DNA from: an uncultured Gammaproteobacteria bacterium
GTDB lineage: Bacteria; Patescibacteriota; Microgenomatia; PFEM01; DATLAM01
DNA: 64,000 nucleotides
Direction: 5' to 3'
Assembly: GCA_964566925.1 (NCBI GenBank)
Contig: CAZMIZ010000001.1
Span: 135,248-199,247 of the forward strand
The notes under the pieces: generated by a model
Told to the model about the DNA's origin: nothing
Databases searched by the model: none
Seen by the model: only the letters and a program-made list of their open reading frames with translations
Program-made: the position numbers and the translations under genes
Part shown: positions 1 to 64,000 of the stretch, piece by piece
Layout: the number at the start of each line of letters is the position of its first letter
How positions within the stretch are numbered: position 1 is the first letter of the stretch

Positions 1-2131
1 CAGCTAATCTCTTTTTTGGCTTCCCGATCACTTTTTCTCCTAAAACCTCAACCACAAACTGGGAAACTTTCTTTTCTCTTTTAGCCTCGCCATAATAATT
101 GGCAGCCGTTAAAAAAAGTTGGTCACAAGCTCGAGTCATCCCGACATAAAAAAGGCGTCTTTCTTCTTGCTCATGATGATCACCGACCGGCAGGATTTCT
201 TTAATTAATTCTTCAGGAAGAGGAATTTGCTCCCGCCTTTCCCGACTCGGAAACCGGGCTGAAACCAAATTAACCAAAAAGACCACGGGGAACTCCAAGC
301 CTTTGGCGGAATGAACAGTTAAAAGATTAACCCTGTTTTCCTCAACCCAATCAATATTACTGGCTAGCGGCGATTCGCCTAAATCCATGGAAAGATTAAT
401 CCAATCAACTACCGCTTGAACCGAAGCATCTTCATGATCAACTTCATAGGTTTTTAACCGATCAAAAAAGGCAGCAATATTCTGGGATCGTTTTTCTTCG
501 GTTGGGGTTTTATATTCGGCTAATTTCTTAAGCAGATCGGTGTCTTCCAGGAAATAATAAAGGATTTGGCCAGCCGTTTCTTTAGGAAGAAGCTTTAAAT
601 GGCGATTAATCATTTTCACCAACCATTTAATTTTTTCTTTAGTCTTTTGAGAAACAAAAATTTGGTCTACTTTTTCGCAGGCTTCAAAAAAAGATAAATT
701 CATTTTCCGAGCATAATTGTTGATCGCCGCCAAATCCCGGGCGGAAAGCGCAAAATGGTCCATCGATAAAACCCGGAAAAGGGCAACATTATCAGAGAAA
801 TCATAAAGAACTTTAAGATAGGCAATTAAATCCTTAACCTCGGCCTGGCGAAAAAGATGGCCTGGGCCTAGAAATTGATAGGGAATCCCGGCTCGAGCCA
901 GGGCCCGGACAAAAGGGTCAGCGTGGTTGTTAGCCCGAACCAAGATGGCGATATCTTTATACTGATAGTCATTACCGGTTAACTGTTTAATCTTCTTAGC
1001 CACGGCTTCGGCTTCATTTTCCACCCGGTCAAGGTGAATAAACTCAATTGGTTTCCCTTTCAACTCTCTAGTTGCCTTGAGTTTTTTTTCAATCTTCTCT
1101 TTAACTTCAAGCCTATCCGGGTTGTTGTTTTGAATCAGTTTATAGGCCTGGTCCAAAATCACCTGGGTAGAGCGATAATTCTTTACTAAAACCACAATCT
1201 TCGCTTGGGGATAATTTTTCCTAAACTGGATAATGTTGGAAATCGCTGCCCCGCGAAAGCGGTAAATTGATTGGTCGTCATCACCGGTAACCGTCAAATT
1301 CGCTTTTTTGCCTGCCTTGCCTGCCTTGTCGGCAGACAGGCCCACCGGCGGGGAAGCCAGGAGCATGGCCAGCTCGTTCTGGGCGTAATTGGTGTCCTGA
1401 AACTCATCTACCAGAACGTATTTAAATTGCTTCTGATATTGACGAAGGATGTTCTTTCGGGAACGAAAAAGCTTTAAAACATTAGAAATCAGATCCCCAA
1501 AATCCATGGCTCCCTCTTTAACCTTGAGCTCTTCGTAGGTTCGATAAGCGCTCGCTAGTTCTGAAGCTTTGCTCGCTTCATCTTTCTCTTCTTTAGTTTT
1601 TGCTTTTTTGACCAGCTTTTGGGCATATTTTAGATATTCTTTAGGGCTAACATCTTCATCCTTTAATCTAGAAAAGTGCTGAAGCATCCCTCTAATAAAC
1701 TTGGTGGGGTTACCCAAGGGGCGAAAATAGGTAAGTTTAAACTTAAAAAGATTTTTAATCAGGAATTGGGTTGTTTCTGCTTCATTCATCAATTTATAGC
1801 CTGGATCAAGGCCAATCTGAATGGCTTCTTGGCGCAGGACTCGGTCGCAAAAGGAATGGAAGGTAGAAATCCACATGTCGGTGTAGCCGTAAGGCATGGC
1901 GATATCAACTCGCTCTTCCATTTCCCGAGCCGCTTTATCAGTGAAGGTTAGGGCCAAAATTTCTGAAGGTTTAGCTTTTTTGGAAGCAACCAGCCATTTA
2001 ATTCGTTCAGTAATAACCGTGGTTTTACCGGTCCCTGCCCCAGCAATAATTAAAAGCGGCCCTTCCCCATGTTCCACCGCCTCTTTTTGCTCTCTGTTTA
2101 GCTTCTTTTCTCCCTGATCAGCCACAAATTT
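1..2131 (-). CDS. UvrD/PcrA-family ATP-dependent DNA helicase (3' end runs off window)
   Basis: Minus-strand translation gives Walker A GAGTGKT near 2030 and the UvrD motif DDQSIYRFRGA near 1290. The plus-strand ORFs at 1271-2117 are shadow ORFs of this gene. Start is probably the GTG near 2131. Confidence 0.8.
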
Positions 2132-2153
2132 ATTATAGTCTATCTTTAGGCAT

Positions 2154-2177
2154 AAAAAAAGCGCCAAACCAGGCGCT
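2154..2177 (-). terminator. Rho-independent terminator after the 2209..2676 gene
   Basis: On the minus strand this reads AGCGCC-tggttt-GGCGCT followed by a run of seven T. Confidence 0.45.
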
Positions 2178-2208
2178 GTTAAATTAAAAAGCTGGCAGAA
2201 GCCTAGAT

Positions 2209-2676
2209 TTATAAACCCTCTTTTTCTGCCCGTTCCTCGTAAGCCTCTGTATATGCTTGTAGTAACCTATCCATAGCCTCCCCTCTTTTAGAGGGCGATG
2301 TCGATATTCGATCAGCAGCTTCCTGTAATCCATGGAGGGCTCCTAATTGAGACCGGAATTCATCAACTGGCAATTCTTCAATCATTTCTATGAAACGGTC
2401 TTTAGCTGCCAAAATTTCTTTTTCAAGCTTCTCGGCTTCTAATCCGCTCCGTCGAATTGCTAGGTGAACAAAATGAATAAACCCTCCAGCCACTAAAACT
2501 GCCGTTGGCGAAACAATAGCTTTCTCTGGACCTAATACGGCTACGGCATGAATTCCCACTCCCCAAGCACCAAACAACACGACAGCGGCTGTAAGCTTTT
2601 GGCGCTTTTGAACCTCTGGTAGACTTAGGCTATCCAGAAAAACATCGCGAGCGAATCTTTCTTTTAATCTTCCCAT
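2209..2676 (-). CDS. hypothetical membrane protein
   Basis: 155-aa ORF with two central hydrophobic segments. No recognisable family. Confidence 0.45.
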   Translation of the reverse strand: MGRLKERFARDVFLDSLSLPEVQKRQKLTAAVVLFGAWGVGIHAVAVLGPEKAIVSPTAVLVAGGFIHFVHLAIRRSGLEAEKLEKEILAAKDRFIEMIEELPVDEFRSQLGALHGLQEAADRISTSPSKRGEAMDRLLQAYTEAYEERAEKEGL

Positions 2677-2729
2677 TATTTTAAAAACTGCCTCTTTTAA
2701 CCACGTTTGACGCGGAGGCAGTTAAGCTG

Positions 2730-2759
2730 ATTCTACCCTTCAATTAATTAGATTGTCAA
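2730..2759 (-). promoter_or_regulatory. sigma70-like promoter TTGACA-N18-TAGAAT for the 2209..2676 gene
   Basis: The minus strand reads TTGACA atctaattaattgaaggg TAGAAT. The -35 overlaps the stop codon of the upstream gene. Confidence 0.4.
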
Positions 2760-3736
2760 CTTTCCTTTATTTTTAGTTGTTTTCCCTCTTCTTTTGTCCC
2801 TTCACCCAGCGCCTGGGTAGAAGAAAGTTTTTGGCCGAGAAGGGTAAAGCCAGAAAGGACATTACTCATCTGGTTATAAGCGTTCTGGATGTGTTTACCA
2901 AGAACCGAAAGATTGTCCTCAACCTTGTTATAGTCTTTTTGAACCGCCCGAATCGCCGCCAAAATTTGCCGGGCTTTGGCCTCAATCTTTTGGCCTTCAA
3001 AACTCATCAAAATCGCCCGTAAATAGGCATAAAAAGTCATTGGCGAAACTGGGAGAACCCGTTTTTTGGCAGCGTAATCAAAAAGGGTGCTATTATTAAC
3101 GACCTCATAATAAACTGCCTCGCTGGGCAGATACATCAGGGCGTAATCAATCGTCCCCTCCTCGGTTAGAATATATTTAGCAGAAATAGCATCAATATGC
3201 CGCTTAACGTCTTTAACAAATTCTCTTTCGGCTGCCTTTTTCTCGGCGTCAGTTTTGGCTCCCATCATTTTCCGGAAGTTTTCCATCGGAAATTTAGCGT
3301 CAACTGGAATCATCCCGGCAGCGGTTTTAATGGCGGCGTCAACTTTAGCCCCAGATTTAAAGGAATACTGAAGATTAAAAGATTGTTTGGGAAGCATCTG
3401 GCCCAGCAATTCTTTTAGAACCTGCTCGCCAACATTGCCTCGCAGTTTTGGGCTCCTTAAAAACTCTTGAAGGTCCTTCATGCCCCGACCAATTTCGGAC
3501 ATCTCGCCAATGCTTTTCTGAACACCAGCAATTACTTGGGCCGCTCGATCAAGCCGCTCATTAATCGCTTTAGAGGTTGCCTGACTATCTTTTTGTTGAC
3601 TTTTAAGCCACTCCATTAGGGTAGCGTCTGGCTTAGTTTTTTCAGCAATCTCAGAAAGTTTTTTATTGATTAAAAAAACAGCTAGAGCCAAAGCTCCAAT
3701 AATTAAAGCAGTCAGAAGATAAAATTCGTTTGGCAT
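2756..3736 (-). CDS. rmuC: RmuC-like DNA recombination protein
   Basis: N-terminal TM helix, a coiled-coil region, and a C-terminal ALMYLPSEAVYYEV motif. This resembles the conserved RmuC VMFLPxE motif region. Confidence 0.5.
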   Translation of the reverse strand: MPNEFYLLTALIIGALALAVFLINKKLSEIAEKTKPDATLMEWLKSQQKDSQATSKAINERLDRAAQVIAGVQKSIGEMSEIGRGMKDLQEFLRSPKLRGNVGEQVLKELLGQMLPKQSFNLQYSFKSGAKVDAAIKTAAGMIPVDAKFPMENFRKMMGAKTDAEKKAAEREFVKDVKRHIDAISAKYILTEEGTIDYALMYLPSEAVYYEVVNNSTLFDYAAKKRVLPVSPMTFYAYLRAILMSFEGQKIEAKARQILAAIRAVQKDYNKVEDNLSVLGKHIQNAYNQMSNVLSGFTLLGQKLSSTQALGEGTKEEGKQLKIKES

Positions 3737-3738
3737 TG

Positions 3739-3767
3739 ATATTGGGTACTAGATATTGGATACTAGA
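3739..3767 (+). promoter_or_regulatory. 14-bp direct repeat (ATATTGGNTACTAG x2 plus a partial third copy) in a divergent promoter region
   Basis: GATATTGGGTACTAG ATATTGGATACTAG ATATC lies directly between the divergent rmuC-like start (3736) and the small membrane gene. A TTGGAT-17-TTATAA promoter-like pair overlaps it at 3757-3785. Confidence 0.4.
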
Positions 3768-3803
3768 TATCAAGCAGATTATAACACAGCCTGTTTCCGC
3801 ATG

Positions 3804-4127
3804 AAACAAAAATTACGGCTGAAAAAACGAAGAAATTTCTTTCCTACTTTGCTCTTAGCGTTTCTTTTCTGGCTACTGTGGGGAGGGCTGGTTTACTATT
3901 GGGCACCAATTAATGAGATTATTCTGATTACTTTCTTCTTCCTTTTATTTATGGCCTCCTTTTTCACTCTAGCCTTACTTTTGGCTAACAGTCGTCAAGG
4001 GCTAATCGCGGCCATCGGGACAACCTGTTTCTTCCTCCTCCGCTACCATCAGCTGGGTAATCCTCTTAATATTATTCTCCTGGTGGGCATCTTGATTTCC
4101 TTAAATCTTTATCTAACCAAGCGTTAG
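3804..4127 (+). CDS. small integral membrane protein (hypothetical)
   Basis: The track ORF begins at 3756, but a start at MKQKL (3804) better fits the divergent intergenic region. Three hydrophobic helices. Confidence 0.45.
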   Translation, partial: KQKLRLKKRRNFFPTLLLAFLFWLLWGGLVYYWAPINEIILITFFFLLFMASFFTLALLLANSRQGLIAAIGTTCFFLLRYHQLGNPLNIILLVGILISLNLYLTKR

Positions 4128-4156
4128 TTGACAAGCAGAAAGGTTTATGTTATTAC
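4128..4156 (+). promoter_or_regulatory. promoter-like TTGACA-N17-TATTAC upstream of the yerC-like gene
   Basis: Perfect -35 TTGACA at 4128-4133, a 17-nt spacer, then TATTAC. Confidence 0.35.
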
Positions 4157-4214
4157 TTTAATTAATCAAAGCGCTGCCCACTTTGCTGCCTAGCGAAGCG
4201 GGCTTTTTAAATTC

Positions 4215-4571
4215 ATGCAGGTTTCTAAAAAGAAAATCAATCCCAAAATCGAAAAACAAATTTTTGGCCTCTTTTTCCAGGCAATTAATGATCTCAAGAA
4301 CCCTCAAGAGGTTAAGGAGTTCCTAGAAGCCATTTTGACCAAAACTGAGCTTGAAGCGATTGTCAAGCGGTTAGCCGTAGCCCATTATCTGGAAAAAGGG
4401 AGAACTTACGAGAATATTAAAAAGTCTTTGGCTGTTTCCAGCGCCACCATTGCCGCTGTTCAAGAGCAACTAGGTAAGGGCAAAGGCTTCGATCTTGCTT
4501 TGGAAAAAATCCGCGCCGAAGAATGGGCTGACAAATGGGCAAAAAAAATTAGCCAGTTGGTAAAAAGATAA
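4215..4571 (+). CDS. TrpR-related YerC/YecD-family DNA-binding protein
   Basis: TELEAIVKRLAVAHYLEKGRTYENIKKSLAVSSATIAAV matches the YerC/YecD helix-turn-helix core. Confidence 0.6.
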   Translation: MQVSKKKINPKIEKQIFGLFFQAINDLKNPQEVKEFLEAILTKTELEAIVKRLAVAHYLEKGRTYENIKKSLAVSSATIAAVQEQLGKGKGFDLALEKIRAEEWADKWAKKISQLVKR

Positions 4572-4685
4572 CTTCTTCTGTTTTTACTTTCAGTTTCAGG
4601 CTAAATCGGGTATAATAAGAACCATCCGCCTTTGGCGGAGAACCTTGTTTCTCCTCGCCAGTGGGCGAGTCGAAACAACTGAAGT

Positions 4686-6122
4686 ATGGCCAAAAAATAC
4701 TTTATTACCACCACCACCCCATACGTTAATGCTGATCCCCATATCGGCTTTGCATTGGAGATCATTCAAGCCGATGTTTTGGCAAGGCATCACCGCCTCC
4801 TAGGTGAAGATGTTTTTTTTAATACCGGCACTGACGAACACGGTCTAAAAATCTATCGAAGGGCGGTTGAGGAAGGAAAAGAGCCGCAAAAATATGTTGA
4901 TGAATATGCCAAAAAATTTGATGATCTTAAAAAGGCTCTAAACCTAAGCTATAACAACTTTATTAGAACCACTGACCGGCACCATGTGGAGGCAGCCAAA
5001 GAATTCTGGCAAAGGTGCTTTAAGAATGGTGATATCTACAAAGACAAGCAAAAGATTAAATACTGCGTTGGCTGTGAATTGGAAAAAACAGAATCCGAAC
5101 TGGTAAACAACGTCTGTCCAATCCATCCCAATAAAAAATTAGAAATCATTGAGGAAGAAAACTATTTTTTTCGCTTCTCAAAATACCAAAAACCCCTTCT
5201 AGATCTTTACCAGAAAAATCCTGAGTTTGTGGTTCCTTCGACCAAGCTAAAAGAGATAAAAAGCTTCGTTTCCCGAGGCCTAAAAGATTTTAGCATTTCC
5301 AGGTTAAAGACCAAGCTACCATGGGGCGTTCCGGTTCCCGACGATCCGAACCACGTAATGTATGTTTGGTTTGATGCTTTAATTAATTATATTTCTGCTA
5401 TTGGCTGGCCCAAAAACGAAAAAGAATTTCGAAAATGGTGGCCTGGAGTTCAGGTCGCTGGAAAAGACAACCTACGGCAACAGTCAGCCATGTGGCAAGC
5501 AATGCTCATGTCCGCAGGATTACCTAATTCAAAACAAATATTTATCCATGGTTTTATCACCTCTAATGGACAGAAAATGAGTAAAAGCCTGGGTAACGTG
5601 ATTGATCCTTTTGAGGTGGTTAAAAAATACGGCACCGATCCTGTCCGCTATTATCTTTTACGCGAAATTCCTGCTTACCGAGGCGGTGATTTTTCAGTTC
5701 AGCGATTTAAAGAAATCTACAATGCAGATCTTGCCAACGGTTTAGGCAATTTAGTCGCTCGAGTGGCCAAACTGTGCGAAAAATCAGGCTTTGATTTCGA
5801 GGCGATAACGCCTAAAATTCTAAAAACCAATCGGGTTTCTAAGTACCTCGATGAGTTTAAATTTGATAGAGCACTAAGGTGGCTCTGGAGCGATGTAAAA
5901 TGGGGGTTAAGGTGGTTAGACCGAAGAATAAATGATGAGAAGCCATGGGAAATCAAGGATGAAAAACTCCTGGAACTCCGGTTAAATCTATATGTCTTAA
6001 ATATCCGAAAAATTGCCGAACTACTTAAACCTTTCCTTCCAGAAACATCGGAAAAAATCGAAAAACAATTTGTTGGGCCAAAAATCAAGGCCGAGAAGCC
6101 CTTGTTCCCCAGACTGAAATAA
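4686..6122 (+). CDS. metG: methionyl-tRNA synthetase (short form)
   Basis: HIGH-region PYVNADPHIGF, zinc knuckle CVGCELEK...CPIH, and KMSKS (NGQKMSKSLGN). Confidence 0.9.
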   Translation: MAKKYFITTTTPYVNADPHIGFALEIIQADVLARHHRLLGEDVFFNTGTDEHGLKIYRRAVEEGKEPQKYVDEYAKKFDDLKKALNLSYNNFIRTTDRHHVEAAKEFWQRCFKNGDIYKDKQKIKYCVGCELEKTESELVNNVCPIHPNKKLEIIEEENYFFRFSKYQKPLLDLYQKNPEFVVPSTKLKEIKSFVSRGLKDFSISRLKTKLPWGVPVPDDPNHVMYVWFDALINYISAIGWPKNEKEFRKWWPGVQVAGKDNLRQQSAMWQAMLMSAGLPNSKQIFIHGFITSNGQKMSKSLGNVIDPFEVVKKYGTDPVRYYLLREIPAYRGGDFSVQRFKEIYNADLANGLGNLVARVAKLCEKSGFDFEAITPKILKTNRVSKYLDEFKFDRALRWLWSDVKWGLRWLDRRINDEKPWEIKDEKLLELRLNLYVLNIRKIAELLKPFLPETSEKIEKQFVGPKIKAEKPLFPRLK

Positions 6123-6123
6123 G

Positions 6124-7608
6124 ATGCGCAATTTTATTCTTAAACACGAAAAAAAGATTCATCGTTTCCTGGAAATTCTGCCAGGGACCGTTTCCTGGAG
6201 CCTGATTTTGTTCTTTTTAGTTGGGGGTTTTATTATCCCGGTCACCATTGCCTACATTGTCCTGATCTTCGATGTCTTCTGGGTCTATAAATCCATTACC
6301 ATTGCCTTTATGGCGGTGGTTTCTTATCTGCGAATCAAAGCCTCGGAGAAAATGGATTGGCTGGGAGAGGTAAAATTCTTCCCAGAATGGAAAAAGATTC
6401 ATCACGTCGTTATTGTTCTCACTTACAAAGAGCCGCTTCATACTCTAGAGCGAACCCTAACTGCCATCGCCAATCAAGATTTCCCTTTAAAGCAGATCAG
6501 TGTCGTTTTGGCCACTGAAGATCGAGACAAAGAGGCTCCAGCCAAAGCCAGGGCTTTAAGAGAAAAGTTTGGTAAACAATTCGGCCATTTTTTCGTTACC
6601 CGCCATGTTTTAAAAAAAGGCGAAGTCGCCGGTAAATCTTCTAACGAACGCCATGCCGGCATTTGGGTTGAGAAAAAACTAGTCAATGAAAAAGGCTACA
6701 ACCTTAATTTTATGACCGTTACTAGCTGTGACGCCGACCATGTTTATCACCCGAAGCACTTTTCCTATCTCACTTATAAGTTTTTAGATAGCCCTCACCG
6801 CTATGAACGTTTTTGGCAACCAGCAGTGATGTTTTACAACAATTTTTGGAACCTACCGGCGCTAACCCGGGTCGCCAACACCTTTGCCACCATTTGGAAT
6901 ACGGCTCTTTTAGTGCGCACCGACCGCTTAATTAGCTGTCAAAATTATTCTGCCTCTTTTAAGATGATTCACGAGGCTGGCTATTGGGATCCAGATGTCA
7001 TCCCCGAAGACTACCGGATCTTTTTTAAGTGTTTTTATAAAACCGGCGGTAAGGTCGAAGTAGAACCGATTTATCTCCCCCTTCATGCTGACGCCGCCGA
7101 ATCAACCGGCACCTGGAAAACCCTGGTTAACCAATATGAACAATTCAAGCGTTGGGCCTGGGGGATTTCTGATGACCCCTATATCATTAAGCATTATTTT
7201 CTTTCACCTTATATTTCCTTTTGGAATAAAACCATCCGCATCTTAAGGATCGTTGAAGATCATTTTCTTTGGCCAGTCAACTGGTTTTTCATTACTTTGG
7301 GAGTGACCATTCCTTCAATTCTAAACCCTAATTTCTCTAGAACGGTAATTGGCTATACTTTGCCCCGAATGTCCTCTTTGATTTTAACTTTCTGTTTACT
7401 CTTTTTGGCGGTGATTCTGATTGTTGATGCCAAACAGCGGCCACCAAGACCCAAGCATGTTCCCAGATGGCGGGCCGCTTTAATTCCTTTAGAATTTATC
7501 CTGATGCCTGTGGCGGGCTTTTTATTCACCGCTCTGCCGGGCCTTGATGCCCATACCAGGTTGATGTTGGGCAAATACCTGGAATATCGAGTCACCGAAA
7601 AAGTTTAG
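6124..7608 (+). CDS. GT2-family membrane glycosyltransferase
   Basis: N-terminal TM helices, a GT-A core (VVIVLTYKEP ... SCDADH) and C-terminal TM helices. Resembles processive or polyprenyl-phosphate-sugar synthase GT2 enzymes. Confidence 0.7.
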   Translation: MRNFILKHEKKIHRFLEILPGTVSWSLILFFLVGGFIIPVTIAYIVLIFDVFWVYKSITIAFMAVVSYLRIKASEKMDWLGEVKFFPEWKKIHHVVIVLTYKEPLHTLERTLTAIANQDFPLKQISVVLATEDRDKEAPAKARALREKFGKQFGHFFVTRHVLKKGEVAGKSSNERHAGIWVEKKLVNEKGYNLNFMTVTSCDADHVYHPKHFSYLTYKFLDSPHRYERFWQPAVMFYNNFWNLPALTRVANTFATIWNTALLVRTDRLISCQNYSASFKMIHEAGYWDPDVIPEDYRIFFKCFYKTGGKVEVEPIYLPLHADAAESTGTWKTLVNQYEQFKRWAWGISDDPYIIKHYFLSPYISFWNKTIRILRIVEDHFLWPVNWFFITLGVTIPSILNPNFSRTVIGYTLPRMSSLILTFCLLFLAVILIVDAKQRPPRPKHVPRWRAALIPLEFILMPVAGFLFTALPGLDAHTRLMLGKYLEYRVTEKV

Positions 7609-7647
7609 GCTTGCTTAAAATAACCCCTCTTGATAAAGTAAAAATAG

Positions 7648-8940
7648 ATGAATCAATTTACGGTCAGCCTTTGGGGTGATGAGGCCTGGGCAGCCACTTT
7701 AGCGGTTAAGCCAATTGTCGATATCGTTCGGATTGTGGCTCGAGACACTTCGCCACCCCTATACTACCTTTGCCTTCACGCCTGGATGAAGTTTTTCGGT
7801 ACTTCGGAGGTGGCTATCCGCAGTCTCTCTTTCCTTTTCTTTTTAGGCACGGCAATTACCGCCTTCTTGATCGCCAAACATCTTTGGGACAAAAAAACAG
7901 CCCTTTTGGCTGCCTTTTTAACTTTTACTAATCCCTTTCTTTTTATCTATGCTTTTGAAGGCCGGATGTATGCCATCCTAGCCTTGACTTCCACCCTCTC
8001 TCTTTATTTTTTTCTTAAAAAGAATCGGCCTGGTTTTATCCTGGCCACTACAGCCGCTCTTTACAGCCATCATTTCTCAATTTTTGTGGTTATCTGGGAA
8101 GTAATCTGGATCCTGATGGAAAACTGGGGCCAGCCGGTTAAAAAAATTATTAAAAGCCTTGCTGATTTTTTCATTATTGGCCTTCTCTATCTTCCCTGGC
8201 TTTATCCTCTTTATTACCAAACTTCGCTTGTTGGCAGTGGTTTTTGGCTAGGGAAACCAACCATCTCAGTTCTCATAGGCACTATCCGAAAATTCTTGGT
8301 TGGACCAGAAGAAGAAATTAATCGCTATTTAGCTTATTTTTCGATTATTGCCGTTTTGATCTTAAGACAATGGTTAAAAGACAAAAAGAATTCTACCTTT
8401 CTTATTGGTTGGTTTTTAACTCCCCTCGCTTTAACCTTCTTAATTTCTCAGTTTTTCCAGCCCATCTTTTATGACCGCTACATGCTGATGGCCATTCCCG
8501 CCAGCTCGCTCCTAATTGCCTCTTTGAGAAGAAAACCCTCTGTCATCTTTATTATTTTGATCATCTTTCTATTAGGCTTCGTTGATTTCCAATACTTCAA
8601 TCATCCTACCAAAAGGCCTTTCCGGGAGTTGGCTAGTTTTATCAAGGCCGAAGCCCCAGATTTAACTTTGATCAACTACAATGCTGCCGCCCATCATCTT
8701 TGGGAAAGTAAATATTATGGTCTTGAGGCGCCAATTTACGCACCCGAACCCCTCCCCTTTTACACAGGGATTGCCTTAATGGAAGAGGGCGACGTGATTG
8801 AAAAGCTTCCTGATGAAGAAAAAATTGGCGCCATTAGTAGCGCTCCACCTAACGAAGTTCAAATCACCGGATTGGAGATTGAAAAGAGTAAACAATTCGA
8901 AAGTCTTTGGTTTTTATGGCTAAAAAGGAAAACAATCTAA
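7648..8940 (+). CDS. GT-C fold glycosyltransferase (ArnT/PMT-like, GT39/GT83)
   Basis: N-terminal WGDEAW (DE motif), PPLYYL, and FEGRMYA in loop 1. About ten TM helices. Confidence 0.7.
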   Translation: MNQFTVSLWGDEAWAATLAVKPIVDIVRIVARDTSPPLYYLCLHAWMKFFGTSEVAIRSLSFLFFLGTAITAFLIAKHLWDKKTALLAAFLTFTNPFLFIYAFEGRMYAILALTSTLSLYFFLKKNRPGFILATTAALYSHHFSIFVVIWEVIWILMENWGQPVKKIIKSLADFFIIGLLYLPWLYPLYYQTSLVGSGFWLGKPTISVLIGTIRKFLVGPEEEINRYLAYFSIIAVLILRQWLKDKKNSTFLIGWFLTPLALTFLISQFFQPIFYDRYMLMAIPASSLLIASLRRKPSVIFIILIIFLLGFVDFQYFNHPTKRPFRELASFIKAEAPDLTLINYNAAAHHLWESKYYGLEAPIYAPEPLPFYTGIALMEEGDVIEKLPDEEKIGAISSAPPNEVQITGLEIEKSKQFESLWFLWLKRKTI

Positions 8941-10382
8941 AAAAGTTTCTAAAATCTTATTGGCTTGTTTTTGTCTTTATCCTGGTTATTTTTCTCCGCC
9001 TGCCTTCATTGTTCGAACCTTTTACCTATGGTGATGAAGGAATTTATCTGACTTTAGGTCAGTCTTGGCGAAAAGGAGCCGTTTTCTATCGAGACATTCA
9101 CGATAACAAGCCACCCCTTTTATACCTCTTGGCTGGAGTTGCCTACAGCTTTGCTAATTATCGATTAATCCTTTTTTTCTGGAGCCTAATCACCGCCTAT
9201 TTCTTCTCCAAACTCGGCCGTTTCCTTTTTAAGAAAAACGGTTGGGCTGTTTTTTCTTCCACCCTTATTTTTGCTATTCTTAGCAGCATCCGCCTTTTTG
9301 AAGGTACTATTGCTAACGCCGAAAATTTTTTAATCGGAACCTCGATTCTTGGTTTCTATTTCCTCTTGACCGCTAAAAAGAATTATCAATTTTTTTTCGC
9401 CGGTCTTCTTTTTTCTCTTTCGACTCTTTTCAAAATCCCGGCGGCTTTTGATTTCGCTGCCGCCGTTACCTTTGGATTTTTGCTATTTATGCAAAACCGA
9501 AGAAATTATTCGCTATTCATTATTCGCTATTCATTATTCGCCCTGGGCTTTTTCCTCCCTATTCTCCTCTCGCTTCTCTACTATGCCTCTCAAAACGCTC
9601 TTAGCCAGTATTTAACCGCTGCTTTTTTTCAAAATATTCCTTACCTTGCCTCCTGGGCACCAGACAAGCCGCAGGCTGGAGGACTACCCATCCCTCTTCT
9701 TGGCCGAGCTCTTGGCATCTTGATTGTCTTTAGCCTTCTTTTTTCTTTAAGGAAAAGGCTTTCCTCTGCCGCCAAACTAACCACTCTCTGGTTTTCTTTT
9801 TCCCTTTTTGCCGCCCTTCTTTCCAGTCGCCCTTACCCTCATTATCTTCTCCAAACAATCCCGCCTTTAACTCTTTCTCTTGGTTTAATTTTGGCCAAAG
9901 AGAAGGAAAAAATTATTTCCCTCACAATGGTCGTCGTTCTCGTCTTCAGCATGGTCATTTTCAATTATTGGCATTACCCAACCGTTTCTTATCTTCAGAA
10001 CTTCTATTCGTTTGCTCTCAACTTAAAAACAAGAGATGACTATTTTGCTTATTTTGGTGGCCATACCCAAGATCTTTATCAGGTCGCCGCCTATCTTAAA
10101 ACCCACACCGAGGCCGAGGAGGAAATCTTTATTTGGAGTAACCATCCTTCGATTTACCCCCTCGCGGAGCGCTCTCCGGTTGGTCGCTATGCCACTGCCT
10201 ATCACATTATTGACTTTAACGGCTACGAGGAGACGATTAAAGCCCTCCAATCCTCTCTTCCTCGATATATTGTCCGCTCTCTGGAAGAAAAAAGAGCCTT
10301 TCCCTCTCTTGAGGCTCTGTTGGCCAACCAATACCTAAAAATAGAGACTGTCGGCCAGTTTGAGATTTACCGTCATCTTTGA
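8907..10382 (+). CDS. GT-C fold glycosyltransferase (ArnT/PMT-like), second paralogue
   Basis: TYGDEGIY ... NKPPLLYLL. Polytopic. Overlaps the previous gene by 34 nt. Confidence 0.7.
   Translation: MVFMAKKENNLKKFLKSYWLVFVFILVIFLRLPSLFEPFTYGDEGIYLTLGQSWRKGAVFYRDIHDNKPPLLYLLAGVAYSFANYRLILFFWSLITAYFFSKLGRFLFKKNGWAVFSSTLIFAILSSIRLFEGTIANAENFLIGTSILGFYFLLTAKKNYQFFFAGLLFSLSTLFKIPAAFDFAAAVTFGFLLFMQNRRNYSLFIIRYSLFALGFFLPILLSLLYYASQNALSQYLTAAFFQNIPYLASWAPDKPQAGGLPIPLLGRALGILIVFSLLFSLRKRLSSAAKLTTLWFSFSLFAALLSSRPYPHYLLQTIPPLTLSLGLILAKEKEKIISLTMVVVLVFSMVIFNYWHYPTVSYLQNFYSFALNLKTRDDYFAYFGGHTQDLYQVAAYLKTHTEAEEEIFIWSNHPSIYPLAERSPVGRYATAYHIIDFNGYEETIKALQSSLPRYIVRSLEEKRAFPSLEALLANQYLKIETVGQFEIYRHL
9507..9541 (+). 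repeat. 7-bp periodic tandem repeat (TATTCGC/TATTCAT x5) inside the GT-C gene
   Basis: Read directly from the sequence. Encodes the YSLFIIRYSLFAL peptide repeat. Confidence 0.8.
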
Positions 10383-10792
10383 ACCTAGGCTGTGGTATAA
10401 TTCGACTGATGGGAACCTTCCTTGACCAATTGACTGAAGAAAAAGGCAAGTTTAAGCTCTTAAGAGAGGACCGCCACCTCAATTTAAGCATCAGATTAAA
10501 TTTAATCTTTTTGGCTATCAGTTTTTTCTTTTTGATGCTTTTTTGGCAAAGACTGCCTCCCCGGGTGCCTCTTTTTTTCAGCCATCCCTGGGGAGAAAGC
10601 CAGCTGATTCCGCCCATCGGACTTTTTCTCCTACCTCTCCTCTGTCTTTTGGTTTGGGTCATCAACTTCTGTCTTCTCCTGAAAACTTTAAAAGAGGAAA
10701 AAATTCTTGCTTGGATTTTAGCGGGGACCAGCTTAACTTTTACTTTCCTTTGCCTTGTCGCTTTGTATCAGATTATTAGGCTTATTCTCTAA
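10379..10792 (+). CDS. small hydrophobic membrane protein (hypothetical)
   Basis: 137-aa ORF with three or four TM helices between the GT-C and WecA-like genes. Coding status uncertain. Confidence 0.35.
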   Translation: MNLGCGIIRLMGTFLDQLTEEKGKFKLLREDRHLNLSIRLNLIFLAISFFFLMLFWQRLPPRVPLFFSHPWGESQLIPPIGLFLLPLLCLLVWVINFCLLLKTLKEEKILAWILAGTSLTFTFLCLVALYQIIRLIL

Positions 10793-10799
10793 AACTAAA

Positions 10800-11906
10800 G
10801 TGATTTCTCTCGTCTTAATCAAAAAACTTATTGGTGAGCCTTTTCTGGCCGCCTTTATTATTTCCCTCCTGTCGACGCCTTTAACGATTAAGCTTGCCCG
10901 CCGTTTTCGCTTGGTTGACGACCCCGCCAACCGGCGTCATCCCGCCCATACCCATCAGGGAATTATTCCCCGAGCCGGAGGTCTCCCCATCTTTTTAAGC
11001 CTCACCTTTACCAGTCTTCTTTTCCTTCCTTTAGATAAACACTTAAAAGGGGTTCTCTTCGGAGCGGCTCTCCTGATCATTATCGGCCTTCTTGATGATC
11101 GCTTTGATTTAAACCCTTATCTTAGGCTTTTCACCTGTCTTCTCGCTGCCGGCATGGTGGTCGTCGCCGGCATTGGCATTGCTTTTATTAATAATCCCTT
11201 TAACGGCATCATTCATCTTGATCAACCTCAAATTTATTTTGAATTTTTAGGAAAAACTAGAAGCATTTGGGTGCTGGCTAGCTTTTTCGCCTTATTTTGG
11301 ATTGTCTGGATGGCTAATATCGTCAACTGGGCTAAGGGTTTCGACGGTCAGTTGCCGGGAATTGTCACCATCGCCGCCTTAACCATTGCCCTTTTGTCTT
11401 TCCGCTTTTCCGCTGACGTCACCCAATGGCCAGTGACCATTTTGGCCGCGATTACGGCTGGGGCTTATTTTGGTTTTTTACCTTTCAATTTTTATCCTCA
11501 AAAGATTATGCCTGGCTACGGCGGGGGAACCTTGGCCGGCTTCATGCTGGCTGTTCTTGCCATTCTTTCGACCACCAAAATTGGCACCGCCATCGTGGTT
11601 TTAGGGGTGCCGGTGATCGACGCGATTTATTCAATCGCCCGTCGACTGGCCGCCGGCCGCTCACCAGTTTGGGGCGACCGAGGCCATCTCCATCACAAAC
11701 TTTTAGACGAATGGCACTGGGGTAAACGTCGAACGGCCATTTTTTACTGGCTAGTGACCGCCCTTCTGGGAGCAGTGGCTTTAAGTTTGAATAGTCGCCA
11801 AAAATTTTATACAATCATTATGATCGCGGTAGCGATCGGAGGAGTTCTTTTGTGGTTAAACTTCTTTACAACCTGGCGCTCGCAGCCCGACCAAGACAGA
11901 CAATAA
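10800..11906 (+). CDS. polyprenyl-phosphate HexNAc-1-phosphate transferase (WecA/MraY family, GT4)
   Basis: RLVDDPANRRHPAHTHQGIIPRAGGLPIF and NIVNWAKGFDGQLPG are WecA/MraY-family motifs. The track ORF starts at 10755. An in-frame GTG at 10800 just after the upstream stop is the more likely start. Confidence 0.7.
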   Translation: MISLVLIKKLIGEPFLAAFIISLLSTPLTIKLARRFRLVDDPANRRHPAHTHQGIIPRAGGLPIFLSLTFTSLLFLPLDKHLKGVLFGAALLIIIGLLDDRFDLNPYLRLFTCLLAAGMVVVAGIGIAFINNPFNGIIHLDQPQIYFEFLGKTRSIWVLASFFALFWIVWMANIVNWAKGFDGQLPGIVTIAALTIALLSFRFSADVTQWPVTILAAITAGAYFGFLPFNFYPQKIMPGYGGGTLAGFMLAVLAILSTTKIGTAIVVLGVPVIDAIYSIARRLAAGRSPVWGDRGHLHHKLLDEWHWGKRRTAIFYWLVTALLGAVALSLNSRQKFYTIIMIAVAIGGVLLWLNFFTTWRSQPDQDRQ

Positions 11907-12784
11907 AAAATCTGGTTCTTTTTGCTGCTTTGATTTTCTCGGGCAACCTGCTGGTCACCGAAAAATTTTTAACCGTCGGTAAAGGTTTCCTTATTTTTTC
12001 TTTGCTCGCCTCCTCTAAATATATTTTTAATGATATTATTGATCTCCCTCTAGATCGACACCATCCCATCAAAAAGCACCGGCCAATTGCCACCGGTTCT
12101 CTGCCTATCCCCATTGCTCTTTTTGCTGTGATTGTTGGCGTTTTCACCAGCCTTTACTTGGCTGCCCAACTTTCTTTTTTCTTTTTTTTGACTTGCCTTG
12201 CCTATTTTCTGCTTCAACTAATTTACACTTTCTTTTTAAAGAACTTAGTTATTTTAGACGTTTTAGCCATTGCCGGCGGTTTTATCTTGCGGGTTTACGC
12301 CGGCGCTTTTGCGATCGATGTTCACCTTTCGGTTTGGTTCCTTCTTTGCCTTATTTCCCTTTCTCTTTTCCTGGCCGTAGGCAAGCGGCGAGCGGAATTA
12401 ACCATTCTTGCCTCCAGAAAAGCTCTTCACCCCAGAAAAACCCTGGCCTTTTATAAACCGGCTTTACTTGATTCTTATCTAGCCATGTTCGGCAATGCCG
12501 CCTGGCTTTCTTATGCTCTTTTTACCTTCTTCACCCCTAGCCCCCCAGTTGCCCAAAGATTTCCTTTCTGGGATCGGCTGCCCCTAACTCTGGCCGGGGT
12601 TAATAAATGGCTGATGTTAACCATTCCCATGGTTATTTTTGCCATTATGCGCTATATGCAAATCATCTATACTGGCTCAAAAGCCGAAGCTCCAGAAAAA
12701 GTCCTTTTGTCAGACAAATCACTCTTGACGGTAATCACTGTCTGGGGCATCATGGTAATTTTAATTATCTATGGCGTTAGATAA
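11852..12784 (+). CDS. UbiA-family prenyltransferase (decaprenyl-phosphate phosphoribosyltransferase-like)
   Basis: NDIIDLPLDRHHPIKKHRPIATG is the UbiA NDxxDxxxD signature. Eight or nine TM helices. N-terminal ARPRQTIKN. Confidence 0.7.
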   Translation: MVKLLYNLALAARPRQTIKNLVLFAALIFSGNLLVTEKFLTVGKGFLIFSLLASSKYIFNDIIDLPLDRHHPIKKHRPIATGSLPIPIALFAVIVGVFTSLYLAAQLSFFFFLTCLAYFLLQLIYTFFLKNLVILDVLAIAGGFILRVYAGAFAIDVHLSVWFLLCLISLSLFLAVGKRRAELTILASRKALHPRKTLAFYKPALLDSYLAMFGNAAWLSYALFTFFTPSPPVAQRFPFWDRLPLTLAGVNKWLMLTIPMVIFAIMRYMQIIYTGSKAEAPEKVLLSDKSLLTVITVWGIMVILIIYGVR

Positions 12785-13595
12785 AAACAAAAAGACTAGT
12801 CTGGCTGATATCAAAGCTCTCTATCAACCACCAGCCAATTCTCATAAAGGTCAAAACGGAAAACTAATCATCATCGGTGGCTCCCACCTTTTCCATGGGG
12901 CTTCGCTTTGGGCCTTGAAGGTGGCCAGTCGGATCGTGGACATGGTCTATTATTCTTCGATTCCCGAGAATCTTAAATTAACCCAAAAACTGAAAGCTAA
13001 TCTTTATGATTTTATTGGTGTGCCTAGAGAAGAGATTGAAGCCTATATCCAGGAGGCAGAAGCAATTCTTATTGGTCCGGGTTTAACCCGGGAAAAAGGA
13101 ACCAAGAGTTTAACAGAAAAGTTGATCAAAAAATTTCCTAAAAAGCAATGGGTGATTGATGCCGGCAGCCTCCAAATGATGTCTCAAAAATTGATTCCTA
13201 AAAACTCAATCCTTTTACCCCACAGAAAGGAATTCAAGCGGCTTTTTGGGGTTAAAGCTAATCCAGAAAACGCCGCCAAAATGGCTCAGAGATATGGTTG
13301 CGTCATTCTCCTGAAAGGCCCAACCGATTACATCTGTTCTTCTTCTAAATGTAAAATCAATCTCACTGGCAATGAAGGGATGACCAAAGGGGGAACCGGT
13401 GATGTTTTGGCGGGACTGGTGGCTGCTTTTGCTTGTAAAAACGATCCTTTTTTAGCCGCTTGCGCGGGGGCCTATATTAATGGCCTGGCTGGTGACCGAC
13501 TAAAAAAACGGGTGGGCATTTACTACAACGCCTCTGATTTAGCCGAAGAAATTCCAGCAACTTTAAAATGGTGCTTAGGTAATAAGAAGAACTAA
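12771..13595 (+). CDS. nnrD: ADP-dependent NAD(P)H-hydrate dehydratase (YjeF C-terminal domain)
   Basis: GKLIIIGGS ... ILIGPGL ... ILLKGPTDYI ... GNEGMTKGGTGDVLAGLVAAF. Confidence 0.75.
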   Translation: MALDKNKKTSLADIKALYQPPANSHKGQNGKLIIIGGSHLFHGASLWALKVASRIVDMVYYSSIPENLKLTQKLKANLYDFIGVPREEIEAYIQEAEAILIGPGLTREKGTKSLTEKLIKKFPKKQWVIDAGSLQMMSQKLIPKNSILLPHRKEFKRLFGVKANPENAAKMAQRYGCVILLKGPTDYICSSSKCKINLTGNEGMTKGGTGDVLAGLVAAFACKNDPFLAACAGAYINGLAGDRLKKRVGIYYNASDLAEEIPATLKWCLGNKKN

Positions 13596-13599
13596 GGAG

Positions 13600-14521
13600 C
13601 TACTCTACTAATTCTGAATAAACCCCGGAAACCCAACCTTCTTCTCCCTCTTCATATTCAATTTTATGCCAGCCACTTTCAGTTTTACCAAGATAAGGAT
13701 AGGTTTCGCCGGGATTAACCTTCGCTAGTTCAGTGGATTCATCATCAGTTGACGGTTCTTCTCTAACTCGCAACCAACCAGTAGGCGTCTCTTTGATGCG
13801 CACATAGGGCTTGTCAACCGAGGCAGTCGGGGTTGCCTCAGCCTTAGTTGTTGGTGTCGGGGTGGTTTCTTCCTCTTCAGCCTCTTCTTCCTCTTCTTTC
13901 TTTTCTGCGCTGGGTGTTGCCTCTTCCTCTTCCGTTCCTTCTTCCTCTTTAGCCAATTGAACTGCGACCGTCAATTTATAACCAGTAACCGTGTGCGCCG
14001 AAATAGATTTTTCTTGATAACCAGGAGCAGAAACAACCACCTGATAATCGCCAGCTGACAGATCTTCAATTAGAACCGGGGCAAACCCTTTTGGTTCTCC
14101 ATCAACTTTCACTACCGCCTGATCAGGAATAGAGATGACCTCTAAAGAAGCACTGTCTTTTTTGGCAATTTTTTCTAGAGATAATGTTTCGCCCGAAGAA
14201 GAGTCTTCGCTTGACCCAAGTGTTCGATTAATCACCGTTAATATATTAGCCACTAAAGTGACTTTACTTTCCCAGGAAACCAGCTGATCAGTGGTAGCTT
14301 CAGGGACGAGCTTAACCGTGTGTTCTCCAGGAGTGAGTTGATCATCAAAATAAGGTGTAATCCCCACACTGTTGCCATCCAGAAAAACCGTAGCCGTTGG
14401 GGTTGAGGAAATCTGAAGGGCGGCCGGGCCGCCTTGGTTAAGAAACTTTCCCCGAAAAATAAAAACGCCCAGAGCCAGGGCGAGAACAGCAACAATGGCA
14501 ATCAGCCAAGATTTCTTCATC
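13600..14521 (-). CDS. membrane-anchored PEGA-domain protein with acidic linker and C-terminal SH3b domain
   Basis: MKKSW start (the track ORF extends to 14601), one TM helix, PEGA-like ATVFLDGNSVGITPY, a Glu/Thr-rich low-complexity stretch, and a C-terminal GWLRVREEPS ... GWHKIEY SH3b-like domain. Confidence 0.55.
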
Positions 14522-14617
14522 AGGGATGAATGATACCATAAATTGTCAAAAAGGACAAGCATCTTATAGGGTAAAGGTTTTGCTTTTTTGAGGCCAGGCA
14601 TGATAAAATCAGAGTAA

Positions 14618-14689
14618 GGCCTGGTACTCGAGTAGCCCAGAGAGCTGTCTGCAAAACAGCTAACGCGGGTGCAAATCCCGCCCAGGCCT
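14618..14689 (+). tRNA. tRNA-Cys (anticodon GCA), candidate
   Basis: Hand-folded cloverleaf. 7-bp acceptor stem GGCCTGG/CCAGGCC. Anticodon stem GCTGT/ACAGC with loop CTGCAAA (U33, GCA at 34-36, A37). T arm GCGGG-TGCAAAT-CCCGC, 72 nt with discriminator T. Unusual G at position 55. No encoded CCA. Confidence 0.6.
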
Positions 14690-14706
14690 CAAAAAACTGA
14701 ACGTGC

Positions 14707-14735
14707 TTGACTTTTTGAGCCTAATTTGGTATACT
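14707..14735 (+). promoter_or_regulatory. sigma70-like promoter TTGACT-N17-TATACT upstream of the M23 peptidase gene
   Basis: Near-consensus hexamers with ideal spacing, 60 nt upstream of the ATG. Confidence 0.5.
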
Positions 14736-14743
14736 CTAGTCAA

Positions 14744-14763
14744 CCTATTGCAATTGCAATAGG
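14744..14763 (+). promoter_or_regulatory. perfect 20-bp palindrome CCTATTGCAATTGCAATAGG just downstream of the -10
   Basis: Exact self-complementarity read from the sequence. The position suggests an operator. Confidence 0.5.
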
Positions 14764-14797
14764 ATTTTTTATTTAGCGGGCTAAATTAACCCGCCAA

Positions 14798-15493
14798 ATG
14801 ACTACTTTAACCCTTTCGCTAGGAAGAAACCAAGTGTTGGTTTCTTTCGGCCGCAAATCGGGGCGACCCAAACGCACTCTTGCGGTTAAATTAGGCGAAA
14901 TCATTTCCTTTACTAAGAAGCTGGCCACCTCACGACGCTATGCTGGTCATCCGGTCAGTCGGGTTTTGCGTCGGGTTTTTGAGTTCCAAAAAATCAGGGG
15001 AATTCTAGGCTTAAACTTGGCTTTTATTGCTTTATTCTCTGGGGTTTTAATTCCCCCTATTTCGGCTCTGGATACTCAACCCGAAGAAGAAATCGTGGCT
15101 CTTTCTCCTGGTGAAACCCAGGTAATTACCCTGGAAGGGATTCAATCGCCTTTAAAGACTTTTAATGTCAGCCAGGGTTATAGTTTTTTTCACCCAGCCA
15201 TTGACCTTGATGAAGAGTTAGGCGCCGAAATTTACCCGATTATGAAGGGTCAAGTTGAAGATGTCTCCGAAGGCCGGTTTGGCTATGGAAAATCCATTCT
15301 AATTAACCATGGCAATAATCTGAAATCCTTTTATGCCCACCTCAACCAAATCAATGTTTACGAAGGTGAAGAAGTGAATATGGAGACTGTGATTGGGACT
15401 GTGGGTCGGACTGGTTGGGCAACTGGTACCCACCTTCACTTAGAGATCCGAGATAACGGCAAAAACATTAACCCTTTAACCTTGTTGCGCTGA
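14798..15493 (+). CDS. M23-family (LytM-like) peptidoglycan endopeptidase, membrane anchored
   Basis: HPAIDLD ... GWATGTHLHLEI, the classic HxxxD/HxH M23 motifs. N-terminal TM helix. Confidence 0.8.
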   Translation: MTTLTLSLGRNQVLVSFGRKSGRPKRTLAVKLGEIISFTKKLATSRRYAGHPVSRVLRRVFEFQKIRGILGLNLAFIALFSGVLIPPISALDTQPEEEIVALSPGETQVITLEGIQSPLKTFNVSQGYSFFHPAIDLDEELGAEIYPIMKGQVEDVSEGRFGYGKSILINHGNNLKSFYAHLNQINVYEGEEVNMETVIGTVGRTGWATGTHLHLEIRDNGKNINPLTLLR

Positions 15494-15535
15494 AGGGAAA
15501 AGCGCTAGTTTCAACACTAAGGTTTAAAGAGAATT

Positions 15536-15558
15536 AAAAAACCCGCTTCCGCGGGTTT
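15536..15558. terminator. bidirectional Rho-independent terminator between convergent genes
   Basis: AAAAAA-CCCGC-TTCC-GCGGG-TTT, a hairpin flanked by A and T tracts. Confidence 0.6.
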
Positions 15559-15587
15559 AATTTTGCGTTTTAAGTTTTAAGCCTCGC

Positions 15588-17231
15588 CTACATTCCCATT
15601 CCTCCACCGGGCATGCCGCCACCAGGCATACCTGGTCCGCCAGCTGGCGGATTTTCTTTTTCAGGAATATCGGTCACTAAACCTTCGGTTGTCAAAATCA
15701 TCATCGCCACCGAAACCGCGTTTTGAAGAGCGGTGCGGGTCACTTTGACTGGGTCAATAATCCCCGCCTTAATCATGTCCACATATTCACCAGTTAAGAC
15801 GTTAAAGCCAACGCCTTTTTCCTTTTTCTTGACATTGGAAACAACCACATTGCCATCTTCACCTGCGTTTTCAGCTAAAAGTCTCATTGGTGCTAGTAAG
15901 GCTTTTTGAATAATCTTTGCTCCAGTTAATTCGTCACCTTTCAAACCTTTAGTCTCAATTGTTTCCGAAGCAGCCAATAAAATTACCCCACCGCCAGGCA
16001 CAATCCCTTCTTCAATGGCTGCCTTAGTCGCTGCCACTGCGTCTTTAACTCTTTCTTGACGTTCTTTAAGCTCAACTTCAGTCGCCGCGCCAACTTCAAT
16101 TACCGCTACCCCGCCGGAAAGTTTGGCTAATCTTTCCTCAAGTTTTTCTCGATCAAATTCGCTGGTAGTCCGATTGATCTCAGCTTTAATTTGTTTAATT
16201 CTGCCCTGAATAGCTGATTTTTGGCCTTTACCGCCAACAATAATGGTTTTGTCTTTGTCGGTCGTCACCCGATCGGCTCGACCCAAATCTTCAACGGTTA
16301 CCTCCTCAAGTTTCCGACCCACGTCTTCGGAAATCACGACTCCCCCAGTAAGGATAGCGATGTCTTCAAGCATCTCTTTTCGCCGATCACCAAAACCCGG
16401 AGCCTCAACCGCTAAAACGTTAAAAGTGCCTTTAAGTTTATTGACTACTAGAGTCGCTAAAGCCTCGCCTTCAACCTCGTCAGCAATAATCACCAAATTT
16501 TTGGAAACTTTGACCAAGTTTTCTAAGAAAGGCAGCATTTCTTGAAGGGAAGAGATTTTTTTATCGGTCAGCAAGATATAGGGATTTTCAATCGTGGCTT
16601 CCATCGTGTCCGCATCAGTCACGAAATAGGGGGAAACGTAACCTTTATCAAATTCCATCCCTTCCTTATAATCAATTACCAATTCTAAACCTTTGCCTTC
16701 CTCAACCGTGACCACACCGTCGGCCCCGACTTTTTTCAGGGCTTCGGCAATCCTGGAGCCAATTTCTGCGTCTTGAGCCGAAATCGTGGCCACCTGAACA
16801 ATCTGGTCGGAATCATCCCGAACCGATTTGGCCTGTTTTTTGATAGCCGTCACCGCTTGCTCAGCGGCCTTTTCAATCCCCTTATTAAGAATCATCGGGT
16901 TGGCACCGGCGGTAATGTTTTTAATTCCCTCTTCAACAATTGCTTGGGCGAGAATTGTGGCTGTCGTTGTCCCGTCACCGGTGACATCATTGGTTTTGTC
17001 AGCCGCTTCTTTAACTAGCTGGGCCCCCATGTTTTCAAAAGGATCTTTAAGCTCAATTTCTTTGGCTACGGAAACGCCGTCGTGAACCACTGAAGGAGCA
17101 CCCCATTTTTTATCCAAAGCGATATTTCTCCCTTTGGGGCCCAAGGTAGTGCCCACCGCTTTAGCCACGGCATCAACGCCTTTTTTTAGTTTTTCCCTGG
17201 CCTCTTCGGCATATTTTAATTGTTTAGCCAT
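15588..17231 (-). CDS. groEL: chaperonin GroEL
   Basis: [15 protein letters not shown] ... GPKGRN. C-terminal GGM-type repeat [10 protein letters not shown]. Confidence 0.95.
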
Positions 17232-17256
17232 CCTTCGACTCCGCTCAGGATAAATT

Positions 17257-17574
17257 TTATTTAAGAACTGCTAGAACGTCCTCAAATTTAACAAAAACTA
17301 ATTCTTTCCCGGAAACATCAAATTTAACTTCATCCCCACCCCATTTTTTGAAAATTACCAGGTCGCCCACTTTAAATTCAGGCATCACTTTTCGGCCTGA
17401 ATCAGTAGTTTGGGGACCACCCAGGGCAATTACTTTTCCTTTTTGAGATTTTTCGTCATGAGTATCAGGAAGAACAATCCCGGCCGCGGTTTTTTTCTCT
17501 AAAGCCACCGGCTCCACCAAAGCATAACCGGCCGTTGGTTTCAATCTGGGTTTTATAGTTTTTGTTCGAGCCAT
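17257..17574 (-). CDS. groES: co-chaperonin GroES
   Basis: [12 protein letters not shown] ... GKVIALG is a typical GroES mobile loop and core. Confidence 0.9.
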
Positions 17575-17638
17575 CTTTTATTACAAAAAAAAGTTATACT
17601 TCGCAGTAACGCTCGTATAATTTTCGCTTTACTCAAAC

Positions 17639-17653
17639 TATCACTCAGTGATA
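17639..17653. promoter_or_regulatory. inverted repeat TATCACTcAGTGATA at the groES transcription start region
   Basis: Perfect 7-1-7 palindrome about 10 nt downstream of the -10. A second IR, ATTGCT-N11-AGCAAT, brackets the -10. Neither matches CIRCE. Confidence 0.4.
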
Positions 17654-17662
17654 ACGATTGCT

Positions 17663-17691
17663 ATTCTATCGCAAGCAATACCTTTTGTCAA
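17663..17691 (-). promoter_or_regulatory. consensus sigma70 promoter TTGACA-N17-TAGAAT for groES-groEL
   Basis: The minus strand reads TTGACA aaaggtattgcttgcga TAGAAT. Confidence 0.55.
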
Positions 17692-17698
17692 GGCTGAA

Positions 17699-18346
17699 TT
17701 AAATAACCTTAACCAAACAAACCGTCACATTGTCCTGACCACTGGCTTGACTGGCGGCCTTGACCAACTCTTTAGCTTTGATTTTCAGTGATTTTTTGGT
17801 TTTACCAACTTTCTTAAGTAGGGCCAAAATTTTCTCATCACTTAGGGATTGATAGAGCCCATCAGTACAAAGAAGCAGAAGGTTTCCTTTTTTGAGCTCG
17901 CCTTTAAAGATATCAATTTTAACCTCCGGTTTAATGCCTAAAACCCGAGTGACAATTCCCCCACCCAAGCCGTGATCAATCGAAACCTGGTTAAAAGCAC
18001 CGGCTTGAACCAAGTAGGCCCGGCTGTCCCCTACATTGGCAAAAGTCGCTTTCCGACCTTCAATCACCACCCCGACCAAGGTGGTGGCCATCCCAAAATA
18101 ATCAGCTTTTTCTCGAGACTGGCGATAAACTTCGTGGTTGGCCAGCTCAAAAGCTCTTTTTAAATTCCTAGTTTCTTGATAGGTTTCAATGGCGGTCTCA
18201 ATGGCTGTTTGAGCCGCCACCTCACCAGCCGGCAAACCGCCTAAACCATCGGCCACCAAAAAAAACTCCTCATCCACATAGCCAAAATCATCCTCGTTCT
18301 TCTCGCGGCCTTGACCAATATCGGTTGCAAATGCAGAAATCACCAT
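17699..18346 (-). CDS. PP2C-family Ser/Thr protein phosphatase
   Basis: FLVADGLGGLPAGEVAAQ, NVGDSRAYL, LLLCTDGL. Confidence 0.8.
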   Translation of the reverse strand: MVISAFATDIGQGREKNEDDFGYVDEEFFLVADGLGGLPAGEVAAQTAIETAIETYQETRNLKRAFELANHEVYRQSREKADYFGMATTLVGVVIEGRKATFANVGDSRAYLVQAGAFNQVSIDHGLGGGIVTRVLGIKPEVKIDIFKGELKKGNLLLLCTDGLYQSLSDEKILALLKKVGKTKKSLKIKAKELVKAASQASGQDNVTVCLVKVI

Positions 18347-18349
18347 AAT

Positions 18350-18682
18350 CTATTCCCCTTCCACTGACTCTAAAAACAATCTTCTCTTAAAACCGCCGCG
18401 CTTTTGGCGTTTTTTAGTTTGAAATTTAGCTAGCTTAGTTTTGCTGAAGCCTTTTAGTTTTAGAAGGGTATCAATAATCTCTTGAACATCCGCGATCTCG
18501 TTTAAAAGCTCGATTTCTTTTGCCTTAATCAACTCTTTGGCCTCCTCAACTAGTTTCTTCCTTAATTCTCTTTCGTATTCTTCTTTGCTTAAAACTCGCG
18601 TTTTAGATTTCAAGCCTTCCTTCTCAATGATTTCCGAAATTCTATCCCGAATAAGCTTTCGGTAAACTTTTTTCTTAGCCAT
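18350..18682 (-). CDS. all-alpha NTP pyrophosphohydrolase (MazG/HisE-like house-cleaning enzyme), predicted
   Basis: KLIRDRISEII ... ADVQEIIDTLL ... KRQKRGGFKRRLFLE matches the small KLVRDKIPEII-type NTP-PPase family. Confidence 0.5.
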   Translation of the reverse strand: MAKKKVYRKLIRDRISEIIEKEGLKSKTRVLSKEEYERELRKKLVEEAKELIKAKEIELLNEIADVQEIIDTLLKLKGFSKTKLAKFQTKKRQKRGGFKRRLFLESVEGE

Positions 18683-18712
18683 GATTTGAGCTTCCTATTC
18701 TGCTTTCAATTC

Positions 18713-19468
18713 CTAGCCATCAATGGTCAAAATTTGATCGCGAACTGCCCTTAAATCGGCTATTTCTTTTTTTGTGGGCGAAGGGTTTCTGCTGTGCTCG
18801 ACCGCTAAACGCCAATATTCCGCCCATAGCGCCTGACTGCCTTGCCTGTTTTGGCCCGCTTCTAATTTTAACTTGGCCTCCTCATAAAGCGGAAGGGCTA
18901 ACTCTCTTGCTTCTTTGATCTGAATTCTTTGATACATTAGATCAATTTTATCTTGAACTTCTTGAGAAGTCCTTTGATCAGAAATCATCTCAATAAAAAA
19001 ACCTACCCTTGTTTCAAGAAAAGACAGACTATCCGCTGCTTGAACCAGGCTCTGGCGATAATTACCGCCAGTTTCATGAGCTTGAATAAGGTATAAAATA
19101 TCAACAAGTTGTTCTTCAGGTAGTTTCAATTCTCTTCTTAGAAATCGACAGGCAATCCTGGCCGAACGCCGACTATGACCAGTGGAATATTCTTCGTATT
19201 CCTCCGGACTATAACCAGAAGGAGGATGGGAAGGATAATAAGGGTCAAGAAAGGCTCGGTCAATATCATGAAGTTGGGCGGCTAAAACTACATTTAAATC
19301 AGCCGCTGGATCAATTCCTCTTACCCAGTCAGCGGCTCGGTCAAGATGGGTTTGAAGATTTTCTCCGCCAGATGAGAACCGTTCACATCTCTCTTTTACC
19401 CATGCCCTTACTTGAGCAAAAATTTGCTCTTCACTTAATTCAGAATTAGGTGATCCTTCTGTGAGCAT
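18713..19468 (-). CDS. HD-domain phosphohydrolase-like protein (hypothetical)
   Basis: THLDR ... AAQLHDIDRAF gives an H...HD...D arrangement. Confidence 0.4.
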   Translation of the reverse strand: MLTEGSPNSELSEEQIFAQVRAWVKERCERFSSGGENLQTHLDRAADWVRGIDPAADLNVVLAAQLHDIDRAFLDPYYPSHPPSGYSPEEYEEYSTGHSRRSARIACRFLRRELKLPEEQLVDILYLIQAHETGGNYRQSLVQAADSLSFLETRVGFFIEMISDQRTSQEVQDKIDLMYQRIQIKEARELALPLYEEAKLKLEAGQNRQGSQALWAEYWRLAVEHSRNPSPTKKEIADLRAVRDQILTIDG

Positions 19469-19499
19469 CTTGAAAGGCAGTGCCTTGATTCTACCAAAT

Positions 19500-19775
19500 T
19501 TAGCCTTGGAAAACTAGAGGACTACGGGGGGTCGAGTCTGAGTTCACAGAATCAGGACTAACAAAAATATCAGTAACCATTGGTCCTTTATCCTGATGAA
19601 CGGAACCAATCGTAGCCTGTTGATTTTGAGAAAAAACTTCTATCAAAATTTCCCCATGGGCTGGGGTTTCGGTCTTAATGATCTTTGTTCCATCAGAGAA
19701 GGTTAGGCGGATTATTCCCTCGGCCGCAGAAAACATCCCGCCGCCAACAACCATTATTTCAGGGGTTTTACTCAT
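19500..19775 (-). CDS. hypothetical small protein
   Basis: 91-aa ORF only. Confidence 0.3.
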   Translation of the reverse strand: MSKTPEIMVVGGGMFSAAEGIIRLTFSDGTKIIKTETPAHGEILIEVFSQNQQATIGSVHQDKGPMVTDIFVSPDSVNSDSTPRSPLVFQG

Positions 19776-19866
19776 TATTTCTCCTTGAGAGAGAAATTCT
19801 AGCAGATTTAGGCTCGCGAAGCAACCATCTTAGACCGGAAAAAATTCTTAATCAACTTCTGAAGGC

Positions 19867-20604
19867 TCATCTCTGGACAATAATATACTTCTTCTCGGCT
19901 AAAACATCTAGAGCCATACGGATGGCTTTTTTAGTACCTGGCTCCATCTCATTAAGGGGCAAATTGCCTAAACTAAACCATTTAAACTCCGTGTTCTCGC
20001 CTGAATCTGGTTCTGCCTTGATTGTTTTTTTCCCTTCTAAAAGTTGCCACTCCTCAGATCTTCTCCCTTTTTGGCTAACTGCCTGAATGACTTCCACGAC
20101 GACATGAATTGTCCAACCCGTTTTTGAGTCTTTAAAGGGTTTTGCTCGTATTACCGAGACTTGGGTAGGCGTCCTTTTTGATTCCTCAAACCTCCCCCGA
20201 TAAGCGATTTCTTCGATAAAATCGCCATACGTAAACTCCCTCTTGTCTTTGGCTCTAGCTTTAGCTTTCTGATCTCCAGAATCAATATCTCTTTCTTCGA
20301 TCGTTTCCATCATTGGCGCCCAAGTTGTTTCCCCCCAAGGTTTTTCTTTTCTCCGAGCTCTTTTTCCTAACAAAATTTCCATTTCCACAAGGCTTGAAGG
20401 TTCTAAGATCGGCAAGCCTAATTGATTAAAGGAAACCAGCGCCACCGCCTCTTTTCCTTCTTTTAACCCCCTTCTAAGATTTTTCTTGATTAGCTGAAAT
20501 GGCGCCTGATAATCAAGCTGGAGATTTCTAAATCTCCCATTTACCTCAAGCTGAGAAAAAATTTCCTCTAAGCTGGTTACTGGTTTCCCTGCTTCTTCTA
20601 CCAT
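19867..20604 (-). CDS. hypothetical protein
   Basis: 245-aa ORF. No confident family assignment. A Nudix box was looked for and not found. Confidence 0.4.
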   Translation of the reverse strand: MVEEAGKPVTSLEEIFSQLEVNGRFRNLQLDYQAPFQLIKKNLRRGLKEGKEAVALVSFNQLGLPILEPSSLVEMEILLGKRARRKEKPWGETTWAPMMETIEERDIDSGDQKAKARAKDKREFTYGDFIEEIAYRGRFEESKRTPTQVSVIRAKPFKDSKTGWTIHVVVEVIQAVSQKGRRSEEWQLLEGKKTIKAEPDSGENTEFKWFSLGNLPLNEMEPGTKKAIRMALDVLAEKKYIIVQR

Positions 20605-20624
20605 AAAATCTCCCCTGGAATATT

Positions 20625-20855
20625 TTATCGCCCAATCCCTAATCTCTTCAATCTTTTTTGATACTCTGGTAAAACCCAGGTTCTGGCGTCTTGGGGATGG
20701 AAACGGAGCCGGCCTTTCTCAACCACTTCAGTGGTTCTTTTTTTGGCCATATATTTAAGCTGCACCCAACAAGCTAGGGCTTCCAGTTTGGCAAGTATTG
20801 CTTGACCCATTGATTCGCCTTTAAAAACTTTGGGTAGGTTCCGTCTTTTTCCCAT
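20625..20855 (-). CDS. hypothetical ORF overlapping the 3' end of the NTase gene (possible frameshifted continuation)
   Basis: 76-aa ORF in a different frame that overlaps 20774-20855. Confidence 0.25.
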   Translation of the reverse strand: MGKRRNLPKVFKGESMGQAILAKLEALACWVQLKYMAKKRTTEVVEKGRLRFHPQDARTWVLPEYQKRLKRLGIGR

Positions 20856-21424
20856 AAAACTTTCATTTGACCAACTTCGTGGGCAGAAAAAAGATCCCGT
20901 TCTTTCTTAGGAATGGCCAAATGAACCTCGTCTAAGAACATATTCAAACAAATTTTATCTCTTGCTTTTTGGTCGCCTGGTCGGCGGCGGGAGGCAACCA
21001 CTTCAATTAATAAAACCGCTAGCAATCTCGTTAACCAAAGCCGATTTTTAGTAGTCACGATCATTAAATCAATGTCATCTTCCTTATCTGTGTTGGCCAT
21101 GGCCAGAGCGCCTGTGACGGCCACCATTTTGATGGTCGGAATAAACTTCAGCCAATTGGCAACCCGCTGGCCAATCTTTAATTTTTCCCGGCTCCAGCGG
21201 GCCCGCTTTTGACGAAGAGAAACCAACCTCCTTCTTCCTCTTAGATAATAATAGCCTTCCTTTTTAGCAGTTCGGGGAAGTTTCTCTAATGCTTTTTCGA
21301 TATCCGATATCCGATATCCGATATCCGAAAGAAGAAATTGCCAGATTTCTTCTTTTTTCAACGGATAATCAAAAACATCAGCATAGGCAAGAGTGCGAAA
21401 AATTGCCTTTGATAAGGGCTTCAT
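20774..21424 (-). CDS. Pol-beta-superfamily nucleotidyltransferase-domain protein
   Basis: GALAMANTDKEDDIDLMIV fits the hG[GS]x9-13DhD NTase motif. Confidence 0.5.
   Translation of the reverse strand: MKPLSKAIFRTLAYADVFDYPLKKEEIWQFLLSDIGYRISDIEKALEKLPRTAKKEGYYYLRGRRRLVSLRQKRARWSREKLKIGQRVANWLKFIPTIKMVAVTGALAMANTDKEDDIDLMIVTTKNRLWLTRLLAVLLIEVVASRRRPGDQKARDKICLNMFLDEVHLAIPKKERDLFSAHEVGQMKVLWEKDGTYPKFLKANQWVKQYLPNWKP
21301..21328. repeat. heptanucleotide tandem repeat (TATCCGA)x4 inside the NTase-like CDS
   Basis: cgaTATCCGATATCCGATATCCGATATCCGAaag read directly. Confidence 0.85.
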
Positions 21425-21447
21425 GCGCCTATGATATCACAAGGAGC

Positions 21448-23172
21448 CTAGCGAGCGGTGTAACTCCCCAAGCCATATTGGGAAAGAAGCTGGGAAACCC
21501 CTTCCGAAGCAGTGAGCAAAGCTTCTGCCGAGGTGTCACCATCATTAACGGCATTAACCGCATCTTCAAAATATTTAATCATCCGGTCATTAATTCCGTT
21601 GTCAAAGGTTCGGGAAGCTAAATACCAAGATTGGGCCAAGGACGCTTGCTCAATGAACGGGGCGGCCATGGGGTCGCTTTTGATTAAATCGGCCATGTCT
21701 ATTCGAGAGAAGGGTTCGCCGAAAAGTCTAGTTTGGCTTTCGGCTTGATAAAGCTTTTGCATTACCTCTCGACTGGAAAGATATTTTAGAAATTCCCAGG
21801 CCTGTTCCTGGTTTTTACTTTTTTTCGAAACCCCCTCAACCCAATAAGAAGCCCAGTTTACTTCGGTGTCTGAAAGTTGGGGGGCGGCGACCACTTTGAA
21901 CTCAAGATCGGGATTAATGTTCTTAATCTCAAAAACGTCCCAGGAAAAGCCAAAATACATCGCCAGTTTTCCAGTAGCAAAAGCTAGCATTGAAGAGGGT
22001 AAAGTTTCATTCCAAACCCGATCGACTCGGCTAAAAAGAGTGAAGTAGGTTAAGGCGTCTTCAGCTAATTTTCCGGTGGGCGCCGCCAGATTAGCTCCGT
22101 TCTGGAGCATCATTAAACCCAAAATATCGCTCCAATGCTCTACGTTTCCGGTTAAACCTAGGGCCGCTCCGGCAGTCTTGATCTCCCCCTGTTCGTCTCG
22201 AACAGTTAAGGCTGAAGCTAAGGTTCGTAATTCATCCCAAGTAGTTGGTGGCGTTTTCCCAGCTGCCCTAAAAACCTCCTCATTATAAAAGAGAGTTAAG
22301 GTATCAATCTCGAGAGGAATGCCTAAATAGTCAGTTCCTGATCGAAGATCGGTTCTCGCTACCGGATAGTAGGTCGCCTCAAAAGAAGAAGCATCCATCA
22401 CTGAAGCGGGTACAGAATCAAGTTCATTCTTAAGCATCGGGATCCAGGTGTTGTGAAAGCGGAAAATATCTGGCCCTTCTCCTCGAGCTAAAGCGGATTG
22501 AAGCCGTTCCCGGTATTCATTTTTAGAGTTACGAACATAATTCACTTTAATCCCCGGATGATCATTCTCCCAGTCGGTGATGACTTGTTTCATCACCGTA
22601 TCTGGCTCCCAAAGCCCCCAATAGACCAAGGTCACTTCAGATGGTTTTTGGAGCCGAGGTAACCCAAAGCGAATCGCGGCAATAATTCCCCCAATAATCA
22701 GTAAAAGAACCAAAAAAGGCAAAATAATCTTTTTTAGCGAGCCAAACCTTGATTCATCTTCGAGCTGAAGAATTTCAGACTTCCCGGGTGGTGGTTCTGT
22801 TGGCGGCGGTTCTGGTGCTGGTGGTGAGGGCGGCGTTGATTCCGGTTGAGGGGAAACCATTGATGGCACCTCAGGCATTACTTCTACTTCAGGAAAAGGC
22901 GCTGGTGGTGGTTCGACTGGCGGTGAAGAAGGAGGCATTTCGGGGGTCGGACTCTCTGGAAGAGGCTCGGCTCCGCCTTCAGCAGAAGTTGGCGGCTCAA
23001 AAGGAGAAACTGGTTCTTGAACAGATGTTTTTTGATCCTCTGATAATGGATTATCGTTAGGCGGGACCGGCATAGATTTTACGCTTTTACTAATGTTATC
23101 ATACACAAGATGAATAAAACTTTGCAAGAACTCCAGAAACAGCTCAGAAAATTCACCAAAAAACTCCCTCAA
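21448..23172 (-). CDS. extracellular solute-binding protein (ABC sugar SBP family 1-like), membrane anchored with Pro-rich linker
   Basis: TLVYWGLWEPD ... DHPGIKVNYV SBP_bac_1-like core after a TM helix and PPxP-rich spacer. The real start may be at the internal Met near 23070. No cognate permease or ATPase genes are nearby. Confidence 0.6.
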   Translation of the reverse strand: MREFFGEFSELFLEFLQSFIHLVYDNISKSVKSMPVPPNDNPLSEDQKTSVQEPVSPFEPPTSAEGGAEPLPESPTPEMPPSSPPVEPPPAPFPEVEVMPEVPSMVSPQPESTPPSPPAPEPPPTEPPPGKSEILQLEDESRFGSLKKIILPFLVLLLIIGGIIAAIRFGLPRLQKPSEVTLVYWGLWEPDTVMKQVITDWENDHPGIKVNYVRNSKNEYRERLQSALARGEGPDIFRFHNTWIPMLKNELDSVPASVMDASSFEATYYPVARTDLRSGTDYLGIPLEIDTLTLFYNEEVFRAAGKTPPTTWDELRTLASALTVRDEQGEIKTAGAALGLTGNVEHWSDILGLMMLQNGANLAAPTGKLAEDALTYFTLFSRVDRVWNETLPSSMLAFATGKLAMYFGFSWDVFEIKNINPDLEFKVVAAPQLSDTEVNWASYWVEGVSKKSKNQEQAWEFLKYLSSREVMQKLYQAESQTRLFGEPFSRIDMADLIKSDPMAAPFIEQASLAQSWYLASRTFDNGINDRMIKYFEDAVNAVNDGDTSAEALLTASEGVSQLLSQYGLGSYTAR

Positions 23173-24933
23173 ATTTCGGCTGAAAGAATTGCCTTTTTAG
23201 TCCTCATTTTAGTTCTTGCTTTTTTATTTTTAGTCTTTCTCTCCTATCACCTTGCTTATTGGCAAAAAATTTATCCGGGAATAACCGTGCTGAAGGAACC
23301 AATAGGCAACCAAACTCTGGGAAAGGCAACAGAAAAAATTGAAGGGCAAATTGCCAAGATTGAATTAAAAACTCTTCCCCTGATTTACCAAGAACAGGCA
23401 TGGTCAGTGGATCTCCATCAACTTGATTTTAGCTATAACGCCACGGCCACGGCTCAGAAAGCTTACCAGGTCGGCCGAGCCGGCTCCTTAACTCAGAATC
23501 TCAAAGCCAAAACCGAGGCTTGGTTTAAGGGTATTAATCTCAATTTAAATTATCAACTCAGTCAAAATCTCCTAGAAAACCGAGTGGCCACTATCGCCGG
23601 AGAACTTTTTATCCCGGCGATCGAGCCAACAATTCAAGTCTTTGAGGCGACCCCAGCTGGCGCCTTAAGCCGAATCGCGATTGAAGCCGGCAAAGAGGGC
23701 CGAGAGCTAGATCAACAGAGACTTCTGTTAATTATTGATCAACGACTCTCGACCGCCGATTTTGATCCTCTTGAGCTACCAGTCATTATTCTCTCACCGA
23801 GTTTGACTGATGATCAAATCGCCAGAACGAAAACCAGGGCCGAAAAATTTTTAGACAAGAAATTAGTTTTTTCTCAAGATGAAGATCAATGGGAATTAGA
23901 TGAACAGGAATTGATCGGTTTCCTTTCTTTCACTGATCAATATGAAGAGGCAAAAATCGCCAGTTACACGGCTACTCTCGCCCAAAATATTGATCGTCCT
24001 CCTCAAAACGCTGCTTTCCAATTTGAAGGCGGTCGGGTCACTCAATTCCAGCCCGCCAAAGAGGGATTAACTTTAAAACAAGAAGAGACCATTAAGTCAA
24101 TTATCACCGCGCTTGAGAAAATTGAGGCCGGGGAAGGAAATCAGCCGATGATTAATCTTTCGGTTATTACCGCCTCTCCGGAGGTGACCGTCGAAGAAAT
24201 TAATGACCTAGGCATCAAGGAACTTTTAGGCCGGGGTGTTTCTTATTTTCGAGGTTCAATCACTTCCAGAATTCATAATATTCAGCTCGCTTCTTCCCGG
24301 TTCAATGGTCTTTTAATCCCCCCAGGAGAAACCTTTTCTTTTAACCAAGCCCTGGGTGAGGTCTCGCCGGCCACTGGCTTTCAACAGGCCTATATCATTA
24401 AAGAGGGCCGGACAATTCTTGGGGATGGCGGTGGGGTTTGTCAGGTCTCCACTACCTTTTTCCGAGCCGCTTTAGACGCTGGTTTACCGATTATCGAACG
24501 CCAGGCTCATGCCTATCGGGTGGCTTACTACGAACAAGGCTTTTCGCCTGGGCTGGATGCCACCGTTTGGGAACCAAGCCCAGATCTAAAAATTAAAAAT
24601 GATACTCCCGCCCACATTTTAGTCCAAGCTTATGCAAATGTTGGTGCCCGGAGTTTGACTTTTGAGTTTTATGGGACTTCAGATGGCCGCCAAGCCACGA
24701 TTGGTAAGTCCCGGATTTGGGATCAGGTTCCTCCCCCACCTGATCTCTATCAGGATGATCCTACCTTGCCAGCTGGCCAAATTAAGCAGATTGATTGGAA
24801 AGCTTGGGGTGCCAAAGTGGCTTTTGATTGGAAAGTGGTTCGCGGCGATGAAGTCCTTCAAGATCGAACTTTCTATTCAAACTACCGCCCCTGGCAAGCC
24901 GTCTTTTTACGAGGCACTGGTCCAGCTCAATAA
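23110..24933 (+). CDS. VanW-family protein
   Basis: LGDGGGVCQVSTTFFRAAL is the VanW signature. N-terminal TM helix. Confidence 0.75.
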   Translation: MNKTLQELQKQLRKFTKKLPQISAERIAFLVLILVLAFLFLVFLSYHLAYWQKIYPGITVLKEPIGNQTLGKATEKIEGQIAKIELKTLPLIYQEQAWSVDLHQLDFSYNATATAQKAYQVGRAGSLTQNLKAKTEAWFKGINLNLNYQLSQNLLENRVATIAGELFIPAIEPTIQVFEATPAGALSRIAIEAGKEGRELDQQRLLLIIDQRLSTADFDPLELPVIILSPSLTDDQIARTKTRAEKFLDKKLVFSQDEDQWELDEQELIGFLSFTDQYEEAKIASYTATLAQNIDRPPQNAAFQFEGGRVTQFQPAKEGLTLKQEETIKSIITALEKIEAGEGNQPMINLSVITASPEVTVEEINDLGIKELLGRGVSYFRGSITSRIHNIQLASSRFNGLLIPPGETFSFNQALGEVSPATGFQQAYIIKEGRTILGDGGGVCQVSTTFFRAALDAGLPIIERQAHAYRVAYYEQGFSPGLDATVWEPSPDLKIKNDTPAHILVQAYANVGARSLTFEFYGTSDGRQATIGKSRIWDQVPPPPDLYQDDPTLPAGQIKQIDWKAWGAKVAFDWKVVRGDEVLQDRTFYSNYRPWQAVFLRGTGPAQ

Positions 24934-24940
24934 AGGGAAA

Positions 24941-26353
24941 ATGAAAAACCAAAACCTGAACCGCCTCATTCTTGGTTTTCTGTTGGTGGGACTTTTTTTG
25001 CTCTTCTTCCTTCCCCCCACTGATCCGGATTTAGGCTGGCATTTGCGTTGTGGTCAGCAATTTTGGGAACAAGGAAAACTTTGTGCCCAAAATACTTTCA
25101 GCGTTCTCATGGCCGACTATTACTGGCCTGACGCCCGAACTTTTTATCAAGGTTCAATCTTTCCTTTTTATAAAATCTTTAATCTTTTCGGTTTAAGCAT
25201 GGTCAATAGTTTTTTGCTCTTGGCGACTTTCGTTCTCTGGCTTTCTTTATCAGGGAAAAGGGAAATTAAGGCGACACTTATGCCTTTAATTATTTTTCTT
25301 TCTTGGTCAGTTTTAGGCTTTGGTATTCGCAACCAGCTCATCAGCCTCTTTTTCCTCTTCGCCTTAATAAAAACCATTGAATTAACGGAAAAAAACCAAA
25401 AATGGGCTTTTCTCTTCCCTCTGATAATGTTTTTTTGGGCTAACAGTCACGGCGGGTTTGTGTTGGGAGTTTTTTTACTCTCAATCTTTCTCTTTGAAAA
25501 AACCCTCCGGCTCTTAACCAGGCCTCACCAGGACAAAAACTATCTCTTTTTTCTCATACCTGTTCTTCTTAGTCTTGGGGCGACTCTCTTAAACCCTTTT
25601 GGGATTAAAATTTATTTTGAAGGTTGGCGACACCTCATGATTGTCCCTCTTTCTCAGTTGATTGCTGAGTGGGTGCCCCCCCAACCTTGGCTCCAAATCA
25701 CGATTTTAATCTTCCTGGGATTGACTCTTGGGGTTCTTTACCAAAACCGAAAACAGCCTCTAACTCTCCTTAAAACCATCACCTTGATTTTCTTGGCTCT
25801 TTTAGCTTTAAGAGCCAGGCGAGATCTAGCCTTTTTCTTCTTTTTGGCGGGTTATCTTTTCTCCTCATTAAAAATTAAAACAAAAATATTTCCATCTTTG
25901 GCTCTACTTGCTGCCGCCTTTATTTTCGTTTTAGGTTTTTTCTTCCAGCTTCCAAGAACAATGATGATCGATGGGAGCTGGGATCAATTTTGTCAAATCA
26001 GATATGCCTGTGAGGGCGTCTCCTTTTTAAAAGAGCGGCCGGAAAAGGGCAATATTTTTAACACCTATGAACAAGGAGGTTTTTTAATCTGGCAGCTACC
26101 AGAATATAAAGTTTTTATTGACGGCCGAATGCCCGCCTGGCCTCATCCTTCGGGCAAAAGTCCCTATACTATCTACTTAGAAACTTTACAGACTCAACCG
26201 GGCTGGCAAGAAACCCTTCAGGATTATGATATCAATTGGCTTTTCATTGGTCCGGGGACTTTCATGGATCTGAAAATCCGAGATGATCCTCAAAGCCTTG
26301 GCTGGCAAGAAGTTTTTCGGGGAAAACGAGCCGTAATTTATCAAAAAATATAA
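24941..26353 (+). CDS. polytopic membrane protein (hypothetical; possibly glycosyltransferase-like)
   Basis: The track ORF starts at 24662 in a different frame and overlaps VanW. MKNQNLNRL at 24941 is the plausible start. About 12 TM helices. Confidence 0.5.
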   Translation: MKNQNLNRLILGFLLVGLFLLFFLPPTDPDLGWHLRCGQQFWEQGKLCAQNTFSVLMADYYWPDARTFYQGSIFPFYKIFNLFGLSMVNSFLLLATFVLWLSLSGKREIKATLMPLIIFLSWSVLGFGIRNQLISLFFLFALIKTIELTEKNQKWAFLFPLIMFFWANSHGGFVLGVFLLSIFLFEKTLRLLTRPHQDKNYLFFLIPVLLSLGATLLNPFGIKIYFEGWRHLMIVPLSQLIAEWVPPQPWLQITILIFLGLTLGVLYQNRKQPLTLLKTITLIFLALLALRARRDLAFFFFLAGYLFSSLKIKTKIFPSLALLAAAFIFVLGFFFQLPRTMMIDGSWDQFCQIRYACEGVSFLKERPEKGNIFNTYEQGGFLIWQLPEYKVFIDGRMPAWPHPSGKSPYTIYLETLQTQPGWQETLQDYDINWLFIGPGTFMDLKIRDDPQSLGWQEVFRGKRAVIYQKI

Positions 26354-26358
26354 ACTAG

Positions 26359-26904
26359 ATGAGAGCCTTCATTGCCCTAGAATTACCAGAAGAAATAAAG
26401 GACGAGATTAAGGCACTCCAAGATGAGCTTAAAAAAGCTGGGGTTGAGGCGCGGTGGGTTAAACCGGAAATCAGCCACCTAACCTTGGCTTTCCTGGGCT
26501 CAATTAGGCCTAATAAGGTGGAACTAATTGGCCAAATTCTTGATGAAGCAGCGGCTCAAGTTAAACCAATTAAACTCTCTTTTTCCAAAATTAATTGCTT
26601 TCCTAATCTGAATAAGCCCAGAATTATTTTTATTGATTTGGCTGGTGAAACAGATCAACTCCAGGCTTTAGCCCTTGAAATTCGGAAGAGGTTGAAAAAA
26701 CAAAAAATCTGGTTTGATGAAAAACCGTTTTCTTCTCATCTTACCTTAGGAAGAATCAAAAAAAGAAAAAACCTTACTAAAATTTTAAAAAGAATCACGT
26801 TTAAAAGAATTGAGTTCCAGGCCAAAGAAGTCGCCTTAAATAAAAGTGATCTTGGTCTAGTTGGCCCAACCTATATAAAACTTAAAAAAGTTTTTTTGGT
26901 TTAA
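26359..26904 (+). CDS. thpR: RNA 2',3'-cyclic phosphodiesterase / 2'-5' RNA ligase (2H family)
   Basis: Two H-x-T-x motifs, HLTLAFLG and HLTLGRI. Confidence 0.75.
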   Translation: MRAFIALELPEEIKDEIKALQDELKKAGVEARWVKPEISHLTLAFLGSIRPNKVELIGQILDEAAAQVKPIKLSFSKINCFPNLNKPRIIFIDLAGETDQLQALALEIRKRLKKQKIWFDEKPFSSHLTLGRIKKRKNLTKILKRITFKRIEFQAKEVALNKSDLGLVGPTYIKLKKVFLV

Positions 26905-26942
26905 GATTTGCTTTTTTCATGAAAAGGAATTAAAATCGAATC

Positions 26943-27572
26943 ATGGCTGAGGATAAAGCCAAAGAGGAAGGGCTAAAAGTTTCAAGAAGAGATTTCTTAA
27001 AAATAAGTGCGGCAGGGGCTGGCTTTTTGACTCTTGGCGGAGTTTTATCGAGCTGTGGCTTCAAACCTTCTGAAACAACTCCTCCTTCTGAATCTCTCGA
27101 AAATCAATTAGGATATCGCCTTAAAGAGGCCTTAAACAAAACCAAAGAAGCTAGCGAGGGTTTAGTGGTTGACGGCATCGCTAAAAAAACCGGCGATCTT
27201 TCTAGTTACGCCGTTGAAACCCCGGTTCTTTGCCTGCCTATCGGCGGAGACCAGCGAAATCAATTTCAGTTAGGCTTTCTCAAGGCAGGGGCTGAGGTTT
27301 CTTCTTCCTATTTGGCTTATCTTGTCAATCGTCAAGAAGGCAAAGAGAAATACGAAGTTTGGGATGTACTTTTGGTTGATTTAAAAGCAGACTTCAAAAA
27401 CTCTTGGGAATTTGGCAAAGTTGGTGGCTGGGATGAAAACCGATTGACAGAAGCAGTTGCCCAAAACAAGGATCACTTAGTTGAATTCGAGGGTCGAATA
27501 GCCCTCTTTTGCTTTAATGGAGAAGAAACCCAAAAGAAAAATGAAACGATCCCTTCTGGCCCGACTCCGTAA
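26943..27572 (+). CDS. Tat-signal lipoprotein (hypothetical)
   Basis: SRRDFLKISAAGAGFLTLGGVLSSCG is a twin-arginine signal with a lipobox Cys. Confidence 0.45.
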   Translation: MAEDKAKEEGLKVSRRDFLKISAAGAGFLTLGGVLSSCGFKPSETTPPSESLENQLGYRLKEALNKTKEASEGLVVDGIAKKTGDLSSYAVETPVLCLPIGGDQRNQFQLGFLKAGAEVSSSYLAYLVNRQEGKEKYEVWDVLLVDLKADFKNSWEFGKVGGWDENRLTEAVAQNKDHLVEFEGRIALFCFNGEETQKKNETIPSGPTP

Positions 27573-27614
27573 AACCTCGGAAAATCTTTAGTTATTAAAA
27601 GGTATAATTAATTC

Positions 27615-28604
27615 ATGCGAATTTTGGGAATTGAAACCAGTTGCGACGAAACCGCCGCCGCAATAGTTGAAAGTCCTTCGACAAGCTCAGGATCAAAAAT
27701 TATTACTAATGTGGTTGCTTCTTCAATTGCCCTTCATCAAAAAACCGGCGGGATTATCCCTGAAGTAGCGGCCAGAGAGCAAATAAAGTCCATCATTCCA
27801 ATGGTTGAGGAAGCCATTAAAGAGGGACAAGAGATTGAAGCGATTGCTGTCACTGTTGGCCCAGGCTTGATTGGCTCACTTCTGGTGGGAGTCGAAACCG
27901 CCAAAACCCTAGCTTATGTTTGGCAAAAACCAATTATCCCGGTCAATCATCTCCAAGCTCATTTATACGCCAATTGGTTTAATAACCAGCCGCCACAATT
28001 CCCTGCCCTTGGCCTAGTCGTTTCCGGTGGACATACCGAGCTAGTTTTAATGAAAAGCCATAAAGAGATGAAATGGTTGGGTGGGACGCGTGATGATGCC
28101 GCCGGCGAATGCTTTGATAAAACTGCCCGGCATTTGGGTTTAGGCTATCCCGGCGGTCCAGAAATCGCCAAACTAGCTAAAAAAGGCAATCCCCAAGCCT
28201 ATGATTTACCTCGACCAATGATTAACCAAAAAAATTTAGATTTCTCCTTTGCTGGTCTGAAAACCGCAGTCATCAACCTCACCAAAAAAGAAAACAAGAT
28301 TAAAAGGATCGATTTAGCCGCTTCAATCCAGGCCGCGATTATTGACGTTTTAGTTAAGAAAGCTCTTCAAGCAGCCGAAAAACACCAGGTTAAAAGCGTT
28401 CTCCTTGCTGGTGGGGTGGCCGCCAACCAATATTTACGCAAAGAAATGAAAAAAAGCCTATCAACTCTCCACTCTAAACTCTATATTCCCGAACCAAACC
28501 TTTGTACTGACAACGCCACCTATATCGCTGGTTGCGCTTATTTCAATTACCAACCGCTTGCTTGGCCAAAAATTCAGGCTGATCCCGGAATGAAAATATG
28601 CTAG
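27615..28604 (+). CDS. tsaD: tRNA N6-adenosine threonylcarbamoyltransferase
   Basis: MRILGIETSCDETAAAIV and a Kae1/TsaD fold throughout. Confidence 0.9.
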   Translation: MRILGIETSCDETAAAIVESPSTSSGSKIITNVVASSIALHQKTGGIIPEVAAREQIKSIIPMVEEAIKEGQEIEAIAVTVGPGLIGSLLVGVETAKTLAYVWQKPIIPVNHLQAHLYANWFNNQPPQFPALGLVVSGGHTELVLMKSHKEMKWLGGTRDDAAGECFDKTARHLGLGYPGGPEIAKLAKKGNPQAYDLPRPMINQKNLDFSFAGLKTAVINLTKKENKIKRIDLAASIQAAIIDVLVKKALQAAEKHQVKSVLLAGGVAANQYLRKEMKKSLSTLHSKLYIPEPNLCTDNATYIAGCAYFNYQPLAWPKIQADPGMKIC

Positions 28605-29254
28605 CTAAAGACATTACCTTGATCAACAAACCCAAAGGTATCTCTTCGGCTCAGGCAGTGACCATAATCAAAAAGAGGCTAGGGATCAAGAAAGCCGGCC
28701 ATGCCGGCACTTTGGATAAGGAAGCCTCAGGTTTATTAATTATTGGCCTAGGCAAAGGCACCAAAAAACTCTCCGATTATCAAAAACTACCTAAAGAATA
28801 TTGGGTTAAGATTAAATTGGGGGTTCAAACAGACACTGATGATCTTTCCGGAAGAGTAATTCAAAAAAAGTCAGTTAAAAACATTAGTTTGAAAAAAATT
28901 GAAAAAACTCTGAGAACTTTTTTAGGCAAACGAGAACAACTGCCTCCTGTTTATTCAGCCGTTAAAATCAAAGGCAAACCAGCTTACAAATTAGCCAGAA
29001 AAGGAAAAACGGTTAACCTTAAACCAAGAACAGTGGAGTTGATCGAGGCTGAAATAAAAAAATTTGAGCCTCCCTATCTGGTTTTAATAATCAAAACCAG
29101 TAAAGGCTTTTATGTTCGCAGTTTAGTTCGCGATCTCGGCGAAAAGCTTAGTTGCGGCGCGACCGTAGCCGCCCTTACTCGGACCGCTATTGGGCCATAT
29201 TTACTTTCTCGGGCTCAAGCAATCCTGGAAAAACCTGGCCAGTTTGAGAATTAA
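28598..29254 (+). CDS. truB: tRNA pseudouridine-55 synthase
   Basis: GHAGTLD catalytic motif and a PUA-less short TruB. Confidence 0.9.
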   Translation: MLAKDITLINKPKGISSAQAVTIIKKRLGIKKAGHAGTLDKEASGLLIIGLGKGTKKLSDYQKLPKEYWVKIKLGVQTDTDDLSGRVIQKKSVKNISLKKIEKTLRTFLGKREQLPPVYSAVKIKGKPAYKLARKGKTVNLKPRTVELIEAEIKKFEPPYLVLIIKTSKGFYVRSLVRDLGEKLSCGATVAALTRTAIGPYLLSRAQAILEKPGQFEN

Positions 29255-29272
29255 GCCCAGTTTAGGTATAAT
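29244..29272 (+). promoter_or_regulatory. promoter TTGAGA-N17-TATAAT inside the 3' end of truB, preceding a roughly 200-nt leader for valS
   Basis: Hexamers and spacing read directly. Confidence 0.45.
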
Positions 29273-29475
29273 CAGGCTATGTCTCACTTAGAAAGAAATC
29301 CGGGAATAACCTATTGCTTTAGTCATCCCCGTGAGGCACTGGTGGCAACCATGCTGAAGATTGGCGGTTCCTTACCTGAAGGACCAGGGGTTTCATTGGG
29401 CCGCAAAGAGGACAAAGAGTCTGCTTGCCAGCTTAGTATTCCAGAATTGACCCAAGGGCTAGTTCATAGAAAAAA

Positions 29476-31710
29476 ATGAAAAAAGCCTATCAGCCCCAAA
29501 AAACTGAACCAGAAATCTATCGCCTTTGGGAAAAAAGCGGTTATTTTACGCCCAAAAAAGATCCCAAAAAAAAGCCCTTTTCCATTCTTCTTCCTCTCCC
29601 TAATGCTAACGATCCCCTCCATGTAGGTCACGCTCTTTTTACGATCCAAGATATCCTGATCCGCTACCACCGGATGCTGGGTGATCCGTCCCTCTGGCTT
29701 CCTGGCGGTGATCATGCAGGCATTGAAACCCAGTTTGTTTTTGAAAAGGAGTTAACCAAAAAAGGCAAAAGTCGTTTTGATTTTGATCGGAAAACCCTTT
29801 ATCAAATGATCGTCAAGTTTACCGAGAAAAACAAAGACATTAACAAAGAACAATTAAAAAGAATGGGGTTTTCTTTAGATTGGACCAGATATCACTATAG
29901 TCTTGAGCCAGAAATTTTAAAAACTGTTTTGAATACTTTTAGACAGTTACATCAAGATGGACTGGTTTATCGCGGCGAGCGAATTGTTAATTTCTGCCCT
30001 CATTGCGGCACCGCTTTTTCCAATCTTGAGGTTAAATATAAAGAGGAAAAAGGGCGGCTTTATTTTCTTGATTATGGCCTCCTCCAGGTGGCCACCACCA
30101 GACCAGAAACAATTTTTGCTGACGTGGCGGTTGCCGTTAATCCCAAAGACAAGAGGTTTAAGGAGTTAGTTGGCCAAAAAGCAACTATCCCTTTAATTAA
30201 TAAAAAAGTGCCGATTATTGAAGACCACTTAGTGGACATTAAGTTCGGCACCGGTGCCCTAAAAATCACCCCTGGTCACGATCCAACCGACTTTGAAATC
30301 GGCCAAAAACACCAGCTCCCCATCATCAAAGTGATTGACACCAATGGTAAAATGATTAATCTGCCGAAAAAATATCTAGGCCTGGGCATCAACCAGGCGA
30401 GGAAAACCACTCTGGGTGGCTTGGAAAAAGAAGGCAAGCTAGTTAAAACCGAATCCTTCGAACATTCAGTTGGTTATTGTTATCGCTGTGGAACGACCAT
30501 CGAGCCCCTCACCATGCCTCAATGGTTTATTAAGATGAAACCCTTAGCTAAGCCGGCGATTGAGGTTGTTAAAAAAGGTAAAACTAAAATTGTCCCCAAG
30601 AAGCGGTTTGAAAAAATGTACTTTGACTGGCTGGAAAACATTCAGGACTGGAACATCAGCCGCCAAATTGTTTGGGGGCCCAGGATTCCAGCTTGGTATT
30701 GCCTGGAGTGTAATCCAGAAATCACCGTTAATTTTATTGATAAAAAGGGCAAAAAGGTCTCAGGAAAATATCGGGACTTGAAGAGCCAGTATGCTCTGGC
30801 TGAAATTGAAAAGGGATTGCAAAGTTTAACGGCTCCGATCAAAGCAGACTATTCTTTGGAAGAAAAGCGATGCCTAAAATGTGGCAACCAGCACCTTCTT
30901 CAAGAAACCGACACTTTTGATACTTGGTTCCTTTCCTGCCAATGGCCACTGACCACTTTAGGCTATCCTGATAAAAGCGACTTTAAATATTTCTATCCCA
31001 CCTCTGTTCTGGATACACTATGGGATATTCTTTTCTTCTGGGTGGCCCGGATGATGATTTTTGGCCTTTATTTAGCCAAAAACGTCCCTTTCAAAGTCAT
31101 CCACCTTCACGCTCGGGTGGTAGATCAACATGGCCAGAAGATGAGCAAAAGCAAAGGTAATGTTCTTAATCCGATGACCATGATCGAAAAATATGGCGCT
31201 GATGCCCTGAGGATGGCTTTAGTCATTGGTGTTTCGCCGGGCAGCGATATCGCCCTCTCTGATGATAAAGTTCGAGCGATGCGCAACTTTGGAAATAAAA
31301 TCTGGAATATCGGCCGGTTTATTCTCTTAAACCTTAAATCATCTAAACAGAAAGTGCCCTTTTATTCCCCTGAAATGAAGTCGCGGTTAACCAAGGAAGA
31401 CCAGAAAATTATCATGGAGTCAAACCAATTGATTAAGAAAACCAGTCTGTTCCTTAGTCGCTATCGGTTTGATCTAGCTGCCGATCAGATTTATCATTTT
31501 CTTTGGCATCGATTTGCCGATGAGTATCTTGAATCTTCTAAGAAGCGAATTAAGGAGGGCGACCTGGTGGTTCTTTCGGTTTTGCGCCATGTCTACCTTA
31601 ATAGTTTAAAGCTTCTTCATCCTTTTATGCCTTTTATCACTGAGGCAATTTGGCAGAAATTTCCCCGTAAATTTGATCAACCGCTAATCATCTCTAAATG
31701 GCCAAGGTAA
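29476..31710 (+). CDS. valS: valyl-tRNA synthetase (short, lacks C-terminal coiled coil)
   Basis: PLHVGHAL (HIGH), KMSKSKGNV, and YPTSVLDTLWDILFFWVARMM match the ValRS-specific region. Confidence 0.85.
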   Translation: MKKAYQPQKTEPEIYRLWEKSGYFTPKKDPKKKPFSILLPLPNANDPLHVGHALFTIQDILIRYHRMLGDPSLWLPGGDHAGIETQFVFEKELTKKGKSRFDFDRKTLYQMIVKFTEKNKDINKEQLKRMGFSLDWTRYHYSLEPEILKTVLNTFRQLHQDGLVYRGERIVNFCPHCGTAFSNLEVKYKEEKGRLYFLDYGLLQVATTRPETIFADVAVAVNPKDKRFKELVGQKATIPLINKKVPIIEDHLVDIKFGTGALKITPGHDPTDFEIGQKHQLPIIKVIDTNGKMINLPKKYLGLGINQARKTTLGGLEKEGKLVKTESFEHSVGYCYRCGTTIEPLTMPQWFIKMKPLAKPAIEVVKKGKTKIVPKKRFEKMYFDWLENIQDWNISRQIVWGPRIPAWYCLECNPEITVNFIDKKGKKVSGKYRDLKSQYALAEIEKGLQSLTAPIKADYSLEEKRCLKCGNQHLLQETDTFDTWFLSCQWPLTTLGYPDKSDFKYFYPTSVLDTLWDILFFWVARMMIFGLYLAKNVPFKVIHLHARVVDQHGQKMSKSKGNVLNPMTMIEKYGADALRMALVIGVSPGSDIALSDDKVRAMRNFGNKIWNIGRFILLNLKSSKQKVPFYSPEMKSRLTKEDQKIIMESNQLIKKTSLFLSRYRFDLAADQIYHFLWHRFADEYLESSKKRIKEGDLVVLSVLRHVYLNSLKLLHPFMPFITEAIWQKFPRKFDQPLIISKWPR

Positions 31711-32294
31711 AAAAAGACACTAGGATATTAAGATATAAGGAGATTCCGAGTAGGATTAGGCCGTGGCTGGAAAACAGAACCGCCACCGCCAGAAAGGTGG
31801 TCGAACATCCGGCAGCCAGAGCCGGGGCTCGTTTCGGTGGTCCGGCTGGGGTCGCCTTCTTGGTTTTTTTAGCAATCTCTTTTCTTTTTCTTCCTAAAGA
31901 TAAGTTCCAATTAGCCAAAGAGCGACTCATTAAAAATCCAGATGATTTTGAAGCCCACCTGATTCTTGCCGAAGAATACCTTGAGAATAATCAGGTTGAG
32001 GAAGCAGAAAAAGAGCTTCTGTTGGCCCAAGGAAATACTGACGAATCAGGCTTAAAATGGAAAGCACTTTGGCAAAAAAAACAAACAGTCAAACCCGAAG
32101 ATCTTCAAGAACTAATTAAAAAATGGGGAGAAATCGTAGCTGAAAAGCCTGATTATCGCGACGGCTATCTTCAACTGGCTTTTCTCCACTATAAACTTTT
32201 TGAAAACGAAAAAGCAAAAGAATATTTGGCAAAGGCCTTAGCGATTGATCCCAACCTTGAAGTAGCTAGAGAATTAGAGAAGCTCCTCCAGTAA
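31698..32294 (+). CDS. membrane-anchored TPR-like repeat protein (hypothetical)
   Basis: One TM helix followed by TPR-like helical repeats (AHLILAEEYLENNQVEEAEK ... AKALAIDPN). Confidence 0.45.
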   Translation: MAKVKKDTRILRYKEIPSRIRPWLENRTATARKVVEHPAARAGARFGGPAGVAFLVFLAISFLFLPKDKFQLAKERLIKNPDDFEAHLILAEEYLENNQVEEAEKELLLAQGNTDESGLKWKALWQKKQTVKPEDLQELIKKWGEIVAEKPDYRDGYLQLAFLHYKLFENEKAKEYLAKALAIDPNLEVARELEKLLQ

Positions 32295-32296
32295 GG

Positions 32297-33547
32297 CTAT
32301 TTAATTTCCATCTCGACGGTACCTTTAAAATTAATCTTCCATTGGCTAATTTTCGGATTAGTCCAATCCCCTTTCTCCCCAGCCACCCTTTTTTCGAAAA
32401 AAATCTCTTCGTTCTCTGCTTTGATTAGAGGATAATCTGTTTCTTCATCGGCTTGCTTCAGGAGCCAATATTTCTCCGCACTAGCATCAAAAGCAGCTAA
32501 ACTAACCCCTTCACCTCCTTCATATGGTCTTTCCGGCCCCACCTTTTCTGGTGCATTAAGGACTAACCGATGGCCATCAAGCCAAATCACTTTGCCATAT
32601 TCAGAAAGGTTGGCAATTGTTCTCTCGTCTTCTAAGTTAACAATCTCTAATTCTCCCAACAAACCAATCCCCTGGCTAATTGCCAAATATTGATTATTAA
32701 AAGAAGAGTAAAGTCGGCGAGCCGGGCCGCCATCTGGCCACTGGTATTCCCTTAAAACTCGCTCCTGGCCTTCTTTATCAACCAGAATTACTTTGGTAAC
32801 ATCGCCTTCTTTGTCGATTCTAAAAGAGATTTGTTTTTCATCGGATGTTAAAAACTTAAAAGTGGAAAGCATGAGATCAAAAATTTCTGCATATCCTTCG
32901 TTGTTTAAGTCGTCCTTATATTCCAAAACAATATGGTTAACCTCGCCTTCTTCTGGGAACACAATTAGCTCATAAAGGTTCGTATAAACTTCCTTGGTCA
33001 CCGCTAATCCCCCAACCGTTATAGATTCCGTTCCGGAAGGTTCTACTTGGGGGACTTTCGGAATAGCATTCCCTGAATAGATGCTCAGACTATTAAGATC
33101 TTTTTCAAAATTAACAATTCCTTGAGGCGTCTGTTCGTCGAGGTGTAAAATCCAATCACTGGGATGTTTGATTAAATAGCCATATTCAGAATTAACGTAG
33201 GTCTGCCAACTGGCGGTCGGATTCGGGGTCACGGTGGCTAACAATCCTGGAGTTGGAGTCAGATGAGGCTGAACGGAGGACCGAAACCAAATGCGGCCCC
33301 ACCAATAAGCGCGGGTGGCCACATTAACTAGAGCCCAAACAACTAGCAGGCCAATTAAGCCGAAAAAAATCTTTTGATGATGAAATTTAATTTGGCGGAT
33401 AATTTTACCAACTAAGCCTCTTTCCTCGATTTCCACTTCCGGAGGGACAGTTTGTTCATTAAGATTAGAAGTTTCCTGATGGGACGGTGACTCAGGCTTT
33501 TCTTCGGCCATCAAGCCAATTTTACTTTTCTTTTCCTGCCTTTGCAA
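32297..33547 (-). CDS. hypothetical membrane-anchored extracytoplasmic protein
   Basis: 416-aa ORF with an N-terminal TM helix. No family recognised. Confidence 0.45.
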   Translation of the reverse strand: MQRQEKKSKIGLMAEEKPESPSHQETSNLNEQTVPPEVEIEERGLVGKIIRQIKFHHQKIFFGLIGLLVVWALVNVATRAYWWGRIWFRSSVQPHLTPTPGLLATVTPNPTASWQTYVNSEYGYLIKHPSDWILHLDEQTPQGIVNFEKDLNSLSIYSGNAIPKVPQVEPSGTESITVGGLAVTKEVYTNLYELIVFPEEGEVNHIVLEYKDDLNNEGYAEIFDLMLSTFKFLTSDEKQISFRIDKEGDVTKVILVDKEGQERVLREYQWPDGGPARRLYSSFNNQYLAISQGIGLLGELEIVNLEDERTIANLSEYGKVIWLDGHRLVLNAPEKVGPERPYEGGEGVSLAAFDASAEKYWLLKQADEETDYPLIKAENEEIFFEKRVAGEKGDWTNPKISQWKINFKGTVEMEIK

Positions 33548-34316
33548 CCTTCTTTTCGGGGGATGGTTTCTTCGGTCTCTTTTCCTCAGGCGAGGTTTCA
33601 GCTTCTTTTTTCTCAGCTGGTTTTTCTTCTTTTTCCTCTGGTTTTGTCTCTTCGGCAGCCTCTTCTGGAGGAGCCTCTTCTGAGGGGGCTACTTCTTCCT
33701 CTTCGGCCGGAGGTTCAACTTTAACTAAAATCTGTTTGGCAGCGGTTAAGATCTCCACTCCCTCTGGAACTTTAAGATCACCGACAGTAACGGCATCATC
33801 AATTTCCTTCAGTCCGGTAACGTTAACCTCAAATTTATCAGGGAGCTCGGTTGGCAGGGCTTCTACTTCAACCTCAACTAAAGGTTGAATCAAGATTCCG
33901 CCTTTTTCTTTAACCGCGGCTGATTCGCCAGTAATCTCCACTGGAACCTCAGTCGTTACTTTTTGTTTAAGGTCAACCTGATAAAAATCAGCGTGGAGGG
34001 GTTGATCCGTCACCGGATCAAGCTGAACATTATGAATCAGAACTGGCCGAGCCTTAGTTTCACCCTTAAGATCTAAATTGACAATCCCTGTCTCCCCTGC
34101 CTCTTGATAAACCGGCAAAAAAGTTTTTAGATCAAGCTGAACCGCACAGGATTTTACCTTCTTACCATAAATATTGGCTGGCAAAATCTCTTTTCGGCGG
34201 AGCTGATTCACCTTTCGGCCGGCCACCTTCCGTTTTTCTGCTTTTAGCTTGGGTGTTTCTTTTTTTACTTTAGCCACAATGTTTCGTATCTTATCAGCTT
34301 CACTTAGCAAAATCAA
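33522..34316 (-). CDS. rplY: ribosomal protein L25 / general stress protein Ctc with Lys/Glu-rich C-terminal tail
   Basis: RKVNQLRRKEILPANIYGKK ... HADFYQVD is L25/Ctc. The start may be the GTG at 34277. The C-terminal KPEEKEEK tail is low complexity. Confidence 0.75.
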   Translation of the reverse strand: MILLSEADKIRNIVAKVKKETPKLKAEKRKVAGRKVNQLRRKEILPANIYGKKVKSCAVQLDLKTFLPVYQEAGETGIVNLDLKGETKARPVLIHNVQLDPVTDQPLHADFYQVDLKQKVTTEVPVEITGESAAVKEKGGILIQPLVEVEVEALPTELPDKFEVNVTGLKEIDDAVTVGDLKVPEGVEILTAAKQILVKVEPPAEEEEVAPSEEAPPEEAAEETKPEEKEEKPAEKKEAETSPEEKRPKKPSPEKKVAKAGKEK

Positions 34317-37194
34317 CCCTGAAGACCAGATCTCGGTTTAAAATTGGGTTGAAAAACAAAGTCTGTTGAGCTAGATTAGCTGATGGATAAGCCTTAAGAG
34401 GAGTGACGCTCGAGGGATAATTCAGCCAAAAATTAAAAGAATCTTGACTGCTACCAGATTGTCTTTGGATTAAAAGAAGATAGGTTGTTTTTGTCCTTGT
34501 CCAATCCATTTTCTTCCCAAGCTGATAGGTCACTTGAACTTTTTTCTTTTCTTTGATCGGCACCTCCACTAAAAATCCAAAAATCGTCTTTCCACTACTT
34601 TCTTTGACGTCAATCTTTTTCTCCCCTAGCGGCCTACCGTCAAAAGCCACTTGTTTAAGAATGGTCTCTTTAGGTAAATAGAGGCGAAGATAGTTTTTAT
34701 ATTGACCGGCGGGGAAATTTTCTGAAGGACTTTCGTTTTGATAAATAATTTGTAATGTCGCCTCAACTGTTCCGTCATCGGCAAGATTGACTTTATGGGT
34801 TAATTCTCTTTTAACAAAATAATTAACCTTGTTGACCCCAAAATTTGTTTCAACGATCATCAAATAATCGGCGAAGCAGGTTGTCTCTGGAATCTGGCAT
34901 TTAACCTCTTTGATCCCGCCATCCCATCCTAATTGACCCATTGTTTCGGCGGCTTTCTGATCGTGGAGATAGACCAAAAGATCTTTCTCGGAAAGACTGT
35001 TATAAACAGCCTTCCCAAGAAGGTACCAGTCAGACCTATGGCTATTTCTTACTCGGTCAAATAGAATCCGGGTGAGACTACCTAGAAAATCCTCTTTTTG
35101 GGTTGACCCCGGGAAAAAACCGACTTCTGCTTGATATTGGGCTCGTTCAAAAAAATTAACAGCGTTAATTTTTTCTTGATAATCTGGCAACTCTACTTCA
35201 CCGGCCACCTCTAAGATTTTACGAGCAAAATCGAGGTTAACCGCCAGGACACCGTCAACCGAACGACCAATTTCTTTTTCTAAAAACCACTCTGCTTTAA
35301 TCGCGCTGGTAGGAAAATCTGGATCAAAATTACTGTCCCGCAAATACCAGCCGGCTTCGCCTAAATATTTTTTAATTTCCGGGGGCGGCTCAACGTGACC
35401 TTTTAGTTGACCGTCAGCCGTGTAGACGTTCTGAACTTCAAAATCAATAAAATGGCCGTTTTCAAAAGTGACGAGAGCAAAAGAGCCAATAAAACCTCCG
35501 GTAGGCCGAAGTTCCATGTTATTTTGAAAAAGAACTAAATAAGTCCGCTTCTCTCTGACAGCAATCAATTCCGGTAGAATCTCTATGCCCTCTCTGGCTT
35601 CCAAGATCAGCGACCTTAATTGAGAAATTCGGCCTGTCAAATCTGCCTCTATTTGATTTAAACCTAAAAGATCTCTAAATAAGGAGTCCACCGGCGCCTT
35701 TTCAAGCCCTGCTTGGATTTGAGAAAGATCGGCGTAAGCCAAGTCAAGTTCGGTTTTAATCTGGCCGGTTAACTTTTGGGTTTCGCCTTCTTGATTCTGA
35801 AAAATAATCGCTGCCACCTCTTCTCCTGCTTGAGCCGCTAGCCCACCATGGTGAATTGCTCCGGCTAAGTTTTGACCAATCCCTAAATCTCTTTCGGCAC
35901 TAATTTTGACTCCCTCAAGACCAATCAGGTCAAAAAACCATTCAAACTGGTCAATTCTTTTTCGGGCCCGAGTAAACGAATTTTGAGCAGAACTCGAATA
36001 ATCAAGGCCTCGCTCCGATTGGGCCGAAAGGAGAGCTTCCTCGGCTTGCTTCAACCGACGAACTCCCCAAAGACAATCAAAACCTAAACTTAAAAGCGGA
36101 CAGGAGAGGACGGTTAAAATTAGAAAAAAAGCGCCAAAGACCATTAGCCAGGATGGGTGAAATCTGGTCGATTTTATCTCCTTCTTCGGTTTAGGAAGTT
36201 TTTCAATCGCTGGCGTTTTCGTTTTCGCCTTCTTCAAAAAAGAAGCCAGAGTTTTCTCGATCCCCTCCTTCAATTCTACTTTCGGTTGCCAGCCAAGAAA
36301 TTTTTGAGAAGTCAAAAACTTTTCTTTTTCCAGAGGAAATTTTTCTTCGTTATCTCCAGGGACAAATTCAATCGAAAGTGAGCCTGATGATTGCTTCTGA
36401 AGTTCGTGAGCAAAAAAAAGGAGGGTTGTTTCCTTTATATCAGCTAAAGAAAAAATCCGGCCGCTAGACCCAGAAATAAACATTGCCCGCAGAAGACCTT
36501 CAACGATATCAGTTACAAAGGTGGGGTGGTATTGAATTTTTCCTTTCCCGGGAATTTTTAGAGGACCGCCAGCCAACACTTCTTTAATTAAGCTAACAAT
36601 TTTTGTTCCCGCCCCTAAGTTCATTCTTGGCCCATAAACTTGACCAAGACGAACAATCCGAGCATCAACTTGATATTTTTTGGAATATTCAAAGACCAGA
36701 TTTTCGGCAAACCGCTTGGCTTCATGATAACTAAACTGTCCTTGATAGTCCTTAAAACTTAAACCAGGAAGGGCGGCCGAATAAATATCAAAGGAGGAGA
36801 TCAGAAGAAACTTTGCTTTATCTTGACGGGCCAACTCCAGAAGGTTGGTTGTCCCGGCCGCATTTACTTTAAGAAGGTTGAGGGAGGTATCTTCTTGACC
36901 GAAGTAAGCCTCAATTCCGGCTAAATGAAACAGATAGTCAATTTTTGGCAACCTTTTTTCCAGGGGCTTAGTCAGGTCGTGCTTAATAAAAGTGAAGTTT
37001 TGGTGATGATAACACTTAGCCAAATTCTCTTTTTTCCCGGTGAGAAGATTATCAAGACAAATTACTTGACATCGCTGGGTTAACAGCGATTCACAAAGAT
37101 AAGAACCGATAAAGCCGGCGCCGCCGGCCACCAAACAAACTGGTTTTTGAGAAGAAGAATCCAGTTGATGAAAAGGTGAAACCTTCTTTTTCAT
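34300..37194 (-). CDS. NAD-dependent sugar epimerase/dehydratase (extended SDR) fused to TM segment and large extracytoplasmic domain
   Basis: N-terminal VAGGAGFIGSYL Rossmann motif, a UDP-sugar epimerase/decarboxylase-like domain of about 320 aa, one TM helix, then about 600 aa of unknown domain. Confidence 0.6.
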   Translation of the reverse strand: MKKKVSPFHQLDSSSQKPVCLVAGGAGFIGSYLCESLLTQRCQVICLDNLLTGKKENLAKCYHHQNFTFIKHDLTKPLEKRLPKIDYLFHLAGIEAYFGQEDTSLNLLKVNAAGTTNLLELARQDKAKFLLISSFDIYSAALPGLSFKDYQGQFSYHEAKRFAENLVFEYSKKYQVDARIVRLGQVYGPRMNLGAGTKIVSLIKEVLAGGPLKIPGKGKIQYHPTFVTDIVEGLLRAMFISGSSGRIFSLADIKETTLLFFAHELQKQSSGSLSIEFVPGDNEEKFPLEKEKFLTSQKFLGWQPKVELKEGIEKTLASFLKKAKTKTPAIEKLPKPKKEIKSTRFHPSWLMVFGAFFLILTVLSCPLLSLGFDCLWGVRRLKQAEEALLSAQSERGLDYSSSAQNSFTRARKRIDQFEWFFDLIGLEGVKISAERDLGIGQNLAGAIHHGGLAAQAGEEVAAIIFQNQEGETQKLTGQIKTELDLAYADLSQIQAGLEKAPVDSLFRDLLGLNQIEADLTGRISQLRSLILEAREGIEILPELIAVREKRTYLVLFQNNMELRPTGGFIGSFALVTFENGHFIDFEVQNVYTADGQLKGHVEPPPEIKKYLGEAGWYLRDSNFDPDFPTSAIKAEWFLEKEIGRSVDGVLAVNLDFARKILEVAGEVELPDYQEKINAVNFFERAQYQAEVGFFPGSTQKEDFLGSLTRILFDRVRNSHRSDWYLLGKAVYNSLSEKDLLVYLHDQKAAETMGQLGWDGGIKEVKCQIPETTCFADYLMIVETNFGVNKVNYFVKRELTHKVNLADDGTVEATLQIIYQNESPSENFPAGQYKNYLRLYLPKETILKQVAFDGRPLGEKKIDVKESSGKTIFGFLVEVPIKEKKKVQVTYQLGKKMDWTRTKTTYLLLIQRQSGSSQDSFNFWLNYPSSVTPLKAYPSANLAQQTLFFNPILNRDLVFRVDFAK

Positions 37195-37306
37195 TAGGGC
37201 AGTCTTCCAAGACTCATCTTACCCTAAACGACTGGTTGTTTCAACCAAAGACCGATAGTAATTAATTATAAACATGAAAAGGAAAACAGTGGAGAAAAGG
37301 TGGATA

Positions 37307-37732
37307 TTAAGACAAAAATCGTTGGTCTAAAATTTCGTTAACTAATCGGTCGGCCTCCAGATTTTTTTCCCTTTTAATAAACTGGTAAACAACATTGCCG
37401 CCAATCATTTGTTCCAGCTGCCGAACTTCGATCACTAAACCTCTTAGATTCTCGTTCTTAATCTTAAAAAGGCCGTTGAGTTGATTGACTACCAAGCGAG
37501 AGTCAAGAAAGAAAGTGACCGCTGACCATTGATGACGGAAGGCCGAGGGCTGACTGAGCCACTTTAAAGCTTCAATCACGGCTTGATATTCGGCCACGTT
37601 GTTGGTAGTTTGACCAATAAACTTTCCCTTCTCTTTCAGGATTTTCCCTGAGCTGTCTTTAATAACAAAACCGATGGCGGCTGGGCCCGGATTGCCTCTG
37701 GCGCCCCCGTCACAAAAAACATCAAGTTGCAT
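37307..37732 (-). CDS. rnhA: ribonuclease HI
   Basis: CDGGARGNPGPAAIG and TTNNVAEYQAVIEAL. Confidence 0.8.
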   Translation of the reverse strand: MQLDVFCDGGARGNPGPAAIGFVIKDSSGKILKEKGKFIGQTTNNVAEYQAVIEALKWLSQPSAFRHQWSAVTFFLDSRLVVNQLNGLFKIKNENLRGLVIEVRQLEQMIGGNVVYQFIKREKNLEADRLVNEILDQRFLS

Positions 37733-38987
37733 AGCACCTCCAAAATAAAAGAATCAGAACAGCGGTTTCCGTGATCCCGGTATTAACCGCCGCCGCTAAA
37801 ACCCCAAACTGGGGGATAAAAATCAGATTTAAGACCAGGTTAATTACCAAACCGGCTCCGTAAATAAAGACCAACGACCGTTGTTGGTTTCTTAAAATTA
37901 AGTCCCACATCAAAAGAGCAGAAAGAAAAAAGAGTGGTAAAGACAAAAACAAAATTCGCAAAACCGAAACCGAAAGCGGCAGGTCTTGACCAGCAATGAT
38001 TTTAATTATCAACGGGCTGGCTGGAATTCCAATGAACATTCCCAAGAAAGAGGCCACTAAAAGGACCAACAGGGCTTTTTTAAAAACGCGCTGATATCGG
38101 TTTCGGTTTTGATCAGCTCTCGCCATGACCGGGTAAACAGCGTTCATAAAAAAAACAGGAAAAACTAAAGAGAGGTCAAAAACTTTATAGGCAGTTTCGT
38201 AAAAACCCAACTCCTGAAGGGAGCGAAGAACAGGAATCAGAAATTTATCAATCTTGAAATAGGCAAGGTTGAAAATTAAAGTCAATCCCAAGGGGGCGGT
38301 TAAGAAAAGGAGATCTTTGAAGATCTTTAGTTTAAAGACAAACCTCAGCTGAGGTAATTGCCTTTTAGCTAAAATCAGAGCGGTTAAGGCCAGGACTAAA
38401 GACCCAAGAGTGATCGCGACCACCAGAGACAAAAGAGAATAACCAAACCAAAGAAAAAAGCCAGCCAAGAAAAGGGTCGTTAGGCTGCTAATACCTAGGG
38501 CCACCATTGACTGATCATAGCGAAGGTTAAATTGGAAAATGGCGTTGGTTGAAGTCACCATTGCTTGGGCGAAGATGGTCATGGCTGCCAAAAGAATTCC
38601 TATTCTAATAGTCGGCTGGCTGTAAGGAGAAGGAAGAATAAGGAGAAGAAAGAGAGAAAAAATAATTAAACCAAGAGAAATCAAAAAGCGAAGAGAAAAA
38701 AGAGAGGAAAAAAACAAAGAGCGCCGCTCTTTGTTTTTAGCGGCCTCCCTGATCACGATGGCGTTAAAGCCGAAGTCCGCCAACAAATAAAAATAGGCTA
38801 CATAAGTAAGAATGGCTGTTAATTTACCAAAGTCTTCCACCCCGAAATAGCGAATCGTCACCATGGTGATGATGAGCATTGTCCCAGCGGAAAAAATTTT
38901 CCCTAAAATTTGGGCGAAGGTGTTAAGAGCGACTTTCTGCGAGAGTTTCATTTTTTCATTGTAGCACTTTATTGACGATTCGCCCAT
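37722..38987 (-). CDS. polysaccharide/oligosaccharide flippase (Wzx/MOP superfamily)
   Basis: About 12 TM helices. The N-terminus LNTFAQILGKIFSAGTMLIITMVTIRYFG is typical of Wzx-like transporters. Confidence 0.6.
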   Translation of the reverse strand: MGESSIKCYNEKMKLSQKVALNTFAQILGKIFSAGTMLIITMVTIRYFGVEDFGKLTAILTYVAYFYLLADFGFNAIVIREAAKNKERRSLFFSSLFSLRFLISLGLIIFSLFLLLILPSPYSQPTIRIGILLAAMTIFAQAMVTSTNAIFQFNLRYDQSMVALGISSLTTLFLAGFFLWFGYSLLSLVVAITLGSLVLALTALILAKRQLPQLRFVFKLKIFKDLLFLTAPLGLTLIFNLAYFKIDKFLIPVLRSLQELGFYETAYKVFDLSLVFPVFFMNAVYPVMARADQNRNRYQRVFKKALLVLLVASFLGMFIGIPASPLIIKIIAGQDLPLSVSVLRILFLSLPLFFLSALLMWDLILRNQQRSLVFIYGAGLVINLVLNLIFIPQFGVLAAAVNTGITETAVLILLFWRCYAT

Positions 38988-40213
38988 GAGAGTCCCAAAA
39001 CTATCGTCAATAATAATTGGGTTTGTTGGAGAGTTAGCCAGTAATGATCCACCATGCCTGTTAAGAAAATCGCTAGAAGAGAAATTGCCAGTTGCCAGTT
39101 GCCAGTTGCCAATAGTTTTTTAAAAGTTAAAATTAGAAGCCAAACAAAAATAACTAAACCAACTAGGCCGGTTTCGGCAAGAATTAAAAGGAAAATGTTG
39201 TGAACCGGCTGGAGAAAACGAATCGTTTCTGGTGCTGGCCAATAATAGGATAGCTGAGAGATAAAATTATTCAAACCAACGCCGGTCAGCAGTTGTGGTT
39301 GGACCATCAAGCTGGCCACTTTGGTTGATTGAAACCTTAAATTAAAAGTCTCTTCAGTTGAGAGTTTTGGACCCCAATAGAAAACTCCGCCAAGCAGGGT
39401 CAATAAGAAAACCAAAAAGATCCCCTGGCGAAATCTCTTCTTCTTTTTCCAGAGGCGAAGAACAACCAACAGAAGAATGATTAATAAGCCAACCACCCAG
39501 GTCGAACGAGAAAAGGAAATGGCGATTGCCGCTCCCCCGAAACCAATAGTCAACCATTTTAAAATCTTCCTGCTTGTTAATTCCCTTTTTGGCATTCCCA
39601 TTAAGGCTAGGGAAACCAGGATAAATCCAGCTAAAGCATTCGGGTGAGGAAAAGTAGCATAGGGCCTCATTAAGAGTTGGCCATTAACGATTGCCTTGGC
39701 AATTCCGGGAGTAGCAACGTTAAAGGTCCGCTCCCCCAACCACCAAAAAGAGCCGTTCAAAGATGATTGGTTAATGAATTGAGCTATTGCCAGAAAGGAG
39801 GTGTAAATAATCGGGAAGGGCAATATCTGGCGTAGAGCGGATGGCGTATAGCTATTTTTAGCAACATAAAGGCCCAGAAAGAAGAGCTCGATTATTTTAA
39901 TGAATTTATAAAGGGCGGCACCGGAATTCTGAGCTAAAAGCGAAGTGGTCAGCAAATAAAAAAGGATCGCTCCTACCCACCAAAATTTCCGAATTGTTAA
40001 TTGTAAATTGTTAATTGTCAGCTCGTTTAGCTTCTCTAAAAACCAGGAAACTAAAATTAATCCCACTAAAATATCCGTTAAGTAAAGGGTGGGTGAAAGA
40101 TAATCGATTTTTAATCCTAAAACGTAAGACCATTCTGGCCAGAAGTGACGTCCTAATTGAACAGGAAGAAGAATGATTAAAGCGTAAAAAAACGCTTGAT
40201 GAAGCTTTTTCAT
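38969..40213 (-). CDS. O-antigen ligase/polymerase-family membrane protein (Wzy_C domain)
   Basis: Polytopic, with an FSRSTWVVGLLIILLL-type O-antigen ligase core and a large periplasmic loop. Confidence 0.6.
   Translation of the reverse strand: MKKLHQAFFYALIILLPVQLGRHFWPEWSYVLGLKIDYLSPTLYLTDILVGLILVSWFLEKLNELTINNLQLTIRKFWWVGAILFYLLTTSLLAQNSGAALYKFIKIIELFFLGLYVAKNSYTPSALRQILPFPIIYTSFLAIAQFINQSSLNGSFWWLGERTFNVATPGIAKAIVNGQLLMRPYATFPHPNALAGFILVSLALMGMPKRELTSRKILKWLTIGFGGAAIAISFSRSTWVVGLLIILLLVVLRLWKKKKRFRQGIFLVFLLTLLGGVFYWGPKLSTEETFNLRFQSTKVASLMVQPQLLTGVGLNNFISQLSYYWPAPETIRFLQPVHNIFLLILAETGLVGLVIFVWLLILTFKKLLATGNWQLAISLLAIFLTGMVDHYWLTLQQTQLLLTIVLGLSWANRQ
39085..39111. repeat. heptanucleotide tandem repeat (TTGCCAG)x3.9 inside the O-antigen ligase-like CDS
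   Basis: Read directly. A second 13-14-bp repeat, aattgttaattgt x2, lies near 39990-40020 in the same gene. Confidence 0.85.
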
Positions 40214-40235
40214 TAATTCAATCCTCTTAAAATCC

Positions 40236-40649
40236 CTATTCTCCCACCACGACGATTTCTACTCGTCTTTGGCGACCCTCAAATAATTCCAGGAGAAAAA
40301 TCGATTGCCAGGTCCCCAGCTTCATTTTTCCGTTTTCAATTGGGAGCCAATGAGTGTGGCTGAGAAGTGAAACTATCTGATGGGCCCGAGCATTATCGAC
40401 TCCTTCGTAGCGATGAGCCCAAGGAAAATCATCAGGAAGAAGTTTTTTTAAGACGCCTTCAGTGTCTCTAAGGACGGCTTGATCATTCTCGTTGCAAATA
40501 ATAGTAGCAGTATTATGAGGCGAGCGAAGGAGAAGAAAACCTTGTTTAATCTTACTCTCGGTTATTGTTTTATCAATCTGGTTATCGATGACCACAAAAT
40601 CAAATGGGGCTCGGGTAGCCGCGGAAATTGTTTTCGAAAAAAACTTCAT
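40236..40649 (-). CDS. yjbQ: YjbQ/UPF0047 family protein (secondary thiamine-phosphate synthase-like)
   Basis: HNTATIICNEN ... GVDNARAHQIVS ... GTWQSIFLLE. Confidence 0.7.
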   Translation of the reverse strand: MKFFSKTISAATRAPFDFVVIDNQIDKTITESKIKQGFLLLRSPHNTATIICNENDQAVLRDTEGVLKKLLPDDFPWAHRYEGVDNARAHQIVSLLSHTHWLPIENGKMKLGTWQSIFLLELFEGRQRRVEIVVVGE

Positions 40650-40651
40650 TG

Positions 40652-41110
40652 TTAGCTTGCTTTAGGCTTCACCACTACCCGTCGGTCTCGACCCTCTCCC
40701 TCTGATTCGGTGATCACCTCAGAATCATTAACCAAAGATAGATGAATAATCCGCCGTTCAGAAGGAGACAAAAAAGGCAAAGCATAAGCTTCGCCTGAGA
40801 ATTTAACTCTTTTAGCGGCATTTAAAGCCATTGTTTGGAGGCGCTCTTGGCGTTGCTGACGGTAGTCCCCAACATCAACCAAAATTTTAGTCCACTCACC
40901 TAATTGTCGATAAGCAATCATTGATAAAATCAACTGAAGAGAGGCTAGGGTTCTACCATGATAGCCAATTAAAATCCCCTGGTCGTTTGATTCAAGGTTA
41001 ACATTAATCGCTCCTTCGTCCCCCTCCTCCACCTTGATTTTAGCCTTAATTCCTAGATGGCCAAAAAGCTCTTTGGTTATTTTCTCAATTAATTTTACTT
41101 TCCCCTTCAT
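40652..41110 (-). CDS. jag: KH/R3H RNA-binding protein Jag/KhpB
   Basis: C-terminal R3H (LSPSERRIIHLSL) and a position downstream of yidC. Confidence 0.75.
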   Translation of the reverse strand: MKGKVKLIEKITKELFGHLGIKAKIKVEEGDEGAINVNLESNDQGILIGYHGRTLASLQLILSMIAYRQLGEWTKILVDVGDYRQQRQERLQTMALNAAKRVKFSGEAYALPFLSPSERRIIHLSLVNDSEVITESEGEGRDRRVVVKPKAS

Positions 41111-41892
41111 TTTTTATTAATCAATGATTGCTGAACAGCGGTCAGAGCCGAAAAAACCAGCCAATAAAGCACCAGGCCTGACGGGAAACTAAAGCCGAAG
41201 AAAATGGTCATTAAAGGAAAAAGATAAATCATTTGGGTCTGCATCGCCGCCGCCATATCGTCAGCGGCTTCCGGTGTTTTTTTCGCCTCCTCCTGAGCTT
41301 TTTTAACCTGGGGCATCATCAACTTAGAAGAAAAAAACTGAACAGCGGCCGCTGCCAAAAGAAAAAAGCCAGGCAATCCAGGTAAAACTCCGCCCAAAAA
41401 GTTATCAGGTAAGGGGAAAATATCCGGCTTGGTTAAATCGAGATAAAAAAACCGGGTGTTGATTGCTGATTCTTGGGCAAAGCGCAGCGGAGAGTAAAGA
41501 ATCTCATTCAAACGGCTAATCGTCTCGCCATTAACAAACAAAACTTGCCGAAATGCCTGGAACAAAGCAATTAAAATGACTAATTGAATTATTTGAGGAA
41601 GACAGCCCGCCGCTGGGTTGGCACCGTGTTGACGATAAAGATCCATCTGCGCCTTAGTAAAAGCTTGCTTGTCATCTCCATGCCTTTTTTTTAAACGCTC
41701 GATCTCTGGGGCCAATTCCCGCATCTTTTTAGTGGCTTTCATTGAGGGGAGAGTTAAAGGAATCAATAAGCCGCGGATGACGGCTGTCAAAGCAATAATC
41801 GCCAGTCCTAAATTAGAAAACAGAAGCCGATAGAAAAAAATCAGGGCATTAACTAAGGGTTGATATAAGAGGATATGCCAAAGTTGAGCCAT
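41107..41892 (-). CDS. yidC: membrane protein insertase YidC (short Gram-positive type)
   Basis: GCLPQIIQLVILIALF and five TM helices. Gene context rnpA-yidD-yidC-jag. Confidence 0.85.
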   Translation of the reverse strand: MAQLWHILLYQPLVNALIFFYRLLFSNLGLAIIALTAVIRGLLIPLTLPSMKATKKMRELAPEIERLKKRHGDDKQAFTKAQMDLYRQHGANPAAGCLPQIIQLVILIALFQAFRQVLFVNGETISRLNEILYSPLRFAQESAINTRFFYLDLTKPDIFPLPDNFLGGVLPGLPGFFLLAAAAVQFFSSKLMMPQVKKAQEEAKKTPEAADDMAAAMQTQMIYLFPLMTIFFGFSFPSGLVLYWLVFSALTAVQQSLINKK

Positions 41893-41893
41893 T

Positions 41894-42130
41894 TTATTTT
41901 AGAGGATCGTTCCCTCCTTCTGCCCAAGGATGACAACGGAGGATTCGACCCAAACCTTTCCAACCTCCCAAAATTATACCATAGCGCTCGATGGCTTGAT
42001 AAGTGTACTCTGAACAGGTTGGTCTGAATCGACAAGCGGCGTCCGTCAAAAACAAGAATTTAAGAATTTTGGAACGAAAAAGGAAAGACTGCTGATAAAG
42101 CCGAATCATCTTTAAAACAAGCCTTCTCAT
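41894..42130 (-). CDS. yidD: membrane protein insertion efficiency factor YidD
   Basis: [19 protein letters not shown]. Confidence 0.85.
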
Positions 42131-42468
42131 ATTAAACTCGCTTTTTTAAAGATTCGTTCGGTAGATTCCTTTATTTCACTTAATTCTTTGCCAATAATCC
42201 TTTTCTTAACCAAAAAAACACTGTCAAAACCAGGCTTTAATTTTGGTAAAAGGGAACGAATCGCCTCGGTCAAGAGCCGATGGGCACGATTCCTTTTAAC
42301 GGCTCTTTTATGAATTTTCGCTGAAATAATAAAGCCAAAGCGCGAAGGCTGATAATCGCCTCTCTTTCTAACCAACAAGGAAAAGAGTTTTCCTTGAAAA
42401 AGCCTACCTCTTTTTTTAACCTGGGTTAAATCAGTTCTCAGGGGGAGTCTGTGTCGTTTTGATAACAT
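42127..42468 (-). CDS. rnpA: ribonuclease P protein component
   Basis: [18 protein letters not shown] ... [24 protein letters not shown]. Confidence 0.85.
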
Positions 42469-42606
42469 CTAAATACCAAGACGAGAACGTCCTTTGGCGC
42501 GCCGCCTTTTAATCGTTTTCCTCCCAGAAGAGGTCTGCATCCGTTTACGAAACCCATGGGTGCGAACTCTTTTTTTCTTTTTAGGTTGGTAGGTTCTTTT
42601 AGGCAT
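42469..42606 (-). CDS. rpmH: 50S ribosomal protein L34
   Basis: Not in the ORF track. Manual translation gives [45 protein letters not shown] (45 aa), ending one base before the rnpA start. Confidence 0.9.
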
Positions 42607-42664
42607 AGTCTTAGGATACTAGGAATAAAAGGGAAAAACAAGCCCCTTTTAGTACTTGACTTAT

Positions 42665-42673
42665 TGTGGATAA
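42665..42673 (-). promoter_or_regulatory. perfect DnaA box (TTATCCACA) in the dnaA promoter region
   Basis: tgtggataa read directly. It sits within the spacer of a TTGACT-N17-TTAAAT promoter-like pair at 42651-42679. Confidence 0.6.
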
Positions 42674-42737
42674 CTTTGTTAAATTGTCATTGGAGTCTTC
42701 TGCCCTCAACCTGCGTTTAGTTTATTATTCAACAATC

Positions 42738-44111
42738 ATGGACAAAAAAGCTCTATGGCAAACCGTACTTGAGAGTTTGAAAATATCCCTTTCTTCGGCT
42801 AACTTCGCGACCTGGTTCCCCCAAACTTTTATTATCCAAATTAAAAAAGTTGACCGAAGCCGGCAAATTGTGGAGATTGGGTGCCCTTCCAGCTTTGTTC
42901 GCGACACAATTGAAAACCGCTATTATGGTCAAATTAAGGAAAGCCTGGATCAAACGACTAAGAAAAAATGCGATTTGGTTTTTACTGTCAAAGCCCAAAA
43001 AAACAAAAAGTCAAAAGAAAAGGGAGGTAAAAAAGAGCCGCTTTTTGAACAAAAGAGAGAGGTCTCTGATTCTGAAGAATCAATTAGAAAAGCTGGTTTA
43101 AAACCTGATTTCAGCTTTGACACTTTTGCTGTTTCTTCCACCAATCAAATGGCCCATGCCGCTGCTTTAGCGGTGGCTAAAACGCCTGGAAAGGCTTACA
43201 ACCCCCTTTTCCTTTACGGCGGGGTAGGTGTAGGCAAAACCCACCTCGCCCAAGCCATTGCCCGAACCATTCTTTCTCGTAATCCTAGGGCTCGGATAAT
43301 TTATTGTATGGGCGAAGAATTTACTAACGAAATTGTTGATGCTATCCGTCAAAAAACAACTAAGGAATTCAAAGACAGGTATCGCTCAGCCCGAGTTCTC
43401 TTAATTGATGACATCCAGTTTATTGCCGGCAAAAACACAGTCCAAGAAGAGTTCTTTCACACTTTTAATGCTGTTTGGCGGGCCGGCGGCCAGATCGTTC
43501 TCACCTCTGACCGGCGACCTGACGAGATCAATCAACTTGAAGATCGACTTCGCTCCCGATTTGAAGGCGGTTTGACAATTGATATCCAACAGCCAAATTT
43601 CGAACTCCGGACCGCGATTTTATTGATCAAAGCCCAACAGCATAAAAAAGAGCTTCCCATGGATGTTGCTCAGTTAGTCGCCGGCAATATCACTTCTACC
43701 CGAAGGTTAGAGGGTTTTTTGATTAGGCTTCTTACTGAAGCGGAAACAAAAAACGAGCCTCTAACGCCAGAGCTGGTCTCCGCTTTATTAGGTCAAACCA
43801 ACCAAAACTCTATTCCCAGGCGCTTAGTTAAACCAAGAGAAATGCTAAAAGCGGTCGCCTATCATTACAGTCTAAAACCGACTCAACTAACCGGACCCCA
43901 ACGATCGAAACCAATCGTTGTTCCTCGTCAAATCCTAATGTATCTCTTACGAACCGAGCTGAAATTACCTTTAATGGACATTGGCCATCTTTTAGGGGAT
44001 AGAGACCATACCACAATTATGCACGGGGTAGATAAAATTACCAATCTATTACCTAGTTCTGAAGATTTACGGGTGGATATTGCGGGGATAAAACAAAAAC
44101 TTTATGGATAG
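42738..44111 (+). CDS. dnaA: chromosomal replication initiator DnaA
   Basis: Start at MDKKALWQTVLESLK (the track ORF begins at 42666). Walker A GGVGVGKTHL. C-terminal DnaA-box-binding helix-turn-helix. Confidence 0.9.
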   Translation: MDKKALWQTVLESLKISLSSANFATWFPQTFIIQIKKVDRSRQIVEIGCPSSFVRDTIENRYYGQIKESLDQTTKKKCDLVFTVKAQKNKKSKEKGGKKEPLFEQKREVSDSEESIRKAGLKPDFSFDTFAVSSTNQMAHAAALAVAKTPGKAYNPLFLYGGVGVGKTHLAQAIARTILSRNPRARIIYCMGEEFTNEIVDAIRQKTTKEFKDRYRSARVLLIDDIQFIAGKNTVQEEFFHTFNAVWRAGGQIVLTSDRRPDEINQLEDRLRSRFEGGLTIDIQQPNFELRTAILLIKAQQHKKELPMDVAQLVAGNITSTRRLEGFLIRLLTEAETKNEPLTPELVSALLGQTNQNSIPRRLVKPREMLKAVAYHYSLKPTQLTGPQRSKPIVVPRQILMYLLRTELKLPLMDIGHLLGDRDHTTIMHGVDKITNLLPSSEDLRVDIAGIKQKLYG

Positions 44112-44314
44112 GTTAGAACAAAGTAAAGAGGGTTTTAAACTTATCCACAAAAAGATGAAAATTATCAACCGATTTTTAGACAAAAATAAAATACGAAAAT
44201 CAAACTTAGCCGATTTAATTATTGCACTTATCCACAAGACTACTACCACTACTATAAATAACTATTTTAACGATTGCGGGTTGAGGATAAATAGTTTAGA
44301 ATAAAGGAGAGTCA
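44112..44314. other. oriC candidate (dnaA-dnaN intergenic)
   Basis: Perfect DnaA boxes TTATCCACA at 44141-44149 and 44228-44236, near-boxes at 44162 and 44282, and an A/T-rich candidate unwinding region (aaaaataaaatacgaaaatcaaac). The 66-aa track ORF here is likely spurious. Confidence 0.6.
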
Positions 44315-45439
44315 ATGAAACTTTCAATCCTCCAAGAAAATCTTGCCCATGGTTTGTCAATTGTTAGCCGATCGGTGGCTACCAGGGCTCAATTGCCAGT
44401 TTTAAGTAATGTTTTACTAGCTACAGATAAAGGCAGGTTAAAACTTTCAGCAACCAACCTGGAAACCGGGGTTAATCTTTGGTTGGGGGCAAAGGTTGGC
44501 AAAGAAGGCGCCCTTTCAGTCCCTGCTAAAATTTTAACTGAATTTGTTACTTCGCTCCCAGCTGGGAAAATTGAAATAAAGGCTCAAGAGAATAATCTCC
44601 ACCTGGTTAGTGGAACTTACGAAGCCAGTTTTGTCGGCATGGCCGCCAGTGAATTTCCCACCATTCCCAGTCTAAAAAAGAAAGCTGATTTGCAGTTTTC
44701 TAGTTCTCTTTTAGCCTCGGCAATTAACGAAGTGGCTTTTGCCGCTGCTCAAGATGAGGGGAGGCCGGTTCTCGCCGGGGTTCTTTTAAAAAGCCAGGAT
44801 AAAAAGCTAGTTTTAGTAGCCACAGACGGCTACCGATTAAGCATAAAGAAAATTAAAGAGACAAAAGGAGTTGACCGAATTAAAGACCTAAAGAAAGGCC
44901 TAGTTTTACCCGCCCGAACCCTTTTGGAAGTAGCCAGGGTTGTGGCTGAAAAAGAAGAGGAAAGTCTAGGCGTAAGTGTGGCTCCCGAAGCGAGTCAATT
45001 AATTTTTACCACCAGTGAAATAGAAATTGTTTCTAGATTGATTGAAGGCAATTTCCCAGATTTTGAAAAAATTATCCCCGGTAAAGGGAAAACCAAGGTT
45101 GTCCTTGACCGAGAAGAACTGACTCGGGCGGTGCGGATGGCCGCGATTTTTGCCAGGGAGTCAGCGAATATCGTTAGATTTCAAATTTCTGGAAACAGTC
45201 TTCAGATCAGCGCCAATACGGCCCAAGTGGGTGATAACCAGAGCGTGCTTGAAGCCAAGGTTGAAGGGGAGAAGAGTGAAATCGCTTTTAATTCCCGCTA
45301 TCTTTTAGATTTTTTAAATATTGTCAATTCAGACCAAATTGTCTTTGAGACGAGTGGGGCGCTTAACCCTGGGGCCTTCCGGCCAGTAGGTGAATCTTCC
45401 TATCTTCATATTATTATGCCTGTTCGGGTTCAGAAATAG
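44315..45439 (+). CDS. dnaN: DNA polymerase III beta sliding clamp
   Basis: MKLSILQENLAHGLSIVSRSVATRAQLPVLSNVLL. Confidence 0.9.
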   Translation: MKLSILQENLAHGLSIVSRSVATRAQLPVLSNVLLATDKGRLKLSATNLETGVNLWLGAKVGKEGALSVPAKILTEFVTSLPAGKIEIKAQENNLHLVSGTYEASFVGMAASEFPTIPSLKKKADLQFSSSLLASAINEVAFAAAQDEGRPVLAGVLLKSQDKKLVLVATDGYRLSIKKIKETKGVDRIKDLKKGLVLPARTLLEVARVVAEKEEESLGVSVAPEASQLIFTTSEIEIVSRLIEGNFPDFEKIIPGKGKTKVVLDREELTRAVRMAAIFARESANIVRFQISGNSLQISANTAQVGDNQSVLEAKVEGEKSEIAFNSRYLLDFLNIVNSDQIVFETSGALNPGAFRPVGESSYLHIIMPVRVQK

Positions 45440-45440
45440 C

Positions 45441-46517
45441 TTATTCAATCTTAAATTTAGAAGCGGGTGTAGGGCTGATTTGAATAAGCCATTCAGAGGA
45501 GATCGCTGGTAAGTAAAGCGAAACCTCTAAAAGAGTGTCATCTTCAAGGGTGGCTGTTCCTGAGAAAAGATAGAGGGGTTGGAAGTAGGCCTGTTTTTCA
45601 ACACTTTCATAGTAAACGAGTTTGACTGAGGTTAAATTAACCGTTTTTATAGGGTTATTCGGGGCGACGTTTGTTTCCACGCCATCTTGAGTTTTGGCAT
45701 TTAAAATCTGACCTTGGCCATTTTGGACCTCACCCAAGACCACATTCGCCGTCTTTACCGGATAGGTACCTATCTTTTCTTGGTCAAGCTGGCGGAGGAA
45801 ATAATTCAGTTTTATTAACTGACCTTCTTTAGTTACCCAAACCAAGACAACATCTTGAGCCGGGCCAAAACCAATCAAAGGGTAGCCGTCAATCGCTAAA
45901 GAAAAAACAAATTCATAGAGGGTAGCCAAATTGGGGTTGGTTACTGGTTCAAGTTCCATTCCAGTCATGGCGAAATAATTAATTGAGGTAGTAACATCTT
46001 TCTGAGTCAATTCCCAGCTGGCGAGTTTTTCCTTAATTAAACTTTCTGCCTCCTGAGGAGTGATTTCACCAAGAGCCAAAGGGAAGCTACCTTTGAGAAT
46101 AAACTGGCCTGTTTGGGAATCGACCTTAAGGTAATTATCTCCCTCTTGCCAAATGTAATAAGTAAAATCGCCGCTGGCCTGGATCGTGGGTTCGCTAGAA
46201 AAGCCGATTTCGGTGGCGAGCTTAGCAAAGCGATTAACGATCTCTTGGTCTGAGAGCACCTTTACTTGATAAACGCTTAACTGTTGAGGAAATTCATTAA
46301 AAGCCCCCTGAGGAAGAGAAAATTGAAAACTGATTTCCTCTTTGGTTTTAAGCTTATATTCGGTTTCCGGAGCAGGCAAAGGGCCAAAAACCGGGTTGGT
46401 GGGCGGCTCTTTGGTGGTCTGCCGCCAGATTAAAAGAAAGCCCAGGATGGGAATTAAAGCCGCTAAGAGGATAAAGATTTTATATTGACTGATGATCGTT
46501 TTCAACTTTTTTATCAT
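45441..46517 (-). CDS. single-pass membrane protein with extracytoplasmic domain (hypothetical, last gene of the T4SS-like operon)
   Basis: 358-aa ORF with an N-terminal TM helix. Confidence 0.45.
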   Translation of the reverse strand: MIKKLKTIISQYKIFILLAALIPILGFLLIWRQTTKEPPTNPVFGPLPAPETEYKLKTKEEISFQFSLPQGAFNEFPQQLSVYQVKVLSDQEIVNRFAKLATEIGFSSEPTIQASGDFTYYIWQEGDNYLKVDSQTGQFILKGSFPLALGEITPQEAESLIKEKLASWELTQKDVTTSINYFAMTGMELEPVTNPNLATLYEFVFSLAIDGYPLIGFGPAQDVVLVWVTKEGQLIKLNYFLRQLDQEKIGTYPVKTANVVLGEVQNGQGQILNAKTQDGVETNVAPNNPIKTVNLTSVKLVYYESVEKQAYFQPLYLFSGTATLEDDTLLEVSLYLPAISSEWLIQISPTPASKFKIE

Positions 46518-46532
46518 TCCCTTTTCCTTTTG

Positions 46533-49500
46533 TTAAAGGATTGGTGAGCCACTACAATCGCCATACGATTTAAAGAGACATTTTTGAGGGCAACCAGGTA
46601 AATAATTACAAGGATCCTCGGGACTGCCAAGAAAACAAGAAATCGTCCCGCAACTACTGACGCCAAAATGGAGATGGGTACCAGTTGAACGGCCTGAATC
46701 ATCCATGATCCCAATTATATCACTCGAAGAAACCTCGTCACCCTCGTTTTTAGGGAAATTGCAGCGGAACTCGTCTTCTAGATGGCCATAAAGGGTATAA
46801 AGATTCTCACGATGCTGGATAATCACGTAACAGCCATAGCCAGAATGGTACCCTTGTTGGGCAATGACCCCTCGAGTAGCCGGGTGGATATCCGTGCAAC
46901 CATCTGGGGGGATGTCAATTCCTTCATGAAATTCACATTCGTGGGGCGGGAGAGGATCAGCCCGCCAGCCGTAATTACTGGAACAATCATGATAACAAGT
47001 GGGCCAGCCAAAGATCCAGGTTTCGCCAGCGGCATTAATACAAACTGGAGGAGAGGAGGAAGAAAGGTTTTTCCCTGATTGGGTTGTACCCATAACAGTT
47101 AAATTATCACAAAGCATCTCTTCCCCTTGGAGATAGTTACTTAGAGGCGGATCTCTGAGGGCCAAATGGATGGTAATGGTTTGACTGCCACCCGGGCTTA
47201 AGGGGCCAAGTTGAGAACACTCTTCTTGGGTCCAGGCGAAGGTATTGGAAACATGAGTACTAGATGGTTGTTGGGTAGGGTCACACGGAGAAAAAGTTGA
47301 GGTGTCTGGGTCGTAGAGCATGATGAGGGAAACGAACCCGGGTTCTTCAAAACGATCAAAGACCTGGATGTTCCCCAGTAAACCGGCTGCTTCATCCTCA
47401 GGATTATAAGAGTAGGTTAAAGTGTAATCAAGGGCGATGATTTCTCCGTTCTGATCAAAGACAGGCGTGACTGTTTTTTCGATCGGTAATTCCGGCGAAA
47501 TAACATGAGATCTAATTGCCTGCTCTACAAAAAAGGCGCTGGTTATGACATAAAGAGTGAATACGGAAAGGAGAGCTAAAAGCCCAATGCCTGCTAGAGT
47601 GAGAATTGAGGCAGAGGTAATTGTCGCGACAATCATAGGAATAGTTTCGTAGAGCCAGTAAGCGACTGCGTCGGGAATAATAAAATTAATGGCGCTAATT
47701 AAACCAGCTTTTAGGGTGGGCCACCACAGAGGTCTGGTGAGGAAGGCGACGTCAATTAAAGTAAATTGGCCTAAATAAAGCGGCCCGGAAAACCAATTCT
47801 GAAGGGCGATTAGGGGTGGCGTGCCAGAGAGAAGATCCATAATTAAAGGGCTGGTTGTGACTATAGGGAAAAGCCAGGGAATAAATCTGCCTAAAAGGGC
47901 AGGGATCCGTCCTAGTTTAGCCAGAAGATTAAGAAATCTAAGAAAGCCTGGGATTTTGCTTAAACCAGTCCTGGCAAAAGGCCACCACCATTCTCGAGTA
48001 GCCCAAGCCCATTGGGCTAGGGCCGGGATGGGAATAGCCCAAAGAGGAATTAAGCCAGCCGTATAGAGAACATAGCCAAGAGCAAGGCCTTTGATGGGGA
48101 AGCGCGCATAAGGATGCTCAGTTAACCAAATAGCTGGTTTACCCACGATGCGCCGAATCCATTTACTGGTAAAATGAGTTGAAGGTTCTCGGAGCCAGGC
48201 AAGCCATCGATCATTTTTGCCAATATCCAGCCAAAATTGATAGAAGTGGCCACTTCCCCCACCAAGAATGATTCCTAGCTGGGGAAACCCAATCATTTCG
48301 CCAACAGCATAACCCAAGACTGTACCAGAAAGAGTATTGAAACTGAAAAAACTCCGAGCGAATTGACCACTAAAGCTAACGGTCATCCGCAGGCCCCTAA
48401 TGGCTGGTGCACCCAAAAATCTTTTTCCAAAAGAGGTTTCGGTTAAGCTTGTCCAAACTTTAGCAAGTTGGCCAAAAGCAAGCCTTTGGGTTAACCGGGC
48501 CACCGTACCCACAGTTAAATCAAGGCCGAGTTTAAGAAGAAGGACTAGGGGACTCCGATCCCAATCTTGTTCCCGCCGCCGGAAAGCCCGACTTAAGCCA
48601 AACCAGAATCTTTTCATAAAAAGACTTTTTGATTTTTGGCTACGGCCGAAGAAATAGTTAGCCCCTCGGCGGAAGGGGGCGGAGCTCGATTGTCCCAACC
48701 AAGCTAAAGGGCTGAAAACTGGTTTCGATTTTCCTGGAGCGTAGAACGCCTCTTTATAGAGGCCCAAACGACCACCAAGACGTCTTTTAACGGCTGTCCA
48801 AAACCGATAGTTAAGTTCAGGAGTGATGTAAATTTTACGAAGAAGCTCACCTTTTTTGAAAGTGTAATCAATGTATTTCAGATGAGCCCATTTTGCTCCT
48901 GGGACTAAAGCTTCCAGTGCTCCTCTAATTGGGTCGATGACGGTCAGGGAGATGGTCCCTCCAATAGGGTTGGTGGCGAAGTATTCGATTTGATTCTTTA
49001 AATAGATTGCTTCTGCGCCAAAGGGGCCCTTTAACGCCTGAATCGTTTGATTAATTGCCCCTTCTTCAGTAGGAATAGCCCAATAAGTAGTTTCCCTTTC
49101 CGGGTGGCCTAAGGGACGGACCTGTATTCGGGGGAGATTATTTTCGTCGACATCAAGAAAAACCTCTTTTGGCAAATTGGGAACCAAAGATTGAAGAAGA
49201 CGACGGTTGATCGGAATGACGGGATTAAGGTAGCGCGAGCCATGACTGAGAAGACTTTTCTTGATCTGGCCGATAAGCTTTGCTCTCTCGTTAGGAGTAA
49301 GGTTAAGAGGTTTAAAAATTTTTTTAACCGCATCTTCAACTCCACTTGCTTCCTCAAAAAGACGAATGGTTAAATCTTCGGCTGTTTTTTGAGCTTCAGT
49401 CTGGGCGGCAGCCATGCTACCTGTTTTTCCTAAAGTTTCGGTGTGCGTTTTATAGAACTGATCATTAACTCTTTGAGCATAATTTCTCCCTAATTTGATG

Positions 49501-50216
49501 GCCAGACGGCGGTGTCTTTCTGGGTAAAAAAGAAGGTCGGGAGTTGCCTCAAGCGCCCAATAAGCCTGGGTTGAATATTTTGTGGCCAGCTCATTAAAAT
49601 GAAGCAAGGGTCCAAGTTCCTCTTGGAGGGCAATTTTTTTAGCTTGTGATAATCCCTTCCAGGCTGATAGCCGGGGCTGGCCAGCCTCATCTAGAAGGTT
49701 TTCTTTTCTAAGGAGATGATAGACACGTTCTTGAATAAGTTCATTTTCTGGGATTTCTGGCTCAACCGGATCAGTAAAATCGGACAGGGCGGCTGATCTA
49801 GTTTTTTCTCTTTGGAAAAAATCTGTTTCGCCAGTTTTTTCCACCCCTTCCCAGCGGTGTTGGTGAGCTTTCTCAACCTGCTCCTCAACGGTCGATTCGC
49901 CAGCCTTTTTTAATTCCCCCTCAATTTTTTTAGCTAGGTGTTTCTGGTGGGCTTCAATCAGATTGCTCAGCTCAGGAGGAAGAGGGGGAAGACTGGGCAA
50001 GAACCCCTTTTTAAAAGAGGCGTCAAGGGCTTTTTCTAATTCTGGAAGAAACTCTGGTTTAATGACCGTAATCGGAGCTTTAATCCCCAATTCACGGGCC
50101 CAGAGGGCGAGATTGGCTTTTGCCTTATTTTCAATTTCTTTAGGAACATCTTTTAGCTGAAGACCTCTGATTAATCGCCAAAGGCGATAGTATTTTCCTA
50201 AGATTGCTTCATCCAT
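46533..50216 (-). CDS. giant polytopic membrane protein with C-terminal Cys-rich region and M23 peptidase domain
   Basis: 1227 aa. A soluble N-terminal region of about 600 aa, about 10 TM helices, then HEGIDIP ... HSGYGCYVIIQH ... GRSTGTHLHFG, which are M23 HxxxD/HxH motifs. Confidence 0.7.
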   Translation of the reverse strand: MDEAILGKYYRLWRLIRGLQLKDVPKEIENKAKANLALWARELGIKAPITVIKPEFLPELEKALDASFKKGFLPSLPPLPPELSNLIEAHQKHLAKKIEGELKKAGESTVEEQVEKAHQHRWEGVEKTGETDFFQREKTRSAALSDFTDPVEPEIPENELIQERVYHLLRKENLLDEAGQPRLSAWKGLSQAKKIALQEELGPLLHFNELATKYSTQAYWALEATPDLLFYPERHRRLAIKLGRNYAQRVNDQFYKTHTETLGKTGSMAAAQTEAQKTAEDLTIRLFEEASGVEDAVKKIFKPLNLTPNERAKLIGQIKKSLLSHGSRYLNPVIPINRRLLQSLVPNLPKEVFLDVDENNLPRIQVRPLGHPERETTYWAIPTEEGAINQTIQALKGPFGAEAIYLKNQIEYFATNPIGGTISLTVIDPIRGALEALVPGAKWAHLKYIDYTFKKGELLRKIYITPELNYRFWTAVKRRLGGRLGLYKEAFYAPGKSKPVFSPLAWLGQSSSAPFRRGANYFFGRSQKSKSLFMKRFWFGLSRAFRRREQDWDRSPLVLLLKLGLDLTVGTVARLTQRLAFGQLAKVWTSLTETSFGKRFLGAPAIRGLRMTVSFSGQFARSFFSFNTLSGTVLGYAVGEMIGFPQLGIILGGGSGHFYQFWLDIGKNDRWLAWLREPSTHFTSKWIRRIVGKPAIWLTEHPYARFPIKGLALGYVLYTAGLIPLWAIPIPALAQWAWATREWWWPFARTGLSKIPGFLRFLNLLAKLGRIPALLGRFIPWLFPIVTTSPLIMDLLSGTPPLIALQNWFSGPLYLGQFTLIDVAFLTRPLWWPTLKAGLISAINFIIPDAVAYWLYETIPMIVATITSASILTLAGIGLLALLSVFTLYVITSAFFVEQAIRSHVISPELPIEKTVTPVFDQNGEIIALDYTLTYSYNPEDEAAGLLGNIQVFDRFEEPGFVSLIMLYDPDTSTFSPCDPTQQPSSTHVSNTFAWTQEECSQLGPLSPGGSQTITIHLALRDPPLSNYLQGEEMLCDNLTVMGTTQSGKNLSSSSPPVCINAAGETWIFGWPTCYHDCSSNYGWRADPLPPHECEFHEGIDIPPDGCTDIHPATRGVIAQQGYHSGYGCYVIIQHRENLYTLYGHLEDEFRCNFPKNEGDEVSSSDIIGIMDDSGRSTGTHLHFGVSSCGTISCFLGSPEDPCNYLPGCPQKCLFKSYGDCSGSPIL

Positions 50217-50251
50217 CGTTATGAATAACTATAGCAGAAATTAATAGAGGC

Positions 50252-52177
50252 TTAAACTCCCCTAGCTTCGGCTGTTTCTGGGAATTTTTCTGGCTCAGAA
50301 GGAGTTTTCGCTTCTGAAGTCTGGACTGCTCCTGGCGCTTCTTTTGCGGCCTCAATTGCTTTTCTTTTGATTTCTCTCATCGCCAACAGCTCTTCTGGCT
50401 TAGAAGTAATCAATTGGTGTTCGTTGGGGGAGGCCACGACTCGGATCGCCACGTGGTTGGGTCCAGCAAAAAAGAGACCTTCGCCGATGTCCGCTGCTAA
50501 CAGAAGGTGTTTTTCTCCTTCAGAGAGATAGAAAACCTCGGCTACTTGGTCAATGGCGGCGGCCGACATTTTCATCAAGGTTTGGATTGAGGAGTTTTGG
50601 ACAATCGCCTTGCCGTACTCAGAAGCAAGAAAATCCTCAGCGTCCTGAGTGATGGTAGTTAAACCAAGATAATATTTCCTTGCCCTTTTAGCAATTGAAT
50701 AAAGGAAGTTAGCCGAATCCGGATACTTCATTAGATACCAAGCCTCGTCAACCACCAAAATCCGTTTCTTCATTTCTTTTTTGATTTTCGTCCAGATATA
50801 GTCGAGGATAATAAACATGGCAATTGGCCGTAAAGTATCTTCCAAGTCTTTAAGAGAAAAGACAGTAAAGGGGCTTTTAATATCTAGATTGGAGTGTTGA
50901 TCAAAAATGCCGGCGAAACTGCCTTTAACGAACTTTTCAATCCGATCAGCCAGGGAGATCGCTTCTGGTTCTTCCATCCCGCGCAGAGCCTTGTAGAGAT
51001 CCTCCATTAATGGCGGCTCATTTTTCTGGGTAGCTGGGTCCGGGGTGATCCCTTTCATTTTGTAAGTTAAAACTAGAGCTCGATCTAGAGTAGCCTCTTC
51101 GCTAGGCGAAAGCTGCCCCATAATTACTTTAAAAAGTGAATGAAGAGAAAGAATTTTCAGACCGAGTTCGTTTTCGCCTTCTTCATAAACAGCGGAAAGA
51201 TCAAAAGGGTTGATTTTGGCTTGGCTGCCAAAACCAAAACTAATAAATTCCCCACCCACCGCTTCAGCTAAGGGCTGATATTCGGCTTCAGGATCAATAA
51301 TGAGAATTTCACTATCAAACATCAGGGAGCGGAGGGCTTCTAGTTTAACCAGGTAAGATTTACCGGAGCCAGATTTGCCAAAAACAACCGCGTTGGCGTT
51401 TTCCATGGTGAAGCGATCAAAGATAATCAGCGAATCATTGTGCTCGTTAATGCCGTACATGATTCCCTCATTGGCGGTAAGCTCGCTTGAGGTAAAAGGA
51501 AAAGTGGTGGCCAAAGAGGTTGTGTCCATGTTCCGGGTGATCATCAGCCGATCATAACAAGTAGGCAGGGTAGCTTTGAAGCCCTCTTCCATCTGAAGAG
51601 TGGCTTTTTTAGAAATAATTAAGAGCGAACCTAAGGTTGATTCGACTTGTTTAGAAACCTGGTCGAGTTCTTCTAAGGTTCCAGCCGGGATGGTGATGTA
51701 AAGGCCGAATTGGAAAAAACGCTCCGCCCCTTTAACTAGCTGTTCTTGCAGTTTCCGGGCGTCTTCTAGTTTTGCTTTAGTGGCAGGATCAACAATTCTT
51801 CCTCTTTGGGTATCTGATTGGATTTCGGCTTCCATTTCACCAATTTTACGCCGCAGCTCATCTAAAATTGATCTCCCTTCAACCGGATAGACATACATCG
51901 AAATATCCAATGAGTGATCAAAATTGATTAAAGGGGCGAGCCAATTGGCGGAAACAAAGCGGGGATAGCCAGCCACGAAAAGGGTCCGGAAAAAAGTATT
52001 GCCGATTTTAACGTGATTAAAGTCCACCTCTAAAGCTGGCGGAGCAATCAAGTCCTGAATTTGGACCATTCCTTTGCCCAGGCTTTCCGTGGGAGGCAGC
52101 TTTCTCTCTCCATTAGGAGGGGTTCCGGCTGACTGGCCTTTTGGAGCGGTTTTGGTTTTTAGGAAAGGTAAGCGCAT
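50252..52177 (-). CDS. VirB4/TrbE-family type IV secretion ATPase (ATPase core)
   Basis: Walker A VVFGKSGSGKSY, Walker B RILVVDEAWYL, a TTITQDAEDF motif, and the N-terminal CagE/TrbE/VirB domain start FFRTLFVAGYP. Confidence 0.8.
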   Translation of the reverse strand: MRLPFLKTKTAPKGQSAGTPPNGERKLPPTESLGKGMVQIQDLIAPPALEVDFNHVKIGNTFFRTLFVAGYPRFVSANWLAPLINFDHSLDISMYVYPVEGRSILDELRRKIGEMEAEIQSDTQRGRIVDPATKAKLEDARKLQEQLVKGAERFFQFGLYITIPAGTLEELDQVSKQVESTLGSLLIISKKATLQMEEGFKATLPTCYDRLMITRNMDTTSLATTFPFTSSELTANEGIMYGINEHNDSLIIFDRFTMENANAVVFGKSGSGKSYLVKLEALRSLMFDSEILIIDPEAEYQPLAEAVGGEFISFGFGSQAKINPFDLSAVYEEGENELGLKILSLHSLFKVIMGQLSPSEEATLDRALVLTYKMKGITPDPATQKNEPPLMEDLYKALRGMEEPEAISLADRIEKFVKGSFAGIFDQHSNLDIKSPFTVFSLKDLEDTLRPIAMFIILDYIWTKIKKEMKKRILVVDEAWYLMKYPDSANFLYSIAKRARKYYLGLTTITQDAEDFLASEYGKAIVQNSSIQTLMKMSAAAIDQVAEVFYLSEGEKHLLLAADIGEGLFFAGPNHVAIRVVASPNEHQLITSKPEELLAMREIKRKAIEAAKEAPGAVQTSEAKTPSEPEKFPETAEARGV

Positions 52178-52180
52178 TGT

Positions 52181-53062
52181 TTATCTTTTTTTAACTGTTT
52201 TAATTAAATTGTCAATCTGCCGCTGAAGGGCCTCGCCTTCCAGAGGGGGTTGACCACTGGCCGGCGGCTCCCTTTTTTCTGGTTCAGAAGAAGGGTTGGG
52301 TGAAGATGGGGTTGGTTGAGGCGAAGGAGCTGGGGGTGTTGGGCTTAATGGTTGAGGCGGAGGTGATGATTCAGGCGAGGGAGCTTCTAAAGCTGGCTCC
52401 ACTAAAGGGGTTTTGTATTCAGAGGCAGCGGTAATTTTTTGTCCTTGAGTTTCCGGGTTATAAATAGAGAAGAAGAGCTCAATTAATTCCTGGCTGCTTA
52501 GCTGATGAGTTCTTAGACCTAATCGGCTGAGGAGGCGGATCAGGTGATCTCTTTTGGGGTAAAGATTGGTTTTGGCTCGCTCAAGGATATAGTCTTTAGG
52601 AAAAGGAAGGCCCTTTTTCTTTTTAAAAATGGAAGTGGCTGCTTTAGTGGCGCCTAGCTCCAGAGCAGTCATCGGAATGACAATATAGAACTTTTTATCC
52701 AAAACTTCATTTTGCTTCACGGTTTCTGCAACGAAGGCTCGATATTTTTGGATCTGTTCAGCCAGGAGGGGTTCCTTTTTTTTCTTTTCTTGTTCCTCCA
52801 AGAGCTTCAGATAGTTGGAAATATCTTTTTTAATGGAACGAATCACAATTTGGATCGGAAAGGTAAGTGAATTAAGAAGGCCAGCGTAAGCATAGATGGT
52901 GGCGTCTTGCTCTTTTTCCGAAAGCAAACCAAAATTGATGGCAGTCGTCGCCAAGACCAGACAGACACCACCGTCTTTAAGGACCACCAGGTCATCTTGA
53001 ATATCCTCAATATCCAAATGCTCTTGACTAGTCGCTCGAATAGGAATTTTGGTAGGATCCAT
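52181..53062 (-). CDS. VirB4 N-terminal-domain-like protein with Pro-rich tail (in frame with the downstream ATPase ORF across one TAA)
   Basis: DLVVLKDGGVCLVLATTAINFGLLSEKEQDATIYAYAGLLNSL resembles the N-terminal region of Gram-positive VirB4 homologues. Its stop TAA (52181-52183) and the ATG of the next ORF (52175-52177) are separated by one codon in the same frame. Confidence 0.4.
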   Translation of the reverse strand: MDPTKIPIRATSQEHLDIEDIQDDLVVLKDGGVCLVLATTAINFGLLSEKEQDATIYAYAGLLNSLTFPIQIVIRSIKKDISNYLKLLEEQEKKKKEPLLAEQIQKYRAFVAETVKQNEVLDKKFYIVIPMTALELGATKAATSIFKKKKGLPFPKDYILERAKTNLYPKRDHLIRLLSRLGLRTHQLSSQELIELFFSIYNPETQGQKITAASEYKTPLVEPALEAPSPESSPPPQPLSPTPPAPSPQPTPSSPNPSSEPEKREPPASGQPPLEGEALQRQIDNLIKTVKKR

Positions 53063-53063
53063 A

Positions 53064-53112
53064 ATTCTAGAATTTCTAATATCTAATTTCTAATCAATTT
53101 CTAATGATCAAT
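53064..53112. repeat. array of TTCTAAT-type short repeats, inverted relative to the ATTAG repeats at 53521-53552, bracketing the four-helix-bundle gene
   Basis: gaatttctaat atctaatttctaat caatttctaat on the left, and aattaggttaattagagattaggtc on the right (reverse complement of ctaat x3). Confidence 0.6.
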
Positions 53113-53144
53113 TCCTAAATTAAGCTAATTAATGTAATGTTTTA

Positions 53145-53519
53145 TTACTTTTTCTTTAGTTTATTTATTATCGAATTAAAAATTAAGTTTAGCTCTTTAG
53201 CTTCTTGCCATAATGTTTTTGCCTCTTCCTTTAGTTCTGGGACAGCAATAGGAATCATTCTTAACCAATGTTTTGACTCTCTTGATTCCTTTTTACATAT
53301 ACCGATTTTATGGCCAAAGTCTCGTTTAGACTCAGCGTCGTCGGCCTCACAGTAGTTAGCTCCAACACTGGTTCCTGCTTTAACAAGTTGAGTTATTAAC
53401 GGGGTCGTTATCGGCATCTTGGGTATTCTATTGGCAAACTTAATAATATTTTCGCCAAACCTGGCGGTTCTCTCTTCTAAATCGAATTTTTTACTTTTAG
53501 TTATTTTGTTATTAGTCAT
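53145..53519 (-). CDS. four-helix-bundle protein (23S rRNA intervening-sequence protein / Avd-like family)
   Basis: ARFGENIIKF ... QLVKAGTSVGANYCEADDAESKRDFGHKIGICKKESRESKHWLRM matches the TIGR02436/PF05635 family. Confidence 0.75.
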   Translation of the reverse strand: MTNNKITKSKKFDLEERTARFGENIIKFANRIPKMPITTPLITQLVKAGTSVGANYCEADDAESKRDFGHKIGICKKESRESKHWLRMIPIAVPELKEEAKTLWQEAKELNLIFNSIINKLKKK

Positions 53520-53552
53520 TTTTTAGAGCAATTAGGTTAATTAGAGATTAGG

Positions 53553-54581
53553 TCAATTCTGCTTGGCTTGAATTTCTATTGGCTGAGTAATTTCCCCTTT
53601 AAGAATAATTTGGATTAGGTCAAAGTGGAGGCCTTCCTTTTCCACCTCGATTTCGTAAGTCCCGTTTTTTAAAGGACTGGCGATTCTGAATTGGCCGAGC
53701 TTGTTGGTTTTTAAGGCTCGGACAGGCGAACCTTTCTCGTCTCTGATTTCAATGATGGCATTTTCAACCAGCTTGCCCTCTTGATCAATGACCATGCCCA
53801 CTAAAATATTGGGACGGTCTGGTGGAGCGGGAATGGGGAGATCAGGGGAAAGTCTGGGTTTAACCGTAGGCGATTTTACCCGGGCTGGTTTTTTGATTGG
53901 GGCAGCTTTTTTAACTACTTTCGGCTCTGGGGCCGGTTGGGGCATGGTTTTTTCGGCTGCCTTGGTGGGCGCTTTTTGGGGTTCAGCTAAGGGAAGGTGA
54001 AGTTTCCGGATTTTAATTCCCGGTTTTACCTCTTCAGCCAGGGCTGGCTTGACATTCGGGGTTAAGGTGGATGGGAGAGAAACCAGCTGGAAGAGATTGC
54101 CGATTTGGTTAAGGGCGCCCTCTTCCTGTTGATCTAGCGGACTGGATGGGGTAGTGGTGGGCAGTGTTTTGAGGTATTCCTCGAGCCGGGCTTGATCAAC
54201 CGGTGTGGCGGGGGCTTGTTTCTTTACTTTCGGCCGAGGGACAACCTTAAAGAATTCCGGCTTGACCGGTGTTTTCTTCCAAATAAACTGGGTGGGTGAA
54301 TAGATGGCTTTTGAAAAGGCGATAAACCAGCGGTCAAGTGGCCGTTCCTCAATCGGCATAAAAGCAAAAGCAACTCCGCTGAGACCAGAAAAGATGACTA
54401 GCGGCCATTTAAAATAAGAAGCCAAGGGGGCAGCGTAAAAAAGAAGAGCGACGAGACAGCCACCTGCCAGAAACCCAAACTGTTTAAGGGTCATGTCGCC
54501 GACCAGCCGAAACTGGTAGGCGGTGATATGTTGCGGGACAGGATGTTGTTCCATAAGCGCTTCGCGCAGGACAGAGCGCAC
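53553..54581 (-). CDS. PrgI/VirB3-like membrane protein with Pro/Lys-rich linker and C-terminal CarbopepD_reg-like beta domain
   Basis: N-terminal ITAYQFRLVGDMTLKQFGFLAGG plus two TM helices resembles the PrgI family. The C-terminal ILVGMVIDQEGKLVENAIIEIRDEKGSPV ... NGTYEIEVEKEG is transthyretin/CarbopepD_reg-like. GTG start. Confidence 0.4.
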   Translation of the reverse strand: MRSVLREALMEQHPVPQHITAYQFRLVGDMTLKQFGFLAGGCLVALLFYAAPLASYFKWPLVIFSGLSGVAFAFMPIEERPLDRWFIAFSKAIYSPTQFIWKKTPVKPEFFKVVPRPKVKKQAPATPVDQARLEEYLKTLPTTTPSSPLDQQEEGALNQIGNLFQLVSLPSTLTPNVKPALAEEVKPGIKIRKLHLPLAEPQKAPTKAAEKTMPQPAPEPKVVKKAAPIKKPARVKSPTVKPRLSPDLPIPAPPDRPNILVGMVIDQEGKLVENAIIEIRDEKGSPVRALKTNKLGQFRIASPLKNGTYEIEVEKEGLHFDLIQIILKGEITQPIEIQAKQN

Positions 54582-54626
54582 AGAACATAGAAATAGGCTT
54601 TATATGCTATGCGCTTATGCCTTAGA

Positions 54627-54998
54627 CTAAGATTTTTCTAAGTTCTTCATTAATGTTGTTAAAATTTTCATTAATTCGGTATTCCTGGTAAGAAAACCCT
54701 TAATCATTTGATTATCAAACTTTTTCGTTTCAAACATAACATCCAGCCAATAATCTGCCTCAAAGCTGGATCCTCGGGAAATTCCAAGAAACTGACGATA
54801 GCTTTTAGAATAGTAGCGACCATAACCTTCGGCAATATTCGCACCAATAGAAGACAGCGCCCTTATGAGTTGACCAGTAAGAATTTCAGCAACTCTATCT
54901 TTTCGTTGGATAGAGAAATATTTAATGGCATCAACTGTTAACAGTTTTGCCTTTTGGTAAGCAATTAAGTTTTTATAGGAAGCGGGCAGTTTTCGCAT
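54627..54998 (-). CDS. four-helix-bundle protein (23S rRNA intervening-sequence protein / Avd-like family), second copy
   Basis: YQKAKLLTVDAIKYF ... GQLIRALSSIGANIAEGYGRYYSKSYRQFLGISRGSSFEADYWL matches the canonical family signature. Confidence 0.75.
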   Translation of the reverse strand: MRKLPASYKNLIAYQKAKLLTVDAIKYFSIQRKDRVAEILTGQLIRALSSIGANIAEGYGRYYSKSYRQFLGISRGSSFEADYWLDVMFETKKFDNQMIKGFLTRNTELMKILTTLMKNLEKS

Positions 54999-55146
54999 TT
55001 TTCTATCTACTTTGCGCTATAAACTAAGTTTTATGGACTATGCGCTATGGACTATGATACTATCTCCTTAGGATTGAATTCAACCGTCTCAAAAGCGATC
55101 ATTTTACAGCCAAACTAGAACAGATTTTAAGATTGTGTTATGATAA

Positions 55147-58100
55147 TTGTTAGGAGAAGAAATGCCTGAGGAAAGTCAAGAAAAAGGAATGATGCCAGGA
55201 GAAAAAAGTTTTGGCCGTCCTCATCACCCAGAGGCGAAGCCCACCATGGGTCTCCCAGGCCAGCCTGAAAAAGGGGAAAGATACTTTGCTACCTTGAACG
55301 AATTTAGAGAGGCTCTTGAAGGAATTCCCGATGGGTTTAAAAAGAAAGCGAATCGTTTAAGAAGGAATCTTCGCTCAGCCATAAAAAAGAGTGAAGAAGA
55401 AAAGGTCGGGGATATTTTAAAAGAAGTAGACGGATTAGTAGAGAAAGAGCCAAAGCTGGTCCAGTGGTCAGAATTGATGGAACAAGAGGCCACCGGGGAA
55501 GTCCAACCAGGGGAATCAAGCGAAAAGTCGGTCGGAGAGATAGTCGAAGAGCCGCCCCAAAAAGCGAAACCAGAAGACATTCGGATGGTTCCGGACGCAA
55601 TCTCTGACGAAAGAATGGAAGACGATGAAGAGGTCCTAGTTGATCCGCGAACAGAAAAAATGAAGTTCGTTGAGAGATATCCTCTGTGGGTGGAAGAAAC
55701 AACCAGAAGCGTTGCCGAAATTCGGGGTCAATATTTCAGATTTTTAGCCGGCATTGGTGCCCGCCAGCCAGTTCCAGGTCAAGGAATTAATGATTCTGAA
55801 TGGGAAGAGATTGCCAGATATACTGCTGAAATAGATTCAATTATTCGGAAAATTGGGAGAAAGGAGAGAGGAGAAAGAACGGCTGAAGAAAAAGGAGAGC
55901 TTAAGAGGGCACAAAAGCTTAAACGGATGGCTGGCGCTTATTACCATGAGCTTGAGTTTTATCACCGATTTTGGTACGGAGAGGAATCAGGAATCGGTAA
56001 GGAAGTGAAAAGATCTAAAGAGGGATCAAGACTTCTTTTGATTGACCAAATGGCGGTTCTTTTTACTATTCCTGAAGTGGCGAAAGCCTTTAAAGAAGAA
56101 AAGGGCTATAAAAGTGATGCTGAGTTAGTTGATGAGGTTAATGATCCCTATGGCTGGCGAAGACTGGGACATCACCTTCGCCGTTATTCGTGCACCCCGA
56201 TGTATCGGGACGCTTATGAGGCGGGGGCGAAGACAGCTAAACCTGGTGAACCGATTAAACCGGGGTTTGGTCTTAGCTACGAGTATAGTCTTTTTGGCAT
56301 TTACTTTACTGGGAGATGGGCGGAAAAAAACAATGCCAAATACGCCAAAGTTCTTCGAGTAGAAGATGCTGATGGCAATCTGATTATTGATCTGGGGAAA
56401 TTAGGAGCCACCTATGATATGTGGACTACCCCTGCCAGACTAGAGTTGTATGTTCTTTTTTGGGAGCATTTAGGAAAAAGAAACCAAATTAGACTCTCTG
56501 CTGGGAGGGGAAGAGAATGGCTAAACAAGCACGAGGAGCAGCTTTATTCCAAAAAAGCAAGCGAAGGGCTGCGAGATCTTCTTTGGAATTATCGAGATAA
56601 AGAAAAAGTCCTTAGAGACCGGATTGGCGAAATTGATAAGAAAAAGGAATCAGAGGGGTTATCCGCTGAAGACGAAGAAGAGCTTCAACAGCTCCAATCT
56701 AGCCTTCAAGACCTTCTAGCGGAGCAGGAAAGGCTAGTTGGATTCTCAAATGAGGAGATTAAAGAGTTTCGGGAATTACTAATGAAAAAAGCAATTAATA
56801 GAGAACAACTAAGAGAAGATGAAGAGGAGAGCCTGGCAGAGCTTAAAAAGACAATCGGAAACGTGATGCTTAGAAATATGATTAATCGAGACTTAGGTTT
56901 TGACCCCTCTGAAAGAGACTTTAATCTGATTGCTATTTTTAGCGATCCCTTGAGTCGGCACGAAGAACTTACGCCCAATGATATTTTAACCAACCTCTTA
57001 GTGGATGTCCGGAGGATGGAACAAACCCAGGACGCTTTAACAGCCGGAAAAGAATGCTTTATCGCTAAACCTTCATTTGAAATGATTCTTGACATGGAGT
57101 CGGAGGTATATGCTCATCTTGGTTATTTTCCTTGGTTAAGGGAGAGACAGATATTTGCCCTGAGAGAGCTTGTTTCTAGATTATATTTAGCCGGGGTTAT
57201 TAACACGATCAGGTTAAGCGGTACTCACCTTTTTGAAGAAGAGAGTAAAAAAATTTATGATAGTTTGAAGGCAAAGGCTAATGTAGGTCTTCACGCCGAA
57301 GGTTTGAAAGCCACTTATGGAATAGATTTTACTGATCCCGACCTCAAAGACGGCGCATCGCTTGCTGAAGTAATCAGATGTCTTAAGCTAGTTCATAGAG
57401 GGAGGTTAAATGCAATTTATGAACAAAGAAGAGAGCAATGGGTGATCAATGTTTTAGAGAAAGGGGTGGCAGCAGAAGCCCACGAGAAGGTGCGATTTCT
57501 TAGCCGATTCAGATTTTCTGATTATGTCTCTTTTGAAGCGCGGATTATTGAAGAACCAGTGCTTAACGCTATGGGGTGGACCAGGGAAGAAAGTCTAGAG
57601 AAAGAAAAAGAACGGTTTCGAACTCGCGACCTTTGGTTAGCCAAAAAAGGCCAACTTCCTGGCGATGACGGCGTCTTTATATTTAGCCGTAATCAGGCGT
57701 TAAAACCGGGTTGGGAGAGGTTCGCGAGAGAGAAAGGGGAAAGTGATCGAAGGAAAGAAGACGGCAGGTGGATTTATGGTTATCGCTACGAAACCGATAA
57801 ATTTGAAAAGGTAGGCTATGTAACCGACGAAAACCACGTTTATCGAACTATCGCCTGGGAGGATCCAATCCAGAAAAGCTTATTTGAAGTGGAACAGCTG
57901 ATTTATTCCAAAAATTACGAGATTTTGAGTAAATATATTGATGAACACTCCCCGGAGATAATTGATGATCCCAACGAATGGTTAACCCCTCCTCAAAGGC
58001 AGAATCTGATTAAAGATCACCTCCGCCGGATCAGTATTGATCCTGACCGAGCCGAAGTTTTAATGAAGAAATATTCTTGCACCAATGCCGATTGCTGGAT

Positions 58101-58455
58101 TTGGACGGCCAAAAGGTTGACCTTTGGACGTCTGGCCCCCGAACTTATAGCTAAAATCCCGATTGTTGGTCCTCTTGCCAGAAATGTTAATATTGCCGGC
58201 ATTGGACTTTCTGGCTGGATTGGTGCGGTAGCCCAATTTGGCCTTCCCAGGGTCGCCACCTATTTGACCGGTAATCCTATCGCGATCGGCACCGGGGTTT
58301 ATTTTCTCCAGTTAGGGCTTATCTCTTTTGTTACTAGTCCTCTGGTGCGAAGAATGGCGTGGCTTAGCACCATTCCAGGGACAAATTTTAGGTTAAAAGG
58401 CCTCCTCCCAATTTATTGGGAGCCTAAAGGAAAGGTAAAAGAATATGAGGGTTAA
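55147..58455 (+). CDS. large hypothetical protein with C-terminal TM hairpin (divergent from the T4SS-like genes)
   Basis: 1102 aa, Glu/Lys-rich, with no recognisable catalytic motifs. Two C-terminal hydrophobic helices. Confidence 0.5.
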   Translation: MLGEEMPEESQEKGMMPGEKSFGRPHHPEAKPTMGLPGQPEKGERYFATLNEFREALEGIPDGFKKKANRLRRNLRSAIKKSEEEKVGDILKEVDGLVEKEPKLVQWSELMEQEATGEVQPGESSEKSVGEIVEEPPQKAKPEDIRMVPDAISDERMEDDEEVLVDPRTEKMKFVERYPLWVEETTRSVAEIRGQYFRFLAGIGARQPVPGQGINDSEWEEIARYTAEIDSIIRKIGRKERGERTAEEKGELKRAQKLKRMAGAYYHELEFYHRFWYGEESGIGKEVKRSKEGSRLLLIDQMAVLFTIPEVAKAFKEEKGYKSDAELVDEVNDPYGWRRLGHHLRRYSCTPMYRDAYEAGAKTAKPGEPIKPGFGLSYEYSLFGIYFTGRWAEKNNAKYAKVLRVEDADGNLIIDLGKLGATYDMWTTPARLELYVLFWEHLGKRNQIRLSAGRGREWLNKHEEQLYSKKASEGLRDLLWNYRDKEKVLRDRIGEIDKKKESEGLSAEDEEELQQLQSSLQDLLAEQERLVGFSNEEIKEFRELLMKKAINREQLREDEEESLAELKKTIGNVMLRNMINRDLGFDPSERDFNLIAIFSDPLSRHEELTPNDILTNLLVDVRRMEQTQDALTAGKECFIAKPSFEMILDMESEVYAHLGYFPWLRERQIFALRELVSRLYLAGVINTIRLSGTHLFEEESKKIYDSLKAKANVGLHAEGLKATYGIDFTDPDLKDGASLAEVIRCLKLVHRGRLNAIYEQRREQWVINVLEKGVAAEAHEKVRFLSRFRFSDYVSFEARIIEEPVLNAMGWTREESLEKEKERFRTRDLWLAKKGQLPGDDGVFIFSRNQALKPGWERFAREKGESDRRKEDGRWIYGYRYETDKFEKVGYVTDENHVYRTIAWEDPIQKSLFEVEQLIYSKNYEILSKYIDEHSPEIIDDPNEWLTPPQRQNLIKDHLRRISIDPDRAEVLMKKYSCTNADCWIWTAKRLTFGRLAPELIAKIPIVGPLARNVNIAGIGLSGWIGAVAQFGLPRVATYLTGNPIAIGTGVYFLQLGLISFVTSPLVRRMAWLSTIPGTNFRLKGLLPIYWEPKGKVKEYEG

Positions 58456-58475
58456 AATAGAAAGAGGAGGTTTCA

Positions 58476-59561
58476 ATGGCTGAAGCAATTACCGAAACAA
58501 TGGGGCCAGGTCTGGCTTTTAGAAGAGAGACTCCGGAGAGTCAGGCCCTTAAAGGTTTAGAAGCGAAGATTGGGAGAATAAAAGAAAGAGTTTCTTTTTC
58601 AGACCTGCAACAAAGACTAAAAAGTTTTATTAAAAAAGATATCAGCAATGATCCGGAGATAGAAGGCATAAGTCAACAATTATGGGAAGTAGTTGATGCC
58701 AGGCTTAGGAAAGAGGAAGATCATTTAAAGACAAATGATCTTCCCAGGGTGTTTCGAGAAATGGTAGGAAGTCTTTTGCCCGGAGCCTCTCTCGAAGGTA
58801 AAGAGCAACTCCAAGAATTATTGGTTAAACTTTCTGAGTTTGAAGCAAGGGGAGTTATGGGAGAATTAAGCCCCGATCCTCAAAAAGCTTTTGAACAACT
58901 TTCAGGTTTAATTTTAGGAAAAGAAGATGGAGAGCAATTCGTTAACACCATGACAGAGGTGGCCGCTGCAACAGAAAAGCCCTATCCAAAACCGAAACCA
59001 CCCAGTCTTCCTACCGGAGAAAAAGGTTTTTTTGGGAAAGGTAAGGGCCCGGGTCTTAGATATTATAGATTGATGGTTATAGGGATTGCTCTGATGACCT
59101 GTTGCGCCGCTCAAGGAGCTTGTCCTGGTCTAAAGATGTATCTTGATGTTCGAGGAAGAACGGAGGCAGATTCGGGTACCGAGGCCCAAGAACAAGCCGG
59201 GATTAACCAGGCGGCCCTAGATGTAGTTGATGGAAGATATCCTTATGAATGGCTAGAAAGAAGTGAAACCTTAAGGGGAGAAGAAGGAGAAGAGTTTGCG
59301 AGAAGTGTTCTCGAAAGAACTCGAGACTTGGTCATGGCGGACCCAAATCGGTTAGACCAAATGGATGCCGCCTGGATTGGCCGCCTCATCCATGAGTACG
59401 GGGAAGAGGAAGGCTATAATCTAATTTTTAATCTTGATCAGGTTGATGATTTAGAAAAACGGGATCAAGTAAGCCAATATTTATCTAGTGGGCGGTACGA
59501 AAGTTCTTCTCCTCCAGGCGGTAGCAGAGAAGCAAGCCAGGGAAGCAATGGCAGCGGTTGA
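58476..59561 (+). CDS. hypothetical protein with central TM helix
   Basis: 361-aa ORF, 20 nt downstream of the previous gene. Contains CCAAQGAC next to its TM helix. Confidence 0.45.
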   Translation: MAEAITETMGPGLAFRRETPESQALKGLEAKIGRIKERVSFSDLQQRLKSFIKKDISNDPEIEGISQQLWEVVDARLRKEEDHLKTNDLPRVFREMVGSLLPGASLEGKEQLQELLVKLSEFEARGVMGELSPDPQKAFEQLSGLILGKEDGEQFVNTMTEVAAATEKPYPKPKPPSLPTGEKGFFGKGKGPGLRYYRLMVIGIALMTCCAAQGACPGLKMYLDVRGRTEADSGTEAQEQAGINQAALDVVDGRYPYEWLERSETLRGEEGEEFARSVLERTRDLVMADPNRLDQMDAAWIGRLIHEYGEEEGYNLIFNLDQVDDLEKRDQVSQYLSSGRYESSSPPGGSREASQGSNGSG

Positions 59562-59642
59562 AGGGCAACGCCAAGTTAGAACCAAGGTAATGGCCAAGAA
59601 AGCAGATTTGAGAAGGAAAACTTCTTTTGGACAGAAAAGGGT

Positions 59643-61034
59643 TTAAATTCCCGCCGCTAAACCGCCAATAAGTGGTAATCTCCCAATCACTCCGCGCAGA
59701 GTTTGACCAGCCGCGGCAAACATTGGTGGACCAGGCCTTTTTTCAAAAGCCTGATCAATCATGTCGGGGACAGAGGGAGAGATTAAAAGAATTCCTAACC
59801 CAATAATATTAGGAATAATGCTTGGGTCTGTAAAGATATCAGCAATCATTCTCGGAGCCTGGAGGTCGCTCATGGTAACCTGAACATTCCAAGAAGGCGC
59901 CTGACTTATAATTGCCCCTATGGCTAAGACTCCATAAACAGCTGGAAAGGCCAAAACCGATTTGATTAAAGTTTTAAGCCACATCCAGGTCACATTGCCT
60001 CTTCCCGGAATGGCTGAAAAAAGGAGCAAAATGGGCCCAAAAATCGTGGCTAAAAGAAAAGTCACGTAGCGGCTCAAAAGGGCGAAGAAAAGTTTAAACA
60101 TGGTAAAAACCACGACCAAGGCAATAATAAAAGTAAAAATAGAACCACCGCCACCCGGTATGATGGAAAGAATGCCCTCAACCAGCCTGACTAGCGCTAA
60201 AAGTCCTGTTGGCGGGATTGAGATTTGTTGGGGATTAAAACTTAAACCGCCAAAGGCATCATTAAGGAGCTCAAAAAGATTATAATTCCCTGGCGGGTAA
60301 GCAAGAGCCGCACTTTTAATTAAAGTGTTAATCAAGGCCAGCCCAAACTCCATCAGATCGAACATTAGTCCAGCCAAAGCGTAACTGAAGGTAATCAAAA
60401 GAAGAGCAATTACTAGTTGAGGTAGGGCACTTTGAATTGAAGCTACCGTTTGAGGATCAATTTTGGCCCGAAACATAATCATAAAACCGACGGCAACGAA
60501 GATGATAACCAAAAAGAGATAAGCTAGGCTTCGGAAAAGTTTCCAAAGATCAAGGATGGGTTCAAGAGCATGCCAGCCTGTCCCCTGAGCGTAGGCTGGC
60601 TTGACTAAACCTAGATTTTGACCCAGATCAGCTAAATAATCAACCGATGAAGCCGGAGGAGAAGAATAAAGTCCATTAACCAAGGCGATGGTTCCATCTA
60701 AAGCACTAGTGCCCGAAGCTTGTCCTTCAAGAAGCGGAACACCTGTCAGGGCATGAGTGCCGGCATTTCCCGCCTTGTCTACCAAAAAACGAGTAAATTG
60801 ACCGAGATTGATGTCTTCTGCTTCGTACTCTTCTTTTATTTCTTGGAGAAAAGTTGGTAATTGGCCTTCAGAGGGAACATCAACCGGACTTGGAAGATAG
60901 GCGGCCTGAGCGATTTTAACCAAAGGAATAATTAAAAGGAAAAGGAGAAGAGAAACAAAAACTATTTTTCGGTTGAAATTTTTGGGCAGCGACATAACTG
61001 CTTTTAAGTTAACATCATTGACTGTTTTTTGCAA
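59643..61034 (-). CDS. polytopic membrane protein, VirB6/TrbL-like candidate
   Basis: 463 aa with a signal-like N-terminus and about 8 TM helices. The size, topology and T4SS gene neighbourhood suggest a VirB6/TrbL analogue. The assignment rests on topology and context and carries no sequence-family evidence. Confidence 0.4.
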   Translation of the reverse strand: MQKTVNDVNLKAVMSLPKNFNRKIVFVSLLLFLLIIPLVKIAQAAYLPSPVDVPSEGQLPTFLQEIKEEYEAEDINLGQFTRFLVDKAGNAGTHALTGVPLLEGQASGTSALDGTIALVNGLYSSPPASSVDYLADLGQNLGLVKPAYAQGTGWHALEPILDLWKLFRSLAYLFLVIIFVAVGFMIMFRAKIDPQTVASIQSALPQLVIALLLITFSYALAGLMFDLMEFGLALINTLIKSAALAYPPGNYNLFELLNDAFGGLSFNPQQISIPPTGLLALVRLVEGILSIIPGGGGSIFTFIIALVVVFTMFKLFFALLSRYVTFLLATIFGPILLLFSAIPGRGNVTWMWLKTLIKSVLAFPAVYGVLAIGAIISQAPSWNVQVTMSDLQAPRMIADIFTDPSIIPNIIGLGILLISPSVPDMIDQAFEKRPGPPMFAAAGQTLRGVIGRLPLIGGLAAGI

Positions 61035-61043
61035 GTGGTTTAT

Positions 61044-63851
61044 TTATTCCTCCTCTGGATTTAAGGCTTCCAAAACCCATTCTTTTGCCTTTTGAATGCC
61101 GCCTAAATGAGGGAAATAGAATTTCCAGGGTTCGCCTGGGGTGATCGAACCCCCAGTGTAACTGTAGTTAATGTAGCTATGGGCATCAAGGTCTTCAAAA
61201 GTTGACTCGGTTTCCGGCCGGAAAATGTTAAAAAGCCCCTGGAAAGAATCGGTAGTCTGTTCCCAGATTTGGTCAAGATAAGGATGAAGAAGGTCGACCT
61301 TAACATCCCGGTGAACATGGCGGGTTTCGACATTGCGACATTCAGGGTTAAGGAGGTCTCTTTCGCCAGTGGCCGGATCAGTAAACCAAACACAAGGGCC
61401 GGTGTAGTTTGGGTTTTCGAACTGATCAACCGCCTTCAGGTCAATAAAAATCGGATCACAGCAGATGGTGTCATTCGGATTATTATCGCTGACACTTTCA
61501 TATTCACAGGCTGGATAAGGTATTGGTTCGGCCAGACCGCATTCACGTGGCTCAGGCATTGGCCCAAGACTGCCACAGCAGGCGGTTCCATTTTCATCTA
61601 AGGTCATAGAGCAACCACCCGAGACAACATAATGAAGATTAATATTCTCTGTAGTTACAGAGACATTGACGTTAGCACCTGGATCGGTGGGACAGCTAAA
61701 ATAATAGGTCATGCTTGGACCAAGAACATTCATAAACCCAACTTGCTGGCCGTTAATATAGGTGTGGAGGTGACCACAGCCGTGGGCGTCGATAACCACT
61801 GTTCCTGATCCTCCAGAACAACAGATAGCCCTAATGGCTAAGTTGCAACAACAGTCGCCATCGGGGTCGCAAGCATCCCATTCTCCCTGGGCCAAAAGGG
61901 TTTTTTCGCCTAGAACCTGAGGATTGCTCGAAGCTAGAAGAATTTTTTCTGATGCTTCCTCTTCCTCCTCCTCCACCCAAGGAAAGAGCAGTTTTTGAAG
62001 CTCTTGGGTGACTTCAAAAAGTCGGGCGAGATGGGGCACTTTTTCTTCCTGGACAGGCGGAATGACGTCAGCAATATCCTTTCTTTTGACATTAACCGAG
62101 GCAATGACTTGACCAGGGGAATCTTCCCGGGTAAACATCGGGACGGCCGCCCAAAGTTTTCCAGAAGGAGTTCTTTTCCAGCTCTCATAAGCTTTTTTCC
62201 AGTCTTCGTAGTCGTCTGGCTTGGCTTTAACCGGTAGTTCAGGCGGAGGCTGGATTTCACTTAATTGCATTGAATAACCACCATGTTCGATGAGGTAGTC
62301 ATGGATAATCTCGGTGCCTTCTTTAATGTTGCCAGAGAGACTCTTTTTAGCCCGGTCAATCATTTCGTTTTTAAGCTCATCTTGGAGTTCTTTAGGCGCG
62401 AGTTTTCTGAAAACGCCTCCTTCCATCACTGAGCGCTCAACTTCTTCTTGACAAGTTCCTTTTTCTTCACAACTCTCAAGATCGATATCTTGACCATAGT
62501 AGAAGGCAGTACCCTCAAAATAGTCAGCTAAATATTTTTGAACATCCTCTTCGCCCTTTTTACCCACAAAAGGAACGGTGACATCATTGGCATCAATGGT
62601 AATAATGCCGCCCCAGTCTTTTTCAACCCAATGTTCACCAGTTGGTTCACAAACAAAGTCCGAGTCCTCCCATTTCCAGCTGACGGTATCATGGACCGCA
62701 AAAGTGGTGGCGCAGGCATAGGTTAAAGGCGGCTCTAAAATACAAGCATCACAAGGGAGTGGACGGGAATCAGAGTCGCCTCCTTCAGAGGGGGTACAGG
62801 TCATCCCAAGAGCCCCTCCATCATACATGTAAATGGTTCCCCCGCCAAAAGTACTTAGTTCTAAGATGATGATTTTCCCGTCGGCGGTGATGATGACCAA
62901 AAGGGTAATGTCTGGGTGGCCATCACCATCCAAGTCAAGGAAAAAAGAAGTGGTGATAAATTGAACGTCAGGGAAAAGGTCGTGGTTAGCCATAAACTCC
63001 TGAATAATCCCTTCCATAATTTTGACCCATTGCTTTAGATCTTCTTTATCTTGGAGTAACCCACCATGATAAAGAGGGCCCAATTCGGTGATGATGAAAT
63101 TGTTGGGAACCCCTCTTTCTACTAAAAAATCAATCAATTTTTGGTATTGTTTAGAGACCGCTTGGGCATTTTCGCCATAGATGGTTAAGGCGGCTCCATC
63201 AACCAGATCAGCGATAGTCAGATTACCGGAAACCACGGTATTCAAGATGGTATCCAAAAAAGGAAAATCTACTTGGCCTGTGTGGGTAGCCATTGGCGGA
63301 ATTAAGATATTAAAATTTCGATCTGAAATACCCGCGCCCAAAATAAAAGAGGCTAAGCTGTTAGCGAAACTCTTAGCATCAGCCGAACCACCCCACTCAT
63401 AAGAAAGATCCGGCTCATTACCAAAATAAACATTGACTGGTTCGGAAAACTGGATTTGGCTGAGGGCCCAGGCTAGGGTTTCGCCTGCCACTTGAGCTTT
63501 TTGGGGGGAAATTCTCGTCCAACCTTGGCTGGGGCTAAAGTAATCAGAGGAAACCCTGATAATGGGGATGAGATTGTTTTCTTTCATTGCCTGGAGGTTT
63601 TTGAGAAGACTTTCTCTATTCTGAGGGCTAAGATCGGCCGTGCTATAGATAATGGTAACCGGGATTGAATAACCAGCACAACCGTATTGGTCATATTGGT
63701 TTCTAATTTGATCGTAATTTGAGGGATCAATATTGCCGGCAATCTTGGGGCCGACAACACCGCAAGTTTGGGCCAAAACTGGAGAGGGGATAAGCTGCCA
63801 ACCGAAGAAAAAAACGAAAACGAAAAAGATAGTTAGGCAGGGTTTTTTCAT
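61044..63851 (-). CDS. secreted large Cys-rich protein with N-terminal glycoside-hydrolase-like (NEPD motif) domain
   Basis: Signal peptide MKKPCLTIFFVFVFFFGW...A, VYFGNEPDL (a clan GH-A-like acid/base motif), and C-terminal Cys-rich modules (CDPDGDCCCNLAIRAICCSGG). Confidence 0.5.
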   Translation of the reverse strand: MKKPCLTIFFVFVFFFGWQLIPSPVLAQTCGVVGPKIAGNIDPSNYDQIRNQYDQYGCAGYSIPVTIIYSTADLSPQNRESLLKNLQAMKENNLIPIIRVSSDYFSPSQGWTRISPQKAQVAGETLAWALSQIQFSEPVNVYFGNEPDLSYEWGGSADAKSFANSLASFILGAGISDRNFNILIPPMATHTGQVDFPFLDTILNTVVSGNLTIADLVDGAALTIYGENAQAVSKQYQKLIDFLVERGVPNNFIITELGPLYHGGLLQDKEDLKQWVKIMEGIIQEFMANHDLFPDVQFITTSFFLDLDGDGHPDITLLVIITADGKIIILELSTFGGGTIYMYDGGALGMTCTPSEGGDSDSRPLPCDACILEPPLTYACATTFAVHDTVSWKWEDSDFVCEPTGEHWVEKDWGGIITIDANDVTVPFVGKKGEEDVQKYLADYFEGTAFYYGQDIDLESCEEKGTCQEEVERSVMEGGVFRKLAPKELQDELKNEMIDRAKKSLSGNIKEGTEIIHDYLIEHGGYSMQLSEIQPPPELPVKAKPDDYEDWKKAYESWKRTPSGKLWAAVPMFTREDSPGQVIASVNVKRKDIADVIPPVQEEKVPHLARLFEVTQELQKLLFPWVEEEEEEASEKILLASSNPQVLGEKTLLAQGEWDACDPDGDCCCNLAIRAICCSGGSGTVVIDAHGCGHLHTYINGQQVGFMNVLGPSMTYYFSCPTDPGANVNVSVTTENINLHYVVSGGCSMTLDENGTACCGSLGPMPEPRECGLAEPIPYPACEYESVSDNNPNDTICCDPIFIDLKAVDQFENPNYTGPCVWFTDPATGERDLLNPECRNVETRHVHRDVKVDLLHPYLDQIWEQTTDSFQGLFNIFRPETESTFEDLDAHSYINYSYTGGSITPGEPWKFYFPHLGGIQKAKEWVLEALNPEEE

Positions 63852-63854
63852 TTA

Positions 63855-64000
63855 TTTAGGAATTTCGAACTCCGTGACCTCAACTCCAGTAAACTCTTTA
63901 ATAAATTGAAGAATAAACCAGGCAATGATTACCAAAACTAATCCTAAAATTGCGTAGGTGATGGTGTTTTTGGCTGATTCGGTTCCTTTCGGGTCGCCGG
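63855..64000 (-). CDS. small membrane protein, C-terminal fragment (pilin/VirB2-like?) running off the window
   Basis: The minus-strand frame ends ...AKNTITYAILGLVLVIIAWFILQFIKEFTGVEVTEFEIPK*, a hydrophobic helix plus a short tail. Confidence 0.3.

Follow-up and report, generated by a model that had tools for sequence, protein, structure and literature searches.

The 1227-aa protein described here is a membrane protein predicted to display an intact wall-cutting enzyme on the cell exterior. We regard it as an unusual, enlarged form of a component already known to assist Gram-positive T4SSs, and it does not represent a new kind of system. We consider it likely that it is the dedicated wall hydrolase subunit of a chromosomal, oriC-proximal, Gram-positive-type (MPF_FATA-like) T4SS in an ultrasmall Patescibacterial, probably Microgenomates, organism. 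Its gene, its domains and the neighbouring T4SS genes in the window (the whole stretch of 64,000 nucleotides that was analysed) are listed in Table 1. The ORF of 1227 aa reported in the first-pass annotation is borne out as a complete ATG-to-stop reading frame, and its minus-strand orientation, not stated at that time, can be added. Full-length homologues with 49-54% identity at 100% coverage are present in independent assemblies, which shows that the gene is genuine and did not arise by fusion during assembly.

Table 1. Positions in the window of the 1227-aa protein, its regions and the T4SS-related neighbours.
Feature	Position	Strand	Basis or remark
PrgI (VirB3-like) with C-terminal CarboxypepD_reg domain	53553..54581	minus	PF12666, 31.5 bits (cutoff 27); PF13620
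TrsD/TraC-like protein	52181..53062	minus	NF045975 profile positions 129-292, E 2.5e-9; NF041427 TrsD
VirB4-like ATPase (CD1110 / MPF_FATA type), directly upstream	50252..52177	minus	NF045971, PF19044, PF12846
Whole ORF, ATG to stop, 1227 aa plus stop codon	46533..50216	minus	full-length homologues P0002, P0003
aa 1-554, Cys-free, mostly alpha-helical, inferred cytoplasmic, without known family or fold	48555..50216	minus
aa 1-130, N-terminal module kept across the wider family	49827..50216	minus	profile search matches and consensus
aa 555-902, membrane module, weakly hydrophobic, glycine-zipper-rich	47511..48554	minus
aa 622-667, glycine-zipper hairpin, best-conserved family block	48216..48353	minus	invariant columns in alignments A3 and A6
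aa 873-897, sole strongly hydrophobic TM helix, directly before the predicted extracellular part	47526..47600	minus	insertion energy
aa ~905-1070, Ig-like beta-sandwich spacer with conserved C978, C1000, C1036, C1059	47007..47504	minus
aa 1078-1190, M23 (LytM-type) zinc endopeptidase, complete active site	46647..46985	minus
aa 1189-1227, Cys-rich C-terminal tail (C1189, C1194, C1203, C1209, C1213, C1221)	46536..46652	minus
358-aa bitopic protein, one N-terminal TM helix, 15 nt downstream	45441..46517	minus	PrgL/VirB8 slot by position only
463-aa ORF, classical VirB6 topology	59643-61034	minus	N-terminal TM helix, ~120-aa loop, several strong TM helices

The genes for PrgI, the TrsD/TraC-like protein and the CD1110-type VirB4 are located upstream on the same strand, with gaps of 3-35 nt. 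As had been noted before, the target gene immediately follows VirB4 (NF045971 conju_CD1110, 400.9 bits against a cutoff of 325), from which it is separated by 35 nt. The TrsD/TraC-like protein matches the N-terminal part of the mycoplasma-type VirB4 profile, and its homologues carry PF26593 (TraC-like). The 358-aa bitopic ORF, which by sequence could be connected neither with PrgL nor with any PDB entry, is kept as the downstream partner in loci L001, L003, L004 and L006.

In order to follow the gene across genomes, a profile of aa 1-905, without the M23 domain, was used, and the family proved to be tiny (21 representatives among 1.84 billion). Thirteen of these carry a C-terminal Peptidase_M23 domain above the Pfam cutoff and one (P0013) a CHAP domain above the cutoff; CHAP matches in P0019 and P0025 are sub-threshold. 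The rest of the family architecture stays the same whether M23 or CHAP serves as the hydrolase. The co-occurrence with VirB4, proposed earlier as a check, was found directly upstream in five of the six loci having upstream sequence. The order PrgI - TrsD/TraC-like - VirB4 - family member - small bitopic ORF - dnaN - dnaA can be observed in five of six informative loci (L001, L004, L005 and L007/L008 among them), with relatives down to ~20% identity. The exception is P0017 (L006), which has no VirB4 immediately upstream, an observation that speaks against a wall hydrolase of the T4SS.

The C-terminal Peptidase_M23 match (PF01551, aa 1096-1187) scores 68.2 bits, well above the 28.7-bit gathering cutoff, and strong M23 matches were obtained for both sequence and fold, the best being general DD-endopeptidases (ShyA/ShyC, MepM, Csd3/Pgp3 and NMB0315). 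The motifs first read as HEGIDIP and HLHF are confirmed as HEGID (H1097/D1101) and HLH (H1181/H1183), and the catalytic H1145 is also present. All of these residues are invariant in alignment A1, and the catalytic H/D/H/H/H set, whose lack of conservation had been named as one of two refuting conditions, is kept in 14 of the 15 M23-bearing family members; from these residues, the domain is predicted to be catalytically complete. M23 was the only domain found in the 1227-aa protein with Pfam, NCBIfam and PHROGs, with no glycosidase (SLT, muramidase, lysozyme). The module is indeed Cys-rich, as first described: all 16 cysteines are located within aa 978-1221 and none in the first 902 aa, and cysteine makes up 4.9% of the last 325 aa, compared with 0.6% for the remaining ORFs of the window (P about 2e-10). 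A D-P-C-x-Y-L-P-G-C-P motif in the C-terminal tail is kept in close relatives.

The distribution of charges and cysteines, together with the fold matches, favours an N-in/C-out topology. The C-terminal part is read as external because all 16 cysteines follow the last TM helix (family members are alike in this), because the C-terminal region carries a net negative charge, with the K/R-rich blocks (aa 540-555, 577-625, 668-707 and 740-769) all lying before aa 770, and because the beta-sandwich resembles domains of Gram-positive surface proteins. The K/R-rich blocks themselves are read as cytoplasmic. This indirect evidence would place the M23 domain outside the cell rather than in the cytoplasm, in agreement with the extracytoplasmic module of the first-pass annotation.

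The roughly 10-helix membrane domain proposed in the same annotation was not recovered. In a hand-made hydropathy scan with a Hessa-type insertion scale, aa 879-897 is the only clearly membrane-inserting segment of the target (summed insertion energy -1.6; family average -0.6). In P0002, P0003, P0007, P0011 and P0014, no segment apart from the equivalent helix has an insertion energy close to zero or lower; more than one membrane-inserting segment was found in each of P0012, P0013 and P0024. The family-averaged profile shows six hydrophobic peaks, five of them marginal, and the AF2 model of the membrane module consists of ~17 mostly short helices, at moderate confidence in this region (mean pLDDT 67.6, pTM 0.41). 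Residues 555-902 are best read as a pair of helical hairpins (aa ~622-667 and ~708-739) followed by three spans (~771-789, ~838-856 and ~873-897). In the first hairpin, where AF2 pLDDT is 80-89, the residues S625, N627, G631, G635, G652, G656 and Y659 are conserved, and TM segments of the Gly/Ala-rich zipper type occur in distant relatives too. Within the family, conservation is highest in the membrane module, which is also far more elaborate than an anchor would need to be; this suggests an additional function and counts against the wall hydrolase reading.

The soluble N-terminal domain described in the first pass is present, although it extends over ~550 aa rather than ~600 aa. The statement that the N-terminal two thirds belong to no recognisable family holds, as no match was found in Pfam, NCBIfam, PHROGs, PDB sequences or PDB folds. 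The fold comparison suggested for residues 1-600 showed no similarity to VirB8 / TcpC (NTF2-like) or VirB10, and these candidates were rejected. The first ~130 residues, with the consensus MD..Y..L..LV.ALQ..WP.E.E...FA..LGI.L...DP.FL...P.IPPNL.ELV, were matched by the profile search in P0016, P0018-P0020 and P0022-P0025.

The protein can be compared to PrgK of Enterococcus faecalis pCF10, which, like TraG of pIP501, is a DELTA-class VirB1-like hydrolase of Gram-positive T4SSs. The pCF10 gene order is prgI - prgJ(VirB4) - prgK - prgL, and the target likewise comes directly after a CD1110-type VirB4, with a small bitopic protein encoded next. In PrgK, a cytoplasmic N-terminus and a TM helix (254-274) precede the LytM, muramidase and CHAP domains, and PrgL, encoded by the following gene, is its binding partner (PMC11323569; PMC12857230). 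Both proteins have an N-terminal domain of no assigned function, poorly predicted or unassigned, followed by a membrane anchor and a hydrolase part whose first domain is of the LytM/M23 type (PMC11323569); for the target, a cytoplasmic N-terminal domain and an extracellular hydrolase, as in PrgK, are predicted. The target is nevertheless longer (1227 aa versus 871 aa), with a pre-anchor region of ~870 aa versus ~250 aa that includes the conserved multi-helix glycine-zipper module, and its predicted extracellular part is Cys-rich (16 Cys, versus one in all of PrgK). Its M23 domain keeps all catalytic residues, whereas the LytM domain of PrgK is degenerate and metal-free; on the other hand, it has M23 only, without muramidase/SLT or CHAP. 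Among the hallmarks of VirB1-like hydrolases of the PrgK/TraG/CwlT/Orf14 type, the target shares the position by virB4 in a T4SS cluster, but neither homology to PrgK nor the glycosidase domain responsible for activity in PrgK, TraG and CwlT. Two of these differences count against the wall hydrolase reading: a glycosidase is absent from the target, while PrgK acts through its muramidase, and the only alignment to PrgK, in the M23 motif region, is not significant (hhalign probability 1.5%).

A second occupant of the same slot is SEML1_0007 of Southlakia epibionticum ML1 (Saccharimonadia), a gene of the essential T4SS cluster SEML1_0006-0019 (PMC10633639). It follows VirB4, has 3342 bp (1113 aa) and is essential by Tn-seq (PMC10633639; see also PMC12102498); only a C-terminal metallopeptidase (aa 951-1105) was recognised in it, and an "M23 domain-containing protein" is among its closest structural matches (PMC10633639). 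The gene order PrgI (0010) - 293-aa protein (0009) - VirB4 (0008) - 0007 beside dnaN and dnaA corresponds to that of the target, and both proteins exceed 1100 aa (1113 versus 1227 aa) with only a C-terminal metallopeptidase recognisable, a comparison made by description and slot. They differ in that the catalytic domain of SEML1_0007 was assigned to the Hedgehog/DD-peptidase (M15-like) fold and that of the target is M23, and in that a separate lysozyme+CHAP protein (0006), absent here, follows SEML1_0007. The family profile search did not recover SEML1_0007 at E<=1e-3.

The earlier suggestion that such a fusion could couple wall cleavage to the secretion apparatus is therefore supported by the synteny, by an architecture kept despite the hydrolase swap, and by the two same-slot precedents, PrgK and SEML1_0007. 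The principle is not new, as membrane-anchored VirB1-type hydrolases are standard in Gram-positive T4SSs. In the mechanism that we propose, the first ~550 residues would stay in the cytoplasm and probably dock onto the base of VirB4, TrsD-like and PrgI-like proteins. Judging from charge and cysteine distribution, the glycine-zipper module and the one strong TM helix would embed the protein beside the channel, with the Ig-like beta-sandwich as a putative spacer. The disulfide-rich M23 endopeptidase, outside the membrane, would cut peptidoglycan peptide cross-links locally and, to judge from its family and the PrgK-type precedents, may open the wall where the T4SS or pilus must pass, which is the VirB1 role. 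Of this scheme, the domain content, the intact active site, the shared architecture and the synteny are observed; the topology, the substrate and the contact with the T4SS are inferred.

It is also conceivable, though unlikely, that the protein is a VirB6-VirB1 fusion, in which the glycine-zipper module (aa 555-902) oligomerises and forms or lines the inner-membrane translocon. The VirB6 "missing" from Microgenomatia would then be present here in extremely diverged form, its C-terminus joined to a wall hydrolase. In Tn916/ICEBs1-type systems a VirB6-like gene lies between virB4 and the hydrolase gene, which makes a fusion of these neighbours plausible; like the target, VirB6/TrbL/PrgH subunits are membrane proteins encoded beside VirB4 and VirB3-like genes in the T4SS cluster. 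The conservation of the module, with invariant Gly/Ser/Asn zipper positions, and the zipper-type segments of distant relatives fit this idea, as does the reported scarcity of VirB6 homologues in Microgenomatia, read there as extreme divergence (PMC12102498). However, aa 540-905 gave no TrbL/VirB6 (PF04610) Pfam signal even at E=10, the hhalign probability against PrgH was 0.2%, and no fold match was found. The target, whose soluble parts on either side of the membrane are long, has one clear TM helix and five marginal segments instead of the at least five clearly hydrophobic helices expected of such subunits, and PrgH shows four hydrophobic segments on the same scan. Moreover, the window contains the separate 463-aa ORF with VirB6 topology (best Pfam match TrbL, sub-threshold, E 0.16), and S. 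epibionticum has separate VirB6-like proteins besides SEML1_0007. We are similarly doubtful of a broader version, in which this family and SEML1_0007-type proteins would be a Patescibacteria-specific core T4SS subunit merging three jobs: a cytoplasmic VirB4 platform, a glycine-zipper channel or collar replacing the "missing" VirB6 (perhaps VirB8) in Microgenomatia, and an exchangeable wall-cutting head (M23, CHAP or M15). If true, this would make the family the central scaffold of a secretion machine on which the epibiotic lifestyle depends.

Rather improbable is a host-directed enzyme, shown at the epibiont-host contact site and cutting host peptidoglycan for T4SS/pilus penetration or nutrient release. 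Cultivated Patescibacteria are obligate epibionts whose T4SS is essential for epibiotic growth (PMC10633639; PMC12857230), the M23 site is intact, in contrast to the degenerate, regulatory LytM of PrgK (PMC11323569), and the adhesin/pilin-type beta-sandwich could push the enzyme outward. Against this, the TM helix tethers the protein to the producer's membrane, the ~330 residues outside are short for crossing its own wall and envelope, and no release or cleavage site was identified. Such a role is compatible with, and does not exclude, that of a T4SS wall hydrolase. Finally, a housekeeping wall-remodelling or division protein (MepM/ShyA/EnvC-like) that merely lies in the oriC-proximal block by the T4SS genes is very improbable: the best M23 matches and the P0017 locus would suit it, and the synteny could reflect origin proximity since the whole block is anchored by dnaA/dnaN, but the gene's place between VirB4 and the bitopic ORF goes beyond mere dnaN proximity, the same slot holds a hydrolase in plasmid-borne Gram-positive T4SSs without oriC context, and free-standing M23 DD-endopeptidases (NMB0315, ShyA/ShyC, MepM, Csd3, LytM, lysostaphin), which are secreted or periplasmic proteins of 130-450 aa with LysM, coiled-coil or SH3b accessory domains, have neither a T4SS context nor a counterpart of the conserved ~900-aa cytoplasmic and membrane region.

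The reading as a T4SS-dedicated wall hydrolase leaves the general picture unchanged, as Gram-positive-type T4SSs with a membrane-anchored hydrolase beside VirB4 were already known. It was in Patescibacteria that survival of the bearer was first shown to depend on a T4SS (PMC10633639; PMC12857230). In Microgenomatia, VirB6 and VirB8 mostly escape detection, and no protein has been assigned to the VirB1 role (PMC12102498). The gene described here is a concrete, position-conserved candidate for the wall-opening function in Patescibacterial T4SSs, and it brings with it ~900 conserved residues of unassigned sequence, whose presumed contacts are the ATPase and the membrane channel.

The gene under study is a single minus-strand open reading frame that runs from ATG to stop over 1227 codons; a plus-strand gene at the same coordinates was rejected, the plus-strand translation being riddled with stop codons. 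Two full-length homologues, each from an independent metagenome assembly, can be aligned with the predicted protein at 100% coverage (54% and 49% identity), the alignment with its N-terminus (MDEAILGKYYRLWRL...) beginning at residue 1, and the start codon and the unbroken architecture are therefore regarded as genuine, and not as the result of a frameshift or an assembly fusion. As proposed in the first-pass annotation, the protein ends in a cysteine-rich M23 peptidase module. Peptidase_M23, the sole Pfam domain, was detected at aa 1096-1187 (68.2 bits, cutoff 28.7), the NCBIfam and PHROGs matches are confined to this region, and a profile search against PDB sequences returned M23 enzymes only, with NMB0315 as the top match (E 5e-19). 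All 16 cysteines are located within aa 978-1221; cysteine makes up 4.9% of the last 325 residues, compared with 0.60% of the residues encoded by the 49 remaining ORFs of the window (P about 2e-10), and is absent from the first 902 residues (P about 0.005). A Walker-A-like string at aa 490, located in a low-confidence linker and absent from the close relatives P0002 and P0003, was judged to be due to chance.

The family was collected with an exhaustive HMMER profile search using aa 1-905 of three close homologues, the M23 domain being left out on purpose; of the 1.84 billion cluster representatives searched, only 21 were retrieved at E<=1e-3. Word-indexed searches found the three close members only. 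A scan of metagenome contigs with the alignment of the conserved membrane block (A6) added only one further short contig (L010), and a scan of genome contigs with the full target alignment returned only an unrelated M23 protein from a 'Multivorans' MAG (L002). Its members are either rare or extremely divergent. The query profile contained no M23 sequence, yet a C-terminal Peptidase_M23 domain was found in 13 of the 21 representatives; P0013 carries a C-terminal CHAP domain above the Pfam cutoff, P0019 and P0025 show CHAP matches below the threshold, three representatives have no C-terminal Pfam match and two are short fragments. Because an M23-free query recovers M23 and CHAP ends, the succession of an N-terminal region of no known family, membrane module and presumably extracellular wall hydrolase is kept, and the catalytic head is exchangeable.

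The gene neighbourhood is presented in the table below, and VirB4 is indeed the adjacent upstream gene on the same strand. Beyond the 358-aa gene, dnaN and dnaA are found on the opposite strand, followed by rnpA, yidC and related genes. This gene order recurs in the loci L001, L004, L005 and L007/L008, around relatives of down to ~20% identity, including the CHAP-bearing member and a member without an assigned domain, and VirB4 is directly upstream in five of the six informative loci (L003, in which the upstream sequence is absent, was not counted as informative). In L006 (GCA_016199065.1, JACQHK010000053.1), where positions 2954-7609 encode P0017, a 1551-aa member with M23, the downstream half is kept (a 354-aa ORF, dnaN and dnaA), and a ClpB-like AAA+ gene and a 149-aa ORF replace the PrgI, TraC-like and VirB4 genes upstream; the T4SS genes may be located elsewhere or have been lost. 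A promoter scan gave promoter-like counts equal to the shuffle expectation, and a terminator scan gave only a weak hairpin at the VirB4 stop codon. A phage origin, raised by PHROG M23 matches to tape-measure and ejectosome proteins, was rejected since the chromosomal, oriC-proximal T4SS context is kept across loci. Such oriC-proximal, relaxase-less, MPF_FATA-like T4SS are known in Patescibacteria including Microgenomatia (Quinonero-Coronel et al. 2025, PMC12102498); neither the assembly accessions of the relatives nor Peptidase_M23 were found in the supplement of that study.

Features of the T4SS locus and other genes of the window
Feature	Coordinates	Strand	Remarks
964-aa ORF	34300-37194	-	N-terminal NAD-dependent epimerase/dehydratase and DUF4012; adjoins Wzy_C and polysaccharide flippase-like genes
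Bitopic protein, 358 aa	45441-46517	-	Directly after the target
Target, 1227 aa	46533-50216	-	
VirB4, 641 aa	50252-52177	-	CD1110-type (NF045971, 400.9 bits, cutoff 325); 35 nt from the target
TrsD/TraC-like protein, 293 aa	52181-53062	-	
Four-helix-bundle, Avd-like protein	53145-53519	-	'23S rRNA intervening sequence protein' (TIGR02436); between the PrgI-like and TrsD/TraC-like genes
PrgI (VirB3-like) with CarboxypepD_reg tail	53553-54581	-	342 aa; CarboxypepD_reg (Ig-like) at aa 260-318
Four-helix-bundle, Avd-like protein	54627-54998	-	'23S rRNA intervening sequence protein' (TIGR02436)
1102-aa protein	55147-58455	+	Divergent from the PrgI-like gene
361-aa protein	58476-59561	+	Divergent from the PrgI-like gene
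463-aa polytopic protein	59643-61034	-	N-terminal TM helix, ~120-aa loop, several strong TM helices
935-aa protein	61044-63851	-	N-terminal signal-like hydrophobic segment

Several further features of this locus were observed. On the mycoplasma-type VirB4 profile NF045975, positions 129-292 are matched by the TrsD/TraC-like protein and positions 294-893 by the VirB4 protein; judged from these matches, the two genes resemble a divided VirB4, with the N-terminal domain encoded by one and the ATPase by the other. The PrgI-like protein is considerably longer than PrgI of pCF10 (117 aa), and its combination with CarboxypepD_reg can also be observed in L001 and L005, and possibly in L007 (a faint match). 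The two Avd-like genes flank the PrgI-like gene on both sides, within the run of T4SS genes; L004 has a single copy (489-899) and L001 has none. A diversity-generating arrangement (DGR), suggested by these two genes, was dropped, as no direct repeats of at least 40 nt were found within 44-64 kb. No family was detected for the divergent 1102-aa and 361-aa proteins; L005 has a 1063-aa ORF (906-4097) followed by a 319-aa ORF (1-890) at the same divergent position, and the pair may belong to the conserved gene set of the T4SS locus.

The module at aa 555-902 is the most conserved part of the family. The AF2 model (14 sequences, mean pLDDT 67.6) shows ~17 mostly short helices in it, and the invariant positions (S625, N627, G631, G635, G652, G656, Y659, R705, P707, G710, G721 and W738) make up a glycine-zipper hairpin and, beyond it, the motif R-x-P-[LIF]-K-G ... 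W-x-[TA]-[RK]-x-W-W. With a Hessa-type membrane-insertion scale, aa 879-897 is the sole clearly inserting segment of the target; a single such segment was also found in the close relatives P0002, P0003, P0007, P0011 and P0014, and more than one in P0012, P0013 and P0024. The family-averaged hydrophobicity of the module has six peaks, five of them marginal. The membrane domain of about ten helices in the first-pass annotation is thus an overcount, and a polytopic protein with three to seven membrane passes is plausible.

Four lines of evidence agree on the orientation. The N-terminus of ~550 residues lacks a signal peptide, and by the known rules of Sec/YidC insertion such a region should remain cytoplasmic. 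The family-averaged K+R content is high at aa 540-555 (5.2), 577-625 (8.9), 668-707 (6.0) and 740-769 (4.7), and low at 797-827 (0.8) and 846-858 (0.3); beyond aa 903 the protein is net acidic (20 K+R versus 35 D+E). By the positive-inside rule, aa 622-667 and 708-739 would be hairpins with both ends on the cytoplasmic side, and aa ~771-789, ~838-856 and ~873-897 would be three membrane spans, an odd number of crossings that would give an N-in/C-out topology. Moreover, the cysteines of nearly all family members are located almost exclusively beyond the last hydrophobic helix, and the beta-sandwich of the target is of the surface-protein type. We infer that the target is N-in/C-out, and on the evidence at hand a cytoplasmic M23 domain is not indicated.

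Taken with the slot beside VirB4, this arrangement suggests a membrane-embedded wall hydrolase dedicated to the T4SS, a reading that we regard as probable. The glycine-zipper module might instead form the translocon, the protein being a VirB6-VirB1 fusion; this seems unlikely, and no TrbL/VirB6 signal was found in the module by Pfam, by hhalign against PrgH or by fold comparison. With its classical VirB6 topology, the 463-aa ORF may be the VirB6 that is 'missing' in Microgenomatia. Its best Pfam match is TrbL/VirB6, below threshold (E 0.16); none of its >200 homologues has a Pfam domain, and those with names belong to Shapirobacteria, Chisholmbacteria and the 'Patescibacteria group', names that correspond to the Microgenomates group. 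Together with the synteny reported in PMC12102498, these homologues indirectly assign the source of the window to Microgenomates. Its profile showed no VirB6/PrgH link against PrgH and no T4SS match among PDB sequences. The 935-aa protein directly upstream of it is the only other Cys-rich protein of the window, with 27 Cys (2.9%, the highest content besides the C-terminus of the target), and has no Pfam or PHROG family.

The dedicated-hydrolase reading was compared with two known systems. The pCF10 genes are arranged as prgH(B6) - prgI(B3) - prgJ(B4) - prgK(B1) - prgL(B8). PrgK is an essential VirB1-type hydrolase and a binding partner of PrgL, which is encoded by the following gene; PrgK consists of an intracellular N-terminal domain, a TM helix at 254-274 (255-273 in our hydrophobicity scan), and LytM, muramidase and CHAP domains (PMC11323569; PMC12857230). 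By gene order the target occupies the PrgK slot, and its predicted layout is basically that of PrgK. Its 358-aa neighbour is in the PrgL slot by position only: hhalign gave no sequence link to PrgL, and its profile had no T4SS match among PDB sequences. No sequence similarity between the target and PrgK is detectable, and hhalign of the family profiles against PrgK, PrgH and PrgL gave nothing significant. Unlike PrgK, the target has no glycosidase domain, its pre-anchor region is ~3.5 times longer and contains the conserved multi-helix membrane module, and its M23 domain is catalytically complete, whereas the LytM domain of PrgK is degenerate.

In Southlakia epibionticum ML1, dnaA, dnaN and recF are accompanied on the opposite strand by SEML1_0010, 0009, 0008, 0007 and 0006 (Wang et al. 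2023, PMC10633639), of which 0010 is PrgI, 0009 has 882 bp, 0008 is VirB4-like and 0006 comprises two lysozyme domains and CHAP. SEML1_0007 (3342 bp, annotated as hypothetical) has a Hedgehog/DD-peptidase fold at aa 951-1105 as its sole recognised domain, the structures closest to it are those of 'Peptidase M15B' and 'Peptidase M23 domain-containing' proteins, and it was scored first as growth-defective and then as essential (PMC10633639). Sharing slot and layout with SEML1_0007 as described there, the target corresponds in position and architecture to a Saccharibacterial T4SS gene found by experiment to be essential. That a large gene with a peptidase domain follows virB4 in Patescibacteria had been noted without analysis (PMC12102498; PMC10633639).

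An enzyme directed at the host wall, acting at an epibiont-host interface, is an improbable alternative, although compatible with the dedicated-hydrolase reading. A housekeeping M23 enzyme with coincidental synteny is very improbable.

As a T4SS-dedicated hydrolase, the target would be integrated into the VirB3/VirB4 base through its cytoplasmic N-terminal domain and membrane module, the beta-sandwich would serve as a spacer that places the active M23 endopeptidase in the wall, and local cleavage of peptide cross-links would allow assembly of the channel or pilus. The domains, the integrity of the active site, the conserved architecture and the synteny are direct results, and the topology, the substrate and a physical link to the T4SS are inferences from them. 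A membrane-anchored hydrolase beside VirB4 is already known as a principle. What is new is that a small family of strongly diverged proteins has been defined, which share a conserved module at the N-terminus and a glycine-zipper membrane block and have an exchangeable hydrolase head; in the target the sole hydrolase is an M23 domain that is catalytically intact and presumably rich in disulfides.

Follow-up and report, generated by a model that had tools for sequence, protein, structure and literature searches.

A TrsD-like gene and a short virB4 gene meet at an in-frame junction in a T4SS locus of Patescibacteria

The window analyzed here, i.e., the whole stretch of 64,000 nucleotides, contains two adjacent minus-strand genes, ORF1 and ORF2, whose coordinates are given in Table 1 together with those of their junction and neighbors. 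ORF2 was surrounded by T4SS genes, with the PrgI-family gene on the upstream side and the gene for the M23-peptidase protein on the other, and dnaA and dnaN directly adjoined this cluster. In relatives, too, a PrgI-type gene immediately precedes the TraC-like gene. By synteny, the 1227-aa M23 protein corresponds in position to the VirB6-like and cell-wall hydrolase genes, and this placement was repeated in relatives, in a Pontibacillus plasmid that also carries the ORF1/ORF2-type split and its synteny, and, as TrsF plus TrsG, in pSK41. No relaxase was found among the neighboring ORFs scanned. At the junction, the minus strand read ...AAA AAA AGA TAA ACA ATG CGC TTA CCT..., so that the ATG of ORF2 (52175-52177) stood in the same frame as ORF1, one sense codon (ACA) past the TAA. 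This geometry matched exactly what an earlier note on this DNA had described, including the 293-aa length of the first ORF. The same note had pointed to a Pro-rich tail in ORF1 and a Pro-rich start in ORF2, and both were borne out: the tail is predicted to be disordered, and the ORF2 N-terminus, MRLPFLKTK, leads into a Pro/Gly-rich run of some 25 aa. No clear Shine-Dalgarno sequence was observed at the ORF1/ORF2 junction.

Table 1. Genes and features at the TrsD-like/virB4 locus (positions within the window).
Feature	Position	Strand	Details and basis
ORF1, TrsD-like / Pfam 'TraC-like' protein, 293 aa	52181..53062	-	conserved domain at aa ~10-210
ORF2, VirB4-like T4SS ATPase, TrsE/CD1110 type, 641 aa	50252..52177	-	
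ORF1 Pro-rich, length-variable tail, predicted disordered, aa 214-272	52247..52423	-	pLDDT <50
ORF1 C-terminal helix, aa 275-293, ...EGEALQRQIDNLIKTVKKR	52184..52240	-	ortholog alignment; AF2 helix 275-292
ORF1/ORF2 junction	52178..52183	-	stop TAA 52181-52183 plus spacer ACA 52178-52180; sequence
ORF2 Walker A motif GKSGSGKS, aa 267-274	51356..51379	-	translation and alignment
PrgI (VirB3-like) membrane protein, CarboxypepD_reg domain at its C-terminus; T4SS partner on the upstream side	53553..54581	-	Pfam PrgI E 2.7e-7, CarboxypepD_reg E 1.4e-7
1227-aa protein, M23 peptidoglycan endopeptidase domain at its C-terminus; gene downstream of virB4	46533..50216	-	Pfam Peptidase_M23 E 7.5e-19, aa 1096-1187

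The product of ORF2 was placed among the VirB4-type ATPases. It scored 400.9 bits against the NCBIfam profile conju_CD1110 (NF045971; cutoff 325, E 1e-119), and the Pfam domains P-loop_TraG (E 5.6e-28), AAA_10, DUF87, and CagE_TrbE_VirB were detected in it. Against PDB sequences, it matched the VirB4 C-terminal domain of 4AG5 (E 2.3e-47) and TrwK (6e-5), and the ATPase domain of the solved VirB4 structures is like that of ORF2. The alignment with TrsE of pSK41 ran end to end from residue 1 (E 2e-50), the TrsE start MIMAFLKKK resembling that of ORF2, and an MxLPFLKK-type start was common to ORF2 and 27-37 of 65 orthologues. The Walker A motif of ORF2 is the insertion site of an intein in some orthologues. 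Orthologues of 1194-1336 aa were considered as possible fusions with the downstream gene, and this was rejected because their length was due to intein insertions. ORF2 contained the second half of the VirB4 N-terminal domain and the P-loop ATPase domain; the full N-terminal domain was thus not present in this one polypeptide, and the missing portion matched ORF1.

The family of ORF1 was established at larger distances. The NCBIfam profile VirB4_plasma was found at aa 33-218, which correspond to profile positions 129-292 (E 2.5e-9), and the TrsD/TraD profile NF041427 gave an E value of 2.8e-6 with 27.3 bits. Since this score lies far under the curated cutoff of 200, ORF1 is, by profile comparison, a distant TrsD/TraD relative and not a curated NF041427 member. 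When the ORF1 ortholog alignment was compared with pSK41 TrsD by hhalign, 178 columns were aligned with a probability of 78% (E 1.8e-5), and the homology spanned most of pSK41 TrsD. Staphylococcal TrsD was not reached directly by tblastn of ORF1 against plasmids, and profile methods were needed for the link. The homologue search returned 3483 matches, and the best 120 of these 3483 were all standalone proteins of 225-410 aa; nearly all of these best 120 carry PF26593 (TraC-like) in precomputed annotation, as does P0001, a protein 100% identical to ORF1. In our Pfam scan, which covered a set of models without PF26593, ORF1 showed only a sub-threshold TraC_F_IV match. Homologues of both ORF1 and ORF2 came from Microgenomates and other Patescibacteria. 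Many of the ORF1 homologues stop at about 225 aa in the alignment, just past the conserved domain; the Pro-rich region was unalignable, variable in length, or missing among them, and many relatives terminate at the identical alignment column at the end of the C-terminal helix. When the ORF1 model was compared with the PDB by Foldseek, all of the top 11 matches fell on chains from T4SS entries of R388, the majority explicitly TrwK/VirB4, with the best match at E 7.8e-3, probability 0.96, and TM 0.29. This fold match was numerically weak, and the aligned part of TrwK was not visible in the Foldseek output. The ORF1 alignment profile found no match among PDB sequences even at E 10. Separately, similar-looking beta-beta-beta-alpha-beta patterns had prompted the idea of an internal duplication, with ORF1 and the ~230 aa at the N-terminus of ORF2 as paralogous repeats; a comparison of the two ortholog alignments by hhalign yielded a probability of 0.7%, and the idea was rejected at the sensitivity used.

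Taken together, the two ORFs were collinear with single-chain VirB4. The VirB4_plasma profile, after ending at position 292 on ORF1, resumed at 294 and continued to 893 (of 894) on ORF2 aa 39-590, and from conju_CD1110 ORF2 covered only positions 185-733 of 752. In agreement, residues 11-182 of the 754-aa single-chain VirB4 from Carboxydocella (plasmid pCCELLA01) aligned with ORF1 (BLASTP E 1e-16), and residues 179-747 of the same protein with ORF2 (E 8e-78). The counterpart of ORF1 is therefore the initial ~180 residues of single-chain VirB4, and that of ORF2 the remainder. The suggestion of a VirB4 N-terminal-like sequence in ORF1 thus held up, and the alignment to full-length VirB4 that had been proposed as its check showed that ORF1 covers exactly the N-terminal part absent from ORF2. 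Because both ORFs are collinear with single-chain VirB4, the expression "VirB4 in two pieces" holds in an evolutionary sense. It is conceivable that the TrsD-like protein, though a homologue of the VirB4 N-terminus, is now an independent T4SS accessory factor, such as an adaptor, a regulator, or an assembly chaperone. TrsD is without assigned function, and its homologues in Gracilibacteria usually lie apart from virB4, so obligate pairing of the two genes is not universal (PMC12102498). The similarity of ORF1 to single-chain N-termini was only ~27%, and ORF1 carries lineage-specific additions, namely the terminal helix and a long Pro-rich tail that is disordered. However, among the 76 species-level loci with a readable region downstream of ORF1, about 75 had the gene adjacent to and tightly coupled with virB4, the collinearity with single-chain proteins was exact, with neither gap nor overlap, and the sub-domain absent from ORF2 is precisely that of ORF1. 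We consequently regard an accessory factor as improbable.

Next, the junction was compared across 75 species-level orthologous loci, all from different species. The orthologues of ORF1 and ORF2 were adjacent and separate in 75/75, and no continuous ORF over the break point was found in these loci or in relatives with 73% identity. The spacing was most often -4 nt (ATGA), with 22 ATGA overlaps, and its extremes were -116 and +185 nt. The frame offset was +2 in 42 loci (mostly ATGA overlaps), +1 in 25, and 0 in 8, and the first gene ended in TAA in 44, TGA in 27, and TAG in 4. The closest relatives, at 73% identity, had either TAG, a 4-nt spacer (aaac), and ATG, or a 26-nt overlap, both out of frame, and the proteins were unchanged; the 4-nt spacer is only 1 nt off the one observed here. 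The comparison of orthologous loci that the earlier note had called for thus returned the same two-gene split throughout, with a variable frame offset. In-frame junctions amounted to 8/75 (11%), and since one third (33%) is expected for random adjacency, the shared frame is no more than chance would give. It is a coincidence, an accident of the 3-nt spacer and, judged from the aligned loci, a peculiarity of the source genome without sign of selection.

These data bear on two readings that the earlier note had raised alongside a natural two-piece VirB4. According to one, a virB4 of ~935 aa was once continuous and was split in the source genome by nonsense mutation in the recent past, or through faulty sequencing or assembly; its sole support is the local look of the junction, with a single in-frame TAA and an ATG one codon on. 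Against this, none of the 75 orthologous loci was continuous over the junction, the best 120 of the 3483 ORF1 homologues were standalone, the stop falls at a conserved C-terminus and the ATG at a conserved N-terminus, and both genes recur in the closest relatives, where the spacer is 1 nt different. On these alignments, a broken virB4 is effectively refuted, and we assign it practically no probability. According to the other, the TAA is read through in a programmed or leaky manner, and some fusion protein (ORF1-X-Thr-ORF2) arises besides the two separate proteins. The frame allows such a fusion here and in the 8 in-frame loci, and single-chain versions exist and are presumably functional. The in-frame layout was nevertheless rarer than expected by chance and absent in the closest relatives, and TAA, TGA, and TAG were all found at the orthologous stop. 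To our knowledge, TAA with a following A does not count as a leaky context, and this general consideration also speaks against readthrough, which we judge to be very unlikely. Of the interpretation first offered, the VirB4 N-terminal homology and the natural split were retained, the latter because the genes are collinear with single-chain VirB4 and separate in every locus; readthrough, recent mutation, and sequencing error were not, as the orthologues are two independent genes, out of frame in 67/75 loci and in the closest relatives, an outcome that the earlier note had itself named as refuting.

Collectively, we consider it very probable that ORF1 (TrsD-like) and ORF2 (virB4, TrsE type) are separate, co-transcribed genes of a chromosomal, conjugation-derived, MPF-FATA-like T4SS of Microgenomates-type Patescibacteria. 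The ortholog alignments showed the TAA of ORF1 to be a native stop and the ATG three bases on to be the native start of ORF2: both codons fall at conserved protein ends, which argues against nonsense mutation, error, and readthrough alike. An ancestral or sister single-chain VirB4 would hold both parts in one polypeptide, and in the present lineage, as in the pSK41/pGO1 conjugation system, the initial sub-domain of its N-terminal domain, ~180 residues long, would be made as its own protein. Translational coupling of virB4 to termination at the TrsD-like gene before it is probable, given the tight junction, the lack of a clear Shine-Dalgarno sequence, and the ATGA overlaps that are commonest in orthologues. 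In single-chain VirB4, the N-terminal sub-domain is in contact with VirB3/PrgI-type partners, and it is through this sub-domain that the ATPase hexamer is attached to the membrane channel. We infer that the TrsD-like protein and ORF2 associate non-covalently, the former supplying the membrane-proximal N-terminal sub-domain in trans. A more specific version, in which the split is functional instead of neutral and the ORF1 tail and helix dock with the conserved MxLPFLKK peptide of ORF2, which staphylococcal TrsE shares, is speculative and rather unlikely, and its variant with a low-level fused isoform made by TAA readthrough is less likely still. If the docking pair were true, addition, exchange, or titration of the N-terminal sub-domain could proceed independently of the ATPase hexamer, and this would be a regulatory step in T4SS assembly that is missing from single-chain VirB4 systems. 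For annotation, the ORF1/ORF2 junction should not be "repaired", called a pseudogene, or reported as recoding, and the 293-aa gene should carry the label TrsD-like (VirB4 N-terminal-domain-like) T4SS component.

When set beside known systems, the locus differed from single-chain CD1110-family VirB4 and from TrwK of R388 in encoding two polypeptides instead of one. The homology to the former (Carboxydocella pCCELLA01) was collinear across ORF1 and ORF2, and chains of the entries of the latter were the best PDB matches of the ORF1 model; relative to single-chain VirB4, ~110 low-complexity residues (ORF1 tail plus ORF2 leader) lie at the break point. The locus also resembled TrsD–TrsE (pSK41/pGO1) and the equivalent TraD–TraE of the MPF-FATA conjugation systems of monoderms, where a small homologue of the VirB4 N-terminus is likewise encoded immediately upstream of a short VirB4 of ~640-670 aa that is without the N-terminal part, as is ORF2; in pSK41, trsD and trsE are 14 nt apart. 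The gene order of pSK41 is identical, i.e., VirB3-like, TrsD, VirB4, membrane protein, and cell-wall hydrolase. In contrast, the pSK41 pair is on a conjugative plasmid and the present locus lies beside dnaA/dnaN on a Patescibacteria chromosome, ORF1 has a disordered Pro-rich tail and terminal helix in addition to what pSK41 TrsD has, and the hydrolase is an M23 domain fused to a very large upstream region instead of the CHAP of the pSK41-type system. The locus is one more case of the pGO1/pSK41-type two-piece VirB4 in a Patescibacteria T4SS, ordinary and already known, and it adds nothing new on the role of the detached VirB4 N-terminal piece. The arrangement of a TrsD-like gene with virB4 was already described in 2025 by Quiñonero-Coronel et al. 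(PMC12102498), who reported a remote homology between TrsD and the VirB4 N-terminus, and further that 1,664 of the 2,272 TrsD homologues in Patescibacteria adjoin virB4, that the T4SS lies near dnaA/dnaN, and that this T4SS and one TrsD homologue are essential in Ca. Southlakia epibionticum, the only strain in which T4SS essentiality was tested. The locus shares with that Patescibacteria T4SS the TrsD homologue with virB4, the PrgI/VirB3 homologue, and the proximity to dnaA/dnaN, and with no substantive difference from it, the locus is one further member.

On the minus strand, the 293-aa TrsD-like ORF1 and the 641-aa virB4 product, ORF2, meet at ...AAA AAA AGA TAA ACA ATG CGC TTA CCT TTC CTA AAA..., where the ORF1 stop (TAA, 52181-52183) is followed by one codon, ACA, and by the ORF2 ATG (52175-52177) in the same frame. 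This is the junction that the earlier note had correctly described and located, as a VirB4 split by a single in-frame TAA. Profile matches place ORF2 among the VirB4-type ATPases of type IV secretion: it scored 400.9 bits (cutoff 325, E 1e-119) with the NCBIfam model "VirB4-like conjugal transfer ATPase, CD1110 family", contained the Pfam domains P-loop_TraG, AAA_10 and DUF87 plus a marginal CagE_TrbE_VirB match, and its residues 234-591 matched the C-terminal domain structure of VirB4 from Thermoanaerobacter (PDB 4AG5, E 2.3e-47). ORF2 spanned just positions 185-733 of the 752 in the CD1110 profile and 294-893 of the 894 in VirB4_plasma, and positions 129-292 of the latter were matched by ORF1 residues 33-218 (E 2.5e-9). 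A plasmid search yielded a single 754-aa protein on Carboxydocella plasmid pCCELLA01, whose residues 11-182 aligned with ORF1 residues 12-208 (E 1e-16) and residues 179-747 with ORF2 residues 34-597 (E 8e-78). ORF1 plus ORF2 are therefore exactly collinear with a single-chain homologue, ORF1 covering the N-terminal part that ORF2 is without, and these alignments place the break point past the first ~180 residues, within the VirB4 N-terminal domain. An internal repeat relating ORF1 to the ORF2 N-terminus was not supported (hhalign probability 0.7%). In the pCCELLA01 locus (L082, 1-8837), Tad/Flp pilus genes (TadE-like, CpaA, CpaB and T2SS protein F) are directly followed by the genes for the single-chain VirB4 homologue and an M23 peptidase; pCCELLA01 is a MOBC-type mobilizable plasmid, and such surroundings are unusual for a VirB4.

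ORF1 also matched the TrsD/TraD family (E 2.8e-6), yet far under the model's curated cutoff. In an AlphaFold2 model, residues ~17-205 were confident, the Pro-rich tail (214-272) was disordered, and a terminal helix was found at 275-292. Foldseek against the PDB gave weak scores (best E 7.8e-3, prob 0.96), the best eleven matches all being R388 T4SS chains, mostly labelled TrwK/VirB4; a PDB sequence-profile search with the ORF1 family returned no match. The protein collection held 3483 ORF1 homologues, and the best 120 were all standalone Patescibacteria proteins of 225-410 aa with Pfam PF26593 (TraC-like). The alignment showed strong conservation over the first ~220 residues and tails of variable length or none, many proteins stopping at ~225 aa.

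We fetched 80 loci from different species and analyzed the junction in the 75 with both genes readable. In all 75 the ATPase gene was a separate downstream ORF. Its start was in frame +2 relative to the upstream stop in 42, +1 in 25, and 0 in just 8; overlaps reached 116 nt and gaps 185 nt, a 4-nt ATGA overlap being the most frequent form (22/75), and the upstream stops were TAA (44), TGA (27) or TAG (4). The closest relatives, at 73% identity, were likewise out of frame: one reads ...AAA AGA AAA TAG aaac ATG CAG CTA CCC TTT..., with a 4-nt spacer, and another has a 26-nt overlap. A spacer differing by one base with both proteins unaltered is as expected of independently translated genes. Moreover, relatives terminate at the same alignment column as the ORF1 C-terminal helix ...LQRQIDNLIKTVKKR, and the MxLPFLKK motif, MRLPFLKTK in ORF2, sits at the extreme N-terminus of many orthologues. 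The earlier note also raised a sequencing error and a recent nonsense mutation, either of which would make the split accidental and confined to the window genome; the orthologous junctions, out-of-frame closest relatives and conserved protein ends rule both out, so that by this comparison the split is not accidental. Stop-codon readthrough, another of its options, would be compatible in frame with the window junction and with 8 of the 75 loci, and no sign of selection for it was seen. The natural two-piece VirB4 is what the collinearity and the 75 loci bear out; the in-frame spacing in the window is, on these junctions, coincidental.

The window thus carries a pair of genes of a T4SS operon, the TAA being the native stop of the first and the ATG the native start of the second. 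No clear Shine-Dalgarno sequence precedes virB4 at the window junction, and an SD-like motif was present in 28/65 orthologues. Because the junction is tight, lacks a clear Shine-Dalgarno and has overlapping stop/start codons as its predominant form in orthologues, we infer that translation of virB4 is probably coupled to termination on the gene before it; roughly matched levels of the two proteins would result. In R388 structures, VirB4 touches VirB3 and the membrane complex through its N-terminal domain. By analogy, and given the collinearity, the TrsD-like protein would bind the ATPase non-covalently, providing the absent N-terminal sub-domain beside the PrgI/VirB3-like protein.

Six virB4 orthologues (L008, L018, L028, L043, L073, L078) encode 1194-1336 aa, the extra length being a ~580-650-aa insertion immediately past the Walker A motif. 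The L008 insert carries Intein_splicing and LAGLIDADG homing-endonuclease domains, indicating an intein in the P-loop of a Patescibacteria VirB4; the window virB4 has none.

Features of the T4SS region and the intein-bearing orthologue
Feature	Position	Strand	Remark
dnaA	42666-44111	+	adjoins T4SS cluster
dnaN	44315-45439	+	adjoins T4SS cluster
Unmatched ORF	45441-46517	-	358 aa; no Pfam/NCBIfam match at E 0.01
1227-aa protein	46533-50216	-	C-terminal M23 peptidase; downstream of virB4
ORF2 (virB4)	50252..52177	-	641 aa
ORF1 (TrsD-like)	52181..53062	-	293 aa
TIGR02436 gene	53145-53519	-	beside PrgI-like gene
PrgI/VirB3-like gene	53553-54581	-	first in T4SS order, before TrsD-like gene
TIGR02436 gene	54627-54998	-	beside PrgI-like gene
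Unmatched ORF	55147-58455	+	1102 aa; no match, as above
Unmatched ORF	58476-59561	+	361 aa; no match, as above
Unmatched ORF	59643-61034	-	463 aa; no match, as above
Unmatched ORF	61044-63851	-	935 aa; no match, as above
Intein-bearing virB4	L008 5325-8906		insertion point at window ORF2 aa ~274, nt ~51356

The PrgI-like gene has a 'four helix bundle'/23S rRNA-intervening-sequence-protein gene (TIGR02436) on either side of it within the T4SS operon. Its counterpart in the closest relatives (L083-L086) directly abuts the TraC-like gene, so the intervening copy is an insertion particular to the window genome. The five large unmatched ORFs, which flank the T4SS genes, may be additional unrecognised T4SS or surface components. 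The first ~1050 residues of the 1227-aa protein had no family match and by eye appeared hydrophobic and membrane-like; its place corresponds to that of TrsF (VirB6-like) and TrsG (hydrolase) in staphylococcal pSK41. Since VirB6 homologues are reported to be scarce in Microgenomatia (PMC12102498), it could be the divergent VirB6/VirB1-type component.

In pSK41, trsD (227 aa) lies 14 nt 5' of trsE (672 aa), out of frame, preceded by a VirB3-like gene and followed by genes for a membrane protein and for a hydrolase of the cell wall; the order VirB3-like, TrsD-like, virB4, hydrolase-bearing gene is common to pSK41 and the window. TrsE and ORF2 are alignable from residue 1 to the end (E 2e-50; MIMAFLKKK vs MRLPFLKTK), and TrsD and the ORF1 family profile could be aligned across 178 columns (E 1.8e-5, with an hhalign probability of 78%). 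A Pontibacillus plasmid has the identical split and synteny. In Patescibacteria, Quiñonero-Coronel et al. (2025) detected TrsD more often than any other T4SS component: there were 2,272 homologues, of which 1,664 were associated with virB4, and one in Ca. Southlakia epibionticum was listed as essential (PMC12102498). They also noted dnaA and dnaN often near the T4SS cluster (PMC12102498); in agreement, the window cluster begins directly past dnaA-dnaN, beside the presumed replication origin. ORF1-ORF2 is the typical, previously described TrsD–VirB4 gene pair of Patescibacteria T4SS.

Follow-up and report, generated by a model that had tools for sequence, protein, structure and literature searches.

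Two PF05635 four-helix-bundle genes between inverted short-repeat arrays in a T4SS-like operon of a Microgenomates bacterium

Two PF05635 genes among secretion genes

The stretch of DNA analyzed here (64 kb, hereafter the window) contains two small genes, HB1 and HB2, which lie in sense with the PrgI / TraC-like / VirB4 operon of a Microgenomates (CPR) bacterium and are each flanked by arrays of short repeats. The features of the locus are as follows.

50252-52177, minus strand: VirB4-type ATPase gene (Pfam PF19044, PF12846, PF03135)
52181-53062, minus strand: trsD/TraC-like gene, the downstream neighbor of the HB1 cassette (NCBIfam TrsD and VirB4 N-terminal matches; PF26593 TraC-like in homologues)
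~53063-53561 (~490 bp), minus strand: HB1 cassette, consisting of a CTAAT array, an ORF and an ATTAG array
53063-53118, minus strand: HB1 3' arm, ATTAG-type units in transcript sense (TTCTAAT repeats on the plus strand)
53145-53519, minus strand: HB1 ORF, PF05635/TIGR02436 four-helix-bundle protein of 124 aa
53520-53561, minus strand: HB1 5' arm, CTAAT-type units
53553-54554, minus strand: prgI-like (VirB3-like) gene (Pfam PF12666, PF13620) with a CarboxypepD_reg-like C-terminal domain
54555-55063, plus a promoter-like box to 55083, minus strand: HB2 module, an ORF between CATAG/CTATG heptamer arrays
54555-54626, minus strand: HB2 3' flank, with cores of CATAG type in sense and, after them, cores of CTATG type in antisense
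54627-54998, minus strand: HB2 ORF, PF05635/TIGR02436 protein of 123 aa
54999-55063, minus strand: HB2 5' arm, a CATAGNN heptamer array reaching up to the start codon
55054-55083, minus strand: candidate promoter box preceding the HB2 module (TTGAAT-N18-TATCAT; consensus scan)

The VirB4-type ATPase served as the anchor for collecting 80 related loci. The prgI-like gene most probably starts at the conserved ATG (54552-54554) and not at the GTG (54581) chosen by the ORF tool, since six lineages share the motif cttATGGAACAACATCC. The window contains no rRNA gene (Rfam gives only a tRNA-Cys), and both modules are situated between protein genes, outside any rRNA helix. Two further heptamer arrays in the window (39085-39111 and 39992-40018) were considered as element arms and rejected, as they are non-complementary and lie inside a membrane-protein ORF.

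Profile searches placed both genes in the four-helix-bundle rRNA-IVS family, as the preliminary description of this DNA had proposed. HB1 matches PF05635 with an E value of 4.7e-11 (43.3 bits) and TIGR02436 with 3e-18 (66 bits), while HB2 matches the same profiles with 7.1e-23 (81.3 bits) and 6e-23 (81 bits), all above the cutoffs (gathering score of 33.8 bits for PF05635; 24 bits for TIGR02436). They are the only PF05635 copies within the window and share 30% identity over 61 aa. In 33 aligned sequences from both HB subfamilies, residues S51, G53, A54, N55, and E58 never vary, and the family motif G..R...S...N..E (PMC3936711) is present in both proteins, with Arg in HB2 and Lys at that position in HB1. 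The HB1-type ORF shows a dN/dS of ~0.1, with synonymous sites saturated between cassettes, and by this measure is under strong purifying selection. HB1 has ~8000 homologues, hundreds of them at 72 to 84% identity; the view that the family normally resides in 23S rRNA intervening sequences (IVSs) or acts as Avd was too narrow, given thousands of close homologues between ordinary protein genes.

The AF2 monomer model of HB1 (pLDDT 92) has four helices, and its best PDB match by Foldseek is 2RLD (BT_0352; TM 0.77-0.88), followed by 2GSC (Xcc0516; TM 0.72-0.83); the HB2 sequence also matches both. The model further resembles Avd (4DWL, 8UB7), a four-helix-bundle protein of the same superfamily, at TM 0.64-0.72 and only 18% identity, below 2RLD and 2GSC. 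Diversity-generating retroelements (DGRs) are common in CPR bacteria. This frequency and the resemblance in fold would both suit HB1 and HB2 as DGR accessory proteins of the Avd type, which we nevertheless regard as very improbable. Unlike Avd, they have no reverse transcriptase, TR or VR nearby: within the 64-kb window we found neither a YxDD reverse-transcriptase ORF, with or without an upstream SQ motif, nor a credible TR/VR-like direct repeat of at least 40 nt, so that this reading, put to the check suggested earlier but within the window, fails locally. Moreover, PADLOC gave no match, the neighbors are T4SS-like genes, and 2RLD and 2GSC, the best structural matches, are non-DGR members of the family. 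The HB arms can be likened to the upstream and downstream segments whose pairing around the template is required for DGR RNA function, but the arrays here enclose the HB gene itself and not a template repeat. The Avd pentamer binds structured RNA (10.1101/2023.10.23.563531).

The HB1 cassette and its relatives

The 3' arm of HB1 ends 0 nt from the ATG of the trsD-like gene (53060-53062), and its 5' arm runs into the prgI-like gene, covering the TGA stop (53553-55) and the two codons before it, so that the AATTGACC end of the element supplies this stop codon. The preliminary description had noticed TTCTAAT and ATTAG repeats bracketing the gene in mutually inverted orientation, and the repeat and TRF searches recovered them: CTAAT occurs four times at 53076-53105, within a degenerate array (53071-53118; periods 7/11/14/25; AATTTCT...), and ATTAG units occupy 53511-53551, the left and right flank repeats being opposite in orientation. 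The 3' arm fits the consensus 3' arm, ...ATTAGAAATTAGAAATT, of ~64 HB1-type cassettes, and the 5' arm consensus is AATT(G/A)ACCTAATT..., with a sharp conservation boundary.

No gene is present between prgI and trsD in ~74/74 related loci, which makes HB1 sporadic among relatives (one in ~75 loci). At the empty junctions (L030, L010, L013, and L014) the stop codon and the ATG are 0 to 4 nt apart or overlap, these empty sites being those of related lineages, with the closest TrsD homologue 73% identical. The ORF-plus-arms unit, in turn, is found at numerous different stop/start junctions across CPR genomes. Comparison of these loci identifies HB1 as a lineage-specific insertion that fits precisely into the junction of the prgI stop and the trsD start, in line with the cassette-like insertion first suggested for it.

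Among ~70 unique HB1-type cassettes, conservation starts and stops abruptly at the arm ends, and both ends of the unit carry AAATT. The unit occupies the entire intergenic spacer, the start codon of its ORF lies inside the array, and the arms include a non-repetitive inner segment (CTAATCAAATCCCAAT / ATTGGGATTTGATTAG). Arms with the same CTAAT/ATTAG units occur beside unrelated genes in Paceibacterota. The upstream neighbor is codirectional in 65/69 cassettes, against a baseline of 74% (p 1e-5). ORF-less hairpins and a solo arm occur at equivalent junctions and, in L183, one junction has been occupied independently by unrelated HB subfamilies.

Several of these observations would fit a DNA-level mobile element, whose arrays would be terminal inverted repeats with several subterminal binding sites, like the ends of Tn7, Mu, and CACTA-type elements, to which the HB protein or a trans-acting recombinase would bind, with RNA pairing as a by-product. 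Such an element could account for the sharp boundaries with AAATT on both sides, the many and varied insertion contexts, the MITE-like ORF-less derivatives and solo ends, and the independent occupation of the L183 junction. The units do have terminal inverted repeats with defined ends, as expected of a TIR transposon or MITE, but no cognate transposase or recombinase is encoded in them or consistently adjoins them, although an enzyme acting in trans from elsewhere is conceivable, and, to our knowledge, PF05635 has no catalytic activity. In a comparison of 64 junctions, the terminal AATT/AAATT, being palindromic, can be read either as a duplication or as part of the repeat, so that no target-site duplication is definable. 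A DNA transposon would have no need of the strong sense bias relative to the upstream gene, except for expression of its ORF, and the synonymous saturation speaks against recent bursts, so that recent mobility is not demonstrated. We therefore hold a DNA-level element to be possible rather than probable. Features of integron cassettes, which have one attC site at the 3' end and are arrayed beside intI/attI, are lacking as well: the HB modules are solitary, are flanked by arrays on either side, and lie near no integrase gene.

HB2 as the leader gene of the operon

HB2 differs from HB1 in its history. In each of the five other lineages examined, HB2 orthologues (68 to 82% identity) precede prgI, which speaks against the earlier proposal of a cassette insertion for this copy; judged by this synteny, HB2 is a long-term resident and not a recent insertion. 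Most related T4SS-like loci have no HB gene at all, and within its clade the presence of HB2 is nonsporadic.

In the window, the HB2 flanks form inverted arms (54575-54598 and 54995-55018) of 24 nt with 79% complementarity, and the ATAGAAA (~54588) and TTTCTAT (~55000) previously reported as bracketing the gene belong to them. The accompanying motif CTATGCGCT is located at 54607-54615, and not at 54596 as first given, and recurs at 55038-55046 as a direct repeat. TRF detects an array of period 7 in the 5' arm (55032-55056). Folding did not give the closing stem that had been anticipated for the window copy (0 pairs in the MFE fold), and its 3' flank, which carries a 10-nt deletion relative to L030, folds instead into a local hairpin (54570-54621). 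The expectation holds for the orthologues L030, L174, and L183, which form closing stems of 33 to 45 pairs.

The promoter motif GTTGAATTCAATCC...GATAGTAT is kept in HB2-type loci, whereas upstream of prgI in HB-less loci the box is matched in 5/64 cases, as by chance. We take the TTGAAT-N18-TATCAT box as a candidate promoter of HB2 and of the prgI operon.

An alternative is a resident regulatory module, in which HB would be a ring-shaped reader of tandem repeats, TRAP-like if it acts on RNA or omega/ParG-like if it acts on DNA heptads, controlling translation of its own and the following gene, with HB2 as the dedicated regulator of the T4SS-like operon. It would explain why members of the HB2 subfamily invariably precede prgI and keep their promoter box and arrays, why HB2 is better conserved between lineages (68 to 82% identity) than PrgI (46%) or TrsD (63%) and so evolves more slowly, why across six lineages the arrays vary in their 2-nt spacers but keep their 5-nt cores, and why start codons fall within arrays. 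The strong purifying selection on the ORF is likewise as expected. Moreover, orphan arrays elsewhere in these genomes directly precede start codons, as reported for those with TAACTGA units in Beggiatoaceae (PMC4679880), and arm and orphan-array motifs agree in 6/111 same-locus pairs compared to 2% across loci (p 0.024). On the other side, binding is known only for DGR member(s) of the family, HB1-type units stand beside unrelated genes with no functional theme, most related T4SS-like loci do without an HB gene, and the Coxiella protein is apparently not made and its gene is decaying (PMC4990558). Altogether, we can entertain a regulatory module only tentatively.

Pairing of the arrays and a proposed IVS-type module

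When the minus strand from 53055 to 53565 is folded as RNA, both MFE and centroid structures contain a long-range stem that closes the whole HB1 ORF (z -2.6), with 34 flank-to-flank pairs in which the 3' arm pairs with 53520-53561; for HB1, the fold thus gave the stem that the preliminary description had proposed to look for. Taken alone, the flank complementarity of the window's two copies is marginal: they score 21 and 23, whereas 243 other small genes average 14.5, with their 95th percentile at 20 and their highest score at 23, and their duplex shuffle z-scores are -2.7 and -1.7. In the comparative data, the signal of pairing potential is unambiguous. The control 95th percentile is exceeded by 91% of 69 HB1-type cassettes (p 1e-35) and by 12/17 other HB genes (p 3e-9). 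In single-sequence MFE folds, cassettes have a median of 36 flank-to-flank pairs compared to 4.5 in control genes, and at least 15 such pairs are formed in 89% of cassettes versus 20% of control genes. The best match of a 5' arm is its own 3' arm or one of the same subfamily, the motifs differing between subfamilies.

Fortuitous self-complementarity of AT-rich, low-complexity intergenic sequence could be argued from the two copies of the window, which reach only the 95th to 99th percentile of control genes with shuffle z-scores of -1.7 to -2.7, and from the commonness of short-period arrays genome-wide in these bacteria. Of these arrays, 90% lie away from HB genes, many as single direct arrays, hence arrays are not simply cassette ends. 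Nonetheless, they are 26-fold enriched beside HB genes (p 2e-30), the same arms go with one ORF subfamily across dozens of otherwise unrelated settings, HB2 arms are kept across six lineages, and the complementarity of cassette flanks departs strongly from that of controls. Chance is already refuted by these comparisons, and we give it next to no credence.

What the pairing reflects is a separate matter. RNAalifold returned no consensus closing helix for 50 aligned cassettes, because registers differ between elements; unit number, spacer length, and register all vary, and variant units follow an identical 5'-to-3' order in both arms instead of a mirrored one. Mismatches within arms show no wobble excess (83 G:T versus 103 A:C), as expected for DNA-level symmetry or motif recognition and not for selection on an RNA helix, and both results count in favor of a DNA-level element. 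Distances from the stem base to the stop and start codons are unreliable in the MFE folds, as outer pairs enter the coding sequence. The suggestion of IVS-like RNA stems therefore holds in part: flanks can pair and the analogy with the anatomy of an IVS is good, but with a stem that is not positionally conserved and no G:U excess, a purely RNA-structural reading is not established.

The arrangement extends beyond CPR bacteria. A PF05635 ORF between inverted heptamer arrays also occurs in cyanobacterial and Bacteroidota plasmids, for instance at cmr2/cmr3, cas6/cas4, parA/parB, and RND subunit genes; in Picosynechococcus and Anabaena plasmids, PF05635 genes with heptamer arms are found at cmr3/cmr2 and cas6/cas4. 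No link of PF05635 genes outside rRNA to inverted repeat arrays was found in the literature searched.

The closest parallel is provided by the rRNA IVSs. IVSs of 23S/16S rRNA bearing an S23p (PF05635) ORF occur in Leptospira, Coxiella, Xanthomonas, Brucella, and, as reported, CPR rRNA genes, inserted in 23S helices 9, 25, or 45 or in the 16S, and the Leptospira IVS duplex is an experimentally shown RNase III substrate. In the Coxiella 23S IVS (428 to 444 nt), the terminal stem measures 28 bp and the S23p ORF is in sense; GACAGAT heptamers, three to four in tandem, precede its ATG, and RNase III cuts at the first of them (PMC4990558). The modules described here share with rRNA IVSs (i) a size of ~0.45 to 0.5 kb with the PF05635 ORF reading in the direction of the host transcript, (ii) complementary termini around the ORF (in HB1 and, for HB2, in orthologues but not in the window copy), (iii) tandem heptamer-type repeats directly 5' of the ORF start, as in Coxiella, (iv) a poor or absent Shine-Dalgarno sequence, and (v) a sporadic distribution with ORF-less versions. 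They differ in that their sites are stop/start junctions between protein genes of operons and no rRNA helix, their arms are arrays of short cores with variable spacers and not one near-perfect 28-bp stem, their ORF is under strong purifying selection whereas that of Coxiella decays, and HB2 is a stably inherited operon leader.

We propose that HB1 and HB2 are probably IVS-type PF05635 modules, which would be transcribed with their operon and whose arms would pair as a duplex cut by RNase III. Each module comprises a four-helix-bundle ORF of ~120 aa between two opposite arrays of a module-specific short repeat (core of 5 to 6 nt, period of ~7 to 10 nt). The HB1 unit, which is widespread, sharply bounded, and sense-oriented, has no recognizable promoter of its own and would hence be read through from the operon; HB2 probably began as HB1 did and later became a conserved operon leader gene in one Microgenomates clade. 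Once the module is transcribed together with the host operon, the two arrays could pair as a long imperfect duplex around the ORF and its start codon. By homology to the Coxiella and Leptospira rRNA IVSs, this duplex may be an RNase III substrate, in which case the insertion would be tolerated, with the transcript cut or insulated at the junction. The HB protein, which is strongly conserved and related to the RNA-binding Avd pentamer, most likely recognizes the repeated units of its own module.

The modules recall intergenic repeats and genes described elsewhere. Cyanobacterial STRR sequences are intergenic tandem heptamer repeats. Like them, the G-rich heptamers of Xanthomonas/Nostoc (PMC4692102), and the TAACTGA repeats known in Beggiatoaceae, Cyanobacteria, and Bacteroidetes (PMC4679880), the arrays consist of tandem 7-nt units in intergenic regions, often ending just before a start codon, with lineage-specific motifs and variable copy number; unlike in those reports, in which we found no link to PF05635, the arrays form inverted pairs around a PF05635 ORF. 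With MITEs and REP-BIME elements they have in common that short palindromic units lie in numerous copies between genes, behind stop codons, and that ORF-less forms exist, but the full-length unit has a conserved nontransposase ORF, no RAYT-like or transposase partner was found, and no target-site duplication was defined. Finally, PF05635 (23S_rRNA_IVP) genes have been read as "cas-associated" (Zhang & Ye 2013, PMC3936711; PMC10910872). These too are wedged between operon neighbors (cmr3/cmr2, cas6/cas4), from which a functional CRISPR-Cas link was deduced, whereas our data show the same kind of position being taken in T4SS-like, par, RND, and many further operons, in favor of a module that does not depend on its context.

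A broader conjecture, which at present we consider rather doubtful, is that PF05635 proteins read short tandem repeats, mostly heptamers, in a sequence-specific manner and form with their arrays a widespread, hitherto unrecognized operon-junction module. It would be mobile in some cases and domesticated in others, and would occur in CPR bacteria, Cyanobacteria, Bacteroidota, and further groups. If true, it would join ORF-bearing rRNA IVSs, intergenic heptamers (STRR, TAACTGA, G-rich), "cas-associated" IVP genes, and Avd. The function of S23p/IVS proteins and the origin of rRNA IVSs are questions standing since 1990-93, and the intergenic heptamers of cyanobacteria, Beggiatoaceae, and xanthomonads are likewise unexplained. 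Binding of an HB protein to its own repeat and RNase III cutting of the arms would become testable, and HB genes should, with caution, not be taken as functional partners of the operons that host them (cas, T4SS, par, RND). On these data, the ORF-bearing IVS represents one case of a more general kind of module, in which a PF05635 ORF stands between inverted module-specific arrays; it occupies stop/start junctions of ordinary operons in distant phyla, has ORF-less and solo-array derivatives, and encodes a protein under strong purifying selection.

Gene order and the two HB genes

The window has a G+C content of 43% and derives from Microgenomates/Patescibacteria (CPR), the best 80 relatives of its VirB4 gene all lying in CPR metagenome-assembled genomes at 65 to 85% identity.

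Features of the prgI-trsD-virB4 operon and its surroundings (window positions)
46533-50216, minus strand: membrane/M23-peptidase protein, 1227 aa
50252-52177, minus strand: VirB4-type ATPase
52181-53062, minus strand: TrsD/TraC-like protein
53145-53519, minus strand: HB1, four-helix-bundle gene (PF05635 and TIGR02436)
53553-54554, minus strand: PrgI-like protein
54627-54998, minus strand: HB2, four-helix-bundle gene (PF05635 and TIGR02436)
55147-58455, plus strand: orphan ORF, 1102 aa, divergent from the HB2 module

Automatic ORF calling places the start of the prgI-like gene at a GTG (54581); the ATG at 54552-54554 (cttATGGAACAACATCC) is kept in six lineages. The 1102-aa ORF matches no Pfam family, and none of the 80 related loci contains a homologue of it. 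Both HB proteins exceed the curated cut-offs of the two profiles, share only 30% identity, and have no further copies within the window. The AlphaFold model of HB1 is a four-helix bundle (pLDDT 92) whose nearest solved structures are, in descending order, BT_0352 (2RLD), Xcc0516 (2GSC), and Avd, the accessory protein of diversity-generating retroelements (DGRs); HB2 matches 2RLD and 2GSC in sequence. The Avd/DGR setting mentioned in the preliminary description is unsupported, the 64-kb window holding no reverse transcriptase, no TR/VR pair, and no PADLOC match.

HB1 has ~8,000 detectable homologues, hundreds of them at 72 to 84% identity in Microgenomates, Parcubacteria/Paceibacterota, and Levybacteria. 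Substitution rates in the HB1-type ORF (pN ~0.1 to 0.2, pS saturated, dN/dS ~0.1) indicate strong purifying selection; with pS saturated and dN/dS this low, the copies are therefore old and the protein matters.

The HB1-type unit and the prgI|trsD junction

The prgI, trsD, and virB4 genes follow one another without interruption in ~74 of the 80 related loci, and in none does a gene lie between prgI and trsD. At these empty sites, the prgI stop is 0 to 4 nt from the trsD ATG or overlaps it as ATGA; the window spacing is exactly 490 nt, and its PrgI has two extra codons, with the TGA supplied by the AATTGACC end of the element. We sampled 80 HB1-type loci from metagenomes, nearly all of which carry 3 to 5 CTAAT-core units upstream, reaching into the start codon, and 3 to 7 ATTAG-core units downstream. 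Among the 64 sequences aligned for boundaries, conservation sets in sharply at AAATT(G/A)ACCTAATT and stops just as sharply at ATTAGAAATT, thus defining a unit of ~490 to 500 bp, which usually occupies the entire spacer from the stop of one gene to the start of the next. Its neighbor genes vary by locus; in Paceibacterota, a unit with the identical arm type lies between the gene for a 2279-aa VWA protein and pilin genes. The upstream neighbor is co-directional in 65 of 69 units, versus a 74% baseline (p = 1e-5), and the downstream one in 52 of 65, which is not significant. The junction being empty in related loci and the unit recurring beside varying neighbors, the earlier suggestion of a cassette-like insertion holds for HB1, and the comparison of loci shows its module to be a widespread, bounded unit whose insertion here is lineage specific. 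The same junction is occupied in two further loci, at L183:4534-4953 and L184:2265-2684, by a different HB gene of 139 aa, with 28% identity to HB1 and preceded by purine-rich heptamers, an independent hit.

ORF-less hairpin versions of the HB1-type unit also occur (L145:990-1117 and L027:17288-17410), and a solo ATTAG x5 array of the HB1-type 3' arm (L010:5543-5590), placed after the trsD stop and ahead of the virB4 ATG, looks like the footprint of a lost cassette. The near-identical strains of L081 and L083, 100% identical over the first 2,400 nt, show a substitution cluster at positions 2430-2500, covering the end of the upstream gene and the outer 5' arm; one of these changes adds a CTAAT unit, and a second one re-creates a base pair with the 3' arm.

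HB2 as an operon leader, and the flanks of both copies

The HB2 subfamily is small (124 proteins detected) and lies directly upstream of the prgI/traC-like/virB4 gene series in each other lineage examined (L030 and the loci of P0251, P0264, P0247, and P0262). Six lineages, including the window, have in common a promoter-like box GTTGAATTCAATCC...GATAGTAT, CATAGNN heptamers, the ORF, NNCTATG heptamers, and the prgI ATG. HB2 proteins are 68 to 82% identical; between the window and L183, PrgI is 46% and TrsD 63% identical. This conserved order shows HB2 to be a resident, clade-wide operon leader, and within its clade it speaks against the insertion once proposed for this copy. HB2 itself is missing from most related loci, and unrelated HB subfamilies stand at its position in three others (L044, L045, and L032). 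The genes further upstream vary (ParE/PhD, HepT/MNT, a DOT1-like methyltransferase, others). Toxin-antitoxin pairs (PhD/ParE; MNT/HepT) lie directly upstream of the HB2-type module in two lineages (L174:2307-2893 and L177:2065-2908), a hint that the operon has a variable 5' border region.

The bracketing repeats of HB1 are inverted relative to each other, as initially described: a degenerate tandem array AATTTCT/AATTTCTAAT lies downstream (plus-strand 53071-53118), and the upstream ATTAG units (53511-53551) are its reverse complement. The period-7 repeats of HB2 have CATAG-type cores on the upstream side and CTATG-type cores on the downstream side, and its 24-nt arms (54575-54598 and 54995-55018) are 79% complementary. 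The proposed IVS-like RNA stem (IVS, rRNA intervening sequence) was recovered for HB1, where minimum-free-energy and centroid structures enclose the whole ORF with 34 long-range pairs, but not for the window HB2, whose 3' flank favors a local hairpin with no closing stem. This copy misses 10 nt of the 3' arm; HB2-type folds of L030, L174, and L183 have 33 to 45 long-range pairs. With 243 other small genes of the same loci as controls, flank complementarity of the window HB1 and HB2 falls at the ~95th to 99th percentile, and the signal of these two copies taken alone is suggestive only.

Generality of the architecture and possible action of the arms

For flank complementarity, 12 of 17 HB genes of diverse subfamilies from VirB4 loci score above the 95th percentile of the control genes (p = 3e-9). 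Arm motifs are subfamily specific (ATTGTT/AACAAT, GTAGACAG/CTGTCTAC, TGACAAT/TTGTCA, CTAGTG/CACTAG, others), and a 5' arm finds its best match in the 3' arm of its own module or of another member of its subfamily.

The same layout outside CPR: HB genes and arrays on annotated plasmids
Geminocystis: between parA-like and parB; GGGAAAA/TTTTCCC arrays, duplex -80 kcal/mol, z -8.8
Chondrinema (Bacteroidota): between RND adaptor and permease genes; CAGTNNN heptamers
Nostoc C052: GGGAACA x4 / CTGTTCC x7
Calothrix: GGGTGTA / CTACACC
Picosynechococcus: between cmr2 and cmr3
Anabaena 90: between cas6 and cas4

The wedged genes of L172, L173, L189, and L190 (NZ_AP014824.1, NZ_CP111046.1, NZ_CP016476.1, and NC_019429.1; cultured bacteria; parA-like/parB, RND adaptor/permease, cmr2/cmr3, and cas6/cas4 contexts) are all in sense and all have heptamer arrays. 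In Oscillatoria, Gemmatirosa, and Nostoc PCC 7120, the arrays on both sides are direct, not inverted. 23S_rRNA_IVP (PF05635) genes between cas genes have been interpreted as a functional association (PMC3936711); that wedge is identical in kind to the modules described here.

Short-period (~7 nt) tandem arrays number 281 in 1.35 Mb of Microgenomates loci (L001 to L080 and the window) and are 26-fold enriched beside HB genes (p = 2e-30); 90% are orphan. Many orphans, single or as ORF-less inverted pairs, sit exactly at stop/start junctions of the prgI-trsD-virB4 operon and end just before the next ATG, with motifs differing by lineage (e.g., L037:8981-9014, L018:9183-9212, L044:9125-9158, L057:8795-8824, and L026:5939-5970). 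ORF-less inverted heptamer pairs occupy similar junctions at L025:7254-7352, L007:9201-9304, L066:9807-9915, L027:5920-6008, and L050:9110-9240, the ATTGTT/AACAAT pair of L025 lying directly upstream of prgI, the position of HB2 in the window. Arm motifs recur in same-locus orphan arrays slightly above the cross-locus rate (6/111 versus 2%; p = 0.024). Perfect or near-perfect heptamer arrays (motifs TTGCCAG, AATTGTT, CGATATC, and ATTATTC) also lie within long window ORFs (39085-39111, 39992-40018, 21298-21328, and 9505-9539), the AATTGTT array resembling HB cassette arms of L022, L024, and L037.

The arms may act as an RNA stem, as protein sites, or as DNA ends. In favor of an RNA stem, at least 15 flank-to-flank pairs form in 89% of HB1-type cassettes (median, 36) versus 20% of control genes (median, 4.5), the ORF runs in the direction of upstream transcription, and RNase III cleavage has been shown in Coxiella (PMC4990558). 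A simple conserved helix fits less well, as wobble pairs are not in excess among arm mismatches (G:T, 83; A:C, 103), RNAalifold on 50 aligned cassettes gave no positional consensus, cores are kept but spacers, register, and unit number differ, and variant units come in one and the same order along both arms, without mirroring. Taken together, this is a pattern that a multimeric protein recognizing a repeated motif would produce; Avd, the only characterized relative, is a pentamer gripping structured RNA (10.1101/2023.10.23.563531). We propose that HB modules would be co-transcribed, that their arms would form a duplex processed by RNase III, and that the HB protein would bind its own arrays.

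The Coxiella 23S IVS (428 to 444 nt) has a 28-bp terminal stem, an S23p (PF05635) ORF in sense, and, right before the ATG, three GACAGAT heptamers in tandem and a fourth, degenerate one, in strain-variable copy number, RNase III cutting where the first repeat begins (PMC4990558). PF05635 ORFs have also been reported within CPR rRNA insertions (10.1101/2024.02.27.582315). Given the features in common with the Coxiella IVS, the window modules are thus objects of that kind set in another host context, and the comparison shows a general architecture common to that IVS and to HB genes of other phyla.
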